Of a stretch of 64,000 nucleotides of DNA, positions 1 to 64,000 are shown one piece after another; position 1 is the stretch's first letter, and each line of letters opens with the position of its first letter. The translations under genes were made by a program, and so were the position numbers. The DNA is from an uncultured bacterium (GTDB lineage Bacteria > Hydrothermota > UBA3072). The stretch covers positions 15,882 to 79,881 of the forward strand of contig CAYZBF010000005.1 of assembly GCA_964476585.1 (NCBI GenBank). Direction: 5' to 3'. Under the pieces are notes generated by a model. That model did not search any database. It was not told where the DNA came from and was given only the letters and a program-made list of their open reading frames with translations.

Positions 1-37
1 ACTATTTAAGGCGGTATAAAAACCAAAGGAGGAAATA

Positions 38-577
38 ATGAAAAAGCCTGGATGGATTACAGTTGTAGGTGTTATTGGCCTCATAATAGGTTTTTTTGGT
101 ATACTTGGGACCGGAAAGTCTATTGTAATGCCCAGAGTGATAGAGTTCCAAAAAGAGGTGCTTTCTAATGTCGAAAAAGCATATGATGAAGGTTGGAGGG
201 GTGTTGAGGATTTTCCCCCAGAGGAATTTATTGAGATAGGAGCTAAACTCTTGGATCTACCGGATTGGTTTTATACGTGGAGTATTGTGTTTGGACTTAT
301 TGGTTTTTTCGTTTACGGATACTATCTATTTACTTCAATCTGGCTCCTTTTAATTAAGAAGTCTGCTGTCCGTTTGTTTTATATTGCAATCGCTTTGAGT
401 ATTTGTTTTTCTCTTTTAAGAACAGTGGTTGCAAGCTTTACTAATTCGCTCATCGGATTCTTCCTTATGGCAGGTAGTTCATTTGTGCTGGCTGTAAATA
501 TTGTTCTATTAATTGTAGTTGCAGCGAGTGACAAACGGGTTTTTGCTACGGTCGAGGCGCAAGGTAGAAAAAAATAA
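38..577 (+). CDS. Hypothetical integral membrane protein (about 5 TM helices)
   Basis: AAGGAGG RBS 8-14 nt upstream of the ATG; hydrophobic helical segments throughout; no recognisable motif. Confidence 0.55.
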   Translation: MKKPGWITVVGVIGLIIGFFGILGTGKSIVMPRVIEFQKEVLSNVEKAYDEGWRGVEDFPPEEFIEIGAKLLDLPDWFYTWSIVFGLIGFFVYGYYLFTSIWLLLIKKSAVRLFYIAIALSICFSLLRTVVASFTNSLIGFFLMAGSSFVLAVNIVLLIVVAASDKRVFATVEAQGRKK

Positions 578-802
578 AGGGTTTTTATTCGCATCAGATA
601 TTGATGCTGTGACATTAGTTTAATCTCTTCACGGTATTTTTTAGAATAATATACTTAGCATTTCAATAATGGACTTCTTGTTCTTATTGGGAATGTAGAA
701 TGGTAATATAAGTAAGTATTATAAGGATAGATTTTTGCCTATCGGCTGAAGTAATGTAATGAAATTGCATCCTCGCGGGTTCAACAGTGCCTGAAAGCGG
801 AG

Positions 803-1027
803 GTGAACCATGTCTTGGGTAAGATACAGCACAATGACTTGGTTTTAGAACTAGGATGTGGTTACGGAAGAATACTCCCCAAGCTTGCTAAAAAAGCCGG
901 ATGGGTTATTGGGATTGATATCTCCCTTTCCAGCTTGTTACTCGCGCGGGAAGTGTTAGAGGATTTTTCAAATTGCTTCCTTCTGAGAATGAATGCGATC
1001 CGACTCGCCTTCCATAAAGTACAATAA
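803..1027 (+). pseudogene. Class I SAM-dependent methyltransferase fragment (motif I only), probably a gene remnant
   Basis: 74 aa ORF with VLELGCGYGRILPKLAKKAGWVIGIDIS, the GxGxG SAM-binding motif and acidic loop, but it stops after about 70 residues; no RBS. Confidence 0.4.
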
Positions 1028-1193
1028 AAGCAGTTCATTCCTGGTAAAGTAGTAATTCTTAGATATGATTACAACAATAGATATAAGTAAAATGCTCGAG
1101 TTACTCAATGCTAAATAGCGATCATGAATGAAAGCATTTTTAGTGTTGACACTCAGAATTTTTTCTTTATGCTTGATTTAAAGAGGAGGGAAT

Positions 1194-1547
1194 ATGGTTA
1201 ATCCTAAAAGAATATTGATAGCGACTATTTTTGGGTTAATTTTTGGATTTGTTTGTTGGGGACTTGCTGCATCAGGTGAGGCACCAATGCCCTGGTTTGG
1301 TGCCGTTACAATCATCTTCAGCCGGACACTTATAGGTTTTGCAATAGGAATAAGTGTTTTTAAGATGAAGTGGTGGCTTCATGGTATCATTCTTGGCACC
1401 ATATTTAGCATACCGATGGCATTCAATGTTCTCTATTCTCCACAAAATGCAATATATATCTTTATCGGGACGATAATTTTGGGCGCTATCTATGGATTGC
1501 TGATTGAGCTATTTACTACAATTGTATTTAGACAAGGAGTAGAATAG
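1194..1547 (+). CDS. Hypothetical small membrane protein (3-4 TM)
   Basis: AGAGGAGGG RBS upstream; possible TTGACA -35 at about 1148; hydrophobic throughout. Confidence 0.55.
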   Translation: MVNPKRILIATIFGLIFGFVCWGLAASGEAPMPWFGAVTIIFSRTLIGFAIGISVFKMKWWLHGIILGTIFSIPMAFNVLYSPQNAIYIFIGTIILGAIYGLLIELFTTIVFRQGVE

Positions 1548-1734
1548 GAGAGGTAAAAGAAGCATAAACTTTCAAAAATTTAGTTTGTCACTGGGAATTC
1601 TATCAAATACCATTTGATAAATTTATATCTTTACTTATAATCTTTATCCACTAAAATATATTAAAATTAAAGGTTGTCCCAAGGTTGTATGATGATTATA
1701 AAAGAACCAATTTTGGACATAATGACCTTCAGCA

Positions 1735-1990
1735 GCAATGTTCGGACTTCCGTCCGATAAAGCCATGGTCAAATTCCCCAGCGAGGAATTTGCCATTCGC
1801 TCTCTCAGGCTCGCTCTCCTTGGAATACAAGTATTCCAAGCAACCATGCCCGCTTGCCTTCCGAGGGCGCTTTCCTGGACGGAAGCCCTCACCTACAAGA
1901 AGATTATTTGGTCTTTTAACCGAATGGGAGAGGGGGTTAGATCCCGTGTCAACCAACTTTGGGACAACGCCTAAAATTAATAGTATAGTC
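1735..1990. ncRNA. Candidate structured non-coding RNA, class not identified
   Basis: Local GC about 50% against about 38% background. Four mutually overlapping ORFs on both strands with R/P/S-rich, non-protein-like translations. 11/12 bp long-range helix, GGACTTCCGTCC (1752-1763) with GGACGGAAGCCC (1877-1888). Perfect 9-bp hairpin CTTGGAATA-caag-TATTCCAAG (about 1829-1850). Strand not determined. Confidence 0.35.
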
Positions 1991-2715
1991 TATCATACAA
2001 CTAATCTAAATATCTTCCCAGCCTGAAGGCGAATAGCTTTTAGCTATAAATCATACTGACTCACGACTGATGACCCATGACTAAGCTATGGGCGGTGGCC
2101 ATGGTCGAAATTGACATTCATTTTTTATTGTTTATATTCAAAATAAGGAGGTGTTATATTAAAGTTAGGGGTAGAGCAGCACATATATTACAGCGATTTA
2201 TAAAAGAGGATTTCGGGGAAGATAGTTTTATCAGGTAGATAAATTCAATTTCTCAAGAAGCACGTAAGGTTTACTCTTCTCGTATAATTATAGAAAAGTG
2301 GTATTCCCTTATAAAGGTGATTGAAGAACCTACTAGAAAGATGTGTGAGGTGTTTTACGAGGGTGATCTAAAGGGAGCCTGGGAGGTAAGTAAATTTAGT
2401 GCCAAGTGGTTATGAATGAGAAAGACAAAGCCATTCTTAGGATGACTGAATTCCCAGAGGCAACTGATATTGTTGAGTATCGTATTTTGGGCTGGATGGA
2501 ACGTTCATTAGAAATTTGAGGGTGCAGGAATATAAAGATTGTTATCACGAAATCGCTAACCAGAGGGGATCCTTATACTGAATTTTCAGGGAGCTGGGAA
2601 TATTAGTGTGAGAAGATTGTCATATGTTGATTCCTCTTTAGCGCGCTAGGTTTCATCTGAGGAAGTGTAGATTTCTTTGACTTGACATATCCAGGGTTAA
2701 TTCTAATATGGTTAT

Positions 2716-3000
2716 ATGGATATAGTAGTTGAAGTAGTCGAGATAAAAGGGAATTGCCCGGTTTATGCCATCGGGGATACATTCTTACTTATAGATGGTT
2801 ATAAACTTAAAAGTCCGAAACCTATCTGTATGCATTCCCTTGCATCTCTCTTGTCATATTATAATGCACTTTCACGCGGTATAAAGCCGGAAGATCTGGG
2901 ATTGGGAAAAGAAGGGAAGGCATATCTGCAGTGTCTTGATCCAATGATACGCACTGGAGGTGGAACTGTGACTTTCTCGGTATATAGAAGAGATGAATAA
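2716..3000 (+). CDS. Small conserved cysteine-containing protein, resembling the TIGR04076 family (conserved hypothetical)
   Basis: 94 aa; motifs KGNCPVYAIGDTF, ICMHSLASLLSYYNALSRG, GGGTVTFSV recalled as typical of a small family in anaerobes; overlaps rpe start by 8 nt. Confidence 0.5.
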   Translation: MDIVVEVVEIKGNCPVYAIGDTFLLIDGYKLKSPKPICMHSLASLLSYYNALSRGIKPEDLGLGKEGKAYLQCLDPMIRTGGGTVTFSVYRRDE

Positions 3001-3643
3001 AAGGATTCGGGTTTCTCCTTCTATTCTCTCTGCTGATTTTTCCTGTCTCCGTGAGGAAATAAAGAGTGTAGAGGAGGCAGGTGCTGACGAGCTTCACCTG
3101 GATGTAATGGATGGACACTTCGTCCCGAATATAACCTTTGGCCCGTTTATCGTAAGAGCAATAAAAAAGATCACAGATCTTCCACTATCTGCTCATCTCA
3201 TGATAACATATCCAGAAAAATACATCGAAGAGTTCATCAATGCCGGTTGTTCTGCAATAAGTTTTCATCTTGAGACTGAAGGAGATCCTATTCCAATTAT
3301 TGAAACAATTCGTAAGAACAAAGTAGAGGCAGGATTGGTAATTAATCCTAATACACCGATTAAAGCAGTAGAACGATATCTAGATAGAATTGATTTTGTG
3401 CTTGCGATGAGTGTGTATCCAGGCTTTGTAGCGCAGAAGTTTATATCGGATGTTATTCCTAAAATTAAGGAAGTTCGAAATCTTGCGCCTGAACTTGATA
3501 TAGCTGTTGACGGTGGTATAAATGATAGGACAGTTGATTCAGTGATTGAAGCAGGGGCAAATATAATTGTGTCAGCTTCATATATCTTTTCATCAGCTGA
3601 CAGAAAATACGCTATTCAGAGACTTCGTGGAAAGAGTGGTTGA
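2993..3643 (+). CDS. rpe: Ribulose-phosphate 3-epimerase
   Basis: SPSILSADFSCLREE...HLDVMDGHFVPNITFGP and a C-terminal DGGIN motif; about 216 aa. Confidence 0.9.
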   Translation: MNKRIRVSPSILSADFSCLREEIKSVEEAGADELHLDVMDGHFVPNITFGPFIVRAIKKITDLPLSAHLMITYPEKYIEEFINAGCSAISFHLETEGDPIPIIETIRKNKVEAGLVINPNTPIKAVERYLDRIDFVLAMSVYPGFVAQKFISDVIPKIKEVRNLAPELDIAVDGGINDRTVDSVIEAGANIIVSASYIFSSADRKYAIQRLRGKSG

Positions 3644-5150
3644 ACGCGTAACTATTCTGGATTTTGGTTCCCAGTATACTCATCTAATAGCAAGAAGAAT
3701 GCGTGAATTAAGAGTGCATACTGTGGTATATCCTTATAACGTTTTAGTAAATGAGATATCGGATTCTAAAGGTATAGTGCTCTCTGGTAGTCCTCGAAGT
3801 GTTTATGAGAAGGATGCTCCATTCCCTGACCTTAACATATTTGCTCTCGGGGTGCCTATACTGGGCATTTGCTATGGCCTCCAGGTAATAGGGAAGATAT
3901 TCGATGGTAAGGTAGCTTCATCAAAGGTTAGGGAGTATGGGAAGATGGAATTTCAGGTGAAGGATGATCCACTCTTCACTAACGTTTCTCGCAAAACAAT
4001 AGTCTGGATGAGTCATGGAGATAGGCTAAGTGAGTTACCTCCTGATTTCAAGGCGATAGGCAGCACCAGTAATTCGGAGTTTGCAGCGATAAGGTCTGGA
4101 AATATCTATGGTCTTCAATTTCATCCAGAGGTTACCCACACAGTGGAGGGTAAAAAGATTCTCGAGAATTTCCTTTATTCTATCTGTGGTGTAAAAGGTG
4201 AATGGGACCCTTTGTCTTTTGTTGATATAGCTAAAGATGAAATAATTTCAAAATGTCAGGATGGGAGGGTTGTGCTTGCATATAGCGGTGGTGTGGATTC
4301 TACAGTATGTTCTATTGTTGCAAGGGAAGTCCTTGGAGATAGATTTACGCCAATTTTTGTGGATACTGGTCTCATGAGAGATCACGAGGTTGATGAAATA
4401 AAGAAGGCCAGTGAAGAATTGCAGCTTGGCGTGAGGATACTAGACTCTGAGGAACGATTTCTAAGTGCTCTTGAGGGAATATATAATCCTGAGGAAAAGA
4501 GAATGATAATAGGAAAGGAATTTGCACATGTCTTTGAAGAGGAGGCAGTCGGGCTGAATGCAGAGTATCTAATCCAGGGTACACTTTATCCTGATAGGAT
4601 TGAGAGTGTAAGTGATGTAGGGCCATCTCATTTAATAAAGACACATCATAATGTTGGAGCAATGCCAAAAGATCTAAAGTTAGGGTTGGTTGAGCCTCTG
4701 AAAGATTTCTTCAAGGATGAAGTGAGGGAGATGGCAAGAGTCCTTAAGATTCCTAAAAGAATTTATGGAAGGCATCCATTCCCGGGTCCGGGATTGGCAG
4801 TCAGAATTCTCGGAGAGGTTACGAAAGAGAGATTGGAAATATTGAAGAAAGTGGACCATATATATGTTGAGACGCTGAAATCCTTAGGTCTTTATGATTC
4901 AATATGGCAAGCATTCGCAGTATTTATCCCCGTGAGAACCGTTGGAGTCATGGGTGATAAACGTACCTATGGGAATCTGATCGGACTCAAAGCCGTAGAT
5001 AGTGAGGATGGTATGACTGCAGATTGGCATCATTTCAAAAAGGAGAATATGAATCTCATTGTAAGGCGGATAATGAATGAGGTTGAAGGCGTGAACAGGG
5101 TAGTTTATGATGTGAGTTCCAAACCGCCTTCAACAATTGAATGGGAATAA
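3627..5150 (+). CDS. guaA: GMP synthase (glutamine-hydrolysing)
   Basis: N-terminal class I GATase (ILDFGSQYTHLIARRMREL, GICYG, HPEV); ATP-PPase P-loop LAYSGGVDSTV; C-terminus ends ...TIEWE. Start probably GTG at 3627 or 3636; the ORF-track ATG at 3567 would overlap rpe by 77 nt. Confidence 0.9.
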   Translation: MERVVERVTILDFGSQYTHLIARRMRELRVHTVVYPYNVLVNEISDSKGIVLSGSPRSVYEKDAPFPDLNIFALGVPILGICYGLQVIGKIFDGKVASSKVREYGKMEFQVKDDPLFTNVSRKTIVWMSHGDRLSELPPDFKAIGSTSNSEFAAIRSGNIYGLQFHPEVTHTVEGKKILENFLYSICGVKGEWDPLSFVDIAKDEIISKCQDGRVVLAYSGGVDSTVCSIVAREVLGDRFTPIFVDTGLMRDHEVDEIKKASEELQLGVRILDSEERFLSALEGIYNPEEKRMIIGKEFAHVFEEEAVGLNAEYLIQGTLYPDRIESVSDVGPSHLIKTHHNVGAMPKDLKLGLVEPLKDFFKDEVREMARVLKIPKRIYGRHPFPGPGLAVRILGEVTKERLEILKKVDHIYVETLKSLGLYDSIWQAFAVFIPVRTVGVMGDKRTYGNLIGLKAVDSEDGMTADWHHFKKENMNLIVRRIMNEVEGVNRVVYDVSSKPPSTIEWE

Positions 5151-6076
5151 TCCTTATTATTTTATCTTTTTCAGAAATCCTGCTTCCTTCTGGTGTTCGA
5201 ATAGTGATGGGAAAATCAAATCTACCTGCGCAAATATCGGTTGGGTTGGAAGTTAATCCGAGTATTTCTTTTTCTGAAAAAGCGAGGGGGCTATTTACTA
5301 AACGTGGTTATAATTATCTATATTTGAAGAATGCGGATTCTTTACCTCGCCTAAAGCAGTTTGCCCACCTACTCTCTAAAGATAGCCTTTTCTATATGGA
5401 CAAGGTTCAAACCCCTACAAATCTACTTCGTCTCGCACTCCTGGATTATGGAGGAAATATCTCACCCGTAGTTGATGTTACTGTGGGTTTTACGGGGAGA
5501 ATAGATGAAAATTATATTATTGATTTGTTTTCTCTTATCCCGGATTCCATCATTTCAAATGTCTCCAATTATTATACTTTAAGGCCATTGCAGGGTAAAC
5601 ATATATATTATGGGGATAAGGATTTTGTAGCTAATATCTCCCCTGCTCCACACGATAATGAATTCTTGCCATTTTTGATATGCCTTCAGATTATAGATAA
5701 TAGGGGTTTTAAGGTTCAATTTTCTCCAGAAACTGCTCCATCACCTTTCATTATAAACGACACAGGGTTCGATGTTGGATTGATTTTTAGCGAACCTGAA
5801 ACAGAGGAAATGAGAATAGGAGGAAATCAGGTGAAGGAATGGATGAGAATTGAGTTTAATAATTCCAATCGTTCCAGGATGCTGGTACTCATAACGGAGA
5901 TGGGGCTTAGTGAAGATGAATTTCTAAATTGGATGAAAGACCTACAATATTTGACTCTGGATCGATTAAAGGAAGTATGGGAACGCTATCTACTCGACGG
6001 CTTCGTCTCTTCTGGGTCTCCTGAGTTTTGTAATCTTCTCATTAAACTGTTTCCTGAAGCAGAGGTGATCAAGTGA
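5141..6076 (+). CDS. Hypothetical protein with N-terminal hydrophobic segment
   Basis: 311 aa ORF, start overlaps guaA stop, stop overlaps next gene by 4 nt (coupled); no recognisable domain. Confidence 0.5.
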   Translation: MGIILIILSFSEILLPSGVRIVMGKSNLPAQISVGLEVNPSISFSEKARGLFTKRGYNYLYLKNADSLPRLKQFAHLLSKDSLFYMDKVQTPTNLLRLALLDYGGNISPVVDVTVGFTGRIDENYIIDLFSLIPDSIISNVSNYYTLRPLQGKHIYYGDKDFVANISPAPHDNEFLPFLICLQIIDNRGFKVQFSPETAPSPFIINDTGFDVGLIFSEPETEEMRIGGNQVKEWMRIEFNNSNRSRMLVLITEMGLSEDEFLNWMKDLQYLTLDRLKEVWERYLLDGFVSSGSPEFCNLLIKLFPEAEVIK

Positions 6077-7644
6077 GGCTTCGACCTACCCAGTGGCTGG
6101 TTATTGCTTTTTTTTTACTCCTAATCTTCTATCCTGAGTTTCATTGCACAAAAAGAATTTCTCCTTTTGGTATATTGCTTTTAGACCGCTCGGAGTCAAT
6201 GAAAAGAGCTACCCTACCTAAAATAGATTCTCCTTTTCCCCTTAAAAGATTTGATTTTGGAAGTGAACACCATGGGACTGCAATAGGAGAGGGTTTGCTA
6301 CAGGCTAAAGACAGATATGAAGAAGCGAGTTTTATTCTACTCTATTCTGACGGCTCCAATACTGTAGGGGAAAATCCCATTGAGGCAGCTGCAGAGATTG
6401 GTATACCAGTTTATACAATGCACCCGAATATTACTTTGGATACTTCGGGTTATATTTCAGCGTTTGGTCCGGAGATTATCAAAGAAGGTGATAATGCAGT
6501 TTATAAGGTGCATTATCGAGTCTTGTGCCCTTCAACAATAAATGTGTTAGAAGAAGGCGTCTTAGATAAGAAAGAAGTAGAGGGAGAAGGGATGCTCGAG
6601 TTTGCCCTAAATCCTACTGCTGGAAGACACACTTTTGAATTCAATCTCTCAAAAGGAGACAGAATTATAGATAGAACCTACCGGAATCTCCTTGTGAAAA
6701 AAAGACCTCGAGTTCTAATCTATACCGGGAGTTTAGACTGGAACTATAAATTCTTTTACCGTTACTTCAAGGAACTTGGTTCCAATGTCAGTGGAGTGTG
6801 GAATAGGGATGATTTTGATTCCCCCTTTTCTGATTATGAGATTGTCTGTCTGATTAATCCGAAGATTATGGTAGAGGAGAAAATAGGAGATTATATAAAG
6901 AATGGTGGAAAAACAATAGTCGTCAATTCATCAATGCTTTCCACAGATTTTCTTCCCTTTATTGCTCCAACAATTACAACCGTCTCTTCGGAGCTGCCTA
7001 TTCATCACTATTTAAAGCCGACTGGGATTCGAAGGGGAAGTAGAAGTATTGATATCATGGGTGAAAAGTTAGTCTATATGCTGGATTATGGAGAAGGACA
7101 AGTAGCGCAGGTTGCCTGCCTAGATCCATGGAGACTGAGATTGGCTGGGGGGGGTGTGTATAAAAGGGATCTTTTTGGTGAAATGATGGATAAGCTATTA
7201 AAATATCTTACTCCAGCCAAATTAAATATTTCATATCCAGAACGCTTATTGGAAGGTGAAGAACTTAAGGTGACCTTCGAACCGATGAGCCCCGATTCCT
7301 TTATTTGGGATGGGCATGCACAATCCATTTTAGAAGATTACATCATTATTTCATCTCCAGAAAGGGGCATCCATCACTTTAAGGTAGTTTTCCCTTCTTC
7401 TACATTCATAGAATCTCTCAAAGTGATGAGTGGAAACAATGATGGAATGGGCGTTGATATCACAATGCTTGACGCTATAAGTAGTGGAAGTGGAGGTGGA
7501 AAATGGGAAGATGGTTTTGACCAATCACTCTTTGGATATAAGGAAAAAGAATTATATATAAATTTACGCCATAACTGGTTCTTCCTATCAATATTCTTTA
7601 TTATTCTGTTTTTTGATTGGTATCTATGGATGAGGGGGAAATGA
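6073..7644 (+). CDS. BatA-like membrane protein with a degenerate vWA/MIDAS domain
   Basis: N-terminal TM + ILLLDRSESM (DxSxS) ... GTAIGEGL ... LLYSDGSN, the MIDAS pattern of BatA-type vWA proteins; C-terminal TM. Confidence 0.55.
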   Translation: MRLRPTQWLVIAFFLLLIFYPEFHCTKRISPFGILLLDRSESMKRATLPKIDSPFPLKRFDFGSEHHGTAIGEGLLQAKDRYEEASFILLYSDGSNTVGENPIEAAAEIGIPVYTMHPNITLDTSGYISAFGPEIIKEGDNAVYKVHYRVLCPSTINVLEEGVLDKKEVEGEGMLEFALNPTAGRHTFEFNLSKGDRIIDRTYRNLLVKKRPRVLIYTGSLDWNYKFFYRYFKELGSNVSGVWNRDDFDSPFSDYEIVCLINPKIMVEEKIGDYIKNGGKTIVVNSSMLSTDFLPFIAPTITTVSSELPIHHYLKPTGIRRGSRSIDIMGEKLVYMLDYGEGQVAQVACLDPWRLRLAGGGVYKRDLFGEMMDKLLKYLTPAKLNISYPERLLEGEELKVTFEPMSPDSFIWDGHAQSILEDYIIISSPERGIHHFKVVFPSSTFIESLKVMSGNNDGMGVDITMLDAISSGSGGGKWEDGFDQSLFGYKEKELYINLRHNWFFLSIFFIILFFDWYLWMRGK

Positions 7645-7704
7645 TTTCTTTGATATTCAAAAAAGTACACTTGAAAAAAATTAACCAATCCATATATATA
7701 AGAA

Positions 7705-8871
7705 ATGGAATTTGATTTTATCGTTATAGGTGCAGGCCCTATAGGTTCCTACCTTTCAAAGCTACTTGCTAGTGATGGTTTTTCTGTAGCAATCTTTGAC
7801 AGAAAGCAAGAGGTAGGAAGAGATGTAGTCTGCAGTGGAATTATTGGGAGTGAGCCTTACCATGAATTCGATTTACCAAAGGATGCTATAATTAGCAGGA
7901 TTTCGGATGGCTCAATCTTCTCTCCGTCCATGATTCAATTCCAGTATTCAGAAGACCATCCATTTGCTTATATTGCTGACAGGGAAAAACTTGATAAAAT
8001 CCTATTTTCCAGAGCTATTAATGAAGGGGTTGAACCCTTCCTTGGTAATATGGTAACTGATTTAGAGAAGGAAAAGGGAAGAGTCTCATTGAAATACTTC
8101 AACCAGGGAGACATAAGGAAAATTAGCTCAAGGTGCATCATAATCGCCACAGGTTCCGATTTTGCGTTACACAGGAAAGCTGGGCTCATAGCACCCGAAA
8201 GATTCCTATGGGGAAGTAGGGTTGAATTGGATTATGAGATAAAGGGTCCACTGGAGATATATCTTCTCTGTAATCCTGATCTGGGATCCTTCGGGTGGGT
8301 AATACCGCTTAAGGACAAAACAAGGATAGGAACTGTATCAGAAGATTACGATCGGAATGCACTCCATCGCCTAATTCAAAAGACTAATGGGAGGTTCAAG
8401 CTCCAGGAAAACAGAATCGAAGGCGCGCCTATTGCCTATGGCGACTCAAAAAAAATGGTCAGCAAAAGAGTTATTGCAGTTGGTGAAGCGGCAGGACAGG
8501 TAAAGACTACTACTGGTGGTGGAATACATTATGGACTTATAGGTGCACAACTAGCCCATGATATCTTAAGAAAGTCAGCCTTAGAAGATGACTTTAGTGC
8601 AGATAGGCTTCTTGAGTATGAGAGAATGTGGAGAATTAAAATGGGACACGAGATAAAAGCAGGTATGGTTCTGAGGAACTTGATTTCTAAGGTGCCGTCA
8701 AAAACAGTTGATGTAGTATTTAAGTGGGCAAGGGAAGATTCTGCAATCAAGGAGGATGTTAAGCAGATATTTTCCTTTGATTATCACAAGAATATAATAG
8801 ATTTCGGAGTAAAGCTAATATTGGGTAGAAATACCTTACGTCGTTCTAAATTCAGTTTATTTCCTTTTTAA
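7705..8871 (+). CDS. Geranylgeranyl reductase family FAD-dependent oxidoreductase
   Basis: N-terminal FAD fold FDFIVIGAGPIGSYL...VAIFDRK; overall GGR/ChlP-like arrangement including GEAAGQVKTTTGGGIHYG. Confidence 0.7.
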   Translation: MEFDFIVIGAGPIGSYLSKLLASDGFSVAIFDRKQEVGRDVVCSGIIGSEPYHEFDLPKDAIISRISDGSIFSPSMIQFQYSEDHPFAYIADREKLDKILFSRAINEGVEPFLGNMVTDLEKEKGRVSLKYFNQGDIRKISSRCIIIATGSDFALHRKAGLIAPERFLWGSRVELDYEIKGPLEIYLLCNPDLGSFGWVIPLKDKTRIGTVSEDYDRNALHRLIQKTNGRFKLQENRIEGAPIAYGDSKKMVSKRVIAVGEAAGQVKTTTGGGIHYGLIGAQLAHDILRKSALEDDFSADRLLEYERMWRIKMGHEIKAGMVLRNLISKVPSKTVDVVFKWAREDSAIKEDVKQIFSFDYHKNIIDFGVKLILGRNTLRRSKFSLFPF

Positions 8872-9731
8872 CTATTAATTGACTCTTTTATCCTTACCTC
8901 AATATTATCTATAAGTCTTGCCTTTCCAATCCAGACAGCTTCAAGTACTCTTGTTGGGCCTTTGATGGTGGATACCCTCTTTAAGTTAACCGGGTCAACA
9001 AATTCAATGTAATCTATCCTGGGATATTTCTTTGATTCAATAAGCTTAACCATTTCTTTTTTTATACTTCGGACGTCCTCTACTCCTCTTTGAACTAAAT
9101 CCTTTGCCTTTCTCATTGATTCATAAAGGACAGTTGCTTCTTTCCTTTCATCGAATGTGAGATATCTATTTCTTGAACTTATAGCAAGTCCGTCCGCCTC
9201 CCTCTTGATAGGCGAGGGTATAATCTCAATAGGTAGATTCAAATCCTCACACATTCTCTTTATGATGATATACTGCTGATAATCCTTTTCGCCGAAGACA
9301 GCGATATTGGGAAGTATAATGTTAAGTAGTTTAAGAACAACTGTTGATACACCGCGAAAAAAGGTCGGACGGCTCCTACCACAATATTCCTTGGAGAGTT
9401 TTTCTACTGTGACATAGGTTTCGTAATCATCGGGATACATCTCCTTGGCATCTGGGATAAAGATGGCATCCACTTTTTCTTCCTTTAGTAATTTTAGGTC
9501 GTGCTCTTCATCCCTGGGATATTCATTATAATCTTCATTGGGTGAAAATTGAGTGGGGTTGACAAAAATTGAAATAACTACTTTGTCTGCATGTTCCTTT
9601 GCTTTACCAATGAGACTTACGTGCCCTTCATGAAGAAAACCCATTGTTGGGACAAGACCAATTTTCAAGCCTTTGGAACGCTCCTTTTGTGACCATTGGC
9701 TTTGTTTTTTGATATTTCTCGTAATAATCAC
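8868..9731 (-). CDS. panC: Pantoate--beta-alanine ligase
   Basis: LKIGLVPTMGFLHEGHVSLI HIGH-type motif; about 287 aa; ATGA-coupled to the upstream dNK gene. Confidence 0.9.
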   Translation of the reverse strand: MIITRNIKKQSQWSQKERSKGLKIGLVPTMGFLHEGHVSLIGKAKEHADKVVISIFVNPTQFSPNEDYNEYPRDEEHDLKLLKEEKVDAIFIPDAKEMYPDDYETYVTVEKLSKEYCGRSRPTFFRGVSTVVLKLLNIILPNIAVFGEKDYQQYIIIKRMCEDLNLPIEIIPSPIKREADGLAISSRNRYLTFDERKEATVLYESMRKAKDLVQRGVEDVRSIKKEMVKLIESKKYPRIDYIEFVDPVNLKRVSTIKGPTRVLEAVWIGKARLIDNIEVRIKESINS

Positions 9732-10363
9732 TGGCCTACAGAGAAATAATTTATCCCGGTTCTGATATTTTTTATTTCTTCTTTTAGGAGTCCAAAATGA
9801 GAAGGGTATTTTATAAAATTAACTTCATTGGCATTCACGATAAGGACAGGGCAGTTTCGGAAATGGAAAAAATGCTCATTATATGACTGGATAAGGAGTT
9901 TTATGTATTCCTCACTTATCTCCTTTTCATAATTTCTACCCCTCTTCTTTATTCTTTCCATTATTGTGTCCAGATTTGCCTGGAGGTAGATTATAAAATT
10001 TGGTGTTATTAAGTCCTTATAGAGGAGGTTATGAATCTTGTCATAAAGGGCTCGTTCTCCCTGGTCAAGGTTTATATATGCGAATATCTTATCCTTATCG
10101 AAGATATAGTCTACGATAATTCTCTTGGTGAAGAGTTCCCTGTTTGTAAGGTTTCGGAGTTCGTTGTATCTGGAAAGGAGAAAGAATATCTGAGTGGGGA
10201 AAGCATACCTTTCAGGATCCTCATAGAAATAAGGCAGAAAAGGATTCCCATCCACATCCTCCAGTATGGCTTTTGCACTATATTCCCTGGCAAGCAGAGT
10301 CGTAAGAGTTGTTTTCCCAACCCCTATTACGCCTTCAATTGCAATATATTCCCAGTCTTCCAT
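9728..10363 (-). CDS. Deoxynucleoside kinase (dAK/dGK/dCK family)
   Basis: P-loop IAIEGVIGVGKTT, ERY/DRY-like motif, 211 aa; start overlaps folK 3' end by 37 nt. Confidence 0.8.
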   Translation of the reverse strand: MEDWEYIAIEGVIGVGKTTLTTLLAREYSAKAILEDVDGNPFLPYFYEDPERYAFPTQIFFLLSRYNELRNLTNRELFTKRIIVDYIFDKDKIFAYINLDQGERALYDKIHNLLYKDLITPNFIIYLQANLDTIMERIKKRGRNYEKEISEEYIKLLIQSYNEHFFHFRNCPVLIVNANEVNFIKYPSHFGLLKEEIKNIRTGINYFSVGQ

Positions 10364-10821
10364 ATTTTCTTTTTATCCTCGCATTCTGTAAGTAGTTCAT
10401 TTATCGTTTTACCGGTTATAGGGTCTTGTTTATCCGATGCGATTTCATTTAAAGGTTCAAGATAAAATCTTCTTTCTCGAAGATATTTATGGGGTATTTC
10501 AAGGTAGGGATTTCTGAATATGAGATTCTCAGAGAGAAGGATATCTATATCAATTTTCCTCGACTCCCATTTTTGTTTTCTAACCCGACCCATCTCATCT
10601 TCTATTTTCAAAAGTTCTCTGAAGAGTTCATTCAAAGGGAATTCAGTTTCCAATTTTATACAGGCATTTAGAAATTCCGGTAAGTCTTCTCTTCCCCAGG
10701 GTTCTGTCCTGTATATATGCGAACCCATGACTTTTCCTAATTCCGATATTCTTTTGTATGCATCTGTCAGATTGTTCTCTCGATCTTCTAAATTAGTGCC
10801 GATGGAGAGATATATATTCAT
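10327..10821 (-). CDS. folK: 2-amino-4-hydroxy-6-hydroxymethyldihydropteridine diphosphokinase (HPPK)
   Basis: IYLSIGTNLEDR...HIYRTEPWG...LDIDIL, typical of HPPK. Confidence 0.85.
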   Translation of the reverse strand: MNIYLSIGTNLEDRENNLTDAYKRISELGKVMGSHIYRTEPWGREDLPEFLNACIKLETEFPLNELFRELLKIEDEMGRVRKQKWESRKIDIDILLSENLIFRNPYLEIPHKYLRERRFYLEPLNEIASDKQDPITGKTINELLTECEDKKKIWKTGNILQLKA

Positions 10822-11165
10822 TATTCTTCTATTATAGCCTCTGAATATTTTACTTCTCCATTAAAGGGAGGGTTTGACTTCTTGACCCTAACCTTTACTC
10901 TTTCTACAGAATCCAGATCTTTTAAATGTTTCCATATCCTATAAGCAATTGTTTCTATTGTGTAGACTTCCTCTTGGAGAGCCAGGGTCACAAGGTTATA
11001 GACTGTATTAAAGTCGATGCCATAATCCGGGTTATCATTTTCTGCTGTTTTAGTGAAGTCTGTTTCTATCTCTACGTCTATTTCTAATCTCTGTGGCTTT
11101 TCTCTTTCCTTACCAAACCCACACACCTTCATAACCTGTATTCGTGATAATCCTATAGTTTTCAT
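10821..11165 (-). CDS. folB: Dihydroneopterin aldolase
   Basis: MKTIGLSRIQV...GFGKEREKPQRLEIDVEIETD...YRIWKHL; start taken at the internal MKTIGL Met, since the ORF-track start adds 22 non-conserved residues; stop overlaps folK start by 1 nt. Confidence 0.75.
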   Translation of the reverse strand: MKTIGLSRIQVMKVCGFGKEREKPQRLEIDVEIETDFTKTAENDNPDYGIDFNTVYNLVTLALQEEVYTIETIAYRIWKHLKDLDSVERVKVRVKKSNPPFNGEVKYSEAIIEE

Positions 11166-11354
11166 ATAGTTGATTATAGAATGAATTATGATTATTGTCA
11201 AGAAGGTTTTAACTTTGGATGTAACAGCCAAAGCACATAATTACCACTCCCGAAATCATAACCACAGAGAAGCATAGAGATAGTGGCTTCGCTCCATTGT
11301 AGAATGCAAAATGCAAAATTATTATTCACCACAAAGACCCCTTGCTTTCCTTAA

Positions 11355-11460
11355 TTCATCAACCGCGGATTTACACTGTGAAATAACACGATAAGGCATG
11401 ATAAGCGACCGAATGTTGATAAAATATTTTGGAGTGTGACCATTTTCCATTTTTTATTGC
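11355..11460. repeat. Intergenic repeat family, copy A (partial)
   Basis: About 75% identity over about 80 nt with 13150-13235 (GATTTAC-C-GTGAAATAA-ACG-TAA...GATAAAATATTT...). Confidence 0.5.
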
Positions 11461-11533
11461 AGTGAACCCACTGTTTTTATGATGAATGAACCGTATTGAG
11501 GGTGTGGATAGGAACAAACATTTTCACTATAGC

Positions 11534-13087
11534 TTAGAATCTGAATGGGTCGCGGTCAATATTTTCCCTTACACCGCGTAGTATTTCAATGCAAACTTTA
11601 AGTTTCAAGGCGTCATAGGTTTTGATACCTATAGAACCTTTTCCTTTGATTCCAATCTGAATAAAATTAAATCCGTCTATGGAGAGGAACGTTATATCAC
11701 CAATGGATATAGATTTTTCTCCAATGCTCAAGGTATCTTTATAGAGAGTAATGTGATTTTTTATTTTTACTGGTAGAGCTATTCCGTAGGTGAGAATTTT
11801 TTCCTTCATCTTTTTGTATAAAAGCGGAACGATCTTCATTCTGTTGTCAATATACCACTCTCTTTCGCATCTATCACAGTAAAACCTTCTTTTACCTTTT
11901 CTGTTAACCCCATTGGAATTCCCACACTTGGGACACATCCAGAACATTCTTTCAATGTATTTGTTAAAAATTCCCCAGCGTGCGCTGCTACGCTTTGAGC
12001 CAGAAAGAGATTCTTCCATAATGGACTTTAATTCTTTTTCTGATAAGTTTTCTGGATTCTCAATCTTACCTGTAACCTTGACAGTAACGTCTGTTCGGTG
12101 AATTACCTTAGACCATCTTGGAAGGACATTGTGGGCTCCATCTATCCTTAAGAGTGTTATGGCGTAACCAAGACTCTTAATAAATTTTACAACTCTCATA
12201 TCAAAATTCACAAAATTCCCATCCCAGGTTCTACTTGCTTCAGGGAAGATACCGATTATATCACCGTTTTTTAAAGCCTTCTTTGTTTTGATAATGCTTT
12301 TTATACCTGAACCCCTTTTTATAGGAATGCAGCCAAGGGATAGAAAGAACTTTTTAAGAACGGGGTTTTCGAACATCTTACCTGTTGTAATAAATCTTAC
12401 AGGCATGCACACTGCGGCAACAATGAACAGGGGGTCGAGGTAGCACTGATGATTTGAGAGGATTATATATGGGCCCCGATCTTTATCTAACTTGCCTTCC
12501 AGTTTGAGGTGGAATATTTTTCTAAGTATAAGGGATACAACAAGGTATAGAAATATTATAATTGGGTTTACCATGTCAGGCGCCCGGGTTACCTTACTTT
12601 TCAATGGAATAACCGCTGGAACCGAATTTCTATAATCTATATATTCTCTTCCAAACTTTTTGCAAAGAGACCTTTGCTCCCTTATTGTATATAGCATTAG
12701 CAGGAGTAGAAATATAGGATTTACAATATAACTCATTGAAGGGGATAATATTAATCCTAAACCACAGAGGTATAAAAAAAAGGCAATATATAGAGGATGC
12801 CTGACGAATGAATAAGGCCCTGATTTAACAAGATATTTGGGAGGATGACAGAATAGGGGAAGGCCTTTTCCCATATAGTACATAGTATTTGCTGCCCAAA
12901 CGGCAATGTATGTACCTGCAATAATCAAGACAGCACCTATTGATATTCTTAGATGGTTGAAGTCCCAGGAAAGTTCAAAGTGGATATCTATCACGGTAGA
13001 AATGATGGAAATAAATAAAGGAAGAAGTATCCAGAACACAATTATTGAGAATATAGCATCAAAAACAATAGAGTGTCTTTTACTCAT
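11534..13087 (-). CDS. Tripartite fusion: ICMT/PEMT-like methyltransferase + lysophospholipid (PlsC-type) acyltransferase + C-terminal zinc-ribbon region
   Basis: N-terminal: multi-TM with LVKSGPYSFVRHPLY and EQRSL..FGREYIDYRNSVPAVIP (isoprenylcysteine carboxyl / phospholipid methyltransferase signature). Middle: NHQCYLDP (HX4D) and FPEASRTWDG (FPEGTR-like) acyltransferase motifs. C-terminal: CPKCGN...CDRCEREW zinc ribbon. Confidence 0.7.
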   Translation of the reverse strand: MSKRHSIVFDAIFSIIVFWILLPLFISIISTVIDIHFELSWDFNHLRISIGAVLIIAGTYIAVWAANTMYYMGKGLPLFCHPPKYLVKSGPYSFVRHPLYIAFFLYLCGLGLILSPSMSYIVNPIFLLLLMLYTIREQRSLCKKFGREYIDYRNSVPAVIPLKSKVTRAPDMVNPIIIFLYLVVSLILRKIFHLKLEGKLDKDRGPYIILSNHQCYLDPLFIVAAVCMPVRFITTGKMFENPVLKKFFLSLGCIPIKRGSGIKSIIKTKKALKNGDIIGIFPEASRTWDGNFVNFDMRVVKFIKSLGYAITLLRIDGAHNVLPRWSKVIHRTDVTVKVTGKIENPENLSEKELKSIMEESLSGSKRSSARWGIFNKYIERMFWMCPKCGNSNGVNRKGKRRFYCDRCEREWYIDNRMKIVPLLYKKMKEKILTYGIALPVKIKNHITLYKDTLSIGEKSISIGDITFLSIDGFNFIQIGIKGKGSIGIKTYDALKLKVCIEILRGVRENIDRDPFRF

Positions 13088-13130
13088 TGTTTTATAATAT
13101 CGAAATAAGATAAAATATCAACAGTTTTTT

Positions 13131-13300
13131 TAACACAACTCATCCTGTGTTTTTTGACACTGATTTACCCCGTGAAATAATACGGTAAAAAATTATAAGC
13201 GGACGAATACGGATAAAATATTTCACGGGATGATCACTGATTAAGACAGATATTTATAAAATAAAGGGTTCAAGTGACAAAACTAATTAAATTATTGTTT
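13131..13300. repeat. Intergenic repeat family, copy B (contains an embedded TTGACA-N17-ATAATA promoter)
   Basis: Shares TTTTTTGACACTGATTT..., CACTGATT..., AAAGGGTTCAAG with 34315-34520 and the GTGAAATAA..GATAAAATATTT core with 11355-11460. Confidence 0.5.
13145..13173 (+). promoter_or_regulatory. Sigma70-type promoter (TTGACA-17-ATAATA) inside repeat copy B, about 280 nt upstream of bamA
   Basis: TTGACA at 13145-13150, 17-nt spacer, ATAATA at 13168-13173. Confidence 0.45.
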
Positions 13301-13455
13301 TTCTTTGCGAACTTTGCGAGAAATTAAAAGGGGAGTGGGTATTTTACACTTCTTGCCCCGTTAGATATGAAATTATCTAACGGGGTGAACATTCTTCATT
13401 TTGCATTGAACAATCCCCTTGACTTTGTTAACAAATCCATTATTCTTACCCTGCT

Positions 13456-15675
13456 ATGCTAATTCTGCTCTTTCTAATTTCTTTTCCCTATGGAGAAGTA
13501 ATCGTTGATATTGAAACAAAAGGGATAAAAGAGGTTGATACTGCTCTTGTGGTTCACTCCTCTGGTTTAAGAATTGGGGAAATTTTGACCCTTAATAAGG
13601 GAATAAAGGCAATAAAGGACCTTTATGCAACAGGTTTATTTAGAGACATTGAATTGGATGCGCAGCGAGAAGGTGCTGGTATTAAAGTCGTAATCGAGGT
13701 TGAGGAAAATTCCCGATTGAAATCCATCGATTTTAAAGGGAATGCAAAAATAAGTGATGCAGACCTCTCTTCACTAGTGGATTTATCCCCTCCTGCGCTC
13801 CTTTCGAATTATAAATTATTTAATATAAAGGAAAAAATTCTCACGCTGTATAAAGAAAAGGGGTTCTCAGGCACAGAGGTTTCTATCTCGCAAGAAGAAC
13901 AGGAGGATGGTGTGAAGGTTTTATATAACATTGATGAGGGGGAGAAATATAAAGTAAAAAAGATCATTTTTGACAATAATAAAGGTCTATCCGATCATGA
14001 ACTTTCCAAAGTTTTATCTAACAAAACAAAACCATGGTGGATGATTTGGAGAAACAACGACTTAAAGATTGATTCGTTGAAAACCGATGCCTATAAGGTA
14101 GAAGCTCTTTATAGGAAGAAAGGATATCTTGATGCTACCGTGGATACCTTTTTTGTTACGTATGAAGGTAATAAAGCTATTATTGATTATGCAGTGTCTG
14201 AAGGAAGACTTTACTATTTTGGTAACACCTATTTTGATGGAACTGATGATCTAGATTTTGCTTCAACAACCATAAAATGGAATAGAGGGGATAGGTATGA
14301 AGAGGAGAAAATCCAGAAAACTATGGAGACACTCTATAATCATTATACGGATAATGGATTTCTTTATGCAGCAGTACTTCCCGAGTATTCTGTTGTTAAG
14401 GATTCACTTATTGAGATCACATTCCATACAGATAGGGGTTCGCCTGTTTATATCAAGTATATCAATATAATCGGCAATAACAAGACGTACGATAAGGTTG
14501 TCCGACGTAACCTTACTATCTATCCGGGGGAGTTATTCCGACGGAAGGAACTTATAGATAGTCAGCGGAATGTTTACAGACTTGGGTACTTTGAGGATCT
14601 TGGGTTGAATATAGAGAATACAGGTAATATGGATTCAGTAAACCTCATATTTGAGATAAAAGAGAAACAGACCGGTCAATTTACTGCAGGCATCGGGTTC
14701 TCTCAAAGTATAGGGTTAACAGGTAATGTTGGAGCAACTATTCCGAATATTTTTGGAACAGGCCAATCGGTCAGCCTCTCATTTGAAAGAACTATAAGTG
14801 GCGGCACAAAGAGTAATACTATTCAAAATGTGAGTCTGGGATATAGACAACCCTGGTTATTCGATACTCCTACATCGGTGGGTTTTGATCTTTATAAACT
14901 GTATACCAGATGGGGTTACTTTGGGCAAGACAAAGGAGGGGGGTCTTTTTCCCTTGGTAGACTTCTTACAGCAAAAAGAAATTTTCAAGGAACGCTAATC
15001 TACAAATTGGAGAGGACAGAACTGAAAATTCTGGATGAGGGTGCATCTGCGTATATAAAAGCTCAGGAGGGAATAAAATGGGAAAGCTCTATCGGCGGCA
15101 AAATGATCTATGATTCGCGTGATTCTTATATAGCAGCCAGTGTTGGAAATTATTATTCTGTATATACCAAATTTGCCGGGGGACCCCTTGGGGGTACTTT
15201 AAATTACTGGAAGAATATATTAGAAGCAAGAAAATTTCATACCCTTTATGGTAGCATTGTTCTTATGAACAGGGTCCGGATTGGTTACGGGTATTCACCA
15301 GGCGGGGAAGTCCCGCTTACAGAGAGATTTTTTATGGGAGGGATAGGTTTGTGGGGCCTAAGAGGTTATGATGATAGGGATATTGGTCCTTTTTCAGGGA
15401 ATTATGCTATAGGGGGTAGTTTTGCCTTCTTAAACAATCTTGAACTCCGCTATAATTTTTCAAAGACAAGCTATGGTATGATATTCCTTGATGCTGGGAA
15501 CTGCTTTAAAGATATTCAGGCGGCAAGATTATCCGACTTGTTCTATGGTTTTGGCGTTGGGTTTAGAATGGAAGTGCCAATGATGGGAGTCTTTGGGATT
15601 GATTTGGGATATGGCCTTGATGAGAAGAAGGGGGGAGAATGGAAACCGCATTTCCAGATAGGTATGTCCTACTGA
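13456..15675 (+). CDS. bamA: Outer membrane protein assembly factor BamA (Omp85 family)
   Basis: 739 aa; repeated POTRA-like units followed by a C-terminal beta-barrel with alternating aromatic residues ending ...PHFQIGMSY; -35 CCCTTGAC upstream. Confidence 0.85.
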   Translation: MLILLFLISFPYGEVIVDIETKGIKEVDTALVVHSSGLRIGEILTLNKGIKAIKDLYATGLFRDIELDAQREGAGIKVVIEVEENSRLKSIDFKGNAKISDADLSSLVDLSPPALLSNYKLFNIKEKILTLYKEKGFSGTEVSISQEEQEDGVKVLYNIDEGEKYKVKKIIFDNNKGLSDHELSKVLSNKTKPWWMIWRNNDLKIDSLKTDAYKVEALYRKKGYLDATVDTFFVTYEGNKAIIDYAVSEGRLYYFGNTYFDGTDDLDFASTTIKWNRGDRYEEEKIQKTMETLYNHYTDNGFLYAAVLPEYSVVKDSLIEITFHTDRGSPVYIKYINIIGNNKTYDKVVRRNLTIYPGELFRRKELIDSQRNVYRLGYFEDLGLNIENTGNMDSVNLIFEIKEKQTGQFTAGIGFSQSIGLTGNVGATIPNIFGTGQSVSLSFERTISGGTKSNTIQNVSLGYRQPWLFDTPTSVGFDLYKLYTRWGYFGQDKGGGSFSLGRLLTAKRNFQGTLIYKLERTELKILDEGASAYIKAQEGIKWESSIGGKMIYDSRDSYIAASVGNYYSVYTKFAGGPLGGTLNYWKNILEARKFHTLYGSIVLMNRVRIGYGYSPGGEVPLTERFFMGGIGLWGLRGYDDRDIGPFSGNYAIGGSFAFLNNLELRYNFSKTSYGMIFLDAGNCFKDIQAARLSDLFYGFGVGFRMEVPMMGVFGIDLGYGLDEKKGGEWKPHFQIGMSY

Positions 15676-16613
15676 TAATTTCAATCCTTATAATCTCAGG
15701 GTGCGGTTCCCAAAAGGAATATGGGATTAATCCAATTCCCGTTTCTACAGAGATTGTTGAGATTGATTCTTTCTACACGACTACTTTATATGTTCCAACC
15801 GGTGGTGGTGATAGTTTGTTCTCTGGGATAAAGAGCAATTTTGATTCATACGCTCTCCTTAAATTTGATTCTATTCCAGTGAGTTTTGATAGTGTTTCTA
15901 TTAAGCTAAAATCAGATTCAACTCAGCTTGGATTGTGTTTCCATCAAATTACTGATGAATGGTATGAAGATTCCTTGTATGAGTGGGAAGATATAGGGAT
16001 GCTCATAAATACATCCACTGTGCTTCAGACTTCTTTGGTAAATACTAAAAACCCAGAGATTAAATTGAATGGCCAATCTTTAAATGTGATTAATGAATAT
16101 GGAATAGCAATCCATTCCGATTCTTTCTATTCCTTTGCTTCACGAGAAGAGAATGAGCCAAAACTGATTATCTATCAGGGAGATTCAACATATAATTTGC
16201 ACTGTTTGGGAGATCTCTATATAGTGAAGAATCCTTATAATAATCTTCTCAAAGACTCACTATTAATAGGAAGGGGCATATCTATAAAACCGCACCTATT
16301 TATACCCGTTGATTCATTACCCCCTGATAGAGATAATCTTGCAAGAGTTGGACTTCTCTTTAAACTTGAGGAGCCTCCCGCGTTCGATATAATAGCATAT
16401 GATACTTCTGGCAATGAATATTCATCTGAGTGTTATACTGTGGGAGATACAAGTTTCATTGAATTCGATTTACGGACACTTCTCAAGTCAGATTTTTCGG
16501 AATGTTATATCCATGTAACACTGGGCGCTAAGAACGAGTTGGAGGGTATTGATGTTTTAAAATTTTTCCAAAGTGAACTCCGACTTATGTGGGCAGAGAT
16601 AGGTAAGAAATGA
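15639..16613 (+). CDS. Hypothetical lipoprotein
   Basis: Signal peptide + lipobox LIISGC; 324 aa; embedded in the bamA-skp operon; no known domain. Confidence 0.5.
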   Translation: METAFPDRYVLLIISILIISGCGSQKEYGINPIPVSTEIVEIDSFYTTTLYVPTGGGDSLFSGIKSNFDSYALLKFDSIPVSFDSVSIKLKSDSTQLGLCFHQITDEWYEDSLYEWEDIGMLINTSTVLQTSLVNTKNPEIKLNGQSLNVINEYGIAIHSDSFYSFASREENEPKLIIYQGDSTYNLHCLGDLYIVKNPYNNLLKDSLLIGRGISIKPHLFIPVDSLPPDRDNLARVGLLFKLEEPPAFDIIAYDTSGNEYSSECYTVGDTSFIEFDLRTLLKSDFSECYIHVTLGAKNELEGIDVLKFFQSELRLMWAEIGKK

Positions 16614-17557
16614 ATTATATGTTCTTTCTATTTTTAATTATATCTAATCCTCTATATGCTGAGAATATTCCAGGAGAATGGATTGGTGAGAGCGCACTTC
16701 AAGAATCACCGGTATCAAATGGCAACGTCTTTGCAAATCCTGCGACTGCAGATTCATTGAATTCTATCTCTGTTAGTGCGCGTTTTTCCTCCGATGACTA
16801 TAATAAATTTGATGCAAAGCTTTCTTCTGTTATAGTAACATTTCCAGTCATATATGATTTCTTGATAGGTGGGAGGATTAATCTATTGTATAATTCACAA
16901 CTTGAAGGAAAGTTTCCTTGTTCTAATGAGTGGGGTTCTTATGTTGAATATTTCGAGCGGCGAGGTGGTCTTGACCAGTATAGTCTCTTTTTGAAAAAAA
17001 CATTCGGAGAGTTTTCTCTAGGGTTTGACTTGAATCTTCAAAACGGAGAACTTGAAGATAGATGGAAGATCGACTTTGCGGAATATAGTGATATTTTTGA
17101 TACACTCTCTACGTATTTCAGGGGTTATTCGGCAGGCGTTGGCTTGCTTTATTACTGGAAAGGATTTAAAGTGGGTGGATATTACAGTTTTTATCAGAAT
17201 TTAGAATTCTGGAGAGATGGAGAGGATAGGGAAGTGTTCAATCTTGAAAAACCTGTTCGTTTTGGTATTTCCTATTCCCTTGACAGAGGAAAGAGTGTAA
17301 TGTTATCTGCTGATCGGAAGTTAGCTTTACTTACAGGTAGATATGGTCCTCTCATGATAGGATATGGAAGGATTTATGGTTCAGGCTATAACCTTAATAT
17401 CGATGGTAATCGATTCATAGTGGGAATGTTTCTATCCCTTAATAGAGTTCCTTTCACGATAGCAATAGAGAATAGAAGGTATTCTGGAGAATTGCGTGAC
17501 AACGAATATATCGGAACAATAACGATAAGTATTTCTGGTTCAGAAGGAGGTAAATAA
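16610..17557 (+). CDS. Hypothetical outer-membrane beta-barrel-like protein
   Basis: Cleavable signal peptide (..NPLYA|EN); C-terminal two-thirds has alternating hydrophobic/aromatic beta-strand patterns (YYSFYQN, FGISYSL, FIVGMFLSL); 4-nt and 1-nt overlaps with its neighbours. Confidence 0.5.
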   Translation: MNYMFFLFLIISNPLYAENIPGEWIGESALQESPVSNGNVFANPATADSLNSISVSARFSSDDYNKFDAKLSSVIVTFPVIYDFLIGGRINLLYNSQLEGKFPCSNEWGSYVEYFERRGGLDQYSLFLKKTFGEFSLGFDLNLQNGELEDRWKIDFAEYSDIFDTLSTYFRGYSAGVGLLYYWKGFKVGGYYSFYQNLEFWRDGEDREVFNLEKPVRFGISYSLDRGKSVMLSADRKLALLTGRYGPLMIGYGRIYGSGYNLNIDGNRFIVGMFLSLNRVPFTIAIENRRYSGELRDNEYIGTITISISGSEGGK

Positions 17558-18489
17558 TGAAGAAGTATTTGATACTTCTAATTCTTCCCGCCTTATCTCT
17601 TTTTTCGCAGAACAAGATTGGATATATTGATTCTCAGAGGATACTCAATGAATACAAAGGGGCAACTGAGATAAAAAAGAGATATGAACAGAAGGTGTCA
17701 GAATGGAAACAAAGGGGTGAAAAACTAAAAAAGGAGATAGAGAATCTACAGCAAGCTCTCCAGACCCAGGGTATGATGCTCTCAGAAGATGCGAAGTTGA
17801 GGAAAGTGCAGGAGATTGAGAAAAAGCAAAGTGAATATCAGGAGTTTATTCAAGGTATATGGGGACAGAATGGAGAAGCTGAGGCTTTAAACAAGGAATT
17901 GATGCAACCCCTCCTTCGCGAAATAGACACTTTAGTTACAAAAATTGGTGAAGAGGAAGGTTTTTCAATAATCCTTGATACGTCTTCAGGTGCTCTGGTT
18001 TATGCAGATGAGGAAATGGATATAACGGATAGAATAATCGAGTCTCTGAATAGGAAATTTTTACCTGAGGCTACTGAAAGGATTGAATATCATGTTTTTA
18101 AATTCAAGGAGGAGGATTCCGAGGCAAAATCAAGAAATCTCGGAGAACTGATAAAGAATCTGATTGACGTTGGAATTAAAAACACCGGTGGATTCAAGGA
18201 GATTGAGTCCCAACCAATGAGTAACGCAAGGAGCACTCTGGGGATAGTTAAAGATGAAGATATAGATGTTCAGACCTCCATTCAACTTCTACGGATTACA
18301 GATGGTGATTTTATTGTTATTGGAAGAGTCTGGTTGGAAGGCGGCCTCATATACCTCGAATTCAAATTGGTAGACAAAGAACAACATGACGTGGTAATAA
18401 CTGAAACCGTGGAGATTGGCGTAGAACAGAATTTGAGTTCCAGCATACCTGACAAGGTGGTAGGAAAGATTGTAACTTATTATAAATGA
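17557..18489 (+). CDS. skp: OmpH/Skp-family periplasmic chaperone with an about 140 aa C-terminal extension
   Basis: Signal peptide, then [13 protein letters not shown]...coiled-coil...GFSIILD typical of Skp/OmpH (first about 165 aa); sits between bamA and lpxD as in the canonical synteny. Confidence 0.7.
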
Positions 18490-19490
18490 AGATAAAAGAC
18501 CTCGCTGCTCTAATAAATGGCGATGTCCTCGGGAACGGGGAATATGAAGTAAGAGGTGTTTCTCTGATTGATGACGCAAAAGCTGGAGATCTCGTATTTC
18601 TCTTTGATCCGAAGATAGTTGGGGAAGCCAGGGATAAGCTTATAACTGTTGCTGCTGTTGTCTCTGGAACCCTTAAGAAATGCCCTTGCCAGAGTTGTAT
18701 TAAAGTGAAAGAGCCTAAAGATGCGATGGTTAAAGTGCTTAACCATTTCTATCCAACACCTGTGAAGTCATTTCACGGGAATAGTCAAAATACACATATT
18801 GGAGATGTAGAAATCGGGAAATATGTGACTATTGGAGATTACACGGTTATCAGTGACGGAACCAAAATTGGAGACAAAGTTGATATCTTTCCTTTCACAT
18901 ATATTGGCTATGATGTGAAAGTAGGAGAGGGGAGCAAGATTTATCCCCATTGTGTTATTCTGGACAGAACAATTATCGGACGAAACGTAACTCTCTATCC
19001 TGGAGTGGTAATTGGTTCTGATGGATTTGGCTATCACAAAAAAGAAAAGAGGTTGACTCATATACCACAGGTGGGTAATGTAATAATAGAAGATGAAGTT
19101 GAGATTGGTGCATGCAGTATGATAGATCGTTCTACGATTGGAGCTACCGTTATTGGAAAAGGGACAAAAATCGATAATAGTGTCCATATAGCGCATAATG
19201 TGAAGGTAGGAGCTAATACGATTATTGTTGCTCAAGTTGGTATTGCGGGGAGTTGCACTGTGGGGGATAATGCTGTTATTGCTGGACAGGCAGGAATTGC
19301 CGATCATACAAATATCGGGAATGGTTCCACAGTAGCTGCAAAGTCCGGCGTGATGAGGGACGTAAAGGATGGGGAGGTGGTTTTTGGATATCCTGCTGAC
19401 CGCCGGATTACTGTTATGCGAAATGAGGCATACGTCAGGAGACTTTCAGAACTCTTCAAAAGAGTGAAAGCCCTTGAAGAATCTAAGTGA
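18486..19490 (+). CDS. lpxD: UDP-3-O-acylglucosamine N-acyltransferase
   Basis: N-terminal LpxD domain followed by extended left-handed beta-helix hexapeptide repeats (IGD.V.I....I...V.IG); ATGA overlap with skp. Confidence 0.85.
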
Positions 19491-21448
19491 TATTTTACCT
19501 CTTTATCTTTCTTTTTTCTAATTCTTCTCTTTCTTCTGAAATTGTAGAGTATAGAGGCACTAAAATTGTCTTCAAGATAGATTCAGCCCTCGTATGTATC
19601 TACGGTGAAGCAGAAGCCGAGTACGGGGAACTCCATGTATGGGCGGAAACTCTACATTTTTATCTTGAGGATAAATTCTTAGATGCTAGAGGAGAGGTAC
19701 GCTTTACTGATGGTAATAATATCATTCTGGCTAAAAGGATGACCTATGATGTGAAAAAGGAAATTGGAATAGCATACGAGGCGAAAACAGAGGTGGAAAG
19801 GGGGAGATTTTATGGAAAAGAAATACGTTACCTTGAAGGAAAAGTATTAAAGATAAGTAACGGTTATTATACTACATGCGAATTAGATCCTCCACATTAC
19901 TGGTTCTATTCGCCTCATATGAGGGTAAATATTGATGAGGATCTCGTAGCAGAACCTGTTGTTCTTCTGGTTAGAAAGATTCCTCTTTTTTTTATTCCTT
20001 TTTGGTTCCAACCTTTAAAGAAGGAACGTTCTTCCGGGATTATCACTCCTTTATTTGGCTCTTCATCTTACGGGGGAAAATATATAGAGGATATCGGGTG
20101 GTATCAGACTCTTGGCCCTTATGCTGATGCTATTATTTCGATGGATTACTATACAAGAAGGGGGATAAAAACTCATATAAATGCAAGATGGAAGCTATTT
20201 CCCTATGGAGAAGGAAACCTCTCTGGCAGTTATATTAAAGAACGAGAAGGTGGTGGAGAACGCTGGACACTAAAAATTAATAATCAAACCAGGCTGCCTG
20301 AAGGTATCAATTTGAATATATATTCAAACATCGCTTCTGATAATAAATACTTTTCAGATTATGAAACAGGTGAGGTTGAAAAACTAATCAGAGATCTTTC
20401 CTATGGAGGGAATATAGCAGGAAAAATTAAAGGTTTCGGGATATATGGTATGGTAGACTATCGAGAGAATGTAAGTACTGGGGTATTGAGAGAAAAATGG
20501 CCATCGATTAATATTACCTTTCCCAGGATAAAAGTTGGGATGGTAAATCTTAAGGGTTCATCAAAATACATAAGGGATGAGACTGAACACTGGGGAACGG
20601 GTATACAGGGAAATGCGAACATGGGATTTAATCTCGCAGTATTCAATGTAAATGGTAACTTTTTAGCAAGAGATGATTATTACGAAAGAGAAGATATTTC
20701 CATCAGACACTGGAATTCAAGTGTTGCGATCAAAACAAGATTATACGGACTCTCAATCTTTGGTATCGGTTCCATCGCAAGATTTAGACACGTAATTACA
20801 CCTTCTGTTTCTTTTGGATATGCCCCAGAACCGGATAGTTTTGAGGTTATTCCTCTCCCTGGATTTTCACGCCCTATGGGTCGAAAATCGCTTGGAGTGA
20901 GTTTAAGTAATCTCTTTCAGTGTAAAATCGGAGAAAACAAATATGATTTTGCTTCCCTCTCTTTTAATACGAGTTATCAGCCCAAGAAAGACAGATTCTC
21001 ATCTGTTTCCCTGTCTGGTAACTTCTGGATTGGTGAGTATTTTCGTCAAACATATTCTACTTCTTATGATTTATATACTAAAGAGTTTGGAGAGAAGACA
21101 GTCACAACTGATTTTGGATATGGGACCCATTTTGGAGACGAGCCACTTGATATATCAATGACACACCGGATAAGATTCACTCAGGATAGAAGGATTCAAC
21201 AGGCAGATTTTGGTATAAAGTTCTACGTTACTCCCAAATGGAAGGTTAATATATTCACTCATTATGATTTTGAAAAAAATACAGTGACAAGCAGTAGAAT
21301 AGGATTTACACGAGATTTACATTGCTGGGAATTGAGTATGTCATACAATACCTTTGGTGATAATTGGGATTACAATATCAATCTGCAATTAAAGAAACTT
21401 CCGGAAGTTAAGTTAGAGAGAGGAACCATACGAACACTTCTTCCCTAG
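19487..21448 (+). CDS. Putative LPS-assembly protein LptD (OstA-like N-terminal domain + large beta-barrel)
   Basis: GTG start overlapping the lpxD stop; N-terminal OstA/LptA-like beta-jellyroll segment ([46 protein letters not shown]); 653 aa, beta-rich. Confidence 0.5.
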
Positions 21449-21633
21449 TAGCTTCGCTACAATAGTCTTAAGTCTATAGTCACCAGTCAATAGTCTACTT
21501 AAAATTTTTAGAATCCCTCCATATTAAAGTTAAATACTTTTTATGCTTTCAAATTTTAAATATTCCTTTTAGATTAGTTAATAAATCTTGACTAATGACT
21601 TGAGACTAATGGCTGTAGACTAACTGATAGCTG

Positions 21634-22188
21634 TTACTTCCTCTTATATATCCCTATTATCTCCCCGGTTGCGATAACATGGCCTTCCATCTTTTTAAGT
21701 AATTCCTTTTTTGTAATACCTGTTTTTGAATCTAACATTATATCCAACCCATATAGTTTGAAATGGAAGTGATGAAGTGTTCCTCGAGGAGGGCAGGGTC
21801 CTCCATAACCTATCTTCCTGAAGTCATTCTTACCCTGCATTGCTTCATTTTCCAGAGTCTTTACTGGTTTTATACCCTCGGTTAGTCGCTCTGACTCTGG
21901 CGGGATGTTATAAATCACCCAGTGAACCCATGTTTTCATAGGAGCATCAGGATCGTCACATATTAGAGCAAGGGATTTTACTCCTTCGGGGATTTCTTTC
22001 CACACGATTTCTGGAGATACATCCTCGCCATCGCATGTGTATTTTACTGGTATGTTTTCTCCATTTTTGAATGCAGGAGATTCTATTTGCATTTTTAAAA
22101 ACTCCTTTTTTTTTGACTTTTCTTCGCCTTTTCCAGCACAGTTAAACAGGATTATGGGGATTATTAATAGACGAATGAAGTTCCGCAT
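21634..22188 (-). CDS. YbhB/YbcL family PEBP (Raf-kinase-inhibitor-like) lipoprotein
   Basis: Lipobox LFNCAG; CDGEDVSPE..W; DPDAP; GYGGPCPP..G.HHFHFKLY, typical of bacterial PEBP. Confidence 0.8.
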   Translation of the reverse strand: MRNFIRLLIIPIILFNCAGKGEEKSKKKEFLKMQIESPAFKNGENIPVKYTCDGEDVSPEIVWKEIPEGVKSLALICDDPDAPMKTWVHWVIYNIPPESERLTEGIKPVKTLENEAMQGKNDFRKIGYGGPCPPRGTLHHFHFKLYGLDIMLDSKTGITKKELLKKMEGHVIATGEIIGIYKRK

Positions 22189-22346
22189 ACTCTACCTCCT
22201 TTTTTTATAAAATAAATCGGATGTGAATAAAGTCAATGAAATTATTGGAGTTATTTAATCCTATAAAATTCAACCATTTTAAGGGAAGATCATGCTTATT
22301 AACTGCTCGTACTTGACAAAGACTATCTTTTTAATAGGTTTGAGGC

Positions 22347-22970
22347 ATGCTGGAAACGGTAATCTATCTGGTTCGACATGGGCAGAGTAAGGGGAACAAA
22401 GAGAATAGAATGAGAGGGAGGCATGATTTTCCCCTGACAGCGGAAGGGGAACAACAAGCTAAAGCCCTAGCAAAGATAGCAAAGGAATGGGATTTATCTG
22501 CGATATTTACATCCCCTTTAATAAGAGCAAAGAAGACAGCGAAATATATAGGAAAAGAGTGTGGAATCACTCCAGAAATCGATATGGGATTTATCAATAT
22601 ATCCCTTGGGGATTGGGAGGGAAAATCACAGGATTGGGTGAAAAAGAATTTGCCACAGGAATGGCGTATATGGATGACTAAACCTGAAAACCTCATTTTC
22701 CCAGGTTTTGAACCTCTCTCAAAGGTTCAAAGACGGGCGTATGAATCACTTCAGAAAAGAGTAGAGGAATATCGTGGTAGGGGCATCTGTATCGTGACAC
22801 ATAGAGCAGTTCTTAAACCCCTTATTGCAAAAGTTCTCGAGATAAAATCTCCCTATTATTGGAAAATAAGAATGGCTACTGCTTCTTACAGCCGGATTGT
22901 TTATGACGGAACCATGTATTATATGGATCTTTTTAACGAGACAAAACACCTAAAAAAGAAGTTTATATGA
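22347..22970 (+). CDS. Histidine phosphatase family protein (phosphoglycerate mutase-like)
   Basis: IYLVRHGQSKGN catalytic RHG motif; 207 aa. Confidence 0.8.
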   Translation: MLETVIYLVRHGQSKGNKENRMRGRHDFPLTAEGEQQAKALAKIAKEWDLSAIFTSPLIRAKKTAKYIGKECGITPEIDMGFINISLGDWEGKSQDWVKKNLPQEWRIWMTKPENLIFPGFEPLSKVQRRAYESLQKRVEEYRGRGICIVTHRAVLKPLIAKVLEIKSPYYWKIRMATASYSRIVYDGTMYYMDLFNETKHLKKKFI

Positions 22971-24070
22971 TTGATTGTAGAATAGAGAATCTTGCAGCTA
23001 TCGTAACCAATTATTCCGTTGATATCAAAAAGGGCAACTTCGTTTTTATAAACGGAACAGAACTCTCTGCTCCTCTGATAAAAGCAGTCTATAAGAGAGT
23101 GCTTGAAAAAGGTGCACATCCAGAGGTTAAAGTTGATATAGAAGGGATTGCGGAGATATTCTATAAGAATGCTTCTAAGGGACAGTTAGAATATATATCA
23201 GATGTGAGGAAATATATTGTTGAAAACGCGGACATCTTAATATACATCAGGGGTGGATGGAATACAAAATCCTTGAGCAATATCTCACCAGAAATAATTT
23301 CAACCAATAGGAAAGCCATGACTCCTTTAATGAAAACGCAGATGGAGCGTTCAGCAAAAGGAGAATTGCAGTGGACATTGACTCAATTCCCGACCCATTC
23401 GGGTGCACAGGAGTCTGATATGTCACTTTCAGAATACGAAGACTTCGTCTTTGGAGCATGTTTTGCAGATAAAGAGGACCCAGTAGGCGAATGGAAGAAA
23501 CTTTCGAAAGAGCAGGAGAGATATGTTAAGATGCTGGAAGAGAAAAGGTTTTTTCATATTGAGGGTCCAGGAACCAGTTTACACCTCAAAACGGACGGAA
23601 GGAAATGGATAAATTCCGACGGGAAGCACAATATGCCGAGTGGGGAGGTATTTACTGCTCCGATAAAAGAATCTGTTAATGGAAAAATTAGCTTTAGTTT
23701 TCCTGCAATCTATAATAATAGAGAGGTTATAGGCGTAAGCCTTGAGTTTAAAGATGGGGAGGTAGTGAATGCCAGCGCCTTTAAAGGTGAGGAATTCTTA
23801 AAGGCAATGATTGATATGGATAAGGGCGCAAGGTATGTGGGGGAATTTGCATTTGGTCTTAATAGCGAAATTCAAAGATTCACCAAGAATATACTTTTTG
23901 ATGAGAAGATAGGTGGAACGATGCATATGGCTCTTGGTGCTGCTTATCCAGAGTGTGGGGGGAAGAACGAATCAGCTCTCCATTGGGATATGATACTTGA
24001 TTTAAGAGAAGAGGGAAGGGTAATAGCCGATGGAGAGATAATCTTTGAGGGAGGAAAATTTCTGCTTTAA
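22967..24070 (+). CDS. M29 family aminopeptidase (AmpS/PepS-like)
   Basis: C-terminal GEFAFGLN..I.....LFDEKIGGTMHMALG, typical of thermophilic metalloprotease M29; 367 aa. Confidence 0.75.
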   Translation: MIDCRIENLAAIVTNYSVDIKKGNFVFINGTELSAPLIKAVYKRVLEKGAHPEVKVDIEGIAEIFYKNASKGQLEYISDVRKYIVENADILIYIRGGWNTKSLSNISPEIISTNRKAMTPLMKTQMERSAKGELQWTLTQFPTHSGAQESDMSLSEYEDFVFGACFADKEDPVGEWKKLSKEQERYVKMLEEKRFFHIEGPGTSLHLKTDGRKWINSDGKHNMPSGEVFTAPIKESVNGKISFSFPAIYNNREVIGVSLEFKDGEVVNASAFKGEEFLKAMIDMDKGARYVGEFAFGLNSEIQRFTKNILFDEKIGGTMHMALGAAYPECGGKNESALHWDMILDLREEGRVIADGEIIFEGGKFLL

Positions 24071-24190
24071 GGAACAGTTGAATAGGAAATTAGTCAAGTA
24101 GTTAATTAGGTATATAATTAAAGAAAGAAATGTGTAGTTATCGATGATGATGGGTGAGACTAATTAACTAATGAACTAATTGACTATTAA

Positions 24191-24877
24191 CTAAATATAA
24201 ACGAGGCTTCCTGAGTAAAAGGTACTTTCGACATCGCCGCAATTTATGCGAATTCCGCAGTCATTCTCGATTAATATCACCCGACCGGTTACTGTTTTTT
24301 TAGAACTCACCAGCTTAACTTTTCGACCTAAATCCTGATTTAGTCCAAGGTATCTTGCATATATCCGGTCAAATTCTTCTCTTCCTTTTTCTATATTCTT
24401 CATTATTTCTAATCCAATCTCCTCGATCGGGAGGCTTCTTTTTAAGACTTTCCTTGATGATGTCATTTTACCTTGTAGTGAATCGAGAAAATCCGAAGGT
24501 TCTACGTTTAGATTAAGTCCAATGCCAATAATGAAGAACTTATTTATTTTTTCTATAAGAATTCCACCCATTTTCTTTGAAGAAACCATAATATCGTTCG
24601 GCCATTTGAGTTCCACATTAAGCCCATAATTTTCCAGTGCTTCTGCTATAGCAACGGAACTAAGGAGAGAAAGTGCACCCTTGTTATTGGAAAACTCCCT
24701 TACAATTATCGAGAGCCACAGACCACCAGGAGGTGAAAACCATTTATTTTTACCCCTACCTTTACCTTGTGTTTGGACCTTTGCAATTACACCATCAAGG
24801 TCAGGAAGTTTATCTTTGTTTCTTTTTACCCATTCATTTGTGGAATCTACTTCTTCCAATTTTATGAGTTTGAACAT
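24191..24877 (-). CDS. birA: Biotin--[acetyl-CoA-carboxylase] ligase, class I (no N-terminal HTH)
   Basis: QTQGKGRGKNKWFSPPGGLWLS, the GRGRxGRxW biotin-binding motif; 228 aa. Confidence 0.8.
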   Translation of the reverse strand: MFKLIKLEEVDSTNEWVKRNKDKLPDLDGVIAKVQTQGKGRGKNKWFSPPGGLWLSIIVREFSNNKGALSLLSSVAIAEALENYGLNVELKWPNDIMVSSKKMGGILIEKINKFFIIGIGLNLNVEPSDFLDSLQGKMTSSRKVLKRSLPIEEIGLEIMKNIEKGREEFDRIYARYLGLNQDLGRKVKLVSSKKTVTGRVILIENDCGIRINCGDVESTFYSGSLVYI

Positions 24878-25061
24878 TTCTCATTGATAAATAGTATTTA
24901 TATTATGTCAAGACAGAAAAATGTTATCTTTGTTTATTATCACTATACACAAATATAAATATATTTATTAAATCTACATTTATCCATGGTTAGAAGTGAT
25001 TGGGTATTGTATATTTTACATTTTAAATTTTTCATTCTTCATTTTGCATTATACTATCCCC

Positions 25062-25090
25062 TTGACATAATCTCGTTCCGATTTTAATAT
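25062..25090 (+). promoter_or_regulatory. ffs promoter (TTGACA-17-TAATAT)
   Basis: CCCCTTGACA at 25062-25067 and TAATAT at 25085-25090, about 7 nt before the SRP RNA 5' end. Confidence 0.6.
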
Positions 25091-25096
25091 AAGATT

Positions 25097-25369
25097 GCCA
25101 GTCGTACTAAGCGGGGAGTTAGCGGTGCCCTATACCTGTAATCCGCTATAGCAGGGCCGAATGCTTGCACAAGCTTATCGTTTTTTATTATGGGCTTCAG
25201 GAGAAGGTGATGAAATTTGGGTCCTTCATAGGAGTGTACCTTAAACCCCGTCAGATCCGGAAGGCAGCAGCGGTAAGAGGATTTCATTCCTGATGGAGGG
25301 TTGCCTAAATGGAGCTTTTCTTCGGTCGTACCGATAAGGGAAGATTTGCAAAGCAAGCTGTACGACTGG
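25097..25369 (+). ncRNA. ffs: Signal recognition particle RNA, long form with Alu domain (Bacillus scRNA-like)
   Basis: 5' GCCAGUCGUACUAAGCGGGGAGUUAGCGGUGCCCUAUACCUGUAAUCCGCUAUAGCAGGGCCGAAU nearly matches the B. subtilis scRNA 5' Alu domain. Domain IV CCCCGUCAGAUCCGGAAGGCAGCAGCGGUAAG. Termini GCCAGUCGUAC / GUACGACUGGU pair. Sits directly upstream of dnaX-ybaB-recR as in Firmicutes. Confidence 0.9.
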
Positions 25370-25380
25370 TAGAAATTATT

Positions 25381-26886
25381 ATGGGATATTTGGTGTTAAC
25401 GCGGAAATACAGACCACAGGATTTTGATGAGGTGGTGGGTCAGAAGCATGTAACCCAGACCTTAATGTCTGCCCTGAAGAACGGAAGAGTAGGACATTCT
25501 TATCTATTTGCGGGACCAAGAGGGGTAGGAAAGACATCTGTTGCGCGTATCCTGGCCAAGGCTCTGAATTGCGAAAAGGGTGTGGTGGAGAATCCCTGTA
25601 ATGAGTGTGAAACCTGCAAAGCTATCACAAAGGGAAGTGCAGTAGATGTTATAGAAATTGATGGAGCTTCTAACAGGGGCATTGATGAAATAAGAGGTCT
25701 AAGAGAGGCAATTGCATATAATCCTTCTTCTGCAAGGTATAAGGTCTATATAATTGACGAGGTTCATATGCTTACGAAGGAGGCATTCAATGCTCTCCTT
25801 AAGACCCTGGAGGAACCTCCCTCTCATGTAGTTTTTATCTTGGCAACTACTGAACCGCAGAAGGTTCCCAAAACTGTTCTCTCCCGTTGTCAGAGATTTG
25901 ATTTCAGAATGCTTACCGAAAAAGAGATTTTCACCAAGTTAAATTTATTGGCTAAATTGGAGTCTATAGATGTTGATGAAGAATCACTAAGGTTGATCGC
26001 GACCAGAGCAGAAGGCTCTATTAGGGATGCTGAAGGAATGCTTGATCAGTTAACATCATATTCAGAAGGGCGAATAACAACTAACGATGTAAAAGAGGTG
26101 TTTGGATTTGTTGGTGATAAAGTTTATATGAAATTATTTGAGGGAATATCAGCCAGGGGTGAAAAAGCTATCATCGAAGGAGTTGAGAATGTCGTTCAGA
26201 AGGGTTATGACATTAGAGAATTTGTCTACGGCTGGTTGCATTTTTTACAGAGACTGTTGCTCTATAACCTTGATGTTCCATATCCCACCTCAGTGGAAAT
26301 CGATGAAGATTTAAAAAAACTTGCAAAGAGCGTATCTACTGAGTTCTTAACAGCCGTGTTTAGCCTTTCCACAGATATGGAAAAAGATATAAGAGCGGTT
26401 CCCTATTCGCAGGGGTTTCTTGAACTATCAATGCTCAGGATGGCAAGAATACCCGATCTTGCCGATATCAATACGTTAATTAAAGAAATATCTGAACCTC
26501 GCATTGTTGAAGATGAACCTTATAAGGAGCAAGAGGGAAAGCCACAAAGAGTCAACAAAGAAGCTCAAAAAGATGTGACGGAATTATGGGGAAAGATAAT
26601 AGAAACCATTAATAACACTGATGGTAATAACTTCTTCAAAAGTTTTTTAAGAGAAGCAGCGCCCGTTTCGTTTACCAGTAATTCCTTGAGATTAAATGTC
26701 CCAGAGGCCCACAAAGAGCACCTAAAAGAGGATATACATCTGTTAAAGGAAGCCTGTAGGGAGATTTTAGGATCCGATATAGAGATTAATATAGTTACAT
26801 CTGCTGGGTCATTGGAGGAAACGATCAAACATGATCCAATGGTAAAAAAGATAAAGGAGATATTTAATGCTGAAGAATATGCTTGA
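25381..26886 (+). CDS. dnaX: DNA polymerase III subunit gamma/tau
   Basis: RKYRPQDFDEVVGQ..., P-loop GPRGVGKTS, zinc module CNECETC, DEVHML. Start moved to the MGYLVLTRKYRPQ Met because the ORF-track start overlaps ffs. Confidence 0.9.
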   Translation: MGYLVLTRKYRPQDFDEVVGQKHVTQTLMSALKNGRVGHSYLFAGPRGVGKTSVARILAKALNCEKGVVENPCNECETCKAITKGSAVDVIEIDGASNRGIDEIRGLREAIAYNPSSARYKVYIIDEVHMLTKEAFNALLKTLEEPPSHVVFILATTEPQKVPKTVLSRCQRFDFRMLTEKEIFTKLNLLAKLESIDVDEESLRLIATRAEGSIRDAEGMLDQLTSYSEGRITTNDVKEVFGFVGDKVYMKLFEGISARGEKAIIEGVENVVQKGYDIREFVYGWLHFLQRLLLYNLDVPYPTSVEIDEDLKKLAKSVSTEFLTAVFSLSTDMEKDIRAVPYSQGFLELSMLRMARIPDLADINTLIKEISEPRIVEDEPYKEQEGKPQRVNKEAQKDVTELWGKIIETINNTDGNNFFKSFLREAAPVSFTSNSLRLNVPEAHKEHLKEDIHLLKEACREILGSDIEINIVTSAGSLEETIKHDPMVKKIKEIFNAEEYA

Positions 26887-27181
26887 TTACAAGGGAATTA
26901 AGGATAAAGTTGAACAGATAAAGAAGGACCTCCAGCAGGAGAGGCTCGTTGTAGAGAGCGGTGGAGGGATGGTAAAAGTAGAAGTTGATGGATTTGGTAG
27001 CGTCACAAACTTGGAGATAGAGGACGATCTTTTCAATGAGAAAGATAAGCAGTTAATTGAAGATCTTATCATTGCGGCTATAAATGAAAGTAGGGAAAAA
27101 GTAAAAGCATTGTGGCAGAAAAAGATTGAGTATTATATAGGAAATTTACCTCTAGGGGGATTGGGAGATATAATAGCGTGA
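26867..27181 (+). CDS. ybaB: Nucleoid-associated protein YbaB/EbfC
   Basis: 104 aa; ...VESGGGMVKVEVDGFGSV..LEI...; classic position between dnaX and recR. Confidence 0.9.
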   Translation: MLKNMLDYKGIKDKVEQIKKDLQQERLVVESGGGMVKVEVDGFGSVTNLEIEDDLFNEKDKQLIEDLIIAAINESREKVKALWQKKIEYYIGNLPLGGLGDIIA

Positions 27182-27777
27182 GACCCCCTAAAGTGTTTGT
27201 CCGTTTTGCTGAAGCTCTTCAGTTTCTTCCGGGTATAGGCAAAAAATCCGCTGAGAGAATAGCATTCTACCTTCTTTCAAATCCGGCGGAGGGAAAGAAA
27301 ATCGCTGATTCTGTTGAGCAGGTTCTCACTTCAATTAAATTCTGTAGTGTATGTGGCAATATTACTGTTGAGGATCCGTGTTCGATATGTTCTTCTCCTG
27401 AAAGGGATAAATCTACAATATGTGTGGTTGAAAAACCAATGGATGTCTTTGCAATAGAACGAGCAGGGATTTATGATGGATTATATCATGTGTTGGGTGG
27501 TCTTATTTCACCTCTTGATAATAGAGGTCCTGAAGATATAACGATTGATTCACTAGTACTGCGAGTGAGAAATGATAAGATCAATGAGGTTATTATTGCT
27601 ACGAACCCAACGACAGAGGGTGAAGCCACTGCTATGTATCTCCAGGAAACTCTTAAACCCTTTGATTTAAGTATAAGTAGAATCGCCCAGGGTATTCCTG
27701 TTGGGACTGACCTTGAATTTGCAGATGACGTAACACTCCTAAGGGCACTTGAGGGGAGAAGAGAAGTTAAGGATTAG
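27178..27777 (+). CDS. recR: Recombination protein RecR
   Basis: HhH LPGIGKKSAERIAFYLL, C4 zinc finger CSVCGNITVEDPCSIC, Toprim; 199 aa. Confidence 0.9.
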   Translation: MRPPKVFVRFAEALQFLPGIGKKSAERIAFYLLSNPAEGKKIADSVEQVLTSIKFCSVCGNITVEDPCSICSSPERDKSTICVVEKPMDVFAIERAGIYDGLYHVLGGLISPLDNRGPEDITIDSLVLRVRNDKINEVIIATNPTTEGEATAMYLQETLKPFDLSISRIAQGIPVGTDLEFADDVTLLRALEGRREVKD

Positions 27778-27783
27778 AAGGTC

Positions 27784-27811
27784 TTGACAAATCCATTAGC
27801 AATATTATACT
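27784..27811 (+). promoter_or_regulatory. tRNA-fMet promoter (TTGACA-16-TATACT)
   Basis: TTGACA at 27784-27789, 16-nt spacer, TATACT at 27806-27811, 8 nt before the tRNA 5' end. Confidence 0.6.
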
Positions 27812-27819
27812 TAAAGTGG

Positions 27820-27893
<74 letters not shown>

Positions 27894-27950
27894 TTTTTTA
27901 TAAAATACCCTTGCCCCCTTGAAAATTTCCTCTATAATAATATAATATAT

Positions 27951-28625
27951 ATGAGTTTTATATTGGCGATTGATGGAACTTCAGGATCCGGAAAGACTAC
28001 TACTGCAAGAAAAATAGCAGAACGTCTTGGTTGGTTTTATTTGGATACAGGTGCAACGTATAGAGCAATAACTTATGCAGTATTGGAATGTGGTAAGAAT
28101 CCTGAAGAGGTTAGAGGAGTTATTCAGGTATTAAAAGGTTTGAAACTAGACGTTAAAAACTCAGAGGATGGACAGAGGACTTTTGTTAATAGCGAGGATG
28201 TGACTGATTGTCTAAGAACAGATGAAATCGATAAGTTGGTTACACCGATATCAAAGATGAAAGAAGTTCGAAAATGGTTGGTAAAATTTCAAAGAAAAAT
28301 AGCCAGAAATAAAAATATTGTTGTGGAAGGAAGAGATATAGGGACAGTTGTATTTCCTTACGCTAATCTCAAAATATATATGGATGCAGAACTCCCCGTA
28401 CGAGCAAGAAGAAGAAAGAAACAAAAAGTTGGGTTTAAAGATATAGGAGAAATAAAGAATGATCTCCAGCGCAGGGATTACCATGATTTCACAAGATCGG
28501 AGAGTCCTCTTAAAAGAGCACCAGATGCTCTTCTGCTTGATACCACTTATCTTTCTGTAAACGAACAGGTTGAATGGGTTATAAATAGAATTGAACAGCT
28601 AAATGAAAGCACCGCTTCAATATAA
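27951..28625 (+). CDS. cmk: Cytidylate kinase
   Basis: ILAIDGTSGSGKTTTARKIAERLGWFYLDTGATYRA, the canonical Cmk N-terminus. Confidence 0.85.
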   Translation: MSFILAIDGTSGSGKTTTARKIAERLGWFYLDTGATYRAITYAVLECGKNPEEVRGVIQVLKGLKLDVKNSEDGQRTFVNSEDVTDCLRTDEIDKLVTPISKMKEVRKWLVKFQRKIARNKNIVVEGRDIGTVVFPYANLKIYMDAELPVRARRRKKQKVGFKDIGEIKNDLQRRDYHDFTRSESPLKRAPDALLLDTTYLSVNEQVEWVINRIEQLNESTASI

Positions 28626-29205
28626 GATCAGCAGGGCTCTTCTGTATTTCCTTTTTAAGATCCTATTTGGTCTGAAAGGAGAAGATGTTTCAAATGTGCC
28701 TAAAGAGGGTCCAGTTATTATTGCTCCCAATCATCGTTCAAACTATGATCCGTTATTGGTAGGCGGCTGTGTTGATAGTCGTGAGATCTATTATTTAGCA
28801 AAATCGGGTCTCTTTATATCAAAAGTGGCTACCTGGTTTCTTAAGAGTTTAAATGTAATCCCAGTTGATCTAGAAAATCCCGGAATAGGAACAATGAGAA
28901 GATTTATTAATCTACTTAAGGATGGTAAGGCAATAATGGTTTTCCCGGAGGGGACTCGCTCAAAAACACATGAATACTTGAAAGCCCAACCAGGAGTGGG
29001 CTTTCTTTCAATAAGGACAAATGTTCCTGTGATTCCCACTCTTATTGAGGGAACCTATGAGTCAATGATAAAACATTTCTTCCGTCGCACCCCACTCCGA
29101 GTGAAATTTGGGATCCCTATCTATCCAGAGAATAAAGTAAAAAACTTAAAAGATGCTCAGAAACTATCTGATAGAATACTTGAGGAAGTGAAGAAGTTAG
29201 GCTGA
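28603..29205 (+). CDS. plsC: 1-acyl-sn-glycerol-3-phosphate acyltransferase
   Basis: NHRSNYDP (HX4D) and FPEGTRS motifs; 200 aa. Confidence 0.8.
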   Translation: MKAPLQYKISRALLYFLFKILFGLKGEDVSNVPKEGPVIIAPNHRSNYDPLLVGGCVDSREIYYLAKSGLFISKVATWFLKSLNVIPVDLENPGIGTMRRFINLLKDGKAIMVFPEGTRSKTHEYLKAQPGVGFLSIRTNVPVIPTLIEGTYESMIKHFFRRTPLRVKFGIPIYPENKVKNLKDAQKLSDRILEEVKKLG

Positions 29206-30059
29206 TGGAGGTTTTAATTGCACAAGATATGGGTTTCTGCTTTGGAGTAAAAAGAGCGATAAAACTTGCAAGGACTAAAAGAAAGGAAACAAAGAGGAAT
29301 GTCTATACACTTGGCTCTATTATACATAATCCTCAGGTTGTAGATAAGTTAAAGGAGGAAGGAATAGTGCCTGTAGCTGACCTCGATGAAGTTGATAGTG
29401 GCTATGTCGTCATTAGTTCACATGGAGTATCTCCCAAGGTCCAGAAGGAAATTAAGGATAGGGGATTTCAATCGATTGATGCTACTTGTCCGCTTGTCAA
29501 ACGAGTTCAAGAGAAAGCAATGGAACTTATTAAGGAAGGTTATGAGGCCTTTGTGGTTGGAGAGAAGGAACATCCTGAAGTACATGGAATCGTAGGTTAT
29601 ACCGGTGGTAAAATTAAAGTGATAAATGCAGATGAAAATGTAGGAATCAAAGATAAAGATAGGATTGGTTTGGTTGCACAAACTACTCAAACTATGAAGG
29701 CTCTTGAGAATGTCATAATTAAATTATTACCTATGGTAAAAGAACTGAAGGTATTTAATACAATTTGTGAGGTTACAGATAGAAGGCAGAAGGAAGTAGC
29801 GGAAATTGCCAGGATGGCAGACCTTGTGATTGTTATTGGAGGAAAAAAGAGTGCTAATACTTCAAGATTAGCTGAAATAGCGAGAACGGAAGGGTGTGAA
29901 ACATATCATATAGAGGAAGTTCAGGATGTTAACGAAGATTGGTTTAAGGGGAAAAGCAAAGTTGGCGTAACAGCAGGAGCTTCTACACCTAATTGGATAA
30001 TAAAGGAAGTTATTAACAAACTAAATCTAATTGCTAAAAAAGGAGGAAGCGCTACATGA
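29205..30059 (+). CDS. ispH: 4-hydroxy-3-methylbut-2-enyl diphosphate reductase
   Basis: MEVLIAQDMGFCFGVKRAI, SSHGV, ATCPLV, conserved Cys ligands; 1-nt overlap with plsC and ATGA overlap with rpsA (classic ispH-rpsA pairing). Confidence 0.9.
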   Translation: MEVLIAQDMGFCFGVKRAIKLARTKRKETKRNVYTLGSIIHNPQVVDKLKEEGIVPVADLDEVDSGYVVISSHGVSPKVQKEIKDRGFQSIDATCPLVKRVQEKAMELIKEGYEAFVVGEKEHPEVHGIVGYTGGKIKVINADENVGIKDKDRIGLVAQTTQTMKALENVIIKLLPMVKELKVFNTICEVTDRRQKEVAEIARMADLVIVIGGKKSANTSRLAEIARTEGCETYHIEEVQDVNEDWFKGKSKVGVTAGASTPNWIIKEVINKLNLIAKKGGSAT

Positions 30060-31732
30060 ACGAAGACTTAAACTCTGTGATTGAACCAATAAGTGATTCT
30101 GAAGCAAAAGAATTGCTTGATGAGTATGTTGAAAATACGAGTCCTAAGAAGGGTTTGGTGGAAGGAAAGGTAGTCAAGATTACTGAGAATGAAGTTTTAG
30201 TTAATGTTGGCTTGAAATCAGAAGGTGTTATACGTGCGGAAGATTTTGACTCAATTGGCGAAATTTCGATAGGTGATAAGGTGGATGTCTATCTGGATGA
30301 TATAGGAGGTGCCCAGGGTCTTGCTACAATTTCAAAAAGGAAAGCAGATTTCTTCAAGGTTTGGGAAGAAGTTCAGGAAGCCTATAATGAAAGAATTCCT
30401 GTTGAAGCAGAGGTTGTTCAAAGGGTTAAAGGTGGCCTTATGGTTAAAGTTTATGGAACAGAGGCGTTTCTTCCTGGTTCCCAGATTGATATTAAACCCG
30501 CTAGAGAAGTAGACGCTGAGGTTGGTAGTAAATTTGATGTGCAGGTTATCAAAGTAAACTTTAAGAGACGTAATATTGTGGTCTCAAGGCGGATTCTCCT
30601 TGAGGAGAAACAAAAGGCCAAGGTTGAAGAGTTCTTTGATAAGATTGAAGAAGGCAAGAAAGTAAAAGGTATTGTCAAGAATATAACTGAATTTGGTGCC
30701 TTTATCGATCTTGGAGGTATAGATGGACTCCTTCATATAACTGATATGTCCTGGGGTAGAGTCAATCATCCGTCTGAAATGCTCTCAATAGGCGATGAAG
30801 TGGAAGTGAATGTTATAAAAGTTGATAAAAAGGCCAGGAGGGTTTCTCTTGGATTAAAGCAGTTAAAACCCGACCCCTGGGAGAGTATAGATAAGAAATA
30901 TAAGATGGGAGACCAGGTCGAAGGGAAAGTGGTCTCGCTTACCGACTATGGAGCCTTTCTGGAACTCGAACCAGGTATCGAGGGACTTGTACATGTCTCT
31001 GAGATGTCATGGACAAGGCATATAAAACATCCATCTGAGGTGATGAAGGTAGGTGAAAAGGTGCAGGCAATAGTTTTAGAGGTGGATGAAAAATCCCGTA
31101 AAATTTCTTTAGGACTTCGTCAGGTGGTTCCAGATCCATGGGAGGACGTGGAGAAGAAGTATCCCGTAGATTCAGTTGTAAAGGGAAAAGTCGTTAACCT
31201 AACTTCATTTGGCGCTTTCATTCAACTTGAAGAGGGGGTGGAGGGGCTCCTTCATATCTCTGATATTTCTTGGACACGTAGGATTGGACATCCAAAGGAC
31301 GTACTTGATAAGGGAAAGATGATCGAATGTAAGGTTTTAACAGTCGATCCCTCTGAGAGGCGAATTTCGTTGGGCTTAAGGCAACTCGAAGAAGATCCCT
31401 TGAATATCTTTATCGAAGAATACCCTGTGGATAGCAATGTTATTGGTAAGATCTACGAATTACTTCCAAGAGGTGTGATAGTCTCTCTTGGTAAAGGTCT
31501 GCGGGGTTTTGTTCCCTTCTCGCATCTAATAAAGAAGAAGATGCGAAAACCAGAGGAACGATATTCATTGGGTGAGAAATTAAAACTAAAAATTATAGAA
31601 ATTGACGAGAAGAGAAGAAATATCGTGCTTTCAGAGAGGGAGTATGTTTTAGAACAACATAAAAAGATTGAGGAAGCCAAGGAGCAAAAAGAAGATAAAG
31701 AAGGGGAAGCAGCTGTAGAGAATGAGGATTAA
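30056..31732 (+). CDS. rpsA: 30S ribosomal protein S1
   Basis: Six S1 domains (G.V..I...G.FV....GL.H.SE.SW pattern repeated); acidic C-terminus. Confidence 0.9.
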   Translation: MNEDLNSVIEPISDSEAKELLDEYVENTSPKKGLVEGKVVKITENEVLVNVGLKSEGVIRAEDFDSIGEISIGDKVDVYLDDIGGAQGLATISKRKADFFKVWEEVQEAYNERIPVEAEVVQRVKGGLMVKVYGTEAFLPGSQIDIKPAREVDAEVGSKFDVQVIKVNFKRRNIVVSRRILLEEKQKAKVEEFFDKIEEGKKVKGIVKNITEFGAFIDLGGIDGLLHITDMSWGRVNHPSEMLSIGDEVEVNVIKVDKKARRVSLGLKQLKPDPWESIDKKYKMGDQVEGKVVSLTDYGAFLELEPGIEGLVHVSEMSWTRHIKHPSEVMKVGEKVQAIVLEVDEKSRKISLGLRQVVPDPWEDVEKKYPVDSVVKGKVVNLTSFGAFIQLEEGVEGLLHISDISWTRRIGHPKDVLDKGKMIECKVLTVDPSERRISLGLRQLEEDPLNIFIEEYPVDSNVIGKIYELLPRGVIVSLGKGLRGFVPFSHLIKKKMRKPEERYSLGEKLKLKIIEIDEKRRNIVLSEREYVLEQHKKIEEAKEQKEDKEGEAAVENED

Positions 31733-31776
31733 AGTTGCTCTATTATAGAAAAGGGAAAAACAAGATTCCATAAGAA

Positions 31777-33483
31777 ATGGAAACTAAATATATTATTGTG
31801 GTTGGTGGAGTTTTAAGTGGCGTTGGAAAGGGGGTGGCTACAGCATCTATAGCAAGGATAATGAAAAACTACGGATTCAGAGTAACAGCTGTAAAGATCG
31901 ACCCTTATATAAATTATGATGCAGGAACTCTTCGCCCAACGGAACATGGAGAGGTATGGGTTACTGATGATGGCGGAGAAATAGATCAAGACCTTGGAAG
32001 CTATGAACGCTTTCTCGCGTGCAATATTCCAAAATGTAATAATATAACAACAGGACAGGTGTACAAGGAGGTTATTGATAGAGAAAGAGCAGGAGAATAT
32101 CTGGGTAAGACCGTCCAGTTCATTCCTCATATACCACAAGAAATCATAAGGAGAGTAGAGGAGGCAGCTAAAAGTTTTGAGATAACAGTTGTAGAAATTG
32201 GAGGAACTATCGGAGACTATGAGAACATCCCATATCTCTTTGCTACTAAAAGTCTGTCTCGTATAAAGGGTAAAGATAATGTGGCAGTTGTAATGCTTAC
32301 GTATTTACCCATTCCTTCCCATATAAAAGAGATGAAAACGAAACCTGCTCAGCAGGCAATAAGGCAGTTGTCAGAACATGCTATATTTCCGGATATCATT
32401 CTTTGTAGGGCAAAGACACCACTCGACCGTGTAAGGAAAAGTAAGATTGAAATTTACGCGAATATTGAAGCAGATTATGTGATATCTGCTCCAGATGTAG
32501 AATGTGTGTATGAAGTACCTTTAAATTTCGAGCGTGAGGGCCTAGGAAGTAAACTTTTAAAGAGGTTGAATCTTTCTCCAAAGAAAAGGCCTGACTGGAG
32601 TAATTGGATAAAGCTTACGAAGGGAATTACTAATCCAAAAAAACGTGTAAGAATTGCTATGGTATGTAAATACCTTGATATTGGAGAATTTTCTCTGAGA
32701 GATTCCTACATTTCTGTAAGTCAGGCCCTGGAGCATGCGGGAGCATGGGAACAAGTGGGTCTTGATATTAAATGGATTGATGCTAAGGAAATAGAAGAAG
32801 GTGGAACTGACTGTCTTAATGATGTTGAAGGAATAATTGTTCCTGGTGGTTTTGGAGATTCAGGTATAGAAGGAAAGATAGAGTCAATCCAGTACGCACG
32901 GGAGAACAAAATTCCCTTTCTTGGGTTATGCCTGGGCATGCAACTTGCTCTAGTTGAATATTCAAGAAATGTTATAGGCTTAGAAGGAGCGAATTCATCA
33001 GAGTTTGATCCTGACACTAATTACCCTGTAATTGATTACCTTGCAGAACAGAAAGGAATCCTTGCTAAGAAGCAGTATGGTGCAACGATGCGATTGGGGG
33101 CATATGCTGCGAATTTGAAAAGGGATTCCAGAGTCTTTAAGTGGTATAAGAAAACTGGTAGGTTAAAGGGGGATAGTGTAAGTGTGAAGAAAATTAAAGA
33201 AGATTTTAGGTTGGGAATCCTTAATAAGAAAGAACCCGTGATCCTTGAACGTCATCGGCACCGTTATGAGGTCAACCCTATCTACATCAAAGAGTTTGAA
33301 AAGCAAGGTGTTATATTCAGTGGAATCCATAAGCCTTTAGTTGGGGAACCACTTATGGAGTTTATGGAGTTAGACGACCATCCATTTTTTGTTGCGACGC
33401 AGGCACATCCTGAATTTAAGTCTCGACTTGAAGATCCCGCCCCACTTTTTATAGGGTTCCTTAAAGCTGTTCTTTCCAAGTGA
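31777..33483 (+). CDS. pyrG: CTP synthase
   Basis: KYIIVVGGVLSGVGKG...DPYINYDAGTL.P.EHGEV.VTDDG.E.DLD.G.YERF; C-terminal GATase GLCLGMQ; 568 aa. Confidence 0.95.
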   Translation: METKYIIVVGGVLSGVGKGVATASIARIMKNYGFRVTAVKIDPYINYDAGTLRPTEHGEVWVTDDGGEIDQDLGSYERFLACNIPKCNNITTGQVYKEVIDRERAGEYLGKTVQFIPHIPQEIIRRVEEAAKSFEITVVEIGGTIGDYENIPYLFATKSLSRIKGKDNVAVVMLTYLPIPSHIKEMKTKPAQQAIRQLSEHAIFPDIILCRAKTPLDRVRKSKIEIYANIEADYVISAPDVECVYEVPLNFEREGLGSKLLKRLNLSPKKRPDWSNWIKLTKGITNPKKRVRIAMVCKYLDIGEFSLRDSYISVSQALEHAGAWEQVGLDIKWIDAKEIEEGGTDCLNDVEGIIVPGGFGDSGIEGKIESIQYARENKIPFLGLCLGMQLALVEYSRNVIGLEGANSSEFDPDTNYPVIDYLAEQKGILAKKQYGATMRLGAYAANLKRDSRVFKWYKKTGRLKGDSVSVKKIKEDFRLGILNKKEPVILERHRHRYEVNPIYIKEFEKQGVIFSGIHKPLVGEPLMEFMELDDHPFFVATQAHPEFKSRLEDPAPLFIGFLKAVLSK

Positions 33484-34229
33484 TTCTTGCGTACTATCCT
33501 AAAAGATCAATCGTCCATTCTCTAGATCCTAGAGCTAAATTAGTCTTTACCTTTATATTCATTGTAACTGTTCTTTTTAAAGCGTCTTTCCTTTCCTATG
33601 GTATTCTTGGGATTTTAATTTTATTGCCTTTCTTCTTTACGAAATTACCCCCTTTTAAATTAATAAAAGGATTTGCACCATTCATAATATTATTTGCTCT
33701 AACGATCTTATTCCATTTTTTCTTGACACCAGGTGAAATAATATTTGAATTTGGTTTATTGTCCGGCACACTGGAAGGATTAAAAAATGGAATGATCTTT
33801 GCTGTAAGACTTATATTGATTATAGCTGCAACAATGCTTTTCGGACTCACCACTTCCCCAATAGACCTCTCGGAGAGTCTATCTGGTCTTTTCCGCCGTT
33901 TACGGTCTAAAACAGCGAAAGAAATTCCGATGATTATTATTTTAATATTACGATTTATTCCATTTTTGATAAAGGAAGGGAAAAGGATTGTTATGGCTCA
34001 AAAGGCGAGGGGTGCACCTTTGAAGCTAAGTAGAGAATTCTTCACCATACTGTTTCCTATAGTCAATTCTGCACTTAAAAGAGCTGACCAACTGGCCCTT
34101 GCCCTTCATGCAAAGGCATATGAACCAGGAGGAAGCAGAGCCTCCCTTAGAGCGTATCGATTTGGGGTTCGAGACTACCTATTACTTACATATTCCATAG
34201 TCCCTATTTTAATAGTGGTTCTAGTGTGA
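33480..34229 (+). CDS. ecfT: Energy-coupling factor transporter transmembrane (T) component
   Basis: GTGA overlap with pyrG; HSLDPRAKL N-terminal motif; 5-6 TM; C-terminal A.KARGA / LR.Y coupling-helix-like motifs. Confidence 0.7.
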   Translation: MILAYYPKRSIVHSLDPRAKLVFTFIFIVTVLFKASFLSYGILGILILLPFFFTKLPPFKLIKGFAPFIILFALTILFHFFLTPGEIIFEFGLLSGTLEGLKNGMIFAVRLILIIAATMLFGLTTSPIDLSESLSGLFRRLRSKTAKEIPMIIILILRFIPFLIKEGKRIVMAQKARGAPLKLSREFFTILFPIVNSALKRADQLALALHAKAYEPGGSRASLRAYRFGVRDYLLLTYSIVPILIVVLV

Positions 34230-34314
34230 AATGACCGAAGACAGGAGAAAAGTTAATTAGTTTAATTCCAAATTCTCATATTCTCTAATTAACCATTTGA
34301 CTATTTAAACCATT

Positions 34315-34520
34315 TAACTAATTTCTTTTTTGACACTGATTTTCACTGAATAATACAGATTTTTCAATCCCCATTCTCACCACCTATTCCTCAGCCACGG
34401 TTCTCTACTGATGAATACATATGTTTTATTACTTCCCTCACCACAGCCATTTGTTAGACACTGATCTACACTGATTGTGACTGATTTAATAATAAAAGGG
34501 TTCAAGGGATAATTAGTCGA
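34315..34520. repeat. Intergenic repeat family, copy C
   Basis: TTTTTTGACACTGATTT, three GACACTGAT/CACTGATT words and AAAAGGGTTCAAGGGATAAT, homologous to 13131-13300. Confidence 0.5.
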
Positions 34521-34724
34521 GAGTCACCAGTTAACAATCTGGAGTCAAAGAGAGTTAATATTTGAATAGTTGAGTAGTTGAGTAGGAAAAACAACAAACT
34601 CTTAGTATATAATATTTTGTTTTTTATCTGTGTAAATCTGTGGTTAAATTTTGGGTAAGGAGTAGTGTTTTTTCTTAGTTAATATCTGTGTCTAAATTTC
34701 AAGTGGTCAAGGGAGGAGTGAGTC

Positions 34725-34752
34725 TTGACAATAATTCTCCCTAGCTTACAAT
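34725..34752 (+). promoter_or_regulatory. truA promoter (TTGACA-16-TACAAT), predicts a leaderless or very short-leader transcript
   Basis: TTGACA at 34725-34730 (its TTG is the ORF-track false start), TACAAT at 34747-34752, first ATG at 34761. Confidence 0.5.
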
Positions 34753-34760
34753 CTACTAAC

Positions 34761-35471
34761 ATGCAGAGAATAAAGCTTGTTATTGAGTATGATGGAACAG
34801 ATTTTTACGGGTGGCAAATTCAGCCTCAAAAGCGTACTGTTCAAGGGGAGTTAGAACAAGCTCTAAGGATAGTCTATAGGGAACAGATACGAATAGAGGG
34901 TGCAGGAAGGACGGATAGAGGAGTCCATGCATATGGACAGGTTGCGTCTCTTAATGTTCCGGAGAAATTCACTCCCCACGAGTTGAACAATGCAATGAAT
35001 GGGAACGTCGGATCTGATGTGTTGATAAAGCAATGCCTTGAGGTATCTTCCGATTTTCATGCACGCTTCAGTGCAAAATCGAGAATCTATCAATATCAGA
35101 TTTATAATGGAAAATCTGTCTTTCGCCGTCGTTACTTCCAGCAGGTAAAAGAAGAATTAAAACTTTCTTTAATGAAGGAAGCTGCTAAAAAAATCATTGG
35201 AGAAAGAGAATTTTCTCATCTTGCAACCAAGGATAAAGGTATATGTAATATAAAGGATATCGATATTACAAAAGAAGGAAATACTATTTATATAACAGTT
35301 GAGGCAGATCATTTCTTAAGAAGATTGGTTCTTGGAATTGTTGGGCTACTCCTTGCAGTAGGTAAAGAGAATTTACCATTAGGGGATGTTGAGGGAGTAA
35401 TTTCCGGTAGATTAAGAAGGTTTCCTGTTGCTCCTCCCAATGGACTTTTTCTGTTAAAGGTTCTTTATTAA
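34761..35471 (+). CDS. truA: tRNA pseudouridine(38-40) synthase
   Basis: MQRIKLVIEYDGTDFYGWQIQ...GAGRTDRGVHA catalytic Asp motif; start set at ATG 34761 for the reason given under the promoter. Confidence 0.85.
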   Translation: MQRIKLVIEYDGTDFYGWQIQPQKRTVQGELEQALRIVYREQIRIEGAGRTDRGVHAYGQVASLNVPEKFTPHELNNAMNGNVGSDVLIKQCLEVSSDFHARFSAKSRIYQYQIYNGKSVFRRRYFQQVKEELKLSLMKEAAKKIIGEREFSHLATKDKGICNIKDIDITKEGNTIYITVEADHFLRRLVLGIVGLLLAVGKENLPLGDVEGVISGRLRRFPVAPPNGLFLLKVLY

Positions 35472-35718
35472 CTTGGAAATCAATAGTATTCTACTCGATG
35501 GAAGAACCGGAGACAGTAAAAAGTTGAATAGTTGAGTAGTTGAATTGTTGAGTTGTTAGCCCCGCTATCAAACATATCATTACAAAACCATTTAACTATT
35601 TTTCTACTCAACCATTAACTAATTTACTTTACGCCATTTACGAGAGAAAAATGGAAGGTGGGTGATAACAAGCACCCTTGACAAATTATTATGCCCCGTT
35701 ATCTTACTGGTCGAATGT

Positions 35719-35790
35719 GGCTCCGTCGTCTAATGGTGAGGACATCACTCTTTCAAGGTGAAGATAGGGGTTCGATTCCCCTCGGAGCTA
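35719..35790 (+). tRNA. tRNA-Glu (TTC)
   Basis: Acceptor GGCUCCG/CGGAGCU, D arm GUCU-AAUGGUGA-GGAC, anticodon arm UCACU-CUUUCAA-GGUGA (anticodon UUC), T arm AGGGG-UUCGAUU-CCCCU, discriminator A; -35 CCCTTGACA at about 35678. Confidence 0.85.
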
Positions 35791-35799
35791 TAAAAATAC

Positions 35800-35828
35800 T
35801 TGACAAAGAAAAAAAACTGTTTATAGTA
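35800..35828 (+). promoter_or_regulatory. Promoter (TTGACA-16-TATAGT) for the coiled-coil lipoprotein operon
   Basis: TTGACA at 35800-35805, TATAGT at 35822-35827, AAAGGAGG RBS at about 35850. Confidence 0.5.
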
Positions 35829-35861
35829 ATTGTTGAACTTGTAAAACAAAGGAGGCTGTTT

Positions 35862-36101
35862 ATGAAAAAACTCATACTGGCGATTGCAATATTTGCTCTG
35901 ATGGCAGGTTGTACCAAGTATGCATCACAAGAGCAACTTGATGAACTACAGGCGAGGAAAGAAGCAGTTGCAGCATTGAAAAGTGACGTAAAGGACGCAC
36001 AGAAAGAGAAGGTTAATTTGATGGATGAGAAGAGGGTGAAAGAGGAAAGGATTGCTGAGTTGAAAGAAGGTATCTCTGAATTAGAGGAAAAGTTAAGATA
36101 G
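35862..36101 (+). CDS. Small coiled-coil lipoprotein
   Basis: MKKLILAIAIFALMAGC lipobox, then heptad-rich QEQLDELQARKEAVAALKSDVKDAQKEK...; the ORF-track 5' extension runs through tRNA-Glu and is rejected. Confidence 0.5.
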   Translation: MKKLILAIAIFALMAGCTKYASQEQLDELQARKEAVAALKSDVKDAQKEKVNLMDEKRVKEERIAELKEGISELEEKLR

Positions 36102-36106
36102 GGGGT

Positions 36107-36541
36107 ATGATGAAAAGATATTTTCTGATAATATTAGTGCTTTTTATCGGATTCACACTTGTTGGGCAGGAGGGCGAAAAGTTAACACCTGAGCAAGCAG
36201 ATGAGTTGATAATGAAATACACCCAAGAGGAGCAAGACCTTCAGACTCAGCTTCAAGACCTGAACAGTGAGATAAGAGATCTAAAGGGGGAAATTTCCAC
36301 TATGGACGATGTGATAACAGCCTTGGAAATGAAAAAAGCAGAACTCGAAAATAAATTAGAGGAGATGTCCTATTATGTTGTAAGGGGGGGAGATTGGCTC
36401 TCTAAGATTGCTGAAAGTAAAGAAGTCTATGGACATGGAAATTTTGCTCGTTGGACTGAAATCTTTAAAGCCAACAGGGATAAGATAAAGGATCCTGATC
36501 TAATATACCCTGGTTGGAAGCTCTTTATTCCTCGTCCATAA
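36107..36541 (+). CDS. Coiled-coil protein with C-terminal LysM domain
   Basis: Signal/TM, coiled coil, then YYVVRGGDWLSKIA....IYPGWKLFIP (LysM). Confidence 0.6.
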   Translation: MMKRYFLIILVLFIGFTLVGQEGEKLTPEQADELIMKYTQEEQDLQTQLQDLNSEIRDLKGEISTMDDVITALEMKKAELENKLEEMSYYVVRGGDWLSKIAESKEVYGHGNFARWTEIFKANRDKIKDPDLIYPGWKLFIPRP

Positions 36542-36617
36542 CATTATTTTCCCTTTAAAAAATAAATCAGCCCTCTTATTCCTTTATGAGTAAGGGGGCT
36601 AATTATACTTTAAGCTT

Positions 36618-37544
36618 GTGTTTGAACAATCACTTACAATAAAAAATATCTCTCCTATTGCGTTATTAGGTGTCAGGGATGAGAACTTAGCTTTTCTTCA
36701 AGAGCGTCTTGGGGTTCGAATTACTGCTCGGGGTCCTCAGTTGACCATAAAGGGGCAGAAAGAGAGAGTGCATAAATCAGTAAGTCTGATTGAAGAACTT
36801 ACCAAGGTCTTGGAGAATGGAGGTAGACTGACTACAAAAGACATCGAATATTACCTTTATGCAAAGAAGGACAACGAAAATATTATAGTACTTCCAGATA
36901 AAGTTATAAAGCCAAGAACTGCCAATCAGACCAGATATCTTGATGCAATAGAAAAACATATAGTGACTATTGCAATTGGACCCGCTGGCACAGGCAAAAC
37001 CTACTTAGCTGTAGCTTCTGCCATCTCTGCCCTTTTGTCAGGAGAGGTTTTGAGGATAATACTCGCAAGACCTGCTGTGGAAGCTGGGGAAAGCCTTGGC
37101 TTCCTTCCTGGAGATTATGAAGAAAAGGTGAAACCCTATCTTAGACCCCTATATGATGCGATTTATGAGATGTTACCACAAAAGAAAATGCATAATTACA
37201 TGGATAATGGAATTATAGAGATAGCACCTCTTGCCTTTATGAGAGGTAGGAATCTCAAGGATTCGTTTATAATTCTTGATGAAGCGCAGAATACCACCCA
37301 TATTCAGATGAAGATGTTTCTTACGAGAATGGGAGAGGATTCCAGGGTGGTTATAACCGGTGATATTACTCAGATAGATCTATCTCCCAGTAAAACTTCA
37401 GGACTCGTTGAAATACAATATATCCTGAAGGATATTGAAGGAGTCTCATTTGTATATCTTAATGCCCATGATGTAGTGAGACACCCTGCTGTCGAAAAAA
37501 TCGTCCGAGCCTATAAGAAATATGAAGATGGGAAGGATAAATAA
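36618..37544 (+). CDS. phoH: PhoH family ATPase
   Basis: Walker A AIGPAGTGKTYLAV; Walker B FIILDEAQN; 308 aa. Confidence 0.85.
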   Translation: MFEQSLTIKNISPIALLGVRDENLAFLQERLGVRITARGPQLTIKGQKERVHKSVSLIEELTKVLENGGRLTTKDIEYYLYAKKDNENIIVLPDKVIKPRTANQTRYLDAIEKHIVTIAIGPAGTGKTYLAVASAISALLSGEVLRIILARPAVEAGESLGFLPGDYEEKVKPYLRPLYDAIYEMLPQKKMHNYMDNGIIEIAPLAFMRGRNLKDSFIILDEAQNTTHIQMKMFLTRMGEDSRVVITGDITQIDLSPSKTSGLVEIQYILKDIEGVSFVYLNAHDVVRHPAVEKIVRAYKKYEDGKDK

Positions 37545-39534
37545 AACCCATCTACTCTTTCTGTTTTTACTGCTCATAATCTTTAACATTCTATACCCAT
37601 ATGAAAGGAAAGCAGTTCTATTAAGAAAAGGTGATATTGCATCAAGAGATGTTATTGCCCCTTATACATTCAAGATACTAAAAACAGAGAAGCAGTTAGA
37701 GGCTGAAAGAAAAGAGGCTTCATTGACAGTTCCTCCAATACTCCAATTTATTGAAATTCCTAATAAAACAGGCATTATTGATGACATTGATTCACTAATC
37801 AACAAGGTAGTTATACAATCTCCAGAGGGGGAGCGTATTATAAAAAATAAAAGAGCCATAATAAATCTTTTCCGTAGTATTCTAAAGGGAGGAGTAATAT
37901 CTGACAGGGCACGGTTAGCAGAGTTTGACAATGATAAGTTTCTAGTGATGCAGGGAGATACAAGCCTATTTGTACCACAAAGTAAGATACGTGACGTACA
38001 GGAAGCAAGGAAACATTTTGGTAAAGAGGTAGAGAGGATTTTAGGAGAATCTGGCGAAACAAAGAGAATAATTAATTCAATCCAACCTTTTATTACCCCA
38101 AATCTCTTAATCGATTTTGCAGAAATTGAGAAAAGACAGGAAGAAGCGCGGAGTGCTGTAAAAGATTCAATTGGAGTTGTAAGAAAGGGAGAGAAAATAG
38201 TTGGAGCCCATGAAATTGTTACTAGAGATGCTTACCGTAAATTATATTCGCTCAGGCAAAGACAAGCAGGAGAATATCCTTATTCCCTAATTTCTACTGT
38301 CGTACGGAATCAATTATATTTTTTACTTATAGGTCTCTTTATCCTTGTTTTTTTGTATGTTAGGGAAAGAAAAGTATACGAAAACAAAAGATATCTGTTT
38401 CTCTTTGTTATCAACATGTTATTGATACTCCTTTTATATCGTTTTGTACCTTTATATTTATTACCATTGGCCAGTATGGTTATGTTTTTAACTCTGGCTG
38501 TTGATTTAGATTTTGGAATATTATTTGCATTATCCAGTTCATTAGTTATATTATTCTATCAGGAATTCGCTATTGCCAAGATAATTCCAGTATTTATGGG
38601 AAGTCTATTAGGAGGAATTTTCCTCATTGTTCCACGTAATAGGACTGACTGGTACAGGACAGGAACCATAGTTGCTATTGCTACAGGTCTTCTAATACTA
38701 TCGATAGAATTCTATAGAAGAGCCACTCTTAGGGAACTGATGATTGGCGTTAGTTATGGTATAACCAATGGCTTTCTTTCTATTCTTTTATTATTCGCAC
38801 TGCTCTTTATTTTTGAGCGCGCCTTTAATATTACTACAAATTTTACATGGATGGAATACGCTGACCTTAATAATCCATTACTAAAAAGACTTTCTCGTGA
38901 GGCTCCCGGAACCTATCAACATTCACTGATGGTCAGTGCAATGGCGGAAAATGCGGCGGAAGCAATAGGAGCAAACCCACTGCTTTCAAAGGTGGGGGGA
39001 CTTTATCACGATATAGGGAAATTGGAGAGGCCAGAATATTTTGCGGAGAATTTCCGAAACGGTAAGAATCCGCATGATGATATTCCACCAAGGCTCTCTG
39101 CCATAATTATAAAATCCCATATTAATGACGGAATTAAGATTGCAAAAGAGCATAAATTACCTGTTGAGATTGTAGATATTATAAAACAACATCACGGTAC
39201 CTACCCAATTGTTGCATTCTACGAAAAAGCCAAGAAGTTATTAGATGATGTAAGGGATGAAGATTTTAAATATGATTCCGAACTTCCTGTCGGAAAGGAA
39301 ACCGGAATCTTGATGTTTGCCGATATTGTAGAAGCTACATCAAGATCTATGGATAATCCCACTGAGAATGAAATTATGGAGATGATTGTAAAACATATAA
39401 ACAAACAGTTTACGCGAGGACAATTGAGCCGGTCAGAACTATCAATTAAAGACCTCAATGTTATTTCAAATCAATTTGCACAAACTCTCCAGGGTCTTTA
39501 TCATCGTCGTCCTACTTATCCAGAGTCAGAATGA
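37522..39534 (+). CDS. 7TM receptor with intracellular HD-GYP-like HDIG phosphohydrolase domain (YqfF-type)
   Basis: Extracellular N-terminal domain, 7 TM helices, then C-terminal QHSLMVS...HDIGK...HHG HD-domain motifs; phoH-7TM_HD-ybeY synteny as in Bacillus. Confidence 0.8.
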   Translation: MKMGRINKTHLLFLFLLLIIFNILYPYERKAVLLRKGDIASRDVIAPYTFKILKTEKQLEAERKEASLTVPPILQFIEIPNKTGIIDDIDSLINKVVIQSPEGERIIKNKRAIINLFRSILKGGVISDRARLAEFDNDKFLVMQGDTSLFVPQSKIRDVQEARKHFGKEVERILGESGETKRIINSIQPFITPNLLIDFAEIEKRQEEARSAVKDSIGVVRKGEKIVGAHEIVTRDAYRKLYSLRQRQAGEYPYSLISTVVRNQLYFLLIGLFILVFLYVRERKVYENKRYLFLFVINMLLILLLYRFVPLYLLPLASMVMFLTLAVDLDFGILFALSSSLVILFYQEFAIAKIIPVFMGSLLGGIFLIVPRNRTDWYRTGTIVAIATGLLILSIEFYRRATLRELMIGVSYGITNGFLSILLLFALLFIFERAFNITTNFTWMEYADLNNPLLKRLSREAPGTYQHSLMVSAMAENAAEAIGANPLLSKVGGLYHDIGKLERPEYFAENFRNGKNPHDDIPPRLSAIIIKSHINDGIKIAKEHKLPVEIVDIIKQHHGTYPIVAFYEKAKKLLDDVRDEDFKYDSELPVGKETGILMFADIVEATSRSMDNPTENEIMEMIVKHINKQFTRGQLSRSELSIKDLNVISNQFAQTLQGLYHRRPTYPESE

Positions 39535-39905
39535 TTGTCCACGTTAATAATCTAATAGAATATGAGAATGAGATAAAAGAATTAGCGAGAAAAGTGATAA
39601 GAGGTGAAAATCTTAAAGGAGAGCTAAGTATCACCTTTGTCGACGATGATCGCATGAATGAATTAAATAAGAATTATACAGGTAGATACGGAACCACAGA
39701 TGTTCTATCATTTCCCTTTGATGTGCCAGAGCTATTGGGCGATATTTATATCTCTCTTTCCCAGGCGAATAGACAGAAAGAGGGGGGAATCCTTTCTGAA
39801 TTGAAATTGCTCACCGTCCATGGAATACTTCATCTCGCCGGGTATGATGATAAGACCGAAGGAGAACGATGTAAAATAAGGGAAAAGGAACAGGAATATC
39901 TTTGA
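39531..39905 (+). CDS. ybeY: rRNA maturation endoribonuclease YbeY
   Basis: HGILHLAGYDD zinc-binding motif; 124 aa; ATGA-coupled. Confidence 0.85.
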   Translation: MIVHVNNLIEYENEIKELARKVIRGENLKGELSITFVDDDRMNELNKNYTGRYGTTDVLSFPFDVPELLGDIYISLSQANRQKEGGILSELKLLTVHGILHLAGYDDKTEGERCKIREKEQEYL

Positions 39906-41041
39906 GAATGATGTGGCTACTAATCCCTGTGTTTCTGATATTTTCATTTATCTACTCATCTTCCGAGACGGCGCTTTTTGCCCTTCCAGCCTACAGAAGA
40001 AAGAATAACCCTCTAATTGAACGGCTTATGGAAAATCCAAGAAGGGTAATAGTTACCGTTATAATAGCAAATGTCTTATCGAATGTTGCAATATCATCAT
40101 TTAGTGAGGGGTTGATAGGAAGGTATCTAAATTTATTCCTATCTACTTTAGTGGTTACTACCTTTATTCTAATCGTAGGAGAGTATATTCCAAAGAGGGT
40201 TGCTATGGCGAAACAGAAGACAATCTCAAAGCTATTCAGTCCACTTGTTCTTGTTACCGAGTATATCTTTTATCCCTTGATATTCCTTTATAAACCTATG
40301 AGTAAACTTAAAATTCATAAGAAAAGGTTCACTCTTGGTGATCTCAGACATGTAATACGTAGAGGTCAAAAAGATGGGATTATTGGTGAGCAAGAGTATG
40401 CCATAATGTATAAATTGTCTCGGTTGAATGAAATCCGTGTAAGGGAGGTAATGTCTCCCCGGATGAACGTTTTCTTTGCTGAGCAAAATGAGGCCGTTGA
40501 AGATGTATTGGCAAAGATGGACAGATGGCATAAACGAGTTCCTGTGTACTCTAAGACCAGGGACAATATAGTAGGAATACTTGAATTAAAGAATCTGTAC
40601 CATAGAGAGGGAAGAGCAAAGAATTTTCTATCTCCTCCGATATTTGTATCAGAAAATTTACCTGTGATTCAATTGCTAAAAATATTTAAAAACACTGCTC
40701 ACAAAATGGTCGTAGTAATTAATGAATATGGTGGTACATCAGGAGTTGTGGATATGGAGGATATCAAGAAGGAACTCATAGGTGAAATTGGAGAGAAAGT
40801 AATTGAGCGGAAAGACGAGAATATATGGATTGTTCCAGGGTCCTTAGACATTGACGAAATACAAAAGGTCATTCCTATACCAAAATCCAATGACTATAGA
40901 ACTGTTTCGGGTTTCATTTATACCCTCTTGGAGAGGATCCCGAGGGAAGGAGAAGAATTCTCTTATAAAGATTATGAATTTACTATCCTTGACATACGGT
41001 ATAATCATATACTAAAGGTAAAGATAAAGAAGAGGCAATGA
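39902..41041 (+). CDS. HlyC/CorC family transporter (DUF21 + CBS pair + CorC_HlyC)
   Basis: N-terminal 4-TM DUF21, CBS pair (VREVMSPR...), C-terminal transporter-associated domain. Confidence 0.8.
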   Translation: MRMMWLLIPVFLIFSFIYSSSETALFALPAYRRKNNPLIERLMENPRRVIVTVIIANVLSNVAISSFSEGLIGRYLNLFLSTLVVTTFILIVGEYIPKRVAMAKQKTISKLFSPLVLVTEYIFYPLIFLYKPMSKLKIHKKRFTLGDLRHVIRRGQKDGIIGEQEYAIMYKLSRLNEIRVREVMSPRMNVFFAEQNEAVEDVLAKMDRWHKRVPVYSKTRDNIVGILELKNLYHREGRAKNFLSPPIFVSENLPVIQLLKIFKNTAHKMVVVINEYGGTSGVVDMEDIKKELIGEIGEKVIERKDENIWIVPGSLDIDEIQKVIPIPKSNDYRTVSGFIYTLLERIPREGEEFSYKDYEFTILDIRYNHILKVKIKKRQ

Positions 41042-42189
41042 TAATTCTAATACTTGCTGTGATCCTTTTGTTCATAATATACTTTGAAGCTTCTGAGATG
41101 TCACTTGTCGCATCAAGTGAGGCAAGACTTTCAAATCTTGCTAACACCCTGGGGGGTAGATATAGGACAGTAAATGAGATTCGAAAAAGATCAGATGTCT
41201 TTTTCCCTACAGTCCTAATTGGCATTAATCTAATGACCGTTCTTTTTGCAATGTTGCTAACGCGAGAAATTGGAGTATCCCGTGGACTAATACTCAGCAC
41301 ACTCATTATTTCTCTGGTGGGTGAAATATTGATAAAATCACTTACGATCATAAATCCTGAATCAATATCGGCCATAACAGCTCCTCCCCTGCTTTTCTTC
41401 TATTGGGTGTTCTTGCCAATGATATTTCTAGTAAAATGGGTAGGGGAAGCTATCCTTAAGTTATTCGGAATAAGAGGTGAGAGTAGAGAAAATATTACGC
41501 GAGATGAGATGAATATTGCTGTGAAAGAGGCAAAAGCCACAGGAGGTATAGATACAGAGCAATTTACTGCAATGCGTTCGATATCAAAACTTTCAGAGAA
41601 AGACGTTCGTGATATAATGGTTCCTAGGGTAGAAATCAAAGCGATTAACTGTGATGAACAAATGGATGTAATCAGGGAAATCTTTAAGAAGGTAACTATT
41701 TCAAAAATGCCTGTTTACAAAGGAACAATTGACAACATTATTGGAATCTTATTCAAAGAAGATATAATAGGGAAGGATGAGAAATGGAAAATTGAGGAAG
41801 AGCTCCGACCAATGAAATTCATTCATGGAGACATGAGTCTGGAAGAGATACTTCCTGAATTATTGTCAGATAAGAATGGATGCGCAATAGTCATAGATGA
41901 ATATGGTGGGACAGAGGGTTTTGTTTCTACCGATGATATTCTGTTCAATATAATTGGTAAGAATTTAGAGATGGCAGGGAAAGAAGAAGGTACCTTTATT
42001 GTGGACGGTAGCATAAGTCCTGATACACTTGGTATAGATACAGAAGAGGATACCCTAGCCGGTTATATTATCAGGAAATTACAGGAGATCCCGGGTGAAG
42101 GGCGTAAGCTGTCTATAGATGGTGTAAAGATGACTATTCTTGATGCTACTGAGCGAAGGATCAAAAAGGTTCTTATAGAAAAGGAATGA
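41038..42189 (+). CDS. HlyC/CorC family transporter, second paralog
   Basis: Same architecture (DUF21 TM, CBS pair VRDIMVPR..., CorC C-terminal domain); ATGA overlap with the first paralog. Confidence 0.8.
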   Translation: MIILILAVILLFIIYFEASEMSLVASSEARLSNLANTLGGRYRTVNEIRKRSDVFFPTVLIGINLMTVLFAMLLTREIGVSRGLILSTLIISLVGEILIKSLTIINPESISAITAPPLLFFYWVFLPMIFLVKWVGEAILKLFGIRGESRENITRDEMNIAVKEAKATGGIDTEQFTAMRSISKLSEKDVRDIMVPRVEIKAINCDEQMDVIREIFKKVTISKMPVYKGTIDNIIGILFKEDIIGKDEKWKIEEELRPMKFIHGDMSLEEILPELLSDKNGCAIVIDEYGGTEGFVSTDDILFNIIGKNLEMAGKEEGTFIVDGSISPDTLGIDTEEDTLAGYIIRKLQEIPGEGRKLSIDGVKMTILDATERRIKKVLIEKE

Positions 42190-42192
42190 GAG

Positions 42193-43521
42193 ATGGAAAA
42201 TTATGAAAATATAAGAGAGAAGGTAATGCATTTCATTGAGGAGGGTGATAACGAGGGTTTGAAGCAATATTTCTCTACCCTTGAATTCCCTCTTAAAACA
42301 TACTTAATAGATCACCTTGCAGAAAGTGAGAAGCTACTTGTTTTTTCTCTTCTTGATGTAAATGAAAAATCAGAGCTGATTACAGAACTGGACGATTATT
42401 CCTTAGAGGTAATAATAAAAGCTTTGGATTCGGACGTGCTCTCCAGAATTGCTGATACTCTAGATATAGATGAAGCAGTGGATTTGGTTGCTGAGGTTTC
42501 AGACGAGCGACGAGAAGAAGTTGTCGACAGGGTAAAGAATTCTGATCAAGTAAGGGCTTTACTTAGGTATGGTCCAGAAACTGCAGCGGGCAAGATGAAG
42601 CTAAAGTTCCTTAGCTTAGATGGACGGGATGATGTAGTGCAGGCACAGGAAAGATTGCGCAGGTTGAAGGAAGAGGAGGAATACAAGTATATTTATATAT
42701 TAGATGAAAGGGGTAGACTTAAGGGCTATGTTACACCCTGGAAAATATTAATATCAGACCCGAATAAAAAACTTGGACAAATTGTAGAACCAATTCATTC
42801 AGTGACTCCAGATATAGATCAGGAGGATGTTGCGAATGTTGCGATAGATTACGACCTCCTCCAGGTTCCTGTGGTTGATAATTTTAGACGTCTTTTAGGA
42901 GTTATTACAATAGATGACTTATTTGATGTAGTTGAGGAAGAAGCAACAGAGGATATTCAACGCCTTGGGGGACTAGGCGTAATAGAGACAGCATTCTTCC
43001 CCCCACGGCGTTCTTTTGCCTCAAGGATTCCCTGGTTATATATAAAACTGTTTTCAGCCCTCCTTGCTGCGTTGGTTGTAGGATACTTTGGGGATGTCAT
43101 TCAAGCCTTTATCGGTGCAGCAATCTTTATGCCAGTAGTGGCTGCTATGGGGGGTAGTGCAGGGACCCAGACACTAGCGATTATTGTCAGAGCCCTTGCA
43201 CTTGGGGAAGTTAAGTACCATGATGTAAAGAGATTATTATGGAAAGAGATTAATGTTGGCGTACTTACCGGTATTGCTGTTGGAATAGGTTCCGCACTCA
43301 TTGCCTACTTATGGAAAGCAAATCCAATGTTTGGACTTATTGTTGGTCTTGCAATAATATTGAATCATATTTCAGCAGCTGCATTTGGTGTTCTTATTCC
43401 AATGTTTTCGGAAAAATTAGGGGTTGATCCTGCTCATGCTTCCAGTATATTCCTCACAACTATTACTGATGTGATTGGCTTTCTCGCTTTACTTGGACTT
43501 ACCAAGATAATTATGACATGA
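42193..43521 (+). CDS. mgtE: Magnesium transporter MgtE
   Basis: MgtE N-terminal domain, CBS pair, 5-TM C-terminal domain with conserved acidic/aromatic patterns; 442 aa. Confidence 0.8.
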   Translation: MENYENIREKVMHFIEEGDNEGLKQYFSTLEFPLKTYLIDHLAESEKLLVFSLLDVNEKSELITELDDYSLEVIIKALDSDVLSRIADTLDIDEAVDLVAEVSDERREEVVDRVKNSDQVRALLRYGPETAAGKMKLKFLSLDGRDDVVQAQERLRRLKEEEEYKYIYILDERGRLKGYVTPWKILISDPNKKLGQIVEPIHSVTPDIDQEDVANVAIDYDLLQVPVVDNFRRLLGVITIDDLFDVVEEEATEDIQRLGGLGVIETAFFPPRRSFASRIPWLYIKLFSALLAALVVGYFGDVIQAFIGAAIFMPVVAAMGGSAGTQTLAIIVRALALGEVKYHDVKRLLWKEINVGVLTGIAVGIGSALIAYLWKANPMFGLIVGLAIILNHISAAAFGVLIPMFSEKLGVDPAHASSIFLTTITDVIGFLALLGLTKIIMT

Positions 43522-43690
43522 ATTTAGGTTTTAGGTGTTTGGTCTTAGGTCTTAGAAGGCTACCAATATTTAACAGCTAAGACCCAATACCTAATAACCA
43601 ACACCTATGGTCCCAGATATCATTGTCATTGACATATCAGAGGGTAAACATATTTTATCTTAAATTGAAACTATTTGTGAGAGAGAATAT

Positions 43691-44419
43691 ATGATAAAGA
43701 GAAAAGATGCTTTAATACTTAAGAGTTATGATTATAGCAATTCAAGTAAGATAATCCATGTCCTAACCGAGGATTCAGAGAGGATTTCTCTTATAGCAAA
43801 GGGGGCAAGGAGGACGAATAGCCGTTTTGGCGGTAACATTGAACCTTTAAATCTTTCAGAGTTAGTCTATTATATAAAGTGCGACCGAGATATGGGTGTA
43901 CTAAAGGAAGCAACAACGAGGAAGCCTTATCTTGGTGTCAAAAATGACCTATATAGATTGAATATAGCCTGGGCCTTACTCTGGATCGCAAAAAGGATAC
44001 CTGATCCCCAGGATGGTCTATTTGGGTTAGAGGAGAGGTCCCTTACATTTCTAAACAGAGGTTTTAGAGAAGAGACATTGATTTATTTTATGCTCTCTCT
44101 TTTTCGCTTGAGTGGGATTTCACCGAGGATTGATGGGTGCGTAAGATGTAATTCTAAAGAGGTAAAATTCTTTGACGTTTCATTGGGAGGTGCCCTTTGC
44201 GAAAGTTGTAAGTTAGAAACTGCCTATACATTAAATAACTTATTAGGGTCGCTTAATGAGCTAAAAAAGGGAAGACTACGAAAATGGCAGGAGATAAGCG
44301 ATTCTGATAAAAAGAAAATCTTAAGAATAACATTTGAATATGGAATTTATCATCTTGGAGAATGGTTAAAGCGCTTGAGGGATATTTTACCGCCTTTGAT
44401 AATCCCAAATGAGCGATAA
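43691..44419 (+). CDS. recO: DNA repair protein RecO
   Basis: N-terminal OB fold ILKSYDYSNSSKIIHVLTEDSERISLIAKGARR; C4 zinc finger CVRCNS...CESC. Confidence 0.8.
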   Translation: MIKRKDALILKSYDYSNSSKIIHVLTEDSERISLIAKGARRTNSRFGGNIEPLNLSELVYYIKCDRDMGVLKEATTRKPYLGVKNDLYRLNIAWALLWIAKRIPDPQDGLFGLEERSLTFLNRGFREETLIYFMLSLFRLSGISPRIDGCVRCNSKEVKFFDVSLGGALCESCKLETAYTLNNLLGSLNELKKGRLRKWQEISDSDKKKILRITFEYGIYHLGEWLKRLRDILPPLIIPNER

Positions 44420-45078
44420 TTTGACCAATCTCCAAGGATTGTAAGGTATTTACCTCCCTCCTTATATAAATACGGTCTATGGAAATGTCCCATAAGGATT
44501 GCATCTATATTGTCTCTTGAAAACTTTCTTTGGGCGTATTTGATTACACGATCTATATTTAGAGTAGATTTTTCTGAACGCTGACGTGATAATTTTGATA
44601 TCTTTCTGGCTAAATTAATACCCAGATCTGGATGTATATATGAGAATAGGGCTCTTGAAAGTTTATTCTTAAGTATTATTTTCATTAAATCAGGGGAATA
44701 TAATTCGTTACCATGTTCAACTAATATTTTGGTTTCGCCAGTAGAAATTATTTCAGGGTTAAAATGTGGGATTATGCCGATGTCCTTTACAAAATTTCCT
44801 AACCAAAAATCATGGTTACCGGCCCAGTAATGGATCTCAACACCTACACTTGAAGTTCTCTGGAGTTCACAGAATACCCTAAAGAGAGTTTTTGGTATGA
44901 CCGTTTTATATTCGAAGTAAAAATCGAAGATATCTCCCAGAAGGAACAATTTGTATGCTTCTTCCCTTACTAACTCAAGGAATAAGAAGAAATCCGTTAG
45001 ATCCTTATTTTTAGATTTGTGATTGAAATGAGTGTCAGCAATAACAAAAATAATATCTTTATTAAATATGTGAGACAT
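44350..45078 (-). CDS. lpxH: UDP-2,3-diacylglucosamine diphosphatase (LpxH-type metallophosphoesterase)
   Basis: VIADTHF, LLGDIFDFY, WAGNHDFWLG, ILVEHGN, GHFHRP, ILGDW; same motif order and spacing as E. coli LpxH. Confidence 0.75.
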   Translation of the reverse strand: MSHIFNKDIIFVIADTHFNHKSKNKDLTDFFLFLELVREEAYKLFLLGDIFDFYFEYKTVIPKTLFRVFCELQRTSSVGVEIHYWAGNHDFWLGNFVKDIGIIPHFNPEIISTGETKILVEHGNELYSPDLMKIILKNKLSRALFSYIHPDLGINLARKISKLSRQRSEKSTLNIDRVIKYAQRKFSRDNIDAILMGHFHRPYLYKEGGKYLTILGDWSNYRSFGIIKGGKISLKRFNHSPR

Positions 45079-45094
45079 AGATTAGAGAAAATTC

Positions 45095-45376
45095 TCAGGA
45101 TGCAAATTTTCCTTTCATTTCCTCAATGATAGAAAGTGCTTCTCCATAGTAATGATGCTTTAATAGTTCCTTGACGAGGTTAAGATATCTTCCCTCCTCC
45201 CCAAGGGTTGCTTCTTCGGTTTTTTCTATCTGAAGCGACGCATCTCCTGATTCCTTGAAGATGTTTTTTTCTTCCTTGTCCAGAACCCCTAAAATCCCTT
45301 CATCTTCTTTTTGTTTCTCCTTTTGCTTCTCTTCCCTTTTAAATATCTCTTCAAACGGAGATTTCTCCTGTTCCAT
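45095..45376 (-). CDS. Small acidic low-complexity protein (hypothetical)
   Basis: 93 aa, E/K-rich; 26-nt overlap with the upstream TPR gene; weak support. Confidence 0.3.
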   Translation of the reverse strand: MEQEKSPFEEIFKREEKQKEKQKEDEGILGVLDKEEKNIFKESGDASLQIEKTEEATLGEEGRYLNLVKELLKHHYYGEALSIIEEMKGKFAS

Positions 45377-46343
45377 CTACCCTCCTATCTTTGTATAACG
45401 AAAGTGCCTCCTTAACATCAATAAGCCCTGGATTCAATTTGATAGCTTTTTCCCAATTTTCAACGGCTTTATTAATATCATTTTTTTCTTTATATGCAAA
45501 TCCTAAATTTGCATATGCTGAGGCTACCCCCTCGTCTTTCTCAATGGCCTGTTTAAAGATACCAATTGCTCCGTCTATGTCACCCTCATTAAACATAACT
45601 AAACCCATGCCGCTTAATGCTTCTACCATGTTTGGGTCTTTTTCCAATACGCTCTGGAATATCTTCTGGGCCTCCTTATTACTCTTTTCCATTGATAGAA
45701 CAATTCCTAGGTTGGTCAGAATTTCAAGGGATGAATCATCCAATCTTGCTGCTCTTTTTAAACTCTCTATGGCAATACTATTTCTACCTGCATAGAAATG
45801 TTTAACTGCCCTATCGTTCATTATCTTTGCTTCTTCCTTTCTTTTCGTTGACTCAAATTCCTCTCTTTCTTTCTTAAATTCTCCTATATAGTTATTCATA
45901 TTCTCAGAAATTTTATTCAACTGCTCTGTTGTGTTCTTCAGTTCTTCTTCGATAGAAACGGCGCGCTCTTTTAGTAAATCAAAAGTACTCTTTGATAGTT
46001 CTCCTAAATGAGAGTCTAAAGTTTTTATGTGTTCTACAGTATTTTCTAATTTGGCATTTATTGTCTCTTCTAATACTGAGAGTCTCCCCACAATCTGGTT
46101 AGGGTTCTCTTTAATTGTATTAATTAATTCATTCATAGAGGTGCTCAAATCCTCTTTAATTCTGGTGAAACCCTCTTCAATATTTTCGCTTAGTTTTCTT
46201 GGAAGATTATTAATAAGCGAGATTATCTTTTTTAGGTTGTGATCTAGAAGTGACTGGAGCTGGTAGTGGTCTTCATGTCGTAGTTGATTGAACTGTTGTA
46301 ATCCTTTTCTTAAGGTATCTATCTCATTTCGTTCGTCTTCCAT
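45351..46343 (-). CDS. Coiled-coil + TPR repeat protein
   Basis: N-terminal about 170 aa of heptad repeats, C-terminal 3-4 TPR units (..AYANLGFAYKEKNDINKAVENWEKAIKLNP..). Confidence 0.6.
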   Translation of the reverse strand: MEDERNEIDTLRKGLQQFNQLRHEDHYQLQSLLDHNLKKIISLINNLPRKLSENIEEGFTRIKEDLSTSMNELINTIKENPNQIVGRLSVLEETINAKLENTVEHIKTLDSHLGELSKSTFDLLKERAVSIEEELKNTTEQLNKISENMNNYIGEFKKEREEFESTKRKEEAKIMNDRAVKHFYAGRNSIAIESLKRAARLDDSSLEILTNLGIVLSMEKSNKEAQKIFQSVLEKDPNMVEALSGMGLVMFNEGDIDGAIGIFKQAIEKDEGVASAYANLGFAYKEKNDINKAVENWEKAIKLNPGLIDVKEALSLYKDRRVDGTGEISV

Positions 46344-46347
46344 CTGT

Positions 46348-49300
46348 TTACCTCCTGATGATGGGGCTTATACTTGCGTATTCGTTGGCAGAATCTTTGA
46401 GTATTCCAGATATAAATTTCTTTTTTAGTTCGGGGTCTATTTCCATTCTGGATAGTAGTCCTAAAGAGAGTCTATAGTTTCTACTACGTAACGTCGCATA
46501 ATATTTGAGTAAGACTACTTCATCGGTCTGTTCTAGCTGAGTTAGTTTTTGATATGCACTTTCGTAGTTACCTAGCTTTAATTCTATCATACTAATTAAG
46601 ATCTCTTTTTTATCACCGCTTATACGCTTAATCTCGTTATATGCCTTTTCATATTCTTCCAGTTCGATGAATAGTTGGGCTCGTCTTTCTGGCAACTGTG
46701 TTATAGTAACCATGTTATACAAAATCTCTCTACGCGATTCCTCTATCTCTTTGGGGGAAACTTCAATATCTTTTCCTAACCACCATAGCAGGATTTCCTC
46801 TTTTCTTGTGGGATCTGGTACTGATTTAAGATAGAGTTCTGCTTTCTTCCAATCTTTCATTAAAAAGTAAATATACCCCGCTTCCTTCATAGACTCTTTA
46901 TTATCTGGTGCCTTGTCGAGGAGTTGTTCGTAGTAAGGTAATCGGTCTTTAATATCAAGTTGCTTTATATAACGTGTCAAAGTGTCCCAATTTGAGAGTT
47001 CTAAATTTATTTTTATGAGAAGATTAAGTATTTCAGGATCGTTCGGGTCAACTATATCACTTAGTTTTTCTGATACATCAGGGTATCCGTTCAATAAATA
47101 TTCCATTTCTGATTTGGCTTTTTCTTTTTCCCCGATTTTATAGTATATCTCGGCTTGCGAAATTCGAATCGGTAGGGGGGCACCTTCTTCAAAGCTTTTC
47201 TCTATCTTCAGAGTGAGCCACTTTCCCCTTTCCTTTGAGCCGTCAAAGTAAGCTTCTATTAAGTTTACAAGGCGAGTATTTCGACCTTCTTGATGGTAAA
47301 CATCAAATAGTTTATCTGTAAGCTCTTGTGATAATTCAATAGAAGAAAATAGTGGCTCTATACCCTCCAGTGATTTATCCTTTTCATCTTCATTCTTCCA
47401 GTATGCTTCAATGAAATTCTCTACTGCTTCTTCTTTTCTTCCCAAATCCGATAGAATGTTCCCCTTCACAAATAATGCTTTGTTAGCAATCTCAGGGTCT
47501 TCATAGCCATCCAGTGCCTTCAATGCTTCTTCGCTTATTCCTGGGTTAAATCGGAGGCCTTTCTCTATTTCTGAAATTCCAGTTTCATCTCCCATCAAGA
47601 GTTTTGCTTTACCGAATTGTATGCGGAGCGAAGCATCTATAGGTGCAACCTCAATTAACCTCTCGTATTCTCCAGCAATTATATCTGCCATTGATGGCTT
47701 TTGCTTTAAAACATCATTTAGACAAATAATACTATTCTTTGTATCCTCTTTCTCGCTGTAAAGTTCATACAGTGCCATTAGAATGTCAGGCTCTGGAGTT
47801 TCATCCTTTCTGATCTCTTCAAGCACTGATATTGCGCGATCTATAAGTGAATTATTGATACTCCAGGCTTTTCGCGCCAGCTTTGAGGCTTCGCTATAAT
47901 TGTGTGTCCTTGCATTTGCTACTGCTAAGTCAAGCAACAATTCGCCTTGCTTTTCAACTTCAAGTGATGCAAGTGCTTTTTCTCCCCACTTAATTGCTTC
48001 TTCATAGTGTTTTTGATTTAAAAGGATTTCTGTGAGGCTTTGATATAGATATTTATTACCTTTTTTTGAATGAATATGCTTAATAAGTAAAGTTGTTATG
48101 CTACTTACATCCTCAGGGAATTGTTTTACCGCCATTCTAATCTCACTGCAGCCCTTTTTGAATTCACCCTTATGGAAATAGAGCGATGCGACAATTTTTC
48201 TTATTTCTAATTTATCTCTGTGTTTTTCAAGTTGGTCGAGAATGAAATTGAATTTTTCGGGATCCTCGTACAATGCTTCGATATAGAAATTTTCTGCATT
48301 ATCAAAATCTTTTGTGATTCGTTTTAATTCTGCCAAAGCGAAAGGATATGCGAAAGGTGGAAAATTCTTTTTATCTAATAATTCAAAGAAGTATAAGAAT
48401 TGGGGAGCAACCTTGGGTTTTGCTCTTATCCAACTATCATATTCTGTGAGTAAATAAGGTACATAATTGGGGTCCGACGATAAAATTCTATCGATATGCT
48501 GCGCAACTTCTTCCTGTTCATCTGGAATTTTAAGCATGAGATAAATGAGTTCGGCTTCGACATTATGAGGATTTTCTTTCACGAGATCACTTAGTCCTTC
48601 TCTCGCAATATCTAATCCATCCTCTTTCTGAGCCAGTTTCTGGAATATATCTAGGGCATCCTCTACATTTCCCTCTTTAGAGATGAGCCTTGCTTTTAAC
48701 GAGAAAGCTTTAGTAGATTCTTTCGAATCCTTTAATATAGAATCCAGATTATCTAAAATCTCTGAAGCAGCAGTGGGGTCAAATTCAAATGCTTTTTCCA
48801 GAGCGTTAACTGCTTCTTCTACCCATCCTAATTCTTTATAGATGGATGAAAGATATAGATACGGATCCAGTTCTTTCGGTATTTCTTTCTCAATCTCTTT
48901 TACTTTTTCCCCTGTCTTTTCATCAGGTAAAATCTCTATCGCCTTAAGAAATTCCTTTAAGGCTTCTGAATATTTTTTCTTTTTAAGATACGCATTGGCC
49001 AGGTTGTTATGGAGAACAGGGTTGTCTGGATTCTTTTTTACCATCCTTTGATACTTCTTTATTGCCTCTTTATCCTCAAACGTTTCAATGAGTTTCAGAG
49101 CTTCTTCTTCTTTTCCTGATTCGATATAAAGTTCACTTAGATAGTCACGGACTTCCTTAGATTTATCCTTAAAGGAACTAAGGATCGTGATTGCGTTTTG
49201 TAGCAATTCATCATTTCTATCCAGGGAATCCCTAATTTTTGAAATGCCCTCCTCATAATGTTGACCCAGGAGGAGAGCGTGACCCAATCCAAAGAGAAGC

Positions 49301-49905
49301 CATTCATCACCATAGAATTCCTGGTTTGCTCGCCTTAATTCTTTTATTACCCTTTCTAGCTCCTTTGGATTTTTTTCGACTATCTTGTGGAGAAGTTCTA
49401 CCGAGCGTTGACTTTCCTTGCCTTCCAGCATTATACTTAAAAGATAAAGATGTGTAATATCTCTTTTGCTAAATTTTTTCTTATTGGTTAGTATATTATC
49501 TACAATCCGCTCTTCTCTATCCTGAAAGTTCTTTTTCCCCTCTTCAGTTACCTCCCTTAGGATATCATAGACCTCTTCGAACTCTCTTTCCCCAGCTTTT
49601 TTTTCCATAATATATTCTGCCAATTGATCTGGTTTGCCCCTACCGTAATAGAGATCTTCCATCTCGCTTGAAACCTGCTTGGAGGCATCAGGAGAAAGAA
49701 TCTCGCCCTTTTTTGCCCAGACAATAACCTCGTTTAATTTATCCATAGTTAAATAAGTATGCATGATTTCCAATATGAGAGATAGGTCCGATTCTTCTTG
49801 AGTAAGAGCATTTTTTAAGATTTCTATGGCTTTTGAAGCATCACCTCTCGCTGAAACCCGACGAGCCTTATCTATTACATTGGATTTATCGCCAAAGCTA
49901 AACAT
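46348..49905 (-). CDS. Giant TPR-repeat protein (1185 aa)
   Basis: Dozens of 34-residue TPR-like units (W-LG-Y-A-F-A-P consensus repeated); no enzymatic motif seen. Confidence 0.7.
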   Translation of the reverse strand: MFSFGDKSNVIDKARRVSARGDASKAIEILKNALTQEESDLSLILEIMHTYLTMDKLNEVIVWAKKGEILSPDASKQVSSEMEDLYYGRGKPDQLAEYIMEKKAGEREFEEVYDILREVTEEGKKNFQDREERIVDNILTNKKKFSKRDITHLYLLSIMLEGKESQRSVELLHKIVEKNPKELERVIKELRRANQEFYGDEWLLFGLGHALLLGQHYEEGISKIRDSLDRNDELLQNAITILSSFKDKSKEVRDYLSELYIESGKEEEALKLIETFEDKEAIKKYQRMVKKNPDNPVLHNNLANAYLKKKKYSEALKEFLKAIEILPDEKTGEKVKEIEKEIPKELDPYLYLSSIYKELGWVEEAVNALEKAFEFDPTAASEILDNLDSILKDSKESTKAFSLKARLISKEGNVEDALDIFQKLAQKEDGLDIAREGLSDLVKENPHNVEAELIYLMLKIPDEQEEVAQHIDRILSSDPNYVPYLLTEYDSWIRAKPKVAPQFLYFFELLDKKNFPPFAYPFALAELKRITKDFDNAENFYIEALYEDPEKFNFILDQLEKHRDKLEIRKIVASLYFHKGEFKKGCSEIRMAVKQFPEDVSSITTLLIKHIHSKKGNKYLYQSLTEILLNQKHYEEAIKWGEKALASLEVEKQGELLLDLAVANARTHNYSEASKLARKAWSINNSLIDRAISVLEEIRKDETPEPDILMALYELYSEKEDTKNSIICLNDVLKQKPSMADIIAGEYERLIEVAPIDASLRIQFGKAKLLMGDETGISEIEKGLRFNPGISEEALKALDGYEDPEIANKALFVKGNILSDLGRKEEAVENFIEAYWKNEDEKDKSLEGIEPLFSSIELSQELTDKLFDVYHQEGRNTRLVNLIEAYFDGSKERGKWLTLKIEKSFEEGAPLPIRISQAEIYYKIGEKEKAKSEMEYLLNGYPDVSEKLSDIVDPNDPEILNLLIKINLELSNWDTLTRYIKQLDIKDRLPYYEQLLDKAPDNKESMKEAGYIYFLMKDWKKAELYLKSVPDPTRKEEILLWWLGKDIEVSPKEIEESRREILYNMVTITQLPERRAQLFIELEEYEKAYNEIKRISGDKKEILISMIELKLGNYESAYQKLTQLEQTDEVVLLKYYATLRSRNYRLSLGLLSRMEIDPELKKKFISGILKDSANEYASISPIIRR

Positions 49906-49975
49906 AATTAATTTAAAAAAATTATAATGAAAATAGATGGCAAGTCAAGAGTTTTGATGATAAGTGTTCCAGTGC

Positions 49976-50653
49976 TTAAAAGGTATCCAGGGTTCTCATG
50001 ATCGTTCGCCCCATCTCAATAAGTTCATTCAACTTATTATAATCGTCAGGCAACTTAGTTATAATCAGGAGGAAAGAATCGGTTTCTACCTTCTCAGGGA
50101 CAGGCACTGATCTGACATCTTCTTTGGCAAAGAAAGAGAGGCTTTCTGGCTTTGTGGAAAGTATATGTGTTATCGCACGACTATTTAGTAGTTTCCTTTT
50201 GAAGCTTTCATCTTCTCCTTTTATGTAATATTCTTCTTCAATGTTCAACATACGTAGCCCTATATTTCCATTTGACTGTTTTTGCATTTGAAACTTAAAT
50301 TTCTTCTGGAGGCTGAAGTTCTTATCAATTCTAATGCTCCCAATAGCGATTAATAGTGCTAATCCCTCTTTTATCCCTCCAGGTATAGACCATTCGATAA
50401 GATAAGCAGGATGGCTTGATAAGGCAAAACTTAGATATGGCTGTTTACCTTCAGCTGTTTCTTTTAGAGCTAAGCCAAGTCTTTCTGCATACTCCTTCCA
50501 TTTTTCCCTTTTGTTTCCCTCCCTCTTTTTATCAAGTATCTTCTTTGCTACTACTATTATTAATTGCAGTAATATAAAAGCAGGAAGCAGGAAGTTCTTA
50601 AACTTCTCGAATATATGTTCCATTGTAGAAAAAATATATATAAATAGTTGCAT
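49976..50653 (-). CDS. Hypothetical membrane protein
   Basis: 225 aa, N-terminal TM (LLPAFILLQLIIVVA); first gene of the minus-strand TPR operon. Confidence 0.45.
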   Translation of the reverse strand: MQLFIYIFSTMEHIFEKFKNFLLPAFILLQLIIVVAKKILDKKREGNKREKWKEYAERLGLALKETAEGKQPYLSFALSSHPAYLIEWSIPGGIKEGLALLIAIGSIRIDKNFSLQKKFKFQMQKQSNGNIGLRMLNIEEEYYIKGEDESFKRKLLNSRAITHILSTKPESLSFFAKEDVRSVPVPEKVETDSFLLIITKLPDDYNKLNELIEMGRTIMRTLDTF

Positions 50654-50827
50654 TCAGTCAACCCTTTTACAAAAATTAGATCTTCCCTCTTGTTTCTTTA
50701 CGCCTTGATCTATTAGATCCCTGGGTGTGTGCCTCTTTGACCTTTGTCTCTGTAGTGACCCTATTTCTCAAAAACCCCTCTTGACACATCCTAATATTCT
50801 ATTATTCTTACCCTAAAAGGAGGACCA

Positions 50828-51334
50828 ATGAACAGAAGGTTGCTACGAATTCTGGATGTCCTTATTGTTATAGCGTTTGTTTTTCTGTTGTATATAGTAA
50901 TCGAACCTCAGTTTAGACAGGGAAAGATAAATACGAATAGGATTAAACTCCAATCTAATATGTTTACTGTAAAGGCTGGATTAGAAAGGTATATTGCGTT
51001 TCATGAGGGTACATACCCGTCCAATATTCAACGGATCTATGATAATTTGAAAGGAATTGAATTACCGGAAAATCCATATACAGGGGAAAAAATGGACATT
51101 TCTGAGTTTGTTCAATTTAAATATGATATTCCCAGTGAAGTAGAGGATGATGCGGTGAATGGAATAAACGGTACACAGAGAGGTAAGCCAGGGCAGATTG
51201 GAATTGGGTTTTTCATACCGATGGGCAAGGATTCAATTCCCACGAAATTTGGTATAATTGGCTTTGATGAGAATGGAAAGCCGTATACTCTAAAGGAGGG
51301 GGAAAAAGAAAGAGTTGTAGTGTTGAGTGGTTAA
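50828..51334 (+). CDS. Pilin/pseudopilin-like protein with a non-canonical N-terminus
   Basis: AAAGGAGG RBS; N-terminal TM helix, then QSNMFTVKAGLERYIAFHEGTYPS, resembling the post-helix region of type IV pilin-like / DUF1559 proteins; no G-F-T-L-I-E prepilin cleavage motif. Confidence 0.45.
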   Translation: MNRRLLRILDVLIVIAFVFLLYIVIEPQFRQGKINTNRIKLQSNMFTVKAGLERYIAFHEGTYPSNIQRIYDNLKGIELPENPYTGEKMDISEFVQFKYDIPSEVEDDAVNGINGTQRGKPGQIGIGFFIPMGKDSIPTKFGIIGFDENGKPYTLKEGEKERVVVLSG

Positions 51335-51345
51335 ATTTGAGGTAG

Positions 51346-52224
51346 TTGGATCTTTTAAAGCCTGAAGTAATAGAAAAAGTAGGTGCCCTTAATTTCAGGG
51401 CACGATTAGTAGTAGAAGGATTTCTTATTGGCCTTCATCAAAGTCCTTATCATGGTTTCTCGCTTGAATTCTGTGAGCATCGTCCTTATTATCCAGGAGA
51501 CCCTATCAACAGAATTGACTGGAAACTCTATGGGCGCACAGATAGATATTATTTAAGAAAATATCAGGCTGAGACAAATCTCTCTGCATACCTCATATTG
51601 GATAAAAGTAAGTCGATGGATTATGGTAAAGAGATAACTAAATTTCATTACGCAAGAACTCTTGCCGCTAGTCTTGCATACCTCTTATTACATCAGAATG
51701 ATTCTGTGGGACTCGTCATTTTTGATAATGAGATTAAATCGCTAATACCTCCTAAAAGCAGTCTCAATCACCTTAAGCTTTTATTAAGAGACCTTGCCAA
51801 TACGGAACCCTCACAGAAGACTTCCATTTCTGATGTAATCTTTAATTTTGCTTCCACAATAAAGAAAAGGAGTCTAATTATTGTGTTTTCGGATTTACTC
51901 GAAGATCCAGAAAAAGTAATGAAAGCTTTCAAGCTCGTTAAAGTAAGAAAGAATGAGGTCATTGTTTTTCATATTCTTGATTCAGATGAAATGAAATTTA
52001 ATTTTACGGAACAAGCGCTTTACAGGGATATGGAAGATCATACGACTGTTCCAGTGAATCCTTTAAATATAAGAGATTTATATAGGAAGAGATTCAATCA
52101 GTTTCTTGAGCAATACAGGTCAGGATTTGCGTACAACAGAATCGATTATTCCCTTATCACCACTGATACTGCATATGATGAAGCACTCTCAGCCTATTTA
52201 ATTAAAAGGAAGCGTCTATTATGA
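51346..52224 (+). CDS. DUF58 domain protein (MoxR-associated vWA-like)
   Basis: HQSPYHGFSLEF.EHR.Y.PGD..R.IDWK..GRTD..Y.R.Y..E; LILDKSKSMDYG; 292 aa. Confidence 0.8.
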   Translation: MDLLKPEVIEKVGALNFRARLVVEGFLIGLHQSPYHGFSLEFCEHRPYYPGDPINRIDWKLYGRTDRYYLRKYQAETNLSAYLILDKSKSMDYGKEITKFHYARTLAASLAYLLLHQNDSVGLVIFDNEIKSLIPPKSSLNHLKLLLRDLANTEPSQKTSISDVIFNFASTIKKRSLIIVFSDLLEDPEKVMKAFKLVKVRKNEVIVFHILDSDEMKFNFTEQALYRDMEDHTTVPVNPLNIRDLYRKRFNQFLEQYRSGFAYNRIDYSLITTDTAYDEALSAYLIKRKRLL

Positions 52225-53834
52225 GTTTCCCTCAGTTTCTTTTTTTGTTCTTACTCATTCCCGTTCCGATTATATTCCATTTTATATCAAAGAGGATCTT
52301 ACGAAACAAAGACTTTCCTTCGCTCCTCTTTGTTTTAAAGAGTGATAGAAGACTCCTACGATGGTTCCACCTGAAAAGATTACTATTACTTCTTCTGAGG
52401 GTTGGAGTTATTGTATCTTTGATATTTTCTGCTTCCAATCTTCTCATACCCTTTTCGTTTAATGAACCATCTAAAACAATAATCTTAGATAGATCCCTCT
52501 CCATGAAGGAGCTGGATATATCTTCTCATAAGGCGGATGTAATTGTTCCTAATAGAGGAGGGATATCTCTTATTCACAAGGCGCTCAAACTACATCCGAT
52601 AGGCATTCTAATTTCAGATGCTCAGCGGAATGGGTTTATAAAATTACTAAGGGGGGGGAAAAGCTATCCAGGGATTGATTTAGAGAAGATTTCTCTGCCC
52701 AAAGGGAATATCGCTATTAAAGATCATCAGATTGGGTCTCCTTTCGTTGGTGAAGAAGTTGATATTGTATTTACCCTTTTAAATCAGTATAAATATTCAA
52801 AGACCGTTCCTTTTTCATTATATATAGATGACAAGGAGTTAAAGAGAAAGGATGTGTCCCTTAATCAAGGAATCAATGAGATATCATTCCATCTGTCCTT
52901 ACCTGAAGGCCTACACAAAGGCTCCCTCGTAGTTTATGATAAGGGAGGTTTCGAATTCGATAACATTCGATATTTTACTCTTTGTATAATACCGAAGACG
53001 AAAGTTGTCATATATTCTTCTATGAATCCGCTGAAACTCCTTGCTGCTTTGAACTCTTCCTCCTTTCAAGTGAAGTGGAGTAAAGGGCCACTCATAGAAA
53101 CAGAGGGAGATATTTTTGTAGTGGATGATTTTCCTTTGGAGACTGCGCCAAATAGTATAAAAGGATCTCTGCCAGGTATTATTTGCTTTTCGGGCGGAGT
53201 TAAATCTCCCTTAGCAGACGAGATTCCATATAAGGTCTCAAAAATAGCCAACTTTCCTGTTTTCTCTCCTTTTGGGAAACTTCAAACCATTTGTAATATT
53301 CCCATACGTTATAATTTTAAGCTTAACAGGGGGCAAACGCTTTTGTATTTTGAAAATGGAGATGCCTTTCTCAAAAGAGAAGGGAATCTGTTTTTCTTAC
53401 CGATCTCCCTGGATGAATCAGATTTATCACTCCATCCTGTTTATGTTCCTTTCCTATATCAACTCATAGCTTCCCTGTTGAAGGAAGATTTCAACAAGGA
53501 TATATTGATAGACCAAGTAGTTGTTATAAAGGCTCCATTTAAACCTTGTGTAATTTCCCCTGAGGGGAAAAGATACTTCACGGATTCAATAGGGGATAAT
53601 AGATACCTGTTTAGACAGACTGGAAGGCCAGGAATTTACGGGGTTTCGGATGGAACTGGGATTAGAGGTTATATATCTGTCAATCCTGATCCAACTGAGG
53701 CGTTGTTGGACACATTAAAAACCCAAGAGATAGTGACTCTATTTGGAAAGGAAGGCTATAATAATGGAACAACCTTTTTCCTTCTGATTGGTTTTTTGTT
53801 TTTTGTGCTTTCAGTGTTGCTTGAGAGAAAATAA
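52221..53834 (+). CDS. BatA-like protein with N-terminal double-TM anchor domain
   Basis: MSFPQFLFLFLLIPVPIIFHFISKR...LLRWFHLKRLLLLLLRVGVIVSLIF, the two-helix N-terminal domain typical of BatA-type proteins; IILDRSLSM; C-terminal TM; 4-nt overlap with the DUF58 gene. Confidence 0.6.
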   Translation: MSFPQFLFLFLLIPVPIIFHFISKRILRNKDFPSLLFVLKSDRRLLRWFHLKRLLLLLLRVGVIVSLIFSASNLLIPFSFNEPSKTIILDRSLSMKELDISSHKADVIVPNRGGISLIHKALKLHPIGILISDAQRNGFIKLLRGGKSYPGIDLEKISLPKGNIAIKDHQIGSPFVGEEVDIVFTLLNQYKYSKTVPFSLYIDDKELKRKDVSLNQGINEISFHLSLPEGLHKGSLVVYDKGGFEFDNIRYFTLCIIPKTKVVIYSSMNPLKLLAALNSSSFQVKWSKGPLIETEGDIFVVDDFPLETAPNSIKGSLPGIICFSGGVKSPLADEIPYKVSKIANFPVFSPFGKLQTICNIPIRYNFKLNRGQTLLYFENGDAFLKREGNLFFLPISLDESDLSLHPVYVPFLYQLIASLLKEDFNKDILIDQVVVIKAPFKPCVISPEGKRYFTDSIGDNRYLFRQTGRPGIYGVSDGTGIRGYISVNPDPTEALLDTLKTQEIVTLFGKEGYNNGTTFFLLIGFLFFVLSVLLERK

Positions 53835-54099
53835 CGGTTAATAATATACATAATCATACAGGGAACACAAGAATGGTCAAAGATCATGTATATTCAATGC
53901 AAAATGAAGATTGTAAAATGCAAAGTGTAAATTGCCGCCCACCTCTAATTTTTTGCTAAACTCACAAAGAATGCAAAGAAACCAAGAAATAAACGGTGTG
54001 TTGGGAATAGATTTTAATTTTTCATTTCTCAATTTGCAATTTTCACTTTTCATTGTAGCGAAGCTACTATATATTTGTAATTGAAACTAAGGGGGTATT

Positions 54100-55422
54100 A
54101 TGGAGAAAATATCTGTCTGGAAGCATGTAGATGATACGAAGAGAATTTTTAGTTTTGCTGAGGATTATATTGAATTCCAAAATAGGAACAAAACTGAAAG
54201 GGAGTTTGTTAAATCATCCATGGGAATACTATCTAAAAGGTCAGAATTCTTCGCAAAGAATATTAGGAATAAGGCACTTGTTGTTGCAAAACCGTCTAAG
54301 GATATTCTCGATAGCGGAATGCGGATTATAGCTGCTCATATAGATTCTCCACGGATAGATCTTAAACCCGCACCTCTATATGAAGAACAGGAGCTCGTTT
54401 TATTAAAGACCCACTATTATGGAGGTATACGGAAATATCAATGGCTTTCAATTCCATTGGCTATCCATGGTGTGGTAGTCACGATGAGTGGTGAGGTAAA
54501 GGAGATAGTAATCGGTGAGGATGATAAAGATCCAGTTTTTACAATTCCTGATCTGTTGCCCCACCTTTCTAAGAAGCAACAGGATAAGAAGATAAGTGAA
54601 TTTGCACAAGGAGAGGAATTGAACGCCCTATTTGGCTCCATACCAAAAGATACCGATGAAAAGAATCCAGTTCTCCTCGGCATCTTAAATCTACTTAAAG
54701 AGAAATATGGTATAGAGGAAGAAGACCTCATTAGTGCAGATCTTGAACTCGTCCCCGCCTGGAAGTCAAGAAGTGTGGGCATCGATGAGAGTTTTATTGG
54801 CGCATATGGTCATGATGACAGGATCTGTGCATACTCTGCTCTCAAGGCAATACTTTCTGTAGAAGGCACGAAGAGAATTCCAGCAGTAGTCCTATTTGAT
54901 AAAGAAGAGATAGGTTCTGAAGGTAATACAGGTGCACGCTCGCAGATCGTCTCTGACTTCATTATGGATATTCTGAAAGCAGTTGATATAGTTCCAGCCT
55001 ACAGAAATATAAGGGGGATTATCGAGAAATCTTCGGTTATCTCAGGAGATGTTAATGCTGGTTTACATCCCACCTATCCTGATGTTCAGGACAAATATAA
55101 CGCAGCCAAAATAGGATTTGGCGTTGTTCTTACCAAGTACACAGGGATTAAAGGAAAAGTAGCTAGCAGTGAAGCCAGTGCTGAATTCGTTGCGGAGGTA
55201 AGGAAGATATATAACGAAGCCAGTGTGAGATGGCAGGTTGGTGAACTGGGGAAGGTGGATCTTGGTGGGGGTGGAACCGTAGCCAAATTCTTAGCGCAAC
55301 TCGGATTCCAGGTTATTGATTCTGGTCCTCCGGTTCTCGCTATGCATTCACCTTTTGAAATAGTGAGTAAGGGAGATTTATTTCATGCCTATAAAGGATA
55401 TAAAGCTTTTCTGGAAGCATAA
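54100..55422 (+). CDS. M18 family (aspartyl) aminopeptidase
   Basis: IAAHIDSPRIDLKP, HDDR and other metal-ligand spacing typical of M18; 440 aa; GGGGT RBS. Confidence 0.75.
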   Translation: MEKISVWKHVDDTKRIFSFAEDYIEFQNRNKTEREFVKSSMGILSKRSEFFAKNIRNKALVVAKPSKDILDSGMRIIAAHIDSPRIDLKPAPLYEEQELVLLKTHYYGGIRKYQWLSIPLAIHGVVVTMSGEVKEIVIGEDDKDPVFTIPDLLPHLSKKQQDKKISEFAQGEELNALFGSIPKDTDEKNPVLLGILNLLKEKYGIEEEDLISADLELVPAWKSRSVGIDESFIGAYGHDDRICAYSALKAILSVEGTKRIPAVVLFDKEEIGSEGNTGARSQIVSDFIMDILKAVDIVPAYRNIRGIIEKSSVISGDVNAGLHPTYPDVQDKYNAAKIGFGVVLTKYTGIKGKVASSEASAEFVAEVRKIYNEASVRWQVGELGKVDLGGGGTVAKFLAQLGFQVIDSGPPVLAMHSPFEIVSKGDLFHAYKGYKAFLEA

Positions 55423-55558
55423 ATGACCTAGGAGAGGGGAAGTAAAAGGAAACTATATATGTGGATGAATTAACGGATATATGTGTTAATGCGTATTCTC
55501 TAACTCATTAACTCATATGTTCTTTTTACTTCTTGTGTTAAGATAATAATGGTAAACC

Positions 55559-55587
55559 TTGACAATTACTGATAAAAAATTAATATT
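55559..55587 (+). promoter_or_regulatory. Promoter upstream of cysD (TTGACA-16/17-TAATAT)
   Basis: CCTTGACA at 55559-55564 and TAATAT at about 55581-55586; AAGGAGG RBS at 55618. Confidence 0.5.
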
Positions 55588-55631
55588 TTAGCAGAGATGA
55601 CTATGAAGAAAAGAAGGTAAAGGAGGTCTTA

Positions 55632-56432
55632 ATGGATCATCTATCTAAGTTAGAAAGCAATAGTATATATATCATAAGAGAAGCTTATAATCAGTTTCAG
55701 AAGGTAGGAACATTATGGTCTATAGGAAAGGATTCTACCACTCTGTTATGGCTTATAAGAAAGGCCTTTTTCGGGAAGATTCCGTTCCCTGTAATCCATA
55801 TAGATACAGGTTATAAATTCAAAGAAATTTACCAGTTCAGAGATGAATATACAAAAAAATGGAATTTGGAACTAATTGTTCACAGGAATGAGAAAGCAAT
55901 TTCAGAAGGTATGGGGCCAGATAAGAGTAAATTGGAGTGCTGTACAGAGCTCAAAACAAATGCTTTGAAGAGTGCTATAGATAAATATGGATTCCGTGCC
56001 CTATATCTCGGGATTAGAAGGGATGAGCATGGAATAAGAGCCAAGGAGAGGGTTTTTTCTCCCCGAGACCAGGATTTTGAATGGGATTACAAGAACCAGC
56101 CTCCTGAACTCTGGGATCAATATAAGTCAAAGGCTGATGCAGAGGAACATATGAGGATTCACCCTTTGCTTGGCTGGACTGAACTGGATATATGGCAGTA
56201 TATAAAGAAGGAGAGTATTCCGGTAGTAAAACTATACTTTGCTAAGGATGGTAAGCGTTTCAGGAGTATAGGCTGCGAGCCGTGTGTAGAACCAATACAA
56301 TCTGAAGCAGATACTATAGACAAAATTATAGAGGAACTCAAGACAACAACAATTTCAGAGAGAAGTGGCAGAGCTCAGGATAAGGAGTCTGATTATATGA
56401 TGCAGAAACTCAGAGCCCTTGGGTATATGTAG
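55632..56432 (+). CDS. cysD: Sulfate adenylyltransferase subunit 2
   Basis: PAPS-reductase-fold P-loop SIGKDST; ...HIDTGYKF.E...FRD; 266 aa. Confidence 0.85.
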   Translation: MDHLSKLESNSIYIIREAYNQFQKVGTLWSIGKDSTTLLWLIRKAFFGKIPFPVIHIDTGYKFKEIYQFRDEYTKKWNLELIVHRNEKAISEGMGPDKSKLECCTELKTNALKSAIDKYGFRALYLGIRRDEHGIRAKERVFSPRDQDFEWDYKNQPPELWDQYKSKADAEEHMRIHPLLGWTELDIWQYIKKESIPVVKLYFAKDGKRFRSIGCEPCVEPIQSEADTIDKIIEELKTTTISERSGRAQDKESDYMMQKLRALGYM

Positions 56433-56439
56433 GGATGGA

Positions 56440-57672
56440 ATGGAAGACAGTGAAACTTTAAAATTCGTTATTGTTGGTCATATAGATCACGGTAAATCCA
56501 CACTTATAGGGCGCCTATTTTTTGATACTCATTCCCTTCCTCCTGATAAGATAGAAGAGGTAAAAAGAGCTTCGGAGGGGAGTGCAGATGGGAGAATTGA
56601 ATTTGCTTTCTTGATGGATCATCTTCGGGAAGAAAGGGAACAGGGTATTACCATCGATACTGCACAGACTTTTTTCAAGACACCCAAGAGAGAATATGTT
56701 ATAATTGACGCACCTGGGCATGTTGCATTTGTGAAAAACATGATTACAGGTGCATCTCAGGCAGAGGCAGCATTACTTATAGTGGACGTAGTCGAAGGAG
56801 TTGCCGAACAGACAAAACGCCATGCTAACCTTCTCTCAATGCTTGGGCTTGATCAGATTATAGTTGTAATCAATAAAATGGATTCAGTGGGATATCAGCA
56901 GGATAGGTTCAATCAGATAAAAAGGGACGTAGGTGAGTTCTTTCACGATGTTGGATTAACCACCAATTACTATATCCCAACATCTGCCTTGAAAGGGGAT
57001 AATGTGGCATCTCATTCAGATTTGATGGACTGGTATAAAGGACCGACTATTCTTGAATCTCTAGATTTGCTTGTGAATAGAGTTTCTCCCGAAGATAAGA
57101 GTCTTATTTTCCCAATCCAGGATGTTTATAAAATCTCTGGAGAGCGTATTGCTGTTGGTAGGGTTGAGGCAGGATGGATAGAGAAGGATATGGAGGTAGA
57201 AATACTTCCTGATAGAGTAAAAACAACTATCAAATCCATAGAGAAGTTTAATGAAGATAAGAATAGAGCGGTTGCTGGAGAATCAATAGGCGTTACTACA
57301 GAAGACCCGATTTTCTTACAGAGAGGAAATGTTTTATGCGTGGAAGGGAAAGAGCCTACTATTACGAAAAGTTTTGAAGCAAATCTTATATGGTTATCCA
57401 ACGAGGCTTTTGATGTTAACGAAAGGATCAAGCTGCGCCTTGCAACCCAGGAAACTAGTGGAGACGTGAATTTAATAAAGAGGAGGATTGACTCATCATC
57501 TCTTGAAGTATTGGAAGAGAATGCTTCAATTATTAAAAACCTTGAAATTGGAGATATAGTATTTGAAACTAAGAGTCCCATTACTTTAACAAAGTTTAAC
57601 GATATTCAAGAACTTGGAAGATTCGTGCTCGTCCGCGGTAATGATGTGGTAGCGGGTGGGATCATCACCTAA
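56440..57672 (+). CDS. cysN: Sulfate adenylyltransferase subunit 1 (GTPase), no fused APS kinase domain
   Basis: G1 VGHIDHGKSTLIGRL, G3 DAPGH, G4 NKMD; 411-417 aa; overlaps the cysD stop. Confidence 0.85.
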   Translation: MEDSETLKFVIVGHIDHGKSTLIGRLFFDTHSLPPDKIEEVKRASEGSADGRIEFAFLMDHLREEREQGITIDTAQTFFKTPKREYVIIDAPGHVAFVKNMITGASQAEAALLIVDVVEGVAEQTKRHANLLSMLGLDQIIVVINKMDSVGYQQDRFNQIKRDVGEFFHDVGLTTNYYIPTSALKGDNVASHSDLMDWYKGPTILESLDLLVNRVSPEDKSLIFPIQDVYKISGERIAVGRVEAGWIEKDMEVEILPDRVKTTIKSIEKFNEDKNRAVAGESIGVTTEDPIFLQRGNVLCVEGKEPTITKSFEANLIWLSNEAFDVNERIKLRLATQETSGDVNLIKRRIDSSSLEVLEENASIIKNLEIGDIVFETKSPITLTKFNDIQELGRFVLVRGNDVVAGGIIT

Positions 57673-57679
57673 AGTGTAA

Positions 57680-58447
57680 GTGGATCTGAATCTCACTGCT
57701 GTAATCTTTTTATTTGTCGTGTCATTTTTAGCTCAAACAGTCGATTCTTCACTGGGAATGGGGTATGGTACAACATTGGGACCGGTCTTGATTCTCTTAG
57801 GGTTACCACCGTTAGAGGTCGTTCCTGCAATGCTAATTTCTCAGTTATTTGGTGGCGTGTTCGGAACCATATTTCATCATAGGCACGGGAATGTTAATCT
57901 ATCAAGGGGCAGCATACACCTCAGGGTTGCATTGGTTTTAACAGGGTTCAGTTTGATTGGTGGTGTGGGAGCTGGTTATGTTGCGCTAAATATACCTCAA
58001 GTGTATATTAAGATGTACATCGGATTTATAGTTGTTTCTATGGGAATTCTCGTTCTTCTCTTTAGAACTAGATCGGTTAAATTTAGCTGGTACAAGATGA
58101 GTTTATTGGCACTTATTGCTTCTTTCAATAAAGGTATGAGTGGAGGAGGATATGGTCCTATTATGACGAGTGGCCAGATATTATCTGGAGTGCCTTCGAA
58201 GAGTTCGATAGGTATAACTTCTTTTGCAGAAGCCGCGTGTTGTTTAGCAGCAATAATGGTATATTTCTTTGGCTTAGACACATCAGATTTTAGACTTGCT
58301 CTGCCATTGACAGTTGGTGCAATTGCATCAGTTCCAATTGCAGTTCGAATTGTGAAGAAGTTTAATGAAAATAAATTTATCATTGTCATAGGCATTGTTG
58401 CAATATGCTTAGGAATGTTAACCTTAGTTAAGACCTTTTTCTTTTAA
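57680..58447 (+). CDS. TauE/SafE family sulfite/organosulfonate exporter-like membrane protein
   Basis: 255 aa, about 8 TM, LGMGYGTTLGPVLILLGLPP and a second G-rich repeat half, typical of TauE/SafE. Confidence 0.75.
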   Translation: MDLNLTAVIFLFVVSFLAQTVDSSLGMGYGTTLGPVLILLGLPPLEVVPAMLISQLFGGVFGTIFHHRHGNVNLSRGSIHLRVALVLTGFSLIGGVGAGYVALNIPQVYIKMYIGFIVVSMGILVLLFRTRSVKFSWYKMSLLALIASFNKGMSGGGYGPIMTSGQILSGVPSKSSIGITSFAEAACCLAAIMVYFFGLDTSDFRLALPLTVGAIASVPIAVRIVKKFNENKFIIVIGIVAICLGMLTLVKTFFF

Positions 58448-58464
58448 AGGAAAGGAGTGAAATT

Positions 58465-59757
58465 GTGTTTTTGGGAAAAAAGAAGAAAAGAATTATTATT
58501 CTCGGTATAGATGGAGTTCCTTATAGTTTCTTAAAGGAAGGTATAGAGAAGGGACGCTTTACGAATATTAAGGAAATATGTGAGGAGAACACCGGTTTAA
58601 AACGACATAATTCAGTGTATCCAACGGTGTCTTCAGTGGCTTGGACTTCTTATATGACAGGTAAGAATCCAGGTGAGCATAATATATATGGTTTTGTTGA
58701 TAGAGACCCAAAGCCTTTTAGATTAAAGATACCACTCGGGAGTGACAGAACTGCTAAAACCCTTTGGAAACAAGCATCGGAAGAGGGCATGAAGGTGCTT
58801 ATTATGAACGTCCCACTAACCTATCCTCCAGAAGAAGTGAATGGTGTTATGATTTCAGGATTTCTTACCACAGATATTAAAAAGGGTGTTACTCCTCCCG
58901 AACTAGCTTCTTATTTGAGAAGTAAAGGGTACGTGATAGATGTAGATCCACGGCTCGGACATACCGATAAAGCGAAGTTTATGGAAGAACTCAAGGGAGC
59001 TTTGGATGTCAGAATGGAGATATTCCATGAGATTCTTTCCAGAGACAGTTATGATCTTGCTCAATGTCATATAATGGAAACCGATCGTATCAATCATTTC
59101 TTCTGGAAGGATTATGAAGATGGTGGGGAATTCAAGGACGATTTTGTAGAGTTTTACAGGAAACTGGATGAATGGATAGGTAAAACATATAGTATATTGA
59201 ATAAAGGTGATAAGTTCCTTGTTCTCTCCGATCATGGCTTCTGTAAGGTAAAATATAATGTGGAGTTGAATCACTTCTTAGAAGAAAATGGGTACCTTTT
59301 TTATGAGAATGATAATCCTAAAAACATAACAGATCTTAAAAGCGAGTCCAAAGCCTATTCTTTGATTCCCGGGAGAATCTTTATAAACCTTAAGGGTAGG
59401 GAGGAAAAGGGATCAGTTCCTGAAAGTGAATACAACAAACTCCGGGAGGAAATAAAGGAGAAAATCCTGGAACTTAGGAGCCCTGAAGATAAACCCATCA
59501 TACAAGATGTTTTCTTTCGGGAGGAAATTTATAGCGGCGCTTACCTTCATCGTGCAGCTGACCTTATAGTCCACCCTCGGTGGGGCTACGATATAAAGGG
59601 CAATGTGAATACTGGTAAATTGTGCCATAAAGTTGAAGCTATAAATGGGATGCATACCTATGAAGATGCATCAATATTTGGGAAAAATGTTAATATAGAT
59701 GTTGTTCGTTCGATACAGGATCCCTTGATGATGATTTTAAAAAAAGAACAAAGGTAA
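58465..59757 (+). CDS. Nucleotide pyrophosphatase/phosphodiesterase (type I phosphodiesterase) family, alkaline-phosphatase superfamily protein
   Basis: ILGIDGVPYS; YPTVSSVAWTSYMTGKNPGEHNIYGF (Thr nucleophile and TG..P..H.I.G NPP motif); LSDHGF. Confidence 0.7.
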   Translation: MFLGKKKKRIIILGIDGVPYSFLKEGIEKGRFTNIKEICEENTGLKRHNSVYPTVSSVAWTSYMTGKNPGEHNIYGFVDRDPKPFRLKIPLGSDRTAKTLWKQASEEGMKVLIMNVPLTYPPEEVNGVMISGFLTTDIKKGVTPPELASYLRSKGYVIDVDPRLGHTDKAKFMEELKGALDVRMEIFHEILSRDSYDLAQCHIMETDRINHFFWKDYEDGGEFKDDFVEFYRKLDEWIGKTYSILNKGDKFLVLSDHGFCKVKYNVELNHFLEENGYLFYENDNPKNITDLKSESKAYSLIPGRIFINLKGREEKGSVPESEYNKLREEIKEKILELRSPEDKPIIQDVFFREEIYSGAYLHRAADLIVHPRWGYDIKGNVNTGKLCHKVEAINGMHTYEDASIFGKNVNIDVVRSIQDPLMMILKKEQR

Positions 59758-59816
59758 GCAAATAAATTTTTTATAACTCCCCAAATAGGTTGTATCTTAT
59801 AATAAAATTTAAATTC

Positions 59817-60893
59817 CTATAATCTCTTCCCATACACTTTATTATAGTATTCTTTATATTCACCAGTGAGAACACTGTTCATCCAGTTTCTATTGTTCAG
59901 ATACCACCTTATTGTTTCCTTTAATCCTGTTGTAAAATTAGTTGTGGGTTCCCAGTGGGTTGTGTTTCTTATCTTCTCATAATATAGGGCATATCGGAAA
60001 TCGTGCGCTTTACCCCTTGGGTCTTCAATAAAAGTTATAAGTCTATCTAAATATTCTTTACTTTTACCCGTTTCTTCTGCAAGGATTTTACAAATAAGAT
60101 GAACAACTTCAATATTTCTCATCTCAGAGTTCCCACCGATATTATAGATCTCACCTATATTTCCATTTCTTATCAACTTATCAATTGCTCTACAATTGTC
60201 TACCACGTAAAGCCAGTCACGGATGTTCATACCATCCCCATATACAGGTAGTTCTTTATCCAGAAGTGCATTCCTTATCATCAGTGGAATGAGTTTTTCG
60301 GGGAATTGATAGGGTCCATAGTTATTTGAGCTCCTTGTGATAATGACAGGGACACCATAGCTCTTAAAGTAGGAACGGCATAAGAGATCAGCAGATGCCT
60401 TTGATGCAGAATAAGGATTATTTGGGTGGAGAGGACTCTCTTCAGTAAATTTATGCTCATTGTCAAGGCTTCCGTAGACTTCATCAGTTGATATTTGAAT
60501 GAAACGCTCTATCTTGTATTCCCTGGCTACTTCGAGTAGGACAAGTGTTCCTCTGATGTTAGTTTCTATAAATGGATATGCGTTTAGTATACTTCTATCC
60601 ACATGAGACTCAGCGGCAAAATTTACAATTACATTAAAATGCTTTTTCTCAAACAGTTTATTTATTAATTCTCTATCAGATATATCTCCTTTTAGAAACT
60701 CGTATCTCCTTTCATCTTCAAAATCGTAAAGGTTTTCAAGATTGCCTGCATAGGTGAGTTTGTCAAGATTGGTGATTTGAACATTGGAATGGTTATTCAA
60801 TAAATACCTGATGAAATTTGAGCCAATAAAACCAGCTCCACCAGTAATTAAAAGAGAAAGGTCCTCGGGTAATTCCCTATTATGTTTCTCCAT
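59817..60893 (-). CDS. rfbB: dTDP-glucose 4,6-dehydratase
   Basis: ITGGAGFIGSNF Rossmann motif, catalytic YSASKASAD (YxxxK), NVRDWLYV...; 358 aa. Confidence 0.9.
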   Translation of the reverse strand: MEKHNRELPEDLSLLITGGAGFIGSNFIRYLLNNHSNVQITNLDKLTYAGNLENLYDFEDERRYEFLKGDISDRELINKLFEKKHFNVIVNFAAESHVDRSILNAYPFIETNIRGTLVLLEVAREYKIERFIQISTDEVYGSLDNEHKFTEESPLHPNNPYSASKASADLLCRSYFKSYGVPVIITRSSNNYGPYQFPEKLIPLMIRNALLDKELPVYGDGMNIRDWLYVVDNCRAIDKLIRNGNIGEIYNIGGNSEMRNIEVVHLICKILAEETGKSKEYLDRLITFIEDPRGKAHDFRYALYYEKIRNTTHWEPTTNFTTGLKETIRWYLNNRNWMNSVLTGEYKEYYNKVYGKRL

Positions 60894-61035
60894 AAATTTA
60901 TCATACTGGCTGAGAGAATTTTGTCAAGAGATGGCTATCTTCTTAAGTCAAGTCATTCTCAGCCCAGAGGTAGTATAAGAATGAAAAAAAAGAAAAACGG
61001 GTTGACATTTTTTTCTTTTATGTAATTATTCTATC

Positions 61036-62604
61036 ATGAACAAGGTTTTTATAATAGGCCTTGACGGTGCACCTTATAAAGAGTTTAAGGAATGGATAAA
61101 GAAAGGTGAATTACCGTTTCTTTCAAGGCTGTCGAAAGAGGGTGCTTTTGGTAAGCTAAGAAGTATCATTCCTGCATATTCAATGCTTGCTTGGCCGGTG
61201 ATATTTACCGGTAAAAATCCTGCGAAGATTGGCCCCTTTCTTTATAAAGGAGAAAAGAGAGGTTTTGATCCGGATTACTTCTCTTCAGCACAATTTATAA
61301 ACTTTACTGATATAAAGACCTGGTCGCTATGGGAATGGGCTTCCGAGTTTGGTAAGAGAGTAGGCGCTTTGAACATACCCATGAGTTATCCTCCCACGGA
61401 GGTGAATGGATTTGAGATCACAGGTTTCTTAACTCCAAAAGGCTCTGAAAACTTCACTTATCCTCCGGAACTAAAAGGTGAATTAGAAGGCTATCGGATT
61501 GACATTGCTCTTTCCAGTGGTATGGGTTTCGGTGACAGGACATTGAATAAAGAGGCGATACACAAGGACCTTCTTAATCTACTTGAAGAGAGAACTGAAT
61601 GGACAATTAAACTTCTCTGTAAATATGACCCGGAGATATTTATGATGAATTTCAAGGAAATGGATAATTTTATGCATTATTTCTGGGATAAAAAGGATCT
61701 CCTACTTGATTACTTTAAGAGAGCCGATAGGAGTGCGAAAAGGATATATGAGGAGTTAAAGCCTAATCATATTTTGTTTATATCTGATCATGGATTTACA
61801 GATGCCCCAATAAAATACTTCCATATCAATCAATATCTTGAAGATAAAGGATTTTTAAAAAGAGCAGAAAATGTTAAGGGCAGATTTTCAAACTTTATAT
61901 ATAAAACCGGTATAGAGACAGTGAAGAGATTTGGCTTCCTGAGGAATCTTTTCACTGATAGATTTAAGCTGAAGATAGTGAGGGAAAGTATGAAGGAAAA
62001 GATTGACTGGGATAAGACAAGGGCTTATGCCAACTGGTATGCAGGCATTTATCTTAACCCTGAATATTATTCGAATGAAGAGAGTAAAAAGGAAGGAGCA
62101 GAAGAAATTAAGGGTCTTCTTATAGATGCTAAGGACCCGGAGAATGGCAAAGCGATATTCCTTGATGCAAAGACAAAATGGGATTTATATAAAGGCGAAT
62201 ACTTTGATGAGATGCCCGATGTGGTGTATACAACTACAAAGGATTATAAGCTGAACACTAATCTTCCCGGGAAACTTATCGATAAAAGGATCGACCGCCC
62301 TGATTTAGTGGGTCATCATGTGGCTGCCCTGGATGGTATTATTCTTATTCGGGGTGATAGGGTTAAAAAGGGTATAGAATTAGGAGATAGCTCTATCAAA
62401 GATGTCTTTCCCACCGCCTGTGCACTTGGAGATATCCCAATCCCGAAAGATGTTGATGGCAGGATTCTGAAAGAAGCATTAATTGAAGGTTCTTACAGGG
62501 AAGAATATAAAGATTTACCATATTCTCAGAAAGAGGCACATTATTTATCGGAAGATGAGGATAAATCAGTAAAAGAACATCTGAGGGGGCTGGGATATAT
62601 ATAA
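61036..62604 (+). CDS. Nucleotide pyrophosphatase/phosphodiesterase family protein, second paralog
   Basis: IIGLDGAPY; IPAYSMLAWPVIFTGKNPAKIGPF; ISDHGF; 522 aa with an about 100 aa insertion relative to the first paralog. Confidence 0.7.
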   Translation: MNKVFIIGLDGAPYKEFKEWIKKGELPFLSRLSKEGAFGKLRSIIPAYSMLAWPVIFTGKNPAKIGPFLYKGEKRGFDPDYFSSAQFINFTDIKTWSLWEWASEFGKRVGALNIPMSYPPTEVNGFEITGFLTPKGSENFTYPPELKGELEGYRIDIALSSGMGFGDRTLNKEAIHKDLLNLLEERTEWTIKLLCKYDPEIFMMNFKEMDNFMHYFWDKKDLLLDYFKRADRSAKRIYEELKPNHILFISDHGFTDAPIKYFHINQYLEDKGFLKRAENVKGRFSNFIYKTGIETVKRFGFLRNLFTDRFKLKIVRESMKEKIDWDKTRAYANWYAGIYLNPEYYSNEESKKEGAEEIKGLLIDAKDPENGKAIFLDAKTKWDLYKGEYFDEMPDVVYTTTKDYKLNTNLPGKLIDKRIDRPDLVGHHVAALDGIILIRGDRVKKGIELGDSSIKDVFPTACALGDIPIPKDVDGRILKEALIEGSYREEYKDLPYSQKEAHYLSEDEDKSVKEHLRGLGYI

Positions 62605-62619
62605 AAATTACATATAAAA

Positions 62620-63379
62620 ATGTGTGATGGAGCCCCGTAGATTTACAAGGAAAGATTATTCCGAAGAACATGCGGTTGTATTTACGCGCCGATACGATGA
62701 AGGAGAACGCAAAATAAAAATTGAGAAAGTCCGTTAGTATAGTTCAAATATTAAAGGTAAGCTCATTTTGGATTTAGGTTGTGGAGTTGGATTCTTCAGT
62801 AATCTCTATAGTGAACTGGGAGCTACAGTTGTGACTATAGATTATGCAAATTCAATGGTTACTGCTACCCAAAAAAGATATGGAGAAAAATTTCATATTG
62901 TCCAAAGTGAGGCAATATTTCTTCCATAGGGTTTTATCCTTATTACAACAGATAAGAAAGGGCTTAGTGTGGGGTCCTTACATAGAAATATGTTGAAAAA
63001 TTTATACATAAATCTACTAACTTCTATACAAGCCTTTATAAAGCAGGCCTTACATTTTGAGAGATATCAAACACCTTTGTATACACATGTCAGGGAGTAT
63101 ACACCGTCAGAACTTTCCCAATTCATGGGGAATAATGGTTTTTGTCTTGAATTTATGGATACCTTCCCCGACAGGAGATTTTTTGGTCTATGGGAACATC
63201 TTATTGAATTTTTGTTCAGGGGATACCTACGGATATACAAATGGGATTCACCAATATATAAATTTAAGAAGGAAGGCCTCAAAGCTGACTCCTCTGCAGG
63301 CAGACTTTTTAAGAATATTCTTCATTTTTCATCCCACTTGGTTGGCGAAAGTATAAATATACCTATAATCAGGATATGA
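62620..63379 (+). pseudogene. Disrupted class I SAM-dependent methyltransferase (internal stops / frame breaks)
   Basis: Frame fragments: ...FTRKDYSEEHAVVFTRRYDEGERKIKIEKVR*; ILDLGCGVGFFSNLYSELGATVVTIDYANSMVTATQKRYGEKFHIVQSEAIFLP* (motif I-II); then a 136-aa ORF carrying a methyltransferase C-terminal region (YTPSELSQFMGNNGF..). Confidence 0.45.
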
Positions 63380-64000
63380 TAGAGATAAAAAAACCTTCTC
63401 TGTCGGTGCTCTCTTCACTCCCTCCTGTTTTGGGTATAAGTAATTTTACTCTTTCAGCTATAAAGACGCTCGCCCAGTGCTTTTCTCTTCAAATACTCGC
63501 TTATTATCGATTTTATCCCCCCTTTCTCAGGATTAACACTGTTAAGTATGGTAGAGCGTTAACTTCAAGTAAAGATTTCGAAATACTTTACAGTTTAAGC
63601 ATTATTAATCCATTCTCCTGGGTCAGAACATATAGGAATATTTCATCTCCTGTTGTTTTGATGGAATGGTGGAATGTTATTCAACTTCCCCATTATATTT
63701 TTCTGTCTTATTTATTGAAAAAGAAAAATATAAAAATATTTGCTGAACTTCATAATCCAGTATCGCACGAGGGCATTATTGGAGAAAGGGTTCTTTTTAA
63801 TATGTGGATGAGATTAGTTGATTTGGTAATAGTTCATACTGAGTGCTCAAGAAATGCAGTAGATCATGATTCAATCCATATCATACCGTATGGGGTATAT
63901 CCTTGCAAGGATATACCTACCAAGGAAGCGAGAAAAAAATTTTCAATTCCCAATGAAGCAAAAGTCCTACTGTTTTTTGGGAATTTAAGGCTATACAAAG
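63376..64000 (+). CDS. Glycosyltransferase family 1 (GT4-like), 5' part; continues past the window end
   Basis: Open frame from ATG 63376 to the window edge; ...VVLMEWWNV...LHNPVSHEG...HIIPYGVY...IPNEAKVLLFFGNLRLYKG, typical of a GT1 N-terminal domain. Confidence 0.65.
   Translation, partial: MIEIKKPSLSVLSSLPPVLGISNFTLSAIKTLAQCFSLQILAYYRFYPPFLRINTVKYGRALTSSKDFEILYSLSIINPFSWVRTYRNISSPVVLMEWWNVIQLPHYIFLSYLLKKKNIKIFAELHNPVSHEGIIGERVLFNMWMRLVDLVIVHTECSRNAVDHDSIHIIPYGVYPCKDIPTKEARKKFSIPNEAKVLLFFGNLRLYK

Follow-up and report, generated by a model that had tools for sequence, protein, structure and literature searches.

A GC-rich island in an uncultured bacterium as the probable cargo of an ISH6-type MITE, one copy of a widespread structured element

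The GC-rich island at positions 1735-1990 of the analysed stretch (hereafter the window, 64 kb of DNA from an uncultured bacterium) very probably belongs to a mobile element, an ISH6-type MITE at 1670-1971 whose cargo is one copy of a widespread, strand-specific and structured element that is predicted to be an RNA. Anatomy and comparison with related elements show this 302-bp stretch to be a putative non-autonomous DNA transposon of the ISH6 family, and at the level of sequence the island is its cargo, a structured RNA-like module. A covariance-model match together with covariation shows that the predicted module is a member of a widespread, strand-specific and covarying structured family.

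Much of what the initial annotation described was recovered, while its reading of the island as a possibly lineage-specific sRNA was not. The island itself is real: its GC content is 0.51 at 1701-1900 and 0.475 at 1801-2000, whereas the flanks have 0.26-0.38 (0.26-0.34 immediately upstream and 0.30-0.37 downstream). The four overlapping ORFs with non-protein-like translations are present as well (Table 1), with no credible Pfam match among all four, and a protein homolog over the island, named in the initial annotation as one finding that would speak against an RNA, was likewise missing from the Pfam results. A degraded protein-coding gene or small ORF might be suspected from these four overlapping frames of 75-113 aa and from gene debris nearby (a methyltransferase fragment at 803-1027), but it is an extremely improbable explanation given the lack of Pfam matches, homologs that differ by hairpin-sized indels rather than by multiples of three, and substitutions that follow base-pair covariation.

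Anatomy of the MITE and its ISH6-family relatives

Two features overlooked in the initial annotation frame the element, namely an outer inverted repeat (I1, 1659-1692 / 1949-1982, with cores GGTTGTCCCAAGGTTG and CAACTTTGGGACAACG) and a perfect direct repeat of 8 bp (TAAAATTA, 1662-1669 and 1972-1979). The terminal inverted repeats (TIRs) are 23-24 bp long, and the element as a whole is a degenerate palindrome that aligns to its own reverse strand (nhmmer, E=5e-6). With a size of 302 bp it has no transposase gene, and the ISH6 transposase as a tblastn query had no match in the window. Matching TIRs, an AT-rich target-site duplication (TSD) of 8 bp and a small, transposase-free body together characterize it as an ISH6 MITE. 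In determining TSDs, the element start was taken 3 nt outside GTTGTCCC, and the register of the window copy (1670-1971) was set by hand.

Table 1. Coordinates of the putative MITE, its predicted structured cargo and the overlapping ORFs in the window
Feature	Position	Strand	Basis or detail
Left target-site duplication TAAAATTA	1662-1669		read from the sequence; identical to 1972-1979
Left terminal inverted repeat AAGGTTGTCCCAAGGTTGTATGAT	1670-1693	+	arm of I1; core GTTGTCCCAARGTTGKWTGA recurs at ISH6 IS ends
Spacer arm, partly complementary to 1894-1948, extending the palindrome	1694-1743		inverted repeat I7, 1699-1711 / 1906-1918
Whole RNA-like unit	1740-1893	-	5' GGUGAGG, P1, three-way-junction core, P1, 3' UCCGAAC
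Outer stem P1, 3' strand, RNA sense GGACGGAAGUCC	1744-1755	-	I3; 12/12 with 1877-1888 including one G·U
Conserved core (full-length R1 match)	1752-1878	-	Pa, Pb, tandem G·A, GC/GC step, loop GGGCAUGGU/GA, Pc, Pd
Hairpin Pd, UGGCAAAUUCC-UCGCUGG-GGAAUUUGACCA, invariant loop UCGCNGG	1766-1795	-	model match and covariation
Variable hairpin Pc, CUUGGAAUA / UAUUCCAAG	1819-1840	-	I11
Invariant internal loop GGGCAUGGU	1843-1851	-	columns invariant or nearly so in 96 distinct members
Outer stem P1, 5' strand, RNA sense GGGCUUCCGUCC	1877-1888	-	I3 and minus-strand fold
Right terminal inverted repeat (reverse complement GGCGTTGTCCCAAAGTTGGTTGA)	1949-1971	-	arm of I1; ISH6-end matches
Right target-site duplication TAAAATTA	1972-1979		read from the sequence; register as in related elements
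Apparent remnant of a second, truncated MITE end, ATAGTATAGTCTATCATACAAC	1980-2001	+	similarity to L064 and L058
ORF overlapping the island (75-113 aa for all four)	1644-1892	-	
ORF overlapping the island	1685-2026	+	
ORF overlapping the island	1729-1956	-	
ORF overlapping the island	1738-1974	+	

The assignment to the ISH6 family comes from the ends. A pattern derived from the two arms in the window, GTTGTCCCAARGTTGKWTGA, was scanned against JGI metagenomes and matched 49 contigs, eight of which carry two inverted TIR copies 1.5-1.8 kb apart. Between the inverted TIRs of the sampled full-length elements (L027, L047, L049) lies an ORF of 452-456 aa that corresponds to the ISH6 family transposase (NCBIfam NF041731, E 2e-129 and 9e-139, with a weaker Pfam Transposase_mut match), and by tblastn an ISH6 transposase adjoins the TIR in more than 20 contigs. 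Seven further contigs have TIR pairs of MITE size (92-554 bp). The 8-mers flanking these elements are AT-rich and identical at 8/8 positions in L027, L036, L048, L058, L060 and the window, and at 7/8 in L023, L057 and L064, and ISH6 elements have been described to duplicate an AT-rich 8-mer target, AANATNTT (Guérillot et al., PMC3942029). The same authors report the family as mainly archaeal with one bacterial member, and as described mostly from haloarchaea (PMC3942029), whereas the hosts found here are WOR-3/Stahlbacteria bacteria and sediment metagenomes, which extends this little studied family well into bacteria.

The window element resembles ISH6 insertion sequences and their MITE derivatives (prokaryotic Mutator-like, p-MULT 2) in its TIRs and in the 8-bp AT-rich target duplication, but differs from the insertion sequences in its small size and missing transposase. 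Two of the related short elements (L036 and L059) are plain internal-deletion derivatives of the IS, whereas the middle of the window MITE is a foreign structured module with no IS remnant. A 92-bp mini-MITE (L058) has the ends and sub-terminal sequences of another MITE, L064, minus its RNA-containing middle of about 210 bp. The full-length ISH6 elements have no structured module either, so the core is not needed for transposition by the ISH6 enzyme.

Taken together, an ISH6-family transposase (Mutator-superfamily DDE), supplied in trans, would have recognized the 23-24-bp TIRs and inserted the MITE into an AT-rich intergenic site, duplicating the 8-bp target. The left TIR tip of the window copy is AAG rather than GAG/GGC and its inner right TIR has diverged, so this copy may be immobile. 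Directly after the right TSD follows ATAGTATAGTCTATCATACAAC, which agrees at 20/22 positions with the sub-terminal right end of L064 and resembles the mini-MITE L058; from this similarity, 1980-2001 seems to be what is left of a second MITE end of ISH6 type that was truncated. A repeat search inside the 64-kb window found no second copy of the element, the covariance model described below has one significant match there, and the metagenome scan found no second copy of the window's exact subfamily. Related RNA-bearing MITEs are present at one other locus of the window's own metagenome sample (L060) and in a Stahlbacteria MAG (L157), while a third locus of that sample (L034) has the same MITE end but is cut off at the contig end.

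Fold, covariation and strand of the cargo

The region folds far better than expected from its composition. For 1660-1990, none of 100 shuffled sequences folded as well on either strand (z -5.6 for the plus and -5.3 for the minus strand). Within 1738-1895, the minus strand reached -74.3 kcal/mol (z -6.4) and the plus strand -60.8 kcal/mol (z -5.0), which makes the minus strand more stable by 13.5 kcal/mol. The long-range helix that the initial annotation placed at 1752-1763 / 1877-1888 exists and pairs at 11/12 positions on the plus strand, yet its 5' arm is 1744-1755; on the minus strand the same arms pair at 12/12 positions including one G·U. They belong to an inverted repeat (I3) with arms at 1744-1763 / 1869-1888 that are 80% complementary over 20 nt. 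The perfect hairpin noted earlier was confirmed and is located at 1819-1840 (inverted repeat I11).

We derived a consensus structure from 49 non-redundant family members, excluding the window, on a MAFFT alignment that was not fitted to any structure, and RNAalifold independently recovered the same helices from an earlier and wider MAFFT alignment (55 sequences including the window). A covariance model (R1, 123 positions) built without the window sequence and searched against the window with the cmsearch filters off matched 1752-1878 on the minus strand over its full length (positions 1-123 of 123, 82.9 bits, E=1.8e-30), while the next best match in the 64 kb scored 11.5 bits. Across the 100 genome loci listed, R1 gave 98 matches at E<1e-3, with family scores in a range of about 60-110 bits and at most three copies per 8 kb.

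Covariation is strong in the unfitted alignment, where 79.4% of cells pair compared to 61.3% after shuffling (reached by 0/500 shuffles) and the covariation score is 0.428 compared to 0.155 (0/500), with slid controls at 0.08-0.17. Changes on both sides occur at 24 of the 32 pairs. The model-fitted alignment gave a score of 0.413 compared to 0.137, a value biased towards the structure because that alignment was fitted to the model. The consensus is a three-way junction with a closing stem Pa, a helix Pb followed by a tandem G·A and a GC/GC step, an asymmetric GGGCAUGGU/GA loop, and the hairpins Pc and Pd. The core spans about 125 nt, or about 155 nt including the closing stem, and contains some 35 invariant nucleotides; its four helices are rich in compensatory changes. 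Across the family, the tandem G·A columns hardly vary. Pd (helix 5) has 96% of its cells paired, with double changes at six pairs. Pc is the variable hairpin, with both-side changes at seven of eight pairs across the family and equivalents such as CUCCGAU/AUCGGAG in L064 and L057 and UUUAUGAUUUCC/GGAAAUCAUAAA in L048. The end motifs GCGAGG...CCGAGC are family-wide and appear as GUGAGG...CCGAAC in the window copy. When we searched for pseudoknot partners of two variable loop positions, there was no convincing mutual information and only extensions of Pb and Pd surfaced.

Among non-Watson-Crick cells at paired positions, G·A/A·G outnumber U·C/C·U (213 vs 71) and G·U/U·G outnumber A·C/C·A (82 vs 48). 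This asymmetry and the better minus-strand fold point to the minus strand as the folding strand; single-stranded DNA likewise forms G·T wobble and G·A pairs, which means that RNA and ssDNA cannot be told apart by this asymmetry. The earlier view of an unclassified structured RNA appears reasonably well founded as far as it concerns a structured, RNA-like element, whose helices have compensatory changes in about 100 homologs. Probably, the module functions as a minus-strand transcript of the window, and its invariant loops would probably offer a surface for binding or tertiary contacts with a conserved factor of the host or the element.

No Rfam 15 family accounts for this structure. Rfam 15 returned nothing at the island at the gathering score over the whole 64-kb window and nothing at E<=10 over 1500-2300, which is the Rfam check proposed in the initial annotation, and ARAGORN predicted no tmRNA at the island. 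The earlier statement that the island is unlike RNase P, tmRNA, 6S, SRP and riboswitches agrees with this absence of Rfam 15 families. Twelve further loci of the family had no Rfam 15 match either, and a typical copy had none at E<=10. The window's true SRP RNA lies elsewhere (bacterial large SRP RNA, 25102-25365, 139 bits), which fits the island not being SRP, and tRNA-Met and tRNA-Glu are located at 27820-27893 and 35718-35791.

Several specific candidates were considered and rejected. RNase P was suggested by the minus-strand string GGAAGUCC, which had no Rfam match and proved to be the P1 stem. The genomic HDV ribozyme, which we take to share the strings GGCAUGGU and CCUCGCUGG with the module, was dismissed since these strings are 50-70 nt apart in the module and no HDV-type Rfam match was found; the consensus is a plain three-way junction with no nested P1/P1.1/P2 pseudoknot and no strand left for P2/P4 after the closing stem, and we regard the likeness as a coincidence. 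Hammerhead and other ribozymes, riboswitches, 6S and Y RNA had no Rfam match at E<=10. Guide or transposon RNAs (TnpB/IscB omega RNA, IS110 bridge RNA, retron ncRNA) were rejected on the lack of a constant protein neighbour among 102 copies of the family, a cis-regulatory role on the lack of orientation bias, an intrinsic terminator after the unit on the lack of T-run asymmetry, and a phage association on zero matches in viral contigs.

A widespread family and its possible ways of spreading

The MITEs L064, L057 and L048/L060 share the GC-rich middle of the window element on the minus strand, including conserved strings and covarying hairpins. A scan for the core (AGCGGGCAYGRTT-N45-75-TTCCTCGC) in one genome per GTDB species returned at least 119 stretches, compared to about 30 expected by chance according to our own estimate. 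Among the matches listed, 102 (100 loci) also carry an independent GGGGAA just after TTCCTCGC. The taxa among the matches listed are Aminicenantes (with many contigs per MAG), Omnitrophota, WOR-3, Stahlbacteria, Krumholzibacteriales, Desulfaltia and Planctomycetia, along with copies labelled as Thermotogae, Parcubacteria/Patescibacteria, an Actinobacteria MAG and 'Eubacteriales' TPA bins. Automatic labelling may have gone wrong in some cases, given that several 'Eubacteriales' copies are almost the same as those of Aminicenantes. The module often occurs in several copies per genome among the matches listed, and the family comprises at least 100 copies in MAGs of many phyla, which contradicts the lineage specificity proposed before. 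A conserved 3' extension, GGGGGTGAAYCNCGACAGGACCCG, was seen in 13 of the 102 copies (e.g. L073, L112, L120, L121, L141, L153, L167, L175 and L185); it is a hairpin with an AGGACCC loop downstream of the module and is absent from the window copy. We found no description of the motif in the literature, and a name for it from uncultivated phyla may exist outside the sources searched.

The genomic surroundings of the copies are diverse. ORFs within 2.5 kb of the 102 copies contain no dominant family, the sampled clusters being unrelated housekeeping genes, and no reverse transcriptase was seen near the sampled copies. Family copies show no orientation bias relative to neighbouring genes and neither excess nor asymmetry of T-runs downstream of the module. 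Promoter-like matches at the element are weak and lie in AT-rich sequence, and 2.9 million viral contigs contain zero copies. The units around the core differ between lineages. In Krumholzibacteriales, the copies are units of about 360 bp ending in GGAGTTTCCCCAA...TTGGGGAAACTCC, which resembles an ISH6-type end, and in Aminicenantes they are palindromes of about 250 bp with unrelated ends and apparent short duplications. The WOR-3 MAG JAGLZA01 has four diverged copies with no TIRs whose stems are kept by compensatory changes, and the 'Eubacteriales'-labelled copies lack TIRs as well. Riding in MITEs is thus not the module's only way of spreading, given the many family copies with no recognizable TIRs. 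No target duplication was found around the TIR-less copies.

Our preferred reading is that the module is a selfish or passenger stable RNA, with a role at the DNA level, or an RNA element that moves independently, as possible readings. In the first of these two, the three-way-junction core would act as DNA, i.e. as an extruded cruciform or folded single strand in transposition or replication; it might for example bind a protein or serve as a priming signal and thereby help the MITE to move or to be tolerated, and there would be no functional RNA. This would suit a degenerate palindrome of which both strands fold far better than shuffled sequences, a core that sits within TIR- or palindrome-bounded units in at least three lineages, and the missing terminator signal, clear promoter and orientation bias to genes. 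We nevertheless consider it unlikely. Full-length ISH6 elements with the same ends have no core, and DDE transposition of the Mutator type is not known to involve a single-stranded intermediate. Furthermore, the conserved G·A mismatches and the 3:1 asymmetry of G·A vs U·C point to one folding strand, and diverged paralogs within one MAG keep their helices via compensatory changes.

In the second, the core would be an autonomous-like selfish RNA, for example a small ribozyme or a retro-mobilized RNA, that invaded an ISH6 mini-MITE secondarily as one of many landing sites. In favour of this, the mini-MITE L058 has the ends of L064 and no RNA-containing middle of about 210 bp, many copies are TIR-free, the same core has unrelated ends in Aminicenantes and ISH6-like ends in Krumholzibacteriales, and its invariant unpaired nucleotides resemble catalytic or ligand-binding cores. 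However, neither a reverse transcriptase nor another constant partner is found nearby, the TIR-less copies have no target duplication, no known ribozyme family matches, and judging by the consensus structure the topology is unlike an HDV-like double pseudoknot or a hammerhead core. This makes an independently mobile RNA quite unlikely.

Under the preferred reading of a selfish or passenger RNA, the module appears to spread packed in MITEs whose ends are matched to the locally available transposase, in a manner that might be a DNA-mobilized counterpart of SINE or Pack-MULE cargo. Tentatively, and with less confidence than for the MITE and its structured cargo, we propose that the cargo might represent an undescribed and widespread class of functional structured RNA under purifying selection, with numerous copies in individual genomes of Aminicenantes, Omnitrophota, WOR-3/Stahlbacteria, Planctomycetota, Krumholzibacteriota, Patescibacteria and others, and moved in MITEs with locally working ends. 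Such a bacterial DNA-mobilized 'SINE' may be catalytic or protein-sequestering.

MITEs of this type are known in kind, and what differs from established concepts is the three-way-junction core that the cargo shares across phyla. Pack-MULEs, the eukaryotic non-autonomous Mutator elements, likewise have Mutator-superfamily ends around captured unrelated cargo, although in our case capture is presumed; the host here is prokaryotic, and in place of gene fragments the element carries a small structured RNA-like module that phyla have in common. Bacterial repeats such as ERIC/IRU, Correia (NEMIS), BOX, RUP and REP/BIME are also short, multi-copy, intergenic and imperfectly palindromic, and are sometimes bounded by TIRs or TSDs. 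Once transcribed, such repeats form stable hairpins, and the module reaches a density of several copies per 8 kb. Yet these repeats each stay within a single genus or family and are in essence long hairpins, whereas the module forms a three-way junction, has about 35 invariant nucleotides and is found in MAGs of many phyla with different ends. Eukaryotic SINEs and retrozymes are comparable as selfish repeats with a structured RNA module as their conserved part, but they move via RNA and reverse transcription, while the window copy has the DNA-transposon hallmarks of TIRs and an 8-bp TSD.

MITEs are usually seen as featureless palindromic debris, and searches for structured RNAs in GC-rich intergenic DNA usually discard repeats. 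Here, the putative MITE cargo has hallmarks of functional RNA, i.e. invariant nucleotides, covarying helices and conserved non-canonical pairs. The module is common to uncultivated phyla with few characterized ncRNAs, and no Rfam 15 model finds it. If expressed, it would represent a new large RNA family and clearly exemplify the horizontal spread of an RNA module through exchanged transposon ends. In practical terms, annotators can use the R1 model to label such repeats, or mask them, in MAGs, whose assemblies they probably interrupt.

The insertion site and the surrounding locus

The window corresponds to JGI metagenome contig Ga0315549_1001437. The gene adjacent to the element encodes a membrane protein of 117 aa with homologs named Candidatus Stahlbacteria or WOR-3. 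None of 18 neighbourhoods of these homologs contains a homolog of the element. In a MITE-free relative (L003), the upstream flank aligns as far as the left duplication and the homology ends there, which identifies the element as an insertion. Downstream, the locus of the relatives is rearranged, and an empty site is therefore seen on the left side only. The initial annotation had proposed conservation at the homologous locus of related genomes as a test for its RNA; the element is absent there because it is mobile, and that test would have misled.

A single-copy, lineage-specific small RNA gene, as originally proposed, would be compatible with a GC-rich island in an AT-rich genome, its strong fold and the missing Rfam match. 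It is nevertheless very unlikely in view of the IS-family TIRs and the TSD, the absence from orthologous loci of relatives, and the at least 100 homologs in many phyla with several per genome. What was taken for a stand-alone gene instead appears as cargo inside a TIR-bounded and TSD-flanked ISH6-type MITE.

Upstream of the MITE lies a near-consensus sigma-70 promoter (TTGATA-16-TATAAT, 1614-1641, plus strand) that is conserved in the MITE-free L003. Since the MITE begins about 20 nt downstream of it, plus-strand transcripts would run through the antisense of the module. Further upstream, a 74-aa ORF at 803-1027 represents part of a class-I SAM methyltransferase (Methyltransf_25, E=3e-8). In relatives, the 117-aa gene is accompanied by an intact methyltransferase gene of 225-227 aa, and the window further lacks a 710-aa DsbH-like gene found in L003; the region around 803-1027 is decaying or rearranged. 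Between the MITE and the 94-aa/rpe/guaA genes, about 700 nt (2000-2700) contain only ORFs of 32-53 aa and are probably gene debris. Contigs of several relatives (L016-L020) stop 400-800 nt past the homolog of the 117-aa gene, and intergenic DNA of L015 and L009 is rich in short tandem or interspersed repeats such as CAGAACCCAGAACC and AATTAACCAATTAACC. Together, the repeat-rich intergenic DNA and the contig ends suggest repeat-driven assembly breaks in the lineage of these relatives.

Elsewhere in the window, a 34-nt element, CATTCTTCATTTTGCATTnnACnATCCCCTTGAC, occurs twice (13390-13423 and 25033-25066, 91% identity) and ends in the -35 motif TTGAC. At the second copy, this motif at 25061 is followed by 17 nt, TAATAT and then the start of the SRP RNA, and an inverted partial copy is located at 53896-53931. 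This sequence is probably a shared strong-promoter or UP-like element.

What the first reader, a model, noticed from the sequence alone, without database searches (positions are those of the whole stretch)
11534..13087. ICMT-like methyltransferase fused to a PlsC-type acyltransferase and a zinc ribbon
A single 517-aa ORF combines (i) a multi-TM N-terminus with RHPLY and EQRSL..FG.EY..Y...VP..IP signatures of the isoprenylcysteine-carboxyl / phospholipid methyltransferase family, (ii) an HX4D (NHQCYLD) plus FPEASRT acyltransferase domain, and (iii) a CPKCG...CDRCEREW zinc ribbon with about 120 further residues of unknown fold. A canonical standalone plsC exists at 28603-29205, so this fusion is an extra enzyme, possibly making a methylated or otherwise modified acyl-lipid. 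Copies of an intergenic repeat sit on both sides of it.
Basis: partly seen in the sequence, partly recalled or inferred. Interest (0 to 1): 0.5.

Follow-up and report, generated by a model that had tools for sequence, protein, structure and literature searches.

The report
Methyltransferase–acyltransferase fusion membrane lipid enzyme
A single conserved gene in this uncultured Stahlbacteria genome joins a membrane-embedded methyltransferase to a phospholipid-type acyltransferase, a zinc ribbon and a PH-like domain; this uncharacterised family of about 100 sequence clusters probably builds a methylated, acylated membrane lipid whose identity is unknown.

Summary

The fusion is not a frameshift or an assembly artefact. 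An exhaustive HMMER search found about 100 full-length relatives (50%-identity cluster representatives). They come from Stahlbacteria, Bipolaricaulota, Thermotogae-labelled MAGs, Neomarinimicrobiota, Poribacteria and Bacteroidales MAGs. In 97 full-length members the catalytic motifs of all three modules are 91-100% conserved.

A larger sister family has the acyltransferase, zinc ribbon and PH-like domain but no methyltransferase.

A separate housekeeping plsC (28603-29205, cmk-plsC-ispH) is present. The flanking 62-nt direct repeat is real (79% identity, two copies).

The BamA/LpxD neighbourhood is lineage-specific synteny, not an operon signal. In other phyla the gene pairs with a radical SAM/SPASM gene (46% identical across phyla) and with an ABC-2 exporter pair.

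Most likely this is a bifunctional lipid-tailoring enzyme at the cytoplasmic face of the membrane. The substrate and product are not determined. It is a new variant of known kinds, of moderate interest.

The parts
11534..13087 (-). Complete 517-aa ORF (stop codon included): methyltransferase - acyltransferase - zinc ribbon - PH-like fusion
   Evidence: The ORF is listed. A 100% identical protein, P0001, is present in NCBI and JGI. It aligns over its full length with 11 homologues and about 100 cluster representatives.
12593..13087 (-). Residues 1-165: integral-membrane ICMT/PEMT-class SAM methyltransferase domain, with about 4 transmembrane helices, the RHPLY motif at 96-100 and the E137-Q138 ...FG..Y..Y motif
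   Evidence: Pfam PEMT and ICMT score above their gathering cutoffs. Ma-ICMT (PDB 4a2n) matches at E=1.1e-9 over query residues 83-155, and Foldseek also hits 4a2n and 5v7p. In 97 family members RHP is 95-99% conserved, E137 94% and E138 91%; this protein has Q at position 138. Helices 2-37, 45-72, 98-114 and 116-145 are seen in the AF2 model.
12506..12568 (-). Residues 174-194: short hydrophobic helix (PIIIFLYLVVSLILRK) preceding the acyltransferase core, probably interfacial or monotopic
   Evidence: The AF2 model shows a helix at 175-192. It lies immediately before the stretch that aligns with T. maritima PlsC from residue 63. Its equivalence to the PlsC membrane-embedded two-helix motif is an inference from published knowledge of PDB 5KYM.
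11966..12505 (-). Residues 195-374: AGPAT/PlsC-type acyltransferase domain, with HX4D at H213/D218, motif II R258, FPEASR at 281-286 and PRW at 323-325
   Evidence: PF01553 scores 7.7e-16. T. maritima PlsC (PDB 5kym) matches at E=1e-20 over query residues 192-372 and is the top Foldseek hit at 1.2e-7. In 97 family members H213 and D218 are 100% conserved, R258 96% and R286 99%.
11834..11965 (-). Residues 375-418: C4 zinc ribbon (C385, C388, C404, C407)
   Evidence: The four Cys are invariant in A1 and A2 and 99-100% conserved in 97 proteins. The AF2 model shows a three-stranded ribbon. Zn-ribbon profiles and ribosomal or RNA-polymerase zinc ribbons match weakly.
11537..11833 (-). Residues 419-517: alpha-helix (419-434), then a PH-like domain made of a seven-strand beta-sandwich capped by a C-terminal helix
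11368..11429 (.). Downstream copy of the flanking intergenic direct repeat (adjacent to the gene; no functional link shown)
   Evidence: It is 79% identical to the other copy, and shuffled sequence gives 0 matches.
13162..13223 (.). Upstream copy of the flanking repeat, in the divergent region between the fusion gene and bamA. It contains an 11-bp long-range stem and overlaps a plus-strand promoter-like site.
   Evidence: establish the repeat. Folding gives z-scores of -3.4 and -4.1. The promoter-like site TTGACA-16-AATAAT lies at 13154-13181.

Best explanation
The gene encodes a bifunctional, membrane-integral lipid-tailoring enzyme.

Shown: it has an N-terminal four-helix ICMT/PEMT-class SAM-dependent methyltransferase, followed by an AGPAT/PlsC-type acyltransferase, a C4 zinc ribbon and a PH-like domain. 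All catalytic and metal-binding motifs are under family-wide conservation.

Inferred: the basic N-terminus and the positions of the SAM motifs (RHPxY, EE) place both ends of the methyltransferase domain on the cytoplasmic side. The acyltransferase, zinc ribbon and PH-like domain would then also sit on the cytoplasmic face. A short hydrophobic helix that takes the place of the PlsC membrane-dipping helix would tether them there.

Inferred: the acyltransferase moves an acyl chain from acyl-ACP or acyl-CoA onto a lyso-type acceptor. That acceptor probably carries a phosphate, because the motif II and III arginines R258 and R286 are conserved. The neighbouring methyltransferase methylates the head group (amine, phosphate or carboxylate) of the same lipid in the inner leaflet. 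The product would be an acylated and methylated membrane lipid made in addition to the bulk phospholipid supplied by the standalone PlsC.

Inferred: the zinc ribbon plus PH-like module serves as a docking or regulatory module, for the membrane surface or for the acyl donor.

The most specific guess is lysophospholipid re-acylation coupled to N-methylation of phosphatidylethanolamine (PE). It has no direct support.
For: - Domain identities are established.
- The fusion is ancient and under selection. It is found in 97 full-length members, in which RHPxY, EE, HX4D, FPEGxR, PRW and the four Cys are each 91-100% conserved.
- About 22 species-level genomes across at least 5 phyla carry it, as do about 100 clusters at 50% identity.
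- The acyltransferase is closest to PlsC (5kym, 1e-20) and to the Aas-type acyl-ACP:lysophospholipid acyltransferase domain (NF006386, 1.2e-18).
- Fusions of an integral-membrane lipid-handling domain to the N-terminus of this acyltransferase type have a precedent in MFS(LplT)-Aas proteins, which appear among the hits (P0021, P0027, P0037).
- Characterised ICMT/PEMT-class enzymes act on membrane-embedded lipidic substrates. Examples are BpsB on phenolic lipids (PMC9827899), and LmtA on lipid A phosphate and PEMT on PE (own knowledge).
- The PEMT-type domain is also found fused to another lipid transferase, Lgt (P0022).
- A separate plsC in the window means this enzyme is not the housekeeping LPA acyltransferase.
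- The PH-like fold of the C-terminal domain is compatible with binding to the membrane or to a lipid head group.
Against: - No substrate, product or activity has been shown for any member.
- The scores to every curated equivalog model are far below cutoff: PlsC TIGR00530 62.8 against 102.95, isoprenylcysteine methyltransferase 39 against 160, LmtA 38 against 325.
- This particular protein has Q instead of the 91%-conserved second Glu of the EE SAM motif. Its methyltransferase activity is therefore less certain than that of its relatives.
- The gene neighbourhood in Stahlbacteria gives no lipid-pathway clue.
- In other lineages the partners are a radical SAM/SPASM enzyme, small Gly-rich membrane proteins and an ABC-2 exporter. 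These would fit a peptide or secondary-metabolite substrate as well as a lipid.
- The MT-less sister family is not accompanied by a separately encoded methyltransferase, so the two activities need not be obligatorily coupled.
- The full-length AF2 model is only of moderate confidence (pLDDT 72.8, pTM 0.53). The relative position of the two active sites is not known.
Confidence: 0.5

Rival explanations
1. It is only an extra lysophospholipid/LPA acyltransferase paralogue. The PEMT-like domain has been co-opted as a polytopic membrane anchor and no longer methylates anything, at least in this Stahlbacteria protein.
For: The acyltransferase + zinc ribbon + PH-like module functions without any methyltransferase in a larger sister family (59 of the 186 proteins fetched), and no methyltransferase gene lies nearby. 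The window protein carries E138Q in the EE motif.
Against: RHPxY, E137, the FG..Y..Y motif and G90 are 82-99% conserved across 97 proteins that are otherwise only 25-33% identical. A mere anchor would not require this. The close relatives (65-74% identity) keep EE.
Confidence: 0.15
2. It modifies lipid A or LPS: an LmtA-like phosphate methylation plus a secondary acylation. The reasoning is that in Stahlbacteria the gene is divergently adjacent to the bamA-skp-lpxD-lptD cluster.
For: The neighbourhood is conserved in the 69%-identical relative. LmtA (TIGR04571) is among the best methyltransferase hits at 1.2e-9. Foldseek lists LpxM weakly.
Against: The synteny is already lost at 50% identity (P0007) and in all other phyla. 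The LmtA score of 38 bits is far below the cutoff of 325 and no better than the generic ICMT score. The acyltransferase belongs to the PlsC/AGPAT family, not the LpxL/M family. The family is common in MAGs labelled Thermotogae/Thermotogaceae and Bipolaricaulota. Cultivated Thermotogae are not known to make lipid A (own knowledge, not tested here).
Confidence: 0.07
3. It tailors a lipidated or membrane-bound peptide or protein rather than a free lipid. Candidates are the N-terminal S-diacylglyceryl-cysteine of lipoproteins, or a RiPP-like product in the lineages where it sits beside radical SAM/SPASM genes and exporter genes.
For: - A radical SAM/SPASM gene is adjacent in 8 loci and 46% identical across phyla.
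- Small Gly-rich membrane proteins lie downstream in 12 of the 26 loci clustered, and in two tandem copies in a further locus, L092.
- A related ABC-2 exporter pair occurs in three clusters.
- An Rce1-like CPBP gene overlaps the start of the gene in Thermotogaceae.
- A PEMT-Lgt fusion exists.
- A CPBP-family protein, LnsB, takes part in lipoprotein N-acylation in S. aureus (PMC7387801).
- PH/PTB-like folds often bind peptides.
Against: None of these partners is present in the 64-kb window. CPBP genes are very common, and the Thermotogaceae adjacency is a single evolutionary observation. The motif II and III arginines typical of phosphate-bearing glycerolipid acceptors are conserved. No AGPAT-family enzyme acting on a peptide is known to me (own knowledge).
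Confidence: 0.1
4. The N-terminal domain is a reductase of the same clan (steroid 5-alpha-reductase / ERG4-ERG24 / DUF1295) rather than a methyltransferase.
For: There are weak Pfam hits to ERG4_ERG24 (0.0045) and DUF1295 (0.012), and Foldseek hits to the sterol reductase 4quv and to SRD5A 7c83.
Against: Only PEMT and ICMT pass their gathering scores, and the reductase models are 5-6 orders of magnitude weaker and below cutoff. The sequence match to Ma-ICMT covers the SAM-binding motifs.
Confidence: 0.04
5. The fusion is an artefact: a frameshift, a mis-assembly, or two genes read as one.
For: None was found.
Against: The same continuous architecture occurs in independent assemblies from JGI, ENA, Logan and NCBI. 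It spans several phyla and about 100 clusters.
Confidence: 0.01

Closest known systems
[quoted passage not shown] Thermotoga maritima PlsC, PDB 5KYM
   Same: It has the same AGPAT fold and the same catalytic motifs (HX4D, motif II Arg, FPEGxR). 5KYM is the best solved-structure match by sequence (1e-20) and by fold (1.2e-7). A hydrophobic helix precedes the core.
   Different: The score is below the TIGR00530 cutoff (62.8 against 102.95). The N-terminal two-helix anchor is replaced by a polytopic methyltransferase domain. A zinc ribbon and a PH-like domain are added at the C-terminus. There are family-specific invariant motifs, RSWDG and PRW. A separate housekeeping plsC exists in the same window.
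Aas / LplT-Aas (acyl-ACP:2-acyl-lysophospholipid acyltransferase, often fused to an MFS lysophospholipid flippase)
   Same: This is the best NCBIfam hit to the acyltransferase domain (NF006386, 1.2e-18). The design principle is the same: an integral-membrane lipid-handling domain fused to the N-terminus of an AGPAT acyltransferase (P0021, P0027, P0037).
   Different: The membrane domain here is a PEMT/ICMT methyltransferase, not an MFS transporter. There is no AMP-ligase domain. The score is far below the equivalog cutoff (66 against 1221).
ICMT/PEMT-class integral-membrane methyltransferases: Ma-ICMT (PDB 4A2N), Ste14/ICMT, PEMT/Opi3, LmtA, MddA, BpsB
   Same: The RHPxY and EE...FG..Y..Y SAM-binding motifs are shared. 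Pfam PF04191 and PF04140 score above cutoff. 4a2n matches at 1.1e-9, and the fold also matches.
   Different: It cannot be assigned to any characterised subfamily; the isoprenylcysteine methyltransferase, LmtA and MddA models all score far below cutoff. It is fused to an acyltransferase. This copy has EQ instead of EE.
Uncharacterised ~400-430-aa 'acyltransferase + zinc ribbon + C-terminal domain' proteins of Spirochaetia, Clostridia, Myxococcota, Gemmatimonadota and others (e.g. P0013, P0019, P0130)
   Same: They share the acyltransferase + C4 zinc ribbon + C-terminal domain module. The A1 profile aligns them from about residue 175 to about 505.
   Different: They lack the methyltransferase domain, and no separate methyltransferase gene is nearby. 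Identity is only 23-29%. [quoted passage not shown]
Eukaryotic PH / PTB / GRAM / FERM-F3 domains, e.g. NF1 Sec-PH (PDB 2E2X) and the myotubularin GRAM-PH domain
   Different: There is no detectable sequence similarity (6-16% identity), and no Pfam PH or bPH model matches. The ligand is unknown. Here the domain is preceded by a zinc ribbon and attached to an enzyme.

Membership tests
Pfam PF01553 / AGPAT (GPAT-LPLAT) acyltransferase superfamily | Profile match above the gathering score | tested here: met
   58.5 bits against a cutoff of 23, E=7.7e-16, residues 203-303.
Pfam PF01553 / AGPAT (GPAT-LPLAT) acyltransferase superfamily | Catalytic motif I (HX4D), motif II (acceptor-binding Arg) and motif III (FPEGxR) | tested here: met
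   NHQCYLD with H213 and D218 (100% conserved in 97 members), IPIKR with R258 (96%), and FPEASR with R286 (99%).
PlsC proper (1-acyl-G3P acyltransferase, TIGR00530 / PRK15018) | Score at or above the curated NCBIfam cutoff | tested here: not met
   TIGR00530 scores 62.8 bits against a cutoff of 102.95. A separate plsC-like gene lies in the cmk-plsC-ispH context at 28603-29205.
PlsC proper (1-acyl-G3P acyltransferase) | LPA-dependent acyl transfer from acyl-ACP or acyl-CoA | not testable with these tools
   This needs an enzyme assay.
Aas-type acyl-ACP:lysophospholipid acyltransferase (NF006386 / NF005291) | Equivalog score and the MFS + acyltransferase (+ AMP-ligase) architecture | tested here: not met
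   66.3 bits against a cutoff of 1221, and only the acyltransferase domain aligns (profile positions 414-554 of 1147). No MFS or AMP-binding domain is present.
Pfam PF04191 (PEMT) / PF04140 (ICMT) integral-membrane methyltransferases | Profile match above the gathering score | tested here: met
   PEMT scores 37.5 bits against 25, covering profile positions 2-104 of 105. ICMT scores 29.9 bits against 24.
Pfam PF04191 (PEMT) / PF04140 (ICMT) integral-membrane methyltransferases | SAM-binding motifs RHPxY and EE...L...FG..Y..Y | tested here: inconclusive
   RHPLY, E137, FG and the Y..Y residues are present. The second Glu is Gln in this protein (E in 91% of 97 members and in all other sequences of alignment A1). 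The effect on SAM binding is unknown.
Protein-S-isoprenylcysteine O-methyltransferase (NF040696) / LmtA (TIGR04571) / MddA (NF045656) | Equivalog score at or above the curated cutoff | tested here: not met
   39 bits against 160, 38.3 against 325, and 20.7 against 270.
C4 zinc ribbon | Two CxxC knuckles, conserved, on a beta-ribbon | tested here: met
   C385/C388 and C404/C407 are invariant. The AF2 model shows a three-stranded ribbon. Pfam zinc-ribbon families score below cutoff. Metal binding itself was not tested.
PH-like superfold (PH / PTB / GRAM / FERM-F3) | Seven-strand antiparallel sandwich capped by a C-terminal helix | tested here: met
PH-like superfold (PH / PTB / GRAM / FERM-F3) | Binding of a lipid head group or a peptide | not testable with these tools
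   There is no sequence similarity to PH domains with known ligands.

The most novel reading that the evidence does not exclude
The family makes a so-far undescribed class of membrane lipid, or lipidated envelope molecule, in deep-branching and largely uncultured phyla (Stahlbacteria/WOR-3, Bipolaricaulota, Thermotogae-labelled MAGs, Marinimicrobia). One polypeptide would both acylate the molecule and methylate its head group. In some lineages a dedicated radical SAM/SPASM enzyme would process it further and an ABC-2 transporter would export it.

A bolder version of this reading treats the ICMT-like domain together with the Rce1-like and Lgt-fused relatives as a bacterial counterpart of eukaryotic CAAX processing. 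In that version it acts on S-lipidated cysteine of lipoproteins.
Probability: 0.15. Interest if true: 0.75.

Novelty: new variant of a known kind. Interest (0 to 1): 0.42.

Why it matters
Both enzyme classes are well known, but I found no description of their fusion. Full-text searches for the domain pair and related terms returned nothing. [quoted passage not shown]

A conserved fusion is strong genomic evidence that the two reactions act on one substrate. The family therefore points to an unrecognised acyl- and methyl-modified lipid in lineages whose membranes are almost unstudied and which dominate some hydrothermal and sediment habitats. Such a lipid could be a new biomarker for environmental lipidomics.

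The finding also defines a bacterial module of acyltransferase, zinc ribbon and PH-like domain that is much more widespread than the fusion itself. It gives a concrete, cloneable target (about 1.5 kb) for heterologous expression and lipidomics.

Tried and rejected
- **Operon link to outer-membrane biogenesis.** A link with bamA-skp-lpxD-lptD or with folB-folK was rejected. The synteny holds at 69% identity but is gone at 50% identity and in other phyla.
- **The flanking direct repeats as marks of a recently inserted cassette.** This is unlikely, because the gene sits in the same place in a 69%-identical relative. The repeat is absent from all 89 related loci.
- **RNA families.** No Rfam family matches in 11000-13600.
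- **Partner genes seen elsewhere.** I looked in the window for the radical SAM/SPASM gene, the c1 membrane protein, the Rce1-like gene, the ABC-2 pair and the ~270-aa unknowns. None is present.
- **A separately encoded methyltransferase beside MT-less homologues (Rosetta-stone test).** None was found in 58 loci.
- **Family annotation of the conserved neighbours.** The c1 protein and the ~270-320-aa proteins have no Pfam family. The radical SAM/SPASM partner matches only generic models (NirJ2/AhbD-like) far below cutoff.
- **The sulfatase domain in the 1,100-aa variants.** It is arylsulfatase/choline-sulfatase-like, not LtaS/EptA-like. My first idea of a phosphoglycerol-transferase link was dropped.
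- **Look-up of the exact window protein's contig.** It is not on record.
- **AFDB50 fold search.** It was unavailable.
- **The OlsG paper (PMC4463453).** It is not held. I could not check whether the ornithine-lipid N-methyltransferase belongs to the PEMT family.
- **Literature searches.** Searches for the fusion found nothing relevant.
- **Other phospholipid-synthesis genes in the window.** Annotation of 20 further ORFs and three ORFs around plsC turned up no other phospholipid-synthesis gene besides plsC.
Full report
**1. The observation**

All quoted motifs are present: RHPLY 96-100, EQRSL..FG.EY..Y...VP..IP 137-161, NHQCYLD 212-218, FPEASRT 281-287, CPKCG...CDRCEREW 385-411.

Pfam assigns residues 47-147 to PEMT (PF04191, 3.4e-9, 37.5 bits against cutoff 25) and ICMT (PF04140, 29.9 against 24). 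It assigns residues 203-303 to Acyltransferase (PF01553, 7.7e-16, 58.5 against 23). Zinc-ribbon models match only weakly.

NCBIfam agrees at domain level: the Aas-type acyltransferase domain at 1.2e-18, AGP_acyltrn at 2.6e-17, isoprenylcysteine methyltransferase at 7e-10, LmtA at 1.2e-9. Every curated equivalog cutoff is missed by a wide margin. The protein therefore belongs to the two superfamilies but to no characterised subfamily.

Against solved structures, the profile of the family hits T. maritima PlsC (5kym, 1e-20, query 192-372) and Ma-ICMT (4a2n, 1.1e-9, query 83-155, covering the SAM motifs). Foldseek on the full-length AF2 model (pLDDT 72.8) returns the same two folds.

**2. A true and recurrent fusion**

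- The word-indexed search found the identical protein in NCBI and JGI, plus eleven further proteins with the same architecture at 74-25% identity.
- The exhaustive HMMER search of 1.84 billion cluster representatives returned 916 proteins at E<=1e-30. Most of the top ~135 are 490-600 aa long and align over profile positions ~7-500.
- Re-scanning the 186 proteins fetched with sub-profiles gave 101 with methyltransferase-acyltransferase-zinc ribbon (with or without a detectable C-terminal domain). Another 59 have acyltransferase-zinc ribbon (with or without the C-terminal domain) and no methyltransferase.
- In 97 full-length members the functional residues of every module are conserved. RHP is 95-99%, E137 94%, E138 91%. 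H213 and D218 are 100%, R258 96%, F281/P282/E283/R286 are 91-99%, PRW 323-325 is 96-100%, and the four Cys are 99-100%.
- A scan of one genome per species (GTDB) identifies the window's lineage as Candidatus Stahlbacteria (L010, 74% identity). It finds the full-length fusion in about 22 species: Bipolaricaulota, MAGs labelled Thermotogae and Thermotogaceae, Neomarinimicrobiota and Poribacteria. Bacteroidales also carries it (P0012).

A frameshift, a chimera or a chance ORF is excluded.

**3. The C-terminal third**

A model of residues 375-517, built on a 38-sequence alignment, is confident (pLDDT 87, pTM 0.74). It shows:

- a three-stranded C4 zinc ribbon;
- a helix at residues 419-434;
- a seven-strand sandwich closed by a C-terminal helix.

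The same profile region aligns in the MT-less ~400-aa proteins. Acyltransferase + zinc ribbon + PH-like is therefore an older module, onto which the methyltransferase was grafted in place of a short N-terminal hydrophobic segment.

**4. Topology (inference)**

The AF2 model has four long helices in the methyltransferase domain: 2-37, 45-72, 98-114 and 116-145. Three features suggest that both ends of this domain are cytoplasmic:

- a basic N-terminus (MSKRHS);
- the RHPxY motif at the start of helix 3;
- the EE motif at the end of helix 4.

The hydrophobic stretch 174-194 is too short for a full membrane span. It lies just before the region that aligns with PlsC from residue 63, which is where PlsC has its membrane-dipping helix (own knowledge of 5KYM). 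The acyltransferase, the zinc ribbon and the PH-like domain should therefore all sit on the cytoplasmic face, next to the methyltransferase active site.

**5. Genomic context**

In the window the gene lies between two gene groups:

- downstream on the same strand, folB-folK-dNK-panC;
- divergent on the other side, bamA, two unknown genes, skp, lpxD and an LptD-like gene.

These identities come from the precomputed Pfam hits of the syntenic 69%-identical locus and. The synteny is lost at 50% identity and elsewhere, so it carries no functional signal.

The window also holds a separate plsC in the classic cmk-plsC-ispH arrangement. Among the 20 additional ORFs I annotated there is no other phospholipid gene.

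Elsewhere the family has recurrent partners:

- A radical SAM/SPASM gene is adjacent in 7 of 26 loci and again in L092. It is 46% identical between Bacteroidales and Bipolaricaulota/Marinimicrobia, although the fusion proteins themselves are only ~29% identical.
- A ~190-aa Gly-rich membrane protein lies downstream in 12 of 26 loci, and in two tandem copies in L092.
- An ABC-2 exporter pair is 41-49% identical among three clusters. Their PEMT-domain proteins are, respectively, the fusion (L008), the fusion extended by a sulfatase domain and preceded by an Orn/Arg-type decarboxylase (L094), and a PEMT-Lgt fusion (L090).
- In Thermotogaceae an Rce1-like CPBP gene overlaps the start of the fusion gene.

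None of these partners occurs in the 64-kb window. MT-less homologues have no methyltransferase gene nearby.

**6. Interpretation**

*What is shown.* Two catalytic domains and two accessory domains are joined in one conserved polypeptide, and all active-site motifs are under selection.

*What is inferred.* The enzyme acts at the cytoplasmic leaflet on one membrane-embedded substrate. The AGPAT domain acylates it from acyl-ACP or acyl-CoA. The conserved motif II and III arginines suggest a phosphate-bearing lyso-lipid acceptor. The ICMT/PEMT domain methylates its head group with SAM.

Characterised members of that methyltransferase class methylate carboxylates (ICMT), amines (PEMT), phosphates (LmtA), thiols (MddA) and phenolic or enolic hydroxyls (BpsB; PMC9827899). 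The atom methylated here cannot be deduced.

The nearest design analogue is LplT-Aas, in which a membrane lipid-handling domain is fused upstream of the same type of acyltransferase.

I give this general model 0.5. The sub-hypothesis of lyso-PE acylation plus PE N-methylation is only a guess.

*Caveat for this particular gene.* The second Glu of the EE motif is Gln.

*Rivals and their estimated probabilities.*

- Methyltransferase domain acting only as an anchor: 0.15.
- A lipidated peptide or lipoprotein substrate: 0.10. It is suggested by the rSAM/SPASM, CPBP and Lgt links and by LnsB (PMC7387801).
- Lipid A modification: 0.07.
- Reductase rather than methyltransferase: 0.04.
- Artefact: 0.01.

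**7. The flanking repeat**

Copies at 11368-11429 and 13162-13223 are direct and 79% identical. They occur only twice in the window, against 0 in shuffles. They are absent from related loci.

The upstream copy folds into a long-range 11-bp stem (z=-3.4 and -4.1). The downstream copy keeps a weaker stem in the same register. The upstream copy overlaps a plus-strand promoter-like site facing bamA. No Rfam family matches.

I see no evidence that the repeats mobilised the gene, because the gene's position is conserved in a 69%-identical relative.

**8. Novelty and score**

Both enzyme families, zinc ribbons and PH-like folds are all known. The four-domain combination, the family of about 100 clusters and the broader acyltransferase-zinc ribbon-PH module appear undescribed (searches found nothing) and are un-named in the databases.

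This is a new variant of known kinds. It is a good target for lipid biochemistry in uncultured phyla but not a categorical surprise. Interest: 0.42.

Noticed in passing
window 11368-11429 and 13162-13223: This is the flanking 62-75-nt direct repeat. The upstream copy forms an 11-bp long-range stem (CCCGTGAAATA...TATTTCACGGG) with z about -3.4 to -4.1 on either strand. The downstream copy keeps a weaker stem in the same register with partly different bases. There is no Rfam match, and the repeat is absent from 89 related loci. It could be a palindromic regulatory or REP-like element.
   Followed up: partly
window 13390-13423 and 25033-25066 (partial inverted copy at 11296-11319): A 34-nt repeat (91% identical) ending in TTGAC lies about 35-65 nt upstream of bamA (13456) and of the SRP RNA gene (25102). 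It looks like a shared promoter/UP-type module. A third related piece, TTTTTTGACACTGATTT, recurs at 13150 and 34326.
   Followed up: partly
window 13094-13121 (minus strand) and the ATG at 13087: A promoter-like TTGATA-16-TATTAT ends 6 nt before the start codon of the fusion gene, and there is no Shine-Dalgarno sequence. The mRNA may be leaderless. This rests on a consensus match only.
   Followed up: no
window 25102-25365 (+): This is a bacterial large SRP RNA (139 bits). The mechanically listed ORF 25309-26886 overlaps its 3' end, so that gene's true start is probably further downstream. tRNA-Met lies at 27820-27893 and tRNA-Glu at 35718-35791.
   Followed up: no
L008 1036-10472; L090 1717-9603; L094 4825-12649; L092 2178-6239: Related gene clusters in other lineages combine a PEMT-domain fusion with several other genes. 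The fusion partner is acyltransferase-Zn-PH, the same plus a sulfatase domain, or an Lgt-like domain. The accompanying genes are a radical SAM/SPASM enzyme, an ABC-2 exporter pair (41-49% identical between clusters) and a ~270-320-aa unknown protein. Depending on the cluster there is also an Orn/Arg-type decarboxylase, a sulfotransferase/APS kinase, an SQS_PSY-like protein or a B12-radical SAM. This looks like an undescribed biosynthesis-and-export cassette for a lipid or metabolite.
   Followed up: partly
L027, L028, L030 (Thermotogaceae), about 7373-7957 upstream of the fusion gene: An Rce1-like CAAX/CPBP intramembrane protease gene overlaps the start of the ICMT-like fusion gene by about 20 nt. 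The pairing echoes the eukaryotic Rce1-ICMT pair. It is a single lineage observation. A MoxR-type AAA ATPase, a VWA/DUF2201 protein and DUF4895 lie upstream.
   Followed up: no
window 15639-17557 and 5141-7644: Several conserved ORFs have no Pfam family. Two genes lie between bamA and skp (324 and 315 aa), and one of 311 aa lies upstream of the FAD-dependent oxidoreductase. All three are syntenic in the 69%-identical relative.
   Followed up: no
window 34549-34581 and 35511-35551: Short GTTGA(A/G)TAGTTGA-type reiterated motifs lie in the intergenic regions on either side of the truA-like gene (34725-35471). The second set lies about 170 nt upstream of tRNA-Glu. Their function is unknown.
   Followed up: no

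Follow-up and report, generated by a model that had tools for sequence, protein, structure and literature searches.

Positions 25097–25370 on the forward strand of the window, as we term the whole 64-kb stretch of DNA analyzed here, very probably constitute the ffs gene of an uncultured diderm bacterium, which encodes an SRP RNA of approximately 273 nt with an Alu domain of the type found in the B. subtilis scRNA. In itself this is an ordinary addition to a known RNA family, as the same long form is found in several other lineages with an outer membrane, and any annotation based on Rfam would pick up this routine housekeeping RNA. Its significance is as a data point, one among several, indicating that the textbook distribution of the long SRP RNA is too narrow.

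Identification and extent of the RNA

A scan with Rfam 15 recovers a single SRP match in the entire window, namely to Bacteria_large_SRP (RF01854) at 25102–25365 on the forward strand, scoring 139.1 bits (gathering score 60; E = 7.9e-22) with an untruncated alignment spanning model positions 1–256. A permissive rescan of positions 24900–25600 returns the same match, beneath which three weaker, overlapping matches from the same clan are suppressed. Hence, the small-SRP model (RF00169), whose score on this RNA is known only to lie below 139.1 bits because clan competition masks its exact value, does not score better. An earlier note on this DNA had proposed a long, Bacillus-type SRP RNA as opposed to a 4.5S RNA, and had named the comparison of these two models as a means of refutation; the large model wins, and the proposal is borne out. 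The gene and its terminal helix are as follows:

25097–25370, + strand: ffs, long Alu-type SRP RNA of about 273 nt (RF01854; Rfam core 25102–25365)
25098–25107, + strand: helix 1, 5′ strand, ten Watson–Crick pairs with 25360–25369, read from the sequence
25360–25369, + strand: helix 1, 3′ strand, partner of 25098–25107

The terminal helix extends beyond the Rfam model: CCAGTCGTAC (25098–25107) is the exact reverse complement of GTACGACTGG (25360–25369), and an additional G25097·U25370 pair might sit atop it. While both ends of the RNA are inferred from the sequence, the exact 10-bp terminal pairing indicates that the extent of 25097–25369 given previously, with a length of about 273 nt and paired termini, is right to within one base. 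Helix 1 thus comprises 10–11 bp in the window, as against 9 in B. subtilis.

The lineage to which this gene belongs is poorly sampled. Among 185,579 GTDB species, each represented by one genome, the only close relative is the “uncultured bacterium binchicken_co34_231” (hereinafter L001), with a DnaX identity of 63–70%, while the other GTDB DnaX matches show 37–54% identity and are spread over many phyla. The JGI metagenomes contain nothing nearer than 54% DnaX identity, and a look-up of the exact proteins finds them only in a Logan contig from run SRR9707989. The L001 RNA is 73% identical to that of the window, with nine compensatory pair changes between them; its helix 1 has 11 bp, two of the compensatory changes falling there. 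The DnaX, YbaB and RecR proteins of L001 are 58–70% identical to those of the window.

For structural analysis, the Rfam consensus structure was projected onto ffs, which was then folded with only helix 1 and the Alu helices 3 and 4 fixed. This constrained fold, in which helix 5 is continuous and helix 8 unbranched, has an energy of -90.5 kcal/mol against -94.0 kcal/mol for the unconstrained minimum, the pseudoknot being uncounted; the canonical SRP architecture therefore costs only 3.5 kcal/mol. The unconstrained minimum-free-energy fold itself was set aside as evidence, as it misfolds the pseudoknotted 5′ domain. Further, 20 full-length large SRP RNAs encoded upstream of dnaX in GTDB genomes were aligned and evaluated against the projected structure with the pseudoknot added. 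The fraction of cells paired across these 20 RNAs is:

helix 1: 86%, with covariation in 4 of 7 pairs
helix 2: 75%
helix 3: 87.5%
pseudoknot: 100%
helix 4: 81%
distal helix 5 and the S-domain helices: 89–99%, with many compensatory changes

Over the whole RNA, 71% of the cells are paired as compared with 42–50% for slid partners, and covariation is seen in 60 of the 98 pairs; none of 500 shuffles of these 20 sequences reached the observed values. The RF01854 score of the window RNA is nonetheless lower than the 189–250 bits of Firmicutes versions, on account of a middle part of helix 5 that is rich in A/U and G·U pairs and carries several mismatches. Indeed, 17 of the 95 Rfam-projected pairs of the window RNA are non-canonical.

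The Alu 5′ domain

The elements of the Alu 5′ domain can be placed as follows:

25109–25161, + strand: Alu 5′ domain, comprising helices 2–4 and the junction platform (83.4 bits with model R1, see below)
25110–25112 with 25156–25158, + strand: helix 2
25113–25116 with 25128–25131, + strand: helix 3
25135–25139 with 25151–25155, + strand: helix 4
A25109·G25159 and A25161·U25359, + strand: junction platform
25121–25125, + strand: pseudoknot, loop L3 strand AGCGG, pairing with CCGCU at 25143–25147
25143–25147, + strand: pseudoknot, loop L4 strand CCGCU, pairing with AGCGG at 25121–25125
A25140 and A25150, + strand: equivalents of the A-minor adenines, flanking the L4 strand
25131–25133, + strand: linker between helices 3 and 4, UAU (UGU in the form conserved in the family)

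The first 65 nt are 74–82% identical, without indels, to those of eight Bacillaceae SRP RNAs, in agreement with the closeness to the B. subtilis Alu domain that had been noted earlier. Adding 25097 throughout converts positions in the B. subtilis Alu crystal structure (PMC4231752) to positions in the window, and 12 of the 15 nucleotides named in that structure are identical. Those kept include the platform residues A12/G62 (A25109/G25159) and A64/U263 (A25161/U25359), the A-minor adenines A43 and A53 (A25140 and A25150) and the five-pair pseudoknot (AGCGG at 25121–25125 with CCGCU at 25143–25147), which in B. subtilis consists of five consecutive Watson–Crick pairs between the two loops (PMC4231752). 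The features that differ are the UGU at 34–36, which is UAU in the window, the minor-saddle tandem G74/A255 and A75/G254, both of which are A·A, and the G77·U252 wobble, which is replaced by a C-G pair.

To examine this domain across the wider family, a covariance model (R1) was built from the Alu 5′ domain alone, which recovers the window with a score of 83.4 bits, along with 37 other loci. In 36 distinct sequences, the 18 pairs of the domain, including the pseudoknot, are paired in 98.9% of cells, whereas controls with slid partners reach 36–49% and none of 500 shuffles attains the observed value. Seven of the 18 pairs covary: helices 2, 3 and 4 are 97–100% paired, with covariation in 6 of their 13 pairs, and the pseudoknot is 100% paired, with an outer pair that is A-U in 33 sequences, G-C in two (WOR-3 and Stahlbacteria) and U-A in one (a Clostridiaceae). 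Accordingly, the 5′ domain does adopt an Alu fold, with support from covariation; failure to do so was the second result named in advance as capable of overturning the assignment. The linker between helices 3 and 4 reads UGUA in 26 of the 38 sequences and UAUA in two, including the window. As eleven others of the 38 also deviate from the conserved UGU that the window RNA lacks, the position varies in the wider family and is not a disqualifier. Other long forms vary elsewhere in the domain: the WOR-3 pair (L010 and L011) has the compensated pseudoknot GGCGG/CCGCC in place of the AGCGG/CCGCU of the window, and in L051 an additional hairpin stands between helices 3 and 4.

Helix 5 and the S domain

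The remainder of the molecule comprises the long helix 5 and the S domain:

25163–25229, + strand: helix 5, 5′ strand (constrained fold)
25293–25359, + strand: helix 5, 3′ strand (Rfam projection, constrained fold and alignment)
25170–25174, + strand: site equivalent to the minor saddle, CAAGC (CGAGG in B. subtilis)
25230–25292, + strand: helix 8 and S-domain apex, predicted binding site of the Ffh M domain (invariant alignment columns and fold)
25259–25262, + strand: GGAA tetraloop of helix 8 (Rfam projection and constrained fold)
25252–25256 / 25265–25269, + strand: symmetric loop of helix 8 (Rfam projection and constrained fold)
25243–25247 / 25274–25276, + strand: asymmetric loop of helix 8 (Rfam projection and constrained fold)

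In the fold, the S domain has a tetraloop of the GNAR type (GGAA) along with the symmetric and asymmetric loops, and is unbranched, without a helix 6. The invariant columns of the 20-sequence alignment cluster in helix 8 and the S-domain apex. A U25256·C25265 mismatch in helix 8 is unique to the window among the aligned sequences. At the minor-saddle site, where the motif consists of tandem sheared G·A pairs docking onto helix 3, the window has A·A/A·A at 25171–25172 opposite 25349–25350, flanked by the pairs G25173-C25348 and C25174-G25347, and L001 keeps G·A/A·G.

The middle part of helix 5, A/U- and G·U-rich and diverged from that of B. subtilis, is only 45–49% paired across phyla in the MAFFT alignment; as this alignment is unreliable in the region, nothing is concluded there beyond the comparison with L001. 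At the distal end, a divergent GTPase-activating site (CUGAUGG versus GUGCCGC in most sequences) was considered and dropped, as it is mostly a compensated helix: the window has CCUUCAU/AUGGAGG where the others have CCUGCG/CGCAGG, and the helix is 99% paired.

Taken together with the Alu domain, this architecture resembles the B. subtilis scRNA in its length of about 270 nt, in its complement of helices 1, 2, 3, 4, 5 and 8 without helix 6, in the identical AGCGG/CCGCU strands and GGAA tetraloop, and in a 5′ domain without indels. The S domain of the E. coli-type 4.5S RNA (RF00169) is homologous to that of the window RNA, with helix 8, the GGAA tetraloop and distal helix 5 in common; unlike the window RNA, the 4.5S RNA lacks helices 1–4 and the Alu domain. 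The archaeal 7S RNA resembles the window type in having a helix 1, an extended pseudoknot in its Alu domain and no protein bound to that domain (PMC4231752). Archaeal SRP RNAs also have a helix 6 and bind SRP19 (PMC2905702), while the fold of the window RNA has no helix 6 branch.

Functional considerations

Elongation arrest has, to our knowledge, been demonstrated only for the B. subtilis and eukaryotic SRPs, and the steps proposed here for the window RNA are by analogy with studied members of the family. Helix 8 would bind the M domain of Ffh and the GGAA tetraloop would speed the assembly of Ffh with FtsY, as expected for the family; neither ffh nor ftsY is present in the window. The Ffh-FtsY GTPase pair might then relocate to distal helix 5, where GTP would be hydrolyzed (PMC5454536). 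The protein-free, tRNA-like Alu domain could reach the elongation-factor site of the ribosome and thereby slow elongation during targeting, and helix 1, the platform and the contact between helices 3 and 5 would keep it closed (PMC4231752).

From the Alu domain, the earlier note had drawn a hint of an HBsu-like binding partner in this lineage. The HU family is nearly universal in bacteria and its presence would therefore not discriminate; a Pfam scan of four short ORFs (93–124 aa) within the window found no match to it. The hint has no basis in the sequence, and the underlying inference lacks support given that the bacterial Alu domain folds protein-free: that of B. subtilis folds closed without protein, and a specific role in the SRP could not be established for HBsu/HU (PMC4231752).

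A diderm host

The region upstream of ffs contains a cluster (13456–21448) of envelope genes, all on the same strand:

13456–15675, + strand: bamA (TIGR03303, 457.8 bits, cut-off 297)
between bamA and the next gene listed, + strand: two unannotated ORFs
17557–18489, + strand: OmpH/Skp-like ORF (PF03938, 109 bits)
18486–19490, + strand: lpxD (TIGR01853, 320.5 bits, cut-off 242.5)
19487–21448, + strand: lptD (PF19838, LptD_2, 93.1 bits; LptD, 26.2 bits; both above gathering scores)

Profile matches thus confirm all three of the genes (bamA, lpxD and lptD) that had been reported near the long SRP RNA. An LpxH-like ORF at 44350–45078 falls below its cut-offs. The encoded BamA, Skp-like protein, LpxD and LptD mark the host as a diderm equipped with outer-membrane and LPS machinery, in which respect it differs from B. 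subtilis.

The juxtaposition of an LPS-encoding gene set with a Bacillus-type SRP RNA could in principle be an artifact, wherein two organisms were joined in a chimeric assembly. The assembly is indeed metagenomic, and the only other record of the exact locus is the 11-kb Logan contig, which stops short of bamA and lpxD. Against this, composition is uniform over the 64 kb (36–39% G+C, with equally uniform skews); only 3.6 kb, occupied by ordinary housekeeping genes, separates the end of lptD from ffs downstream; and the DnaX, YbaB and RecR proteins encoded beside the RNA are not firmicute-like and match those of L001 at the identities given above. We therefore regard a chimera as extremely improbable, and treat the long RNA and the envelope genes as belonging to the same diderm.

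Linkage to dnaX and distribution of the long form

Downstream of ffs lie three genes:

25381–26886, + strand: dnaX, DNA polymerase III gamma/tau (NF004046, 492.8 bits)
26867–27181, + strand: ybaB (TIGR00103, 60 bits, above cut-off)
27178–27777, + strand: recR (TIGR00615, 246 bits, above cut-off)

The RNA gene also precedes dnaX-ybaB-recR in B. subtilis, albeit that the gap between ffs and dnaX is 11 nt in the window as opposed to about 155 nt in the Bacillaceae loci examined. The context had been described as Firmicutes-style. The gene order holds, but a survey of 80 GTDB dnaX loci scanned with Rfam shows that it is not specific to Firmicutes: a small SRP RNA is found upstream of dnaX at 23 of the 80 loci, 21 of them outside Bacillota. 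These 23 include delta-proteobacteria, Smithella, Nitrospira, Thermodesulfovibrionales, Bdellovibrionales, Verrucomicrobiota, Pirellulales and Planctomycetaceae, and, within Bacillota, the diderm firmicute Mitsuokella and Liquorilactobacillus. The ffs-dnaX linkage is therefore widespread.

In the same survey, a long SRP RNA is present at dnaX at 15 loci of Bacillota, counting the truncated RNA of Selenomonas (L062), which is 171 nt long and lacks helices 3 and 4, and at eight loci outside Bacillota, namely L001, WOR-3 (L010), Stahlbacteria (L011), Ca. Scalindua (L008) and four unclassified MAGs (L009, L025, L033 and L051). These eight score 114–196 bits with RF01854, and the gap between RNA and dnaX is about 15–45 nt where measured (L001, L008 and L010). 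The long form thus accounts for 8 of the 29 GTDB loci outside Bacillota at which an SRP RNA adjoins dnaX; additionally, the Alu 5′ domain occurs at 17 of 80 metagenomic dnaX loci. Long SRP RNA in diderms is, in other words, a minority but recurrent state.

The toga of the Thermotogae is not a classical LPS outer membrane, and the host of the window differs from them in having BamA, LpxD and LptD. The likeness, drawn from published descriptions, is that in both an SRP RNA with an Alu domain occurs in a bacterium that has an outer envelope. Thermotogae are the published Gram-negative exception with a long SRP RNA (PMC4231752; PMC11431127), and literature as recent as 2024 confines the large bacterial SRP RNA to a subset of Firmicutes and a small number of Thermotogae (PMC11431127; similarly PMC4231752). 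No publication describing a wider distribution was found in the literature searched. The view that a long SRP RNA in this diderm would be phylogenetically informative therefore survives in part: the long form does occur in an LPS-encoding host, but it is not exceptional among diderms, given its presence in WOR-3, Stahlbacteria, Ca. Scalindua and several MAGs, and the precedent of the Thermotogae.

Origin of the long form in the window lineage

One could ask whether the host is simply a diderm firmicute, within or sister to Bacillota like Halanaerobiales or Limnochordia, such that the long form would be the expected Bacillota state and say nothing new about Gram-negatives. In line with this, the full RNA is somewhat nearer to those of Bacillota (56–62% identity) than to those of WOR-3 (51%) or Scalindua (55%); RecR leans weakly the same way, as its best matches after L001 (50–55%) come from loci with Clostridia- or Bacillus-like Alu sequences; and helix 2 with its junction, AAGC/GCCG, is identical to that of some Bacillaceae. 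DnaX points the other way, being about 44% identical to Bacillota versions, no higher than to those of many other phyla. In a neighbour-joining tree of DnaX, the Bacillota cluster excludes the window and L001, which together sit on a long, isolated branch, though a tree of this single gene is not robust and weighs little either way. Further, the 185,579 GTDB species include no close relative other than one unclassified MAG, and the diderm firmicutes sampled have reduced SRP RNAs, small in Mitsuokella and 171 nt in Selenomonas. On balance we consider a Bacillota affiliation unlikely, albeit one to be taken seriously.

Considerably less probable is a horizontal origin, in which the long gene was gained from a firmicute and displaced an ancestral 4.5S gene. 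The scatter of long forms over phyla and the 74–82% identity that the Alu 5′ domain shows to sequences from Bacillaceae and Clostridia might be read in this way. However, the Alu core is about equally conserved in all long forms, so that the similarity reflects constraint and not recent transfer, and the middle part of helix 5 is lineage-specific. The gene also occupies a widely conserved site immediately before dnaX, and its close spacing of 11 nt to that gene has a counterpart in L001; the adjoining DnaX is not firmicute-like; and the G+C content of the window is uniform at 36–39%.

A further reading, somewhat more likely wrong than right, is one of retention: the long, protein-free Alu-type SRP RNA would be no peculiarity of Firmicutes plus Thermotogae, but would have been retained, always beside dnaX, in several deep diderm lineages (that of the window, WOR-3/Stahlbacteria, anammox Planctomycetota and other unclassified MAGs). 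Such a pattern would fit a long form already present in the ancestor of Bacteria and common to Archaea, from which loss of helices 1–4 would have produced 4.5S RNAs many times over. Were this true, the 171-nt Selenomonas RNA would represent an intermediate in the loss, and RNA-mediated elongation arrest would be an ancestral bacterial trait. Mapping the long and short forms over the bacterial tree could reveal whether the Alu domain and elongation arrest are ancestral.

Transcription and the dnaX start

The best promoter-like site in the region, a good one of the sigma-70 type, lies immediately upstream of the RNA:

25062–25067, + strand: −35 hexamer TTGACA
25085–25090, + strand: −10 hexamer TAATAT, at a 17-nt spacer from the −35 hexamer (10 of 12 consensus matches)

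Transcription would accordingly begin near G25097, with which helix 1 opens. L001 has a promoter of the same geometry (TTGACT-17-TAATAT), and its dnaX start codon lies 9 nt past the RNA. No terminator-like site was found between the window RNA and dnaX, and, given the 11-nt gap, ffs and dnaX-ybaB-recR probably form one transcription unit, in which the 3′ end of the RNA would be produced by processing. A tRNA gene lies downstream of recR.

The dnaX start deserves comment. From the ATG at 25381, residues 1–3 of the protein align to positions 1–3 of the DnaX profile, leaving only 11 A/U-rich bases between ffs and dnaX. A longer ORF from the ATG at 25309, which corresponds to the 525-aa protein in the Logan assembly, starts inside the RNA and is probably an over-extension. 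As a practical point, gene callers extend dnaX 24 codons into the SRP RNA.

Alu domain variants among the compared loci

Among the dnaX loci fetched from GTDB genomes and metagenomes, one phylum, Planctomycetota, contains both the long and the small SRP RNA, since the long form is found in Ca. Scalindua and the small one at four other loci of the phylum (L056, L057, L074 and L078). In the sampled diderm Firmicutes, i.e., the Negativicutes Selenomonas and Mitsuokella, the SRP RNA is reduced in both: the 171-nt RNA of the former has helices 3 and 4 deleted while retaining helix 1, a remnant of helix 2 and helix 5, and that of the latter is a plain small form. These reduced versions look like an intermediate stage in the loss of the Alu domain.

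Further, in two unrelated loci an additional hairpin, of about 22 nt in L051 and about 18 nt in L095, interrupts the UGU linker that joins Alu helix 3 to helix 4. The differences between their stems (UCUGAG/CUCGGG vs CCCGC/GCGGG) are compensatory. Because this hairpin occupies the place of the acceptor arm of a tRNA, the two RNAs seem to represent a variant bacterial Alu domain that has so far gone undescribed.

SRP RNA features at the compared loci
L008:2713-2977, long SRP RNA of Ca. Scalindua, an anammox planctomycete (a strong match, 189.5 bits; also L092 and L097)
L062:2724-2894, reduced SRP RNA of Selenomonas, 171 nt
L040:1609-1708, small SRP RNA of Mitsuokella
L051:1183-1271, Alu domain with inserted hairpin, GTDB MAG
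L095:2039-2123, Alu domain with inserted hairpin, metagenome contig

Separately, at a Verrucomicrobiota dnaX locus the small SRP RNA is preceded, at a distance of about 400 nt, by a full-length MISL RNA (L046:1635-2385; RF03079, 581 bits).

The SRP RNA of the window and its junction with dnaX

In helix 8 of the window RNA, the short stem beneath the GGAA tetraloop has a U25256·C25265 mismatch at a position where nearly all the other 19 long SRP RNAs form a covarying Watson-Crick pair. The mismatch may reflect either a genuine variant or a sequencing error.

Downstream, an A/U-rich spacer of only 9-11 nt separates the end of helix 1 from the dnaX start, both in the window and in L001, the only known relative of its lineage, such that the tight junction is kept in 2/2 genomes. 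The junction has neither a Shine-Dalgarno-like sequence nor a terminator. A conserved junction of this kind implies that dnaX would be translated from a transcript with the SRP RNA as its leader. Two reading frames overlapping the RNA are spurious, one of them yielding the 525-aa DnaX called in the Logan assembly.

Junction and overlapping frames
Window 25366-25383, ffs-dnaX junction (counterpart L001 2986-3003)
Window 25309-25380, in-frame upstream extension of dnaX, 24 codons from ATG 25309, spurious
Window 25084-25356, antisense ORF, 90 aa, spurious

Other ORFs in the window

15639-16613 and 16610-17557, ORFs that lie between bamA and the Skp-like gene and encode 324 and 315 aa
44350-49905, minus strand, LpxH-like phosphoesterase and TPR proteins

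Neither ORF of the first pair has a match in Pfam or NCBIfam, and the neighboring Skp-like ORF encodes 310 aa, roughly double the length typical of Skp. The LpxH-like protein is a calcineurin-type phosphoesterase scoring below the curated LpxH cut-offs, and its gene adjoins those for TPR proteins of 330 and 1185 aa.

Follow-up and report, generated by a model that had tools for sequence, protein, structure and literature searches.

A conserved sulfate-activation module with alkaline-phosphatase-fold enzymes as candidate sulfotransferases at the edge of a bacterial glycan locus

A sulfate-activating module that is conserved across many phyla, and whose constant partners are enzymes of the alkaline phosphatase (AlkP) fold, was found at positions 55632 to 64000 of the window, that is, of the whole 64 kb stretch of DNA analyzed. 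Our proposal, in which we place about even confidence, is that the window encodes a cytoplasmic module that sulfates a surface glycoconjugate, where two AlkP paralogs, one short (AlkPS) and one long (AlkPL), would transfer the sulfuryl group (we infer the transferase activity, its donor and its acceptor). The AlkP enzymes, rather than classical sulfotransferases, are the best candidates for placing sulfate onto a surface glycan or lipid.

Gene content of the locus

ORF and HMM checks placed every gene that a sequence-only reading had named for this region where that reading had put it. On the forward strand, a short form of cysD, for the catalytic subunit of ATP sulfurylase (55632..56432, 266 aa), is followed by cysN, encoding the GTPase subunit (56419..57672, 417 aa), a gene for a TauE/TSUP-family permease (57680..58447, 255 aa) and alkPS (58465..59757, 430 aa, PF01663). 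The cysD/cysN overlap of 14 nt and the gaps of 7 nt (cysN-tauE) and 17 nt (tauE-alkPS) are operon-like. The dTDP-glucose 4,6-dehydratase gene rfbB (59817..60893, 358 aa), which passes the equivalog HMM cutoff of TIGR01181 (455.9 vs 365.1), lies on the reverse strand. It is followed on the forward strand by alkPL (61036..62604, 522 aa, PF01663 at 7.8e-28), a decayed class-I SAM methyltransferase (62606..63379) and the 5′ part of a GT1/GT4-type glycosyltransferase gene (63379..64000; PF00534, PF13692), which encodes 380 aa in the longer contig L001. The methyltransferase remnant reads in one frame from 62606 with motif I (LDLGCGVGFF) and two in-frame TAG stops, and the JGI gene call matches PF08241. 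HMM and frame readings thus bear out the presence of rfbB, the decayed methyltransferase and GT1 among these genes, and the permease and both AlkP-fold genes are indeed co-oriented with cysDN. Promoter and terminator scans gave chance-level results. The description of the cluster as embedded in a glycan locus holds for the glycan genes themselves, but the cluster itself lies at the upstream border of a glycan locus that is small, not in the interior of a large one: upstream are DUF58, BatA and M18 peptidase genes, and the 6.5 kb past the window edge (L001) contain GT1, YfhO-like, Wzx and FeoB genes.

CysD matches PF01507 (3.6e-45) and the subfamily model NF003587 (362 vs a cutoff of 195) and has the PP-loop motif SIGKDS, and it falls below the equivalog cutoffs of TIGR02039 (288 vs 396.6) and NF009214 (293 vs 413). 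This short protein, 75-88% identical to 120 homologs of several phyla, represents a distinct, very conserved clade. CysN matches PF00009, PF03144, PF22594 and TIGR02034 (348.5 vs 336.1) and contains the G1, G3 and G4 motifs (GHIDHGKST, DAPGH and NKMD). It aligns to the CysN-CysC fusion model NF004035 at positions 20-430 of 632 only, and no APS-kinase domain (PF01583) was found in CysN or elsewhere in the locus. Searches of the whole 64 kb with E. coli CysC and CysH seeds (phmmer) returned neither gene, in agreement with the claims that cysDN has no fused or adjacent APS kinase and that the window has no cysH or sir. Activation of an anion other than sulfate by CysDN was considered and rejected, since sat, cysC and SLC13 sulfate symporters occur in sister loci.

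The permease matches PF01925 over residues 11-246 (104.6 bits vs a cutoff of 32.6). It had been taken for an exporter of sulfo-compounds, but a probable role in sulfate import fits better, because its operon slot in related loci is filled by SLC13 Na+/sulfate symporters (8 loci) as well as by TauE (11) or DUF2061 (7) and because sulfate import has been demonstrated for TauE-family members (PMC5840216, PMC11535334). Two TSUP sulfate importers, CysZ of C. glutamicum and TK06_RS10770 of P. fluorescens, belong to the same Pfam family and, like the permease studied here, each sit in an operon with sulfate adenylyltransferase genes. Both feed assimilation, unlike the role proposed for the window TauE, and the likeness is one of family and operon.

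Conserved synteny with sulfate activation and glycan genes

Of 80 species loci from more than 12 phyla, 60 place AlkPS no more than 5 kb from cysD/N, cysC or sat. Only cysDN is present in 23 of the linked loci and only cysC/sat in the other 37; the two sets never occur together. When only loci flanked by 5 kb or more on each side are counted, 30 of 34 are linked to sulfate activation. The remaining 20 of the 80 loci, most of them on short contigs, have no nearby activation gene and count against the transferase reading. Immediately upstream of AlkPS stands cysC in 26 loci, cysN in 10 and tauE in 8, at median distances of 4-26 nt. Each locus carries two to three AlkP genes, and several paralogs per locus are a pattern typical of acceptor-specific transferases. 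In two Anaerolineae genomes sat is fused to an AlkP2 domain, and AlkP2 is restricted to sat/cysC loci, which lack the GTP-driven CysN.

The order cysD-cysN-(TauE or DUF2061)-AlkP recurs in glycan/LPS loci of WOR-3/Stahlbacteria, Omnitrophota, Planctomycetia and Nitrospirota and was also found in Auribacterota, Blautia and Calderihabitans; neither cysC nor cysH ever occurred near this arrangement. Most of the 80 loci are glycan loci, with genes for epimerases, GT4, GT2 and GT9 glycosyltransferases, Wzx, nucleotidyltransferase and UDP-glucose dehydrogenase as neighbors, and one related locus carries LpxD, LpxI and Kdo kinase. This conserved synteny in glycan/LPS loci, with no cysC or cysH nearby, lends strong support to the suggestion that activated sulfate is destined for a glycoconjugate and not for cysteine.

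CysDN without CysC is also the normal layout where sulfate is assimilated via APS reductase. The cysDN-TauE genes could then be ordinary assimilatory activation beside glycan genes: an APS reductase encoded elsewhere would take up the APS, and the AlkP proteins would have no connection with sulfur. TauE-family importers do sit in assimilation operons, and short cysDN operons without an AlkP gene exist (L092, L095), which fits this explanation and counts against the transferase reading. We nevertheless regard it as improbable: across phyla cysDN and AlkPS remain neighbors, 4-17 nt apart, the same AlkPS adjoins cysC in 26 other loci, and sat-AlkP fusions and a C-terminal tail common to CysD and AlkPL (below) tie the AlkP proteins to sulfate activation. 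Moreover, neither cysH nor a sulfite reductase turned up in the window, the next 6.5 kb or the related loci listed with Pfam annotation, and positions 50000-64000 have no Rfam match, whether S-box or other riboswitch.

The sequence-only reading had also foreseen a sulfotransferase step. Its glycoconjugate destination is supported, but a classical sulfotransferase is not, and the AlkP proteins are the best candidates for the step: neither the genes of the window nor those of the following 6.5 kb (L001) match PF00685, PF13469 or PF03567, and the same check beyond the window edge, which that reading had called for, returned no cysC. A single canonical sulfotransferase (L051) was recovered among the Pfam-scanned neighbors of the 80 loci, a scan that took in only a minority of the non-recurrent neighbors.

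AlkP-fold paralogs and a shared C-terminal tail

AlkPS and AlkPL match each other at E = 4e-35. AlkPS has the nucleophile S56 and the metal ligands D16, D207, H211, D256, H257 and H397; AlkPL retains these ligands as well as the Ser nucleophile, and none of the six ligands, nor the Ser/Thr nucleophile, varies in the three AlkP subfamilies. Further invariant residues of AlkPS are H202, R208, C260, R304, R312, D376 and K378, and this extended active-site set is the same in cysDN and cysC loci; a comparison of the two for a 3′-phosphate-binding difference that would separate APS from PAPS use gave identical invariant sets. Neither window paralog has a signal peptide, as the catalytic D16 lies directly after the AlkPS N-terminus, and both are predicted to be cytoplasmic.

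The assignment of these proteins to the NPP/alkaline phosphatase family was right as to the fold and the NPP/PhnA branch of the superfamily (PF01663 above cutoff, core fold, six ligands and nucleophile), but they are not NPP proper. The nearest solved structures are the hydrolases PhnA, NPP and PafA at 13-17% identity, with sulfatases as second-tier structural matches, and no relative with E < 0.3 came out of a search of the PDB by sequence. In contrast to secreted or periplasmic NPP-type enzymes (Xac NPP, ENPP1-7), the window proteins appear cytoplasmic. The NPP nucleotide-binding residues, namely the adenine-stacking residue beside the nucleophile and the phosphoryl-oxygen Asn, are apparently not conserved, as a hand alignment puts S57 and F77 of AlkPS in their place. 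Literature searches on COG3379, on APS-dependent or PAPS-independent sulfotransferases and on AlkP-superfamily sulfotransferases returned nothing on this AlkP family, and a homology search from a haloarchaeal PF01663 member matched only unnamed "alkaline phosphatase family proteins." AlkPS and AlkPL seem to have no characterized relative, PhnA and NPP being the nearest at about 14% identity. The family comprises about 2,000 clusters at 50% identity. Full-length AlkPL homologs on plasmids are all haloarchaeal, with up to five matching places on a single plasmid record, and the three such contexts inspected lie among glycan-related genes.

The AlkP enzymes may instead be accessory hydrolases that support sulfate activation, which remove pyrophosphate and so draw the unfavorable sulfurylase reaction forward or clear pAp, AMP or excess APS/PAPS, with the real sulfotransferase elsewhere, an explanation that we consider possible but rather unlikely. 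The fold and the nearest structures are those of hydrolases, which also speaks against the transferase reading, and two-zinc AlkP/NPP sites normally attack phosphorus and are poor sulfuryl-transfer catalysts. ATP sulfurylase-pyrophosphatase fusions are known in some eukaryotes; the sat-AlkP2 fusions could equally mean removal of pyrophosphate by the AlkP domain, and the confinement of AlkP2 to sat/cysC loci without CysN would fit a pyrophosphatase replacing the GTPase drive. The conservation of AlkPS (45-50% identity across phyla) goes far beyond that of usual glycan-modifying transferases and would suit a small, universal substrate. Such hydrolases, however, make it hard to explain the two to three paralogs per locus and the many haloarchaeal plasmid copies of AlkPL type, and cysDN loci, which already have GTP coupling, always keep AlkPS. 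The consumer of activated sulfate would also be missing, because only the one classical sulfotransferase was seen among the scanned neighbors. Recycling of nucleotide by-products, the role previously suggested for these proteins, is unlikely, as related loci have their own candidate pAp phosphatases: CysQ-like or PHP-domain proteins adjoin the AlkP genes in seven loci, so that AlkP would be unneeded for pAp removal there. A role of AlkP as pAp phosphatase was downgraded since these proteins share operons with it.

AlkPL and CysD share a C-terminal peptide, …RLxxLGY[ILM] (the LGY tail), at the end of CysD (MMQKLRALGYM, 56397..56429, forward strand) and of AlkPL, where an acidic stretch goes with it (SEDEDKSVKEHLRGLGYI for stretch and tail together, 62548..62601, forward strand). 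Among the proteins that end in the tail are 22 of the 23 CysD proteins from cysDN loci, 31 of 33 CysC proteins and every AlkPL found, including 120/120 haloarchaeal homologs. All 120 database homologs of the short CysD end in LGYM; E. coli CysD ends in …LKKRQGYF. Of 1003 ORFs, 72 carry the motif, and nearly all of these 72 encode CysC, CysD, AlkPL, DUF2061, sulfatase-fold or CysA-like ATPase proteins; the sulfatase-fold proteins in some related loci are cytoplasmic and have the tail but no CxPxR motif. In the two loci with a tail-less CysC, the neighboring AlkP protein has the tail. The AlphaFold2 model of P0063, a natural fusion of AlkPS and tail, shows the tail as a helix that is not placed (pLDDT 29-47). 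The LGY tail probably docks the pathway proteins to a common partner. Its presence on non-homologous enzymes of one pathway makes it a rare prokaryotic pathway-wide linear motif and makes substrate channeling testable.

A third explanation is that the AlkP proteins are phosphotransferases or nucleotide-sugar phosphodiesterases that add phospho-substituents to the glycan, like PIG-N, EptA or LtaS, with the sulfation genes co-located as another decoration of the same polymer. One related locus (L006) also has CDP-alcohol phosphatidyltransferase and cytidylyltransferase genes, which would fit this explanation. The Halanaerobiales pair their AlkP genes with PlsY (AlkPS-PlsY-AlkPL) with no sulfate-activation gene within 10 kb, which likewise favors phosphotransfer and weighs against sulfuryl transfer. 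Phosphotransfer would not explain why the AlkP genes almost always adjoin cysC or cysN, why sat fusions exist or why the tail is shared, and PIG-N-like phosphotransferases are membrane-anchored and face outward, whereas the AlkP proteins are predicted to be soluble and cytoplasmic; we therefore think phosphotransfer quite unlikely.

Proposed sulfation route and known systems

In the sulfation module that we propose, sulfate would enter the cell via the TauE-family permease, and the GTP-driven CysD-CysN sulfurylase would convert it to APS. AlkPS and AlkPL would then use the activated sulfate, most likely by sulfuryl transfer via the Ser nucleophile and the two-metal site, onto a sugar or lipid-linked glycan built by rfbB, GT1, the YfhO-like protein and Wzx. 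The donor would be APS or PAPS from a distant cysC; APS is the likeliest here, since all 23 cysDN loci lack an accompanying APS kinase. Sister sat + cysC loci would supply PAPS to the same AlkP enzyme, and LGY docking may hold the labile sulfonucleotide within a complex.

Dedicated CysD-CysN sulfurylases placed with glycoconjugate-decorating genes are known from the rhizobial NodP-NodQ-NodH and mycobacterial CysDNC + Stf systems, which resemble the window in serving glycoconjugates, not cysteine synthesis. Both have an APS kinase (NodQ or the CysNC fusion) and a classical PAPS-dependent sulfotransferase (NodH, Stf0), whereas the window lacks both and has AlkP-fold enzymes instead. The only apparent precedent for AlkP-type sulfation is found in Halobacterium: Agl30 (VNG1056C) and Agl31 (VNG1057C) of Hbt. 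salinarum are N-glycan sulfotransferases by deletion and heterologous expression (Zaretsky et al. 2025, PMC11980604) and have an alkaline-phosphatase-like core and a sulfatase-like fold (PMC11980604). Like the window proteins, they combine an AlkP-like core with a place inside a glycan gene cluster that has no classical sulfotransferase, and Agl31 is soluble and cytosolic, as the window AlkP proteins are predicted to be. Both belong to the PF00884 (S1) sulfatase-like branch, whereas the window AlkP proteins match PF01663 only, a difference that tells against the transferase reading. In Hfx. volcanii, Agl7 (HVO_2046) contributes to sulfation (PMC3892788).

Extended to the whole family, the proposal would make COG3379/PF01663 AlkP proteins a large unrecognized class of sulfotransferases in Bacteria and Archaea that use APS directly, with neither PAPS nor APS kinase, in a metabolon of transporter subunits, CysD or CysC, and the transferases, held together by a common C-terminal docking peptide, …EEExxΦxxRLxxLGYΦ; we advance this broader claim tentatively and consider it doubtful. 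Sulfate on surface glycans and lipids is considered rare in bacteria, a view that owes something to surveys which search for classical PAPS-dependent sulfotransferases alone. If the proposal is true, one would predict that hundreds of lineages, most of them uncultured, carry out sulfation, including WOR-3, Omnitrophota, Zixibacteria, KSB1, Chloroflexota, Planctomycetota and haloarchaea, and the AlkP family with its roughly 2,000 clusters would gain a function. Direct use of APS would then be a new chemistry for O-sulfation and of interest to biocatalysis, given the high cost of PAPS and the inhibition of sulfotransferases by PAP.

Sulfate activation genes in the window

A listing of ORFs in all six frames, together with HMM scans, confirmed the gene content listed in a sequence-only reading of the window: cysD, cysN, a TauE-family gene, two paralogs with the PF01663 alkaline phosphatase fold (short, AlkPS; long, AlkPL), rfbB, a broken methyltransferase and a GT1 glycosyltransferase. 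The product of cysD (55632-56432, + strand) is a 266-aa PF01507 protein with the PP-loop SIGKDS, which scores 362 with NF003587 (cutoff 195) and falls below the CysD equivalog cutoffs. It is followed by cysN (56419-57672, +; 417 aa; TIGR02034 348.5 vs. 336.1), which contains G1, G3 and G4 motifs and no kinase domain by HMM scan, a TauE-family permease (57680-58447, +; 255 aa; PF01925) and AlkPS (58465-59757, +; 430 aa; PF01663). With a 14-nt overlap between cysD and cysN and gaps of 7 nt (cysN-tauE) and 17 nt (tauE-alkPS), these four genes look like a single operon. Downstream are rfbB on the opposite strand (59817-60893, −; 358 aa; TIGR01181 456 vs. 365), AlkPL (61036-62604, +; 522 aa; PF01663), the methyltransferase remnant (62606-63379, +) and GT1 (from 63379, +; 380 aa in a JGI contig). 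The remnant is a single continuous frame with motif I and exactly two in-frame stops, both TAG, and is identical in two independent assemblies (L001, L002); either decay or read-through may explain it. The closest genomes by AlkPS identity belong to Candidatus Stahlbacteria (79%) and candidate division WOR-3 (68%).

An identical AlkPL protein is encoded on a 10.5-kb JGI metagenome contig reaching past the window, where the genes after it encode GT1, a 796-aa YfhO-like membrane protein, a flippase of the Wzx type and FeoB. The genes 5′ of cysD (DUF58, BatA, M18 aminopeptidase) are unrelated, which places the module on the border of a small glycan locus; the initial view of a module inside a glycan locus is thus correct in that glycan genes adjoin it, and needs amending as to position. 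The proposed lack of APS kinase and cysH in the window was borne out, as phmmer searches with E. coli CysC and CysH gave no match in the whole 64 kb.

The TauE protein had been read as an exporter. In the compared loci, one operon slot is filled alternately by TauE, SLC13 or DUF2061, so sulfate import is its likely role and is favored over export. The TauE family includes experimentally supported sulfate importers such as C. glutamicum CysZ. E. coli ΔcysA is complemented by a homolog from Pseudomonas, and the Acidovorax relative of that homolog is cofit with sulfate adenylyltransferase (PMC5840216, PMC11535334).

Linkage of AlkPS to sulfate activation across phyla

AlkPS homologs at 45-50% identity span many phyla. 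One genome per species was scanned, relatives were recovered in 442 genomes, and 80 loci were retrieved for comparison, their six-frame ORFs being searched with seed proteins that included E. coli CysC, CysD, CysN and CysH (from L088). AlkPS lay within 5 kb of cysD/N, cysC or sat in 60 of the 80 loci, and in 30 of 34 when only loci flanked by ≥5 kb on each side were counted. Twenty-three loci contained cysDN only (WOR-3/Stahlbacteria, Omnitrophota, Planctomycetia, Auribacterota, Nitrospirota, Blautia) and 37 contained cysC and/or sat only (Zixibacteria, KSB1, Calditrichota, LCP-89, Chloroflexota, Syntrophobacterales, Latescibacterota and others); none of the 80 combined cysDN with cysC/sat. 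Immediately 5′ of AlkPS, 26 loci have cysC (median gap 26 nt), 10 have cysN (4.5 nt) and 8 have tauE (14.5 nt).

Unbiased clustering of every neighboring ORF recovered, next after the AlkP genes themselves, cysC (33 loci), cysD and cysN (23) and Sat-type ATP sulfurylase (20) as recurrent partners. Other partners were sugar epimerases, GT4, nucleotidyltransferase and TauE (11 loci), and further Wzx flippases, UDP-glucose dehydrogenase, DUF2061 (7 loci), GT2 and GT9. SLC13 Na+/sulfate symporters were found in 8 loci, each adjoined by a Usp protein. The only classical sulfotransferase among the Pfam-scanned neighbor genes was a single PF00685 protein (L051). The order cysD (266 aa)-cysN-AlkPS-(DUF2061 or Wzx)-AlkPL was observed in Calderihabitans maritimus and in a MAG of Omnitrophota, inside glycan clusters in each case. 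Conserved linkage in glycan loci strongly supports the general idea, already put forward from the window, that sulfate activation is tied to glycoconjugate synthesis; sulfate assimilation that sits beside glycan genes by coincidence is a less likely explanation. In one further locus (L094:1-11417), cysD-cysN-AlkPS lies directly 3′ of genes for GT9, LpxD, LpxI, Kdo kinase and an MsbA-like ABC exporter, and LPS may be the sulfation target in this organism.

Halothermothrix orenii has AlkPS-PlsY-AlkPL and no sulfate genes. A conserved order of MBL-fold hydrolase, AlkPS, PlsY and AlkPL was seen in three Halanaerobiales loci (L003, L042, L069), with no sulfate-activation genes within 10 kb of the AlkP pair. 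Either a lipid-linked role or activation genes located at a distance may underlie this arrangement.

The short CysD (266-270 aa) forms a distinct, unusually conserved clade spanning WOR-3, Omnitrophota, Phycisphaerae, one Firmicute and one Thermoplasmata archaeon (P0241-P0360), with 75-88% identity from WOR-3 to Thermoplasmata, a level that points to strong constraint or to horizontal spread. A full-length AlkP gene does not always accompany it: a Thermoplasmata contig has CysD-DUF2061-CysN and then a 239-aa ORF that matches PF01663 only weakly (23 bits, E 7e-5), and in a Phycisphaerae contig CysD-CysN adjoins a DHH/DHHA1 protein.

AlkP subfamilies and a shared C-terminal peptide

The AlkP proteins of the loci fall into three subfamilies: AlkPS (76 members, both locus types), AlkP2 (24 members, sat/cysC loci only) and AlkPL (about 19 members of 485-585 aa, mostly in cysDN loci and Halanaerobiales). 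All three retain the nucleophile and the six ligands of the bimetal site; numbered as in the window AlkPS, the ligands are D16, D207, H211, D256, H257 and H397, and the nucleophile is S56, which aligns with PafA T79. Approximately 70 residues are invariant in AlkPS, including H72, N115, H202, R208, C260, R304, R312, D376 and K378. This set is the same in cysDN and cysC loci, implying that AlkPS recognizes one substrate, or one shared portion of it, in APS- and PAPS-making loci alike. Since the first metal ligand directly follows the N-terminus, the window AlkPS and AlkPL lack a signal peptide. A PDB sequence search detected no solved structure for AlkPS; its confident AF2 model (pLDDT 93) best matched ENPP4, ENPP6, ENPP7 and PafA. 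A search of 1.84 billion representatives (E ≤ 1e-30) gave 2,054 clusters at 50% identity, and names in the sources seen are all generic (‘alkaline phosphatase family protein’, ‘predicted AlkP superfamily phosphohydrolase/phosphomutase’). A phosphotransferase role for these proteins is less likely. The main rival to sulfuryl transfer is that they are hydrolases aiding activation through pyrophosphate removal or nucleotide clearance, a view favored by their hydrolase relatives and by the finding of AlkP2 only where the GTPase is lacking; the presence of several AlkP paralogs per locus argues against it.

Two Anaerolineae genomes each have one ORF (869 aa, L041:5102-7711; 907 aa, L054:6431-9154) in which a Sat-type ATP sulfurylase (PUA_2 and ATP-sulfurylase domains) is fused to an AlkP domain of the PF01663 family, and this Sat-AlkP2 fusion also favors an accessory hydrolase. 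In a 987-aa protein (L078:8351-11314), an AlkPS-type domain is fused behind ~550 N-terminal residues without a Pfam match.

Non-homologous proteins of the window and loci (L003-L087, L089-L091) share a C-terminal peptide in which an acidic run precedes RLxxLGY[ILMV], examples being YSEEEEEKIKQRLRDLGYI and …KEHLRGLGYI. In the window it ends both CysD (56397-56429, …ESDYMMQKLRALGYM) and AlkPL (62548-62601, …SEDEDKSVKEHLRGLGYI). Of 1003 non-overlapping locus ORFs scanned for C-terminal [KRQE]L[KRAEHQ].LGY[ILMVF], 72 matched, nearly all within a few families. The tail was present in 22/23 short CysD and 31/33 CysC proteins (consensus Y[ST]xEEEExxΦxxRLxxLGYΦ), and is absent from E. coli CysC. The tail-less CysC proteins occur only in L027 and L040, where the neighboring AlkP (485-490 aa) bears the tail. 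Within the AlkP subfamilies it was found in all AlkPL but one, in two AlkP2 and in a single AlkPS; other carriers were DUF2061 membrane proteins, PF00884 sulfatase-fold proteins without CxPxR and one CysA-like ABC ATPase. Database homologs showed a similar distribution (short CysD 120/120, haloarchaeal AlkPL-like 120/120, AlkPS 1/120), the 120 close haloarchaeal AlkPL homologs terminating in …RL[KR]GLGYME. In its simplest reading, the tail is a putative docking peptide for a common partner. The AF2 model of the sole natural AlkPS with a tail left this segment unplaced (pLDDT 29-47).

Potential sulfuryl transfer by AlkP proteins

Heavy sulfation is a known property of haloarchaeal glycans. A tblastn search of 72,556 plasmid records with AlkPL matched 63, all haloarchaeal, with as many as five hits in one record. 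In each of the three contexts inspected (L089, L090, L091) the neighbors were glycan-related, WecB, a deacetylase and glycosyltransferases being examples. These numerous copies do not fit well with an accessory hydrolase. In 2025, Agl30 and Agl31, with an alkaline-phosphatase-like core and sulfatase-like fold, were identified as N-glycan sulfotransferases of Hbt. salinarum by deletion and transfer into Hfx. volcanii, the donor being left undetermined (PMC11980604). They are the sole precedent for sulfuryl transfer in the AlkP superfamily and belong to a different branch from PF01663. Five cytoplasmic sulfatase-fold proteins (PF00884 and SGSH_C; L008:9661-10920(-), L019:15778-16998, L020:12217-13614, L026:13222-14622, L047:4369-5736) resemble the soluble Agl31-type sulfotransferase; they have no signal peptide, carry Thr or Ser in place of the CxPxR formylglycine motif, and most end in the LGY tail.

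The NPP-family enzymes had been suggested to recycle nucleotide by-products, for example by PAP/APS hydrolysis, or to act as sulfatase-like modifiers. CysQ-like (inositol-monophosphatase-family) or PHP-domain proteins, plausible pAp phosphatases, occur in seven sat/cysC loci and adjoin AlkPS in five, which argues that pAp removal does not require AlkP and makes recycling an unlikely role. Their coexistence with AlkP also speaks against the accessory-hydrolase rival, as does the lack of an alternative consumer of activated sulfate. Gene content, conserved linkage, fusions, catalytic residues and the common tail are observed; transferase chemistry, APS as donor, the acceptor and the function of the tail are inferred. 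In the favored mechanism, sulfate would be brought in by TauE and converted to APS by CysDN, and AlkPS and AlkPL would consume APS as sulfuryl transferases at the cytoplasmic face, with a sugar or lipid-linked glycan from rfbB, GT1, the YfhO-like protein and Wzx as probable acceptor.

CysDN-based sulfation pathways are already known. Our literature searches turned up no report linking PF01663/COG3379 to sulfation, and the tight cross-phylum tie of this family to sulfate activation, the consistent lack of APS kinase in cysDN-type loci and a C-terminal peptide common to the whole pathway are apparently undescribed. A 2024 review of polysaccharide sulfotransferases does not list an AlkP-type class (PMC11625862), and AlkP-superfamily sulfotransferases have so far been shown in one archaeal study. 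There is a realistic, though minority, chance on our own estimate that the AlkP family represents a new PAPS-independent class of sulfotransferases, organized as a complex.
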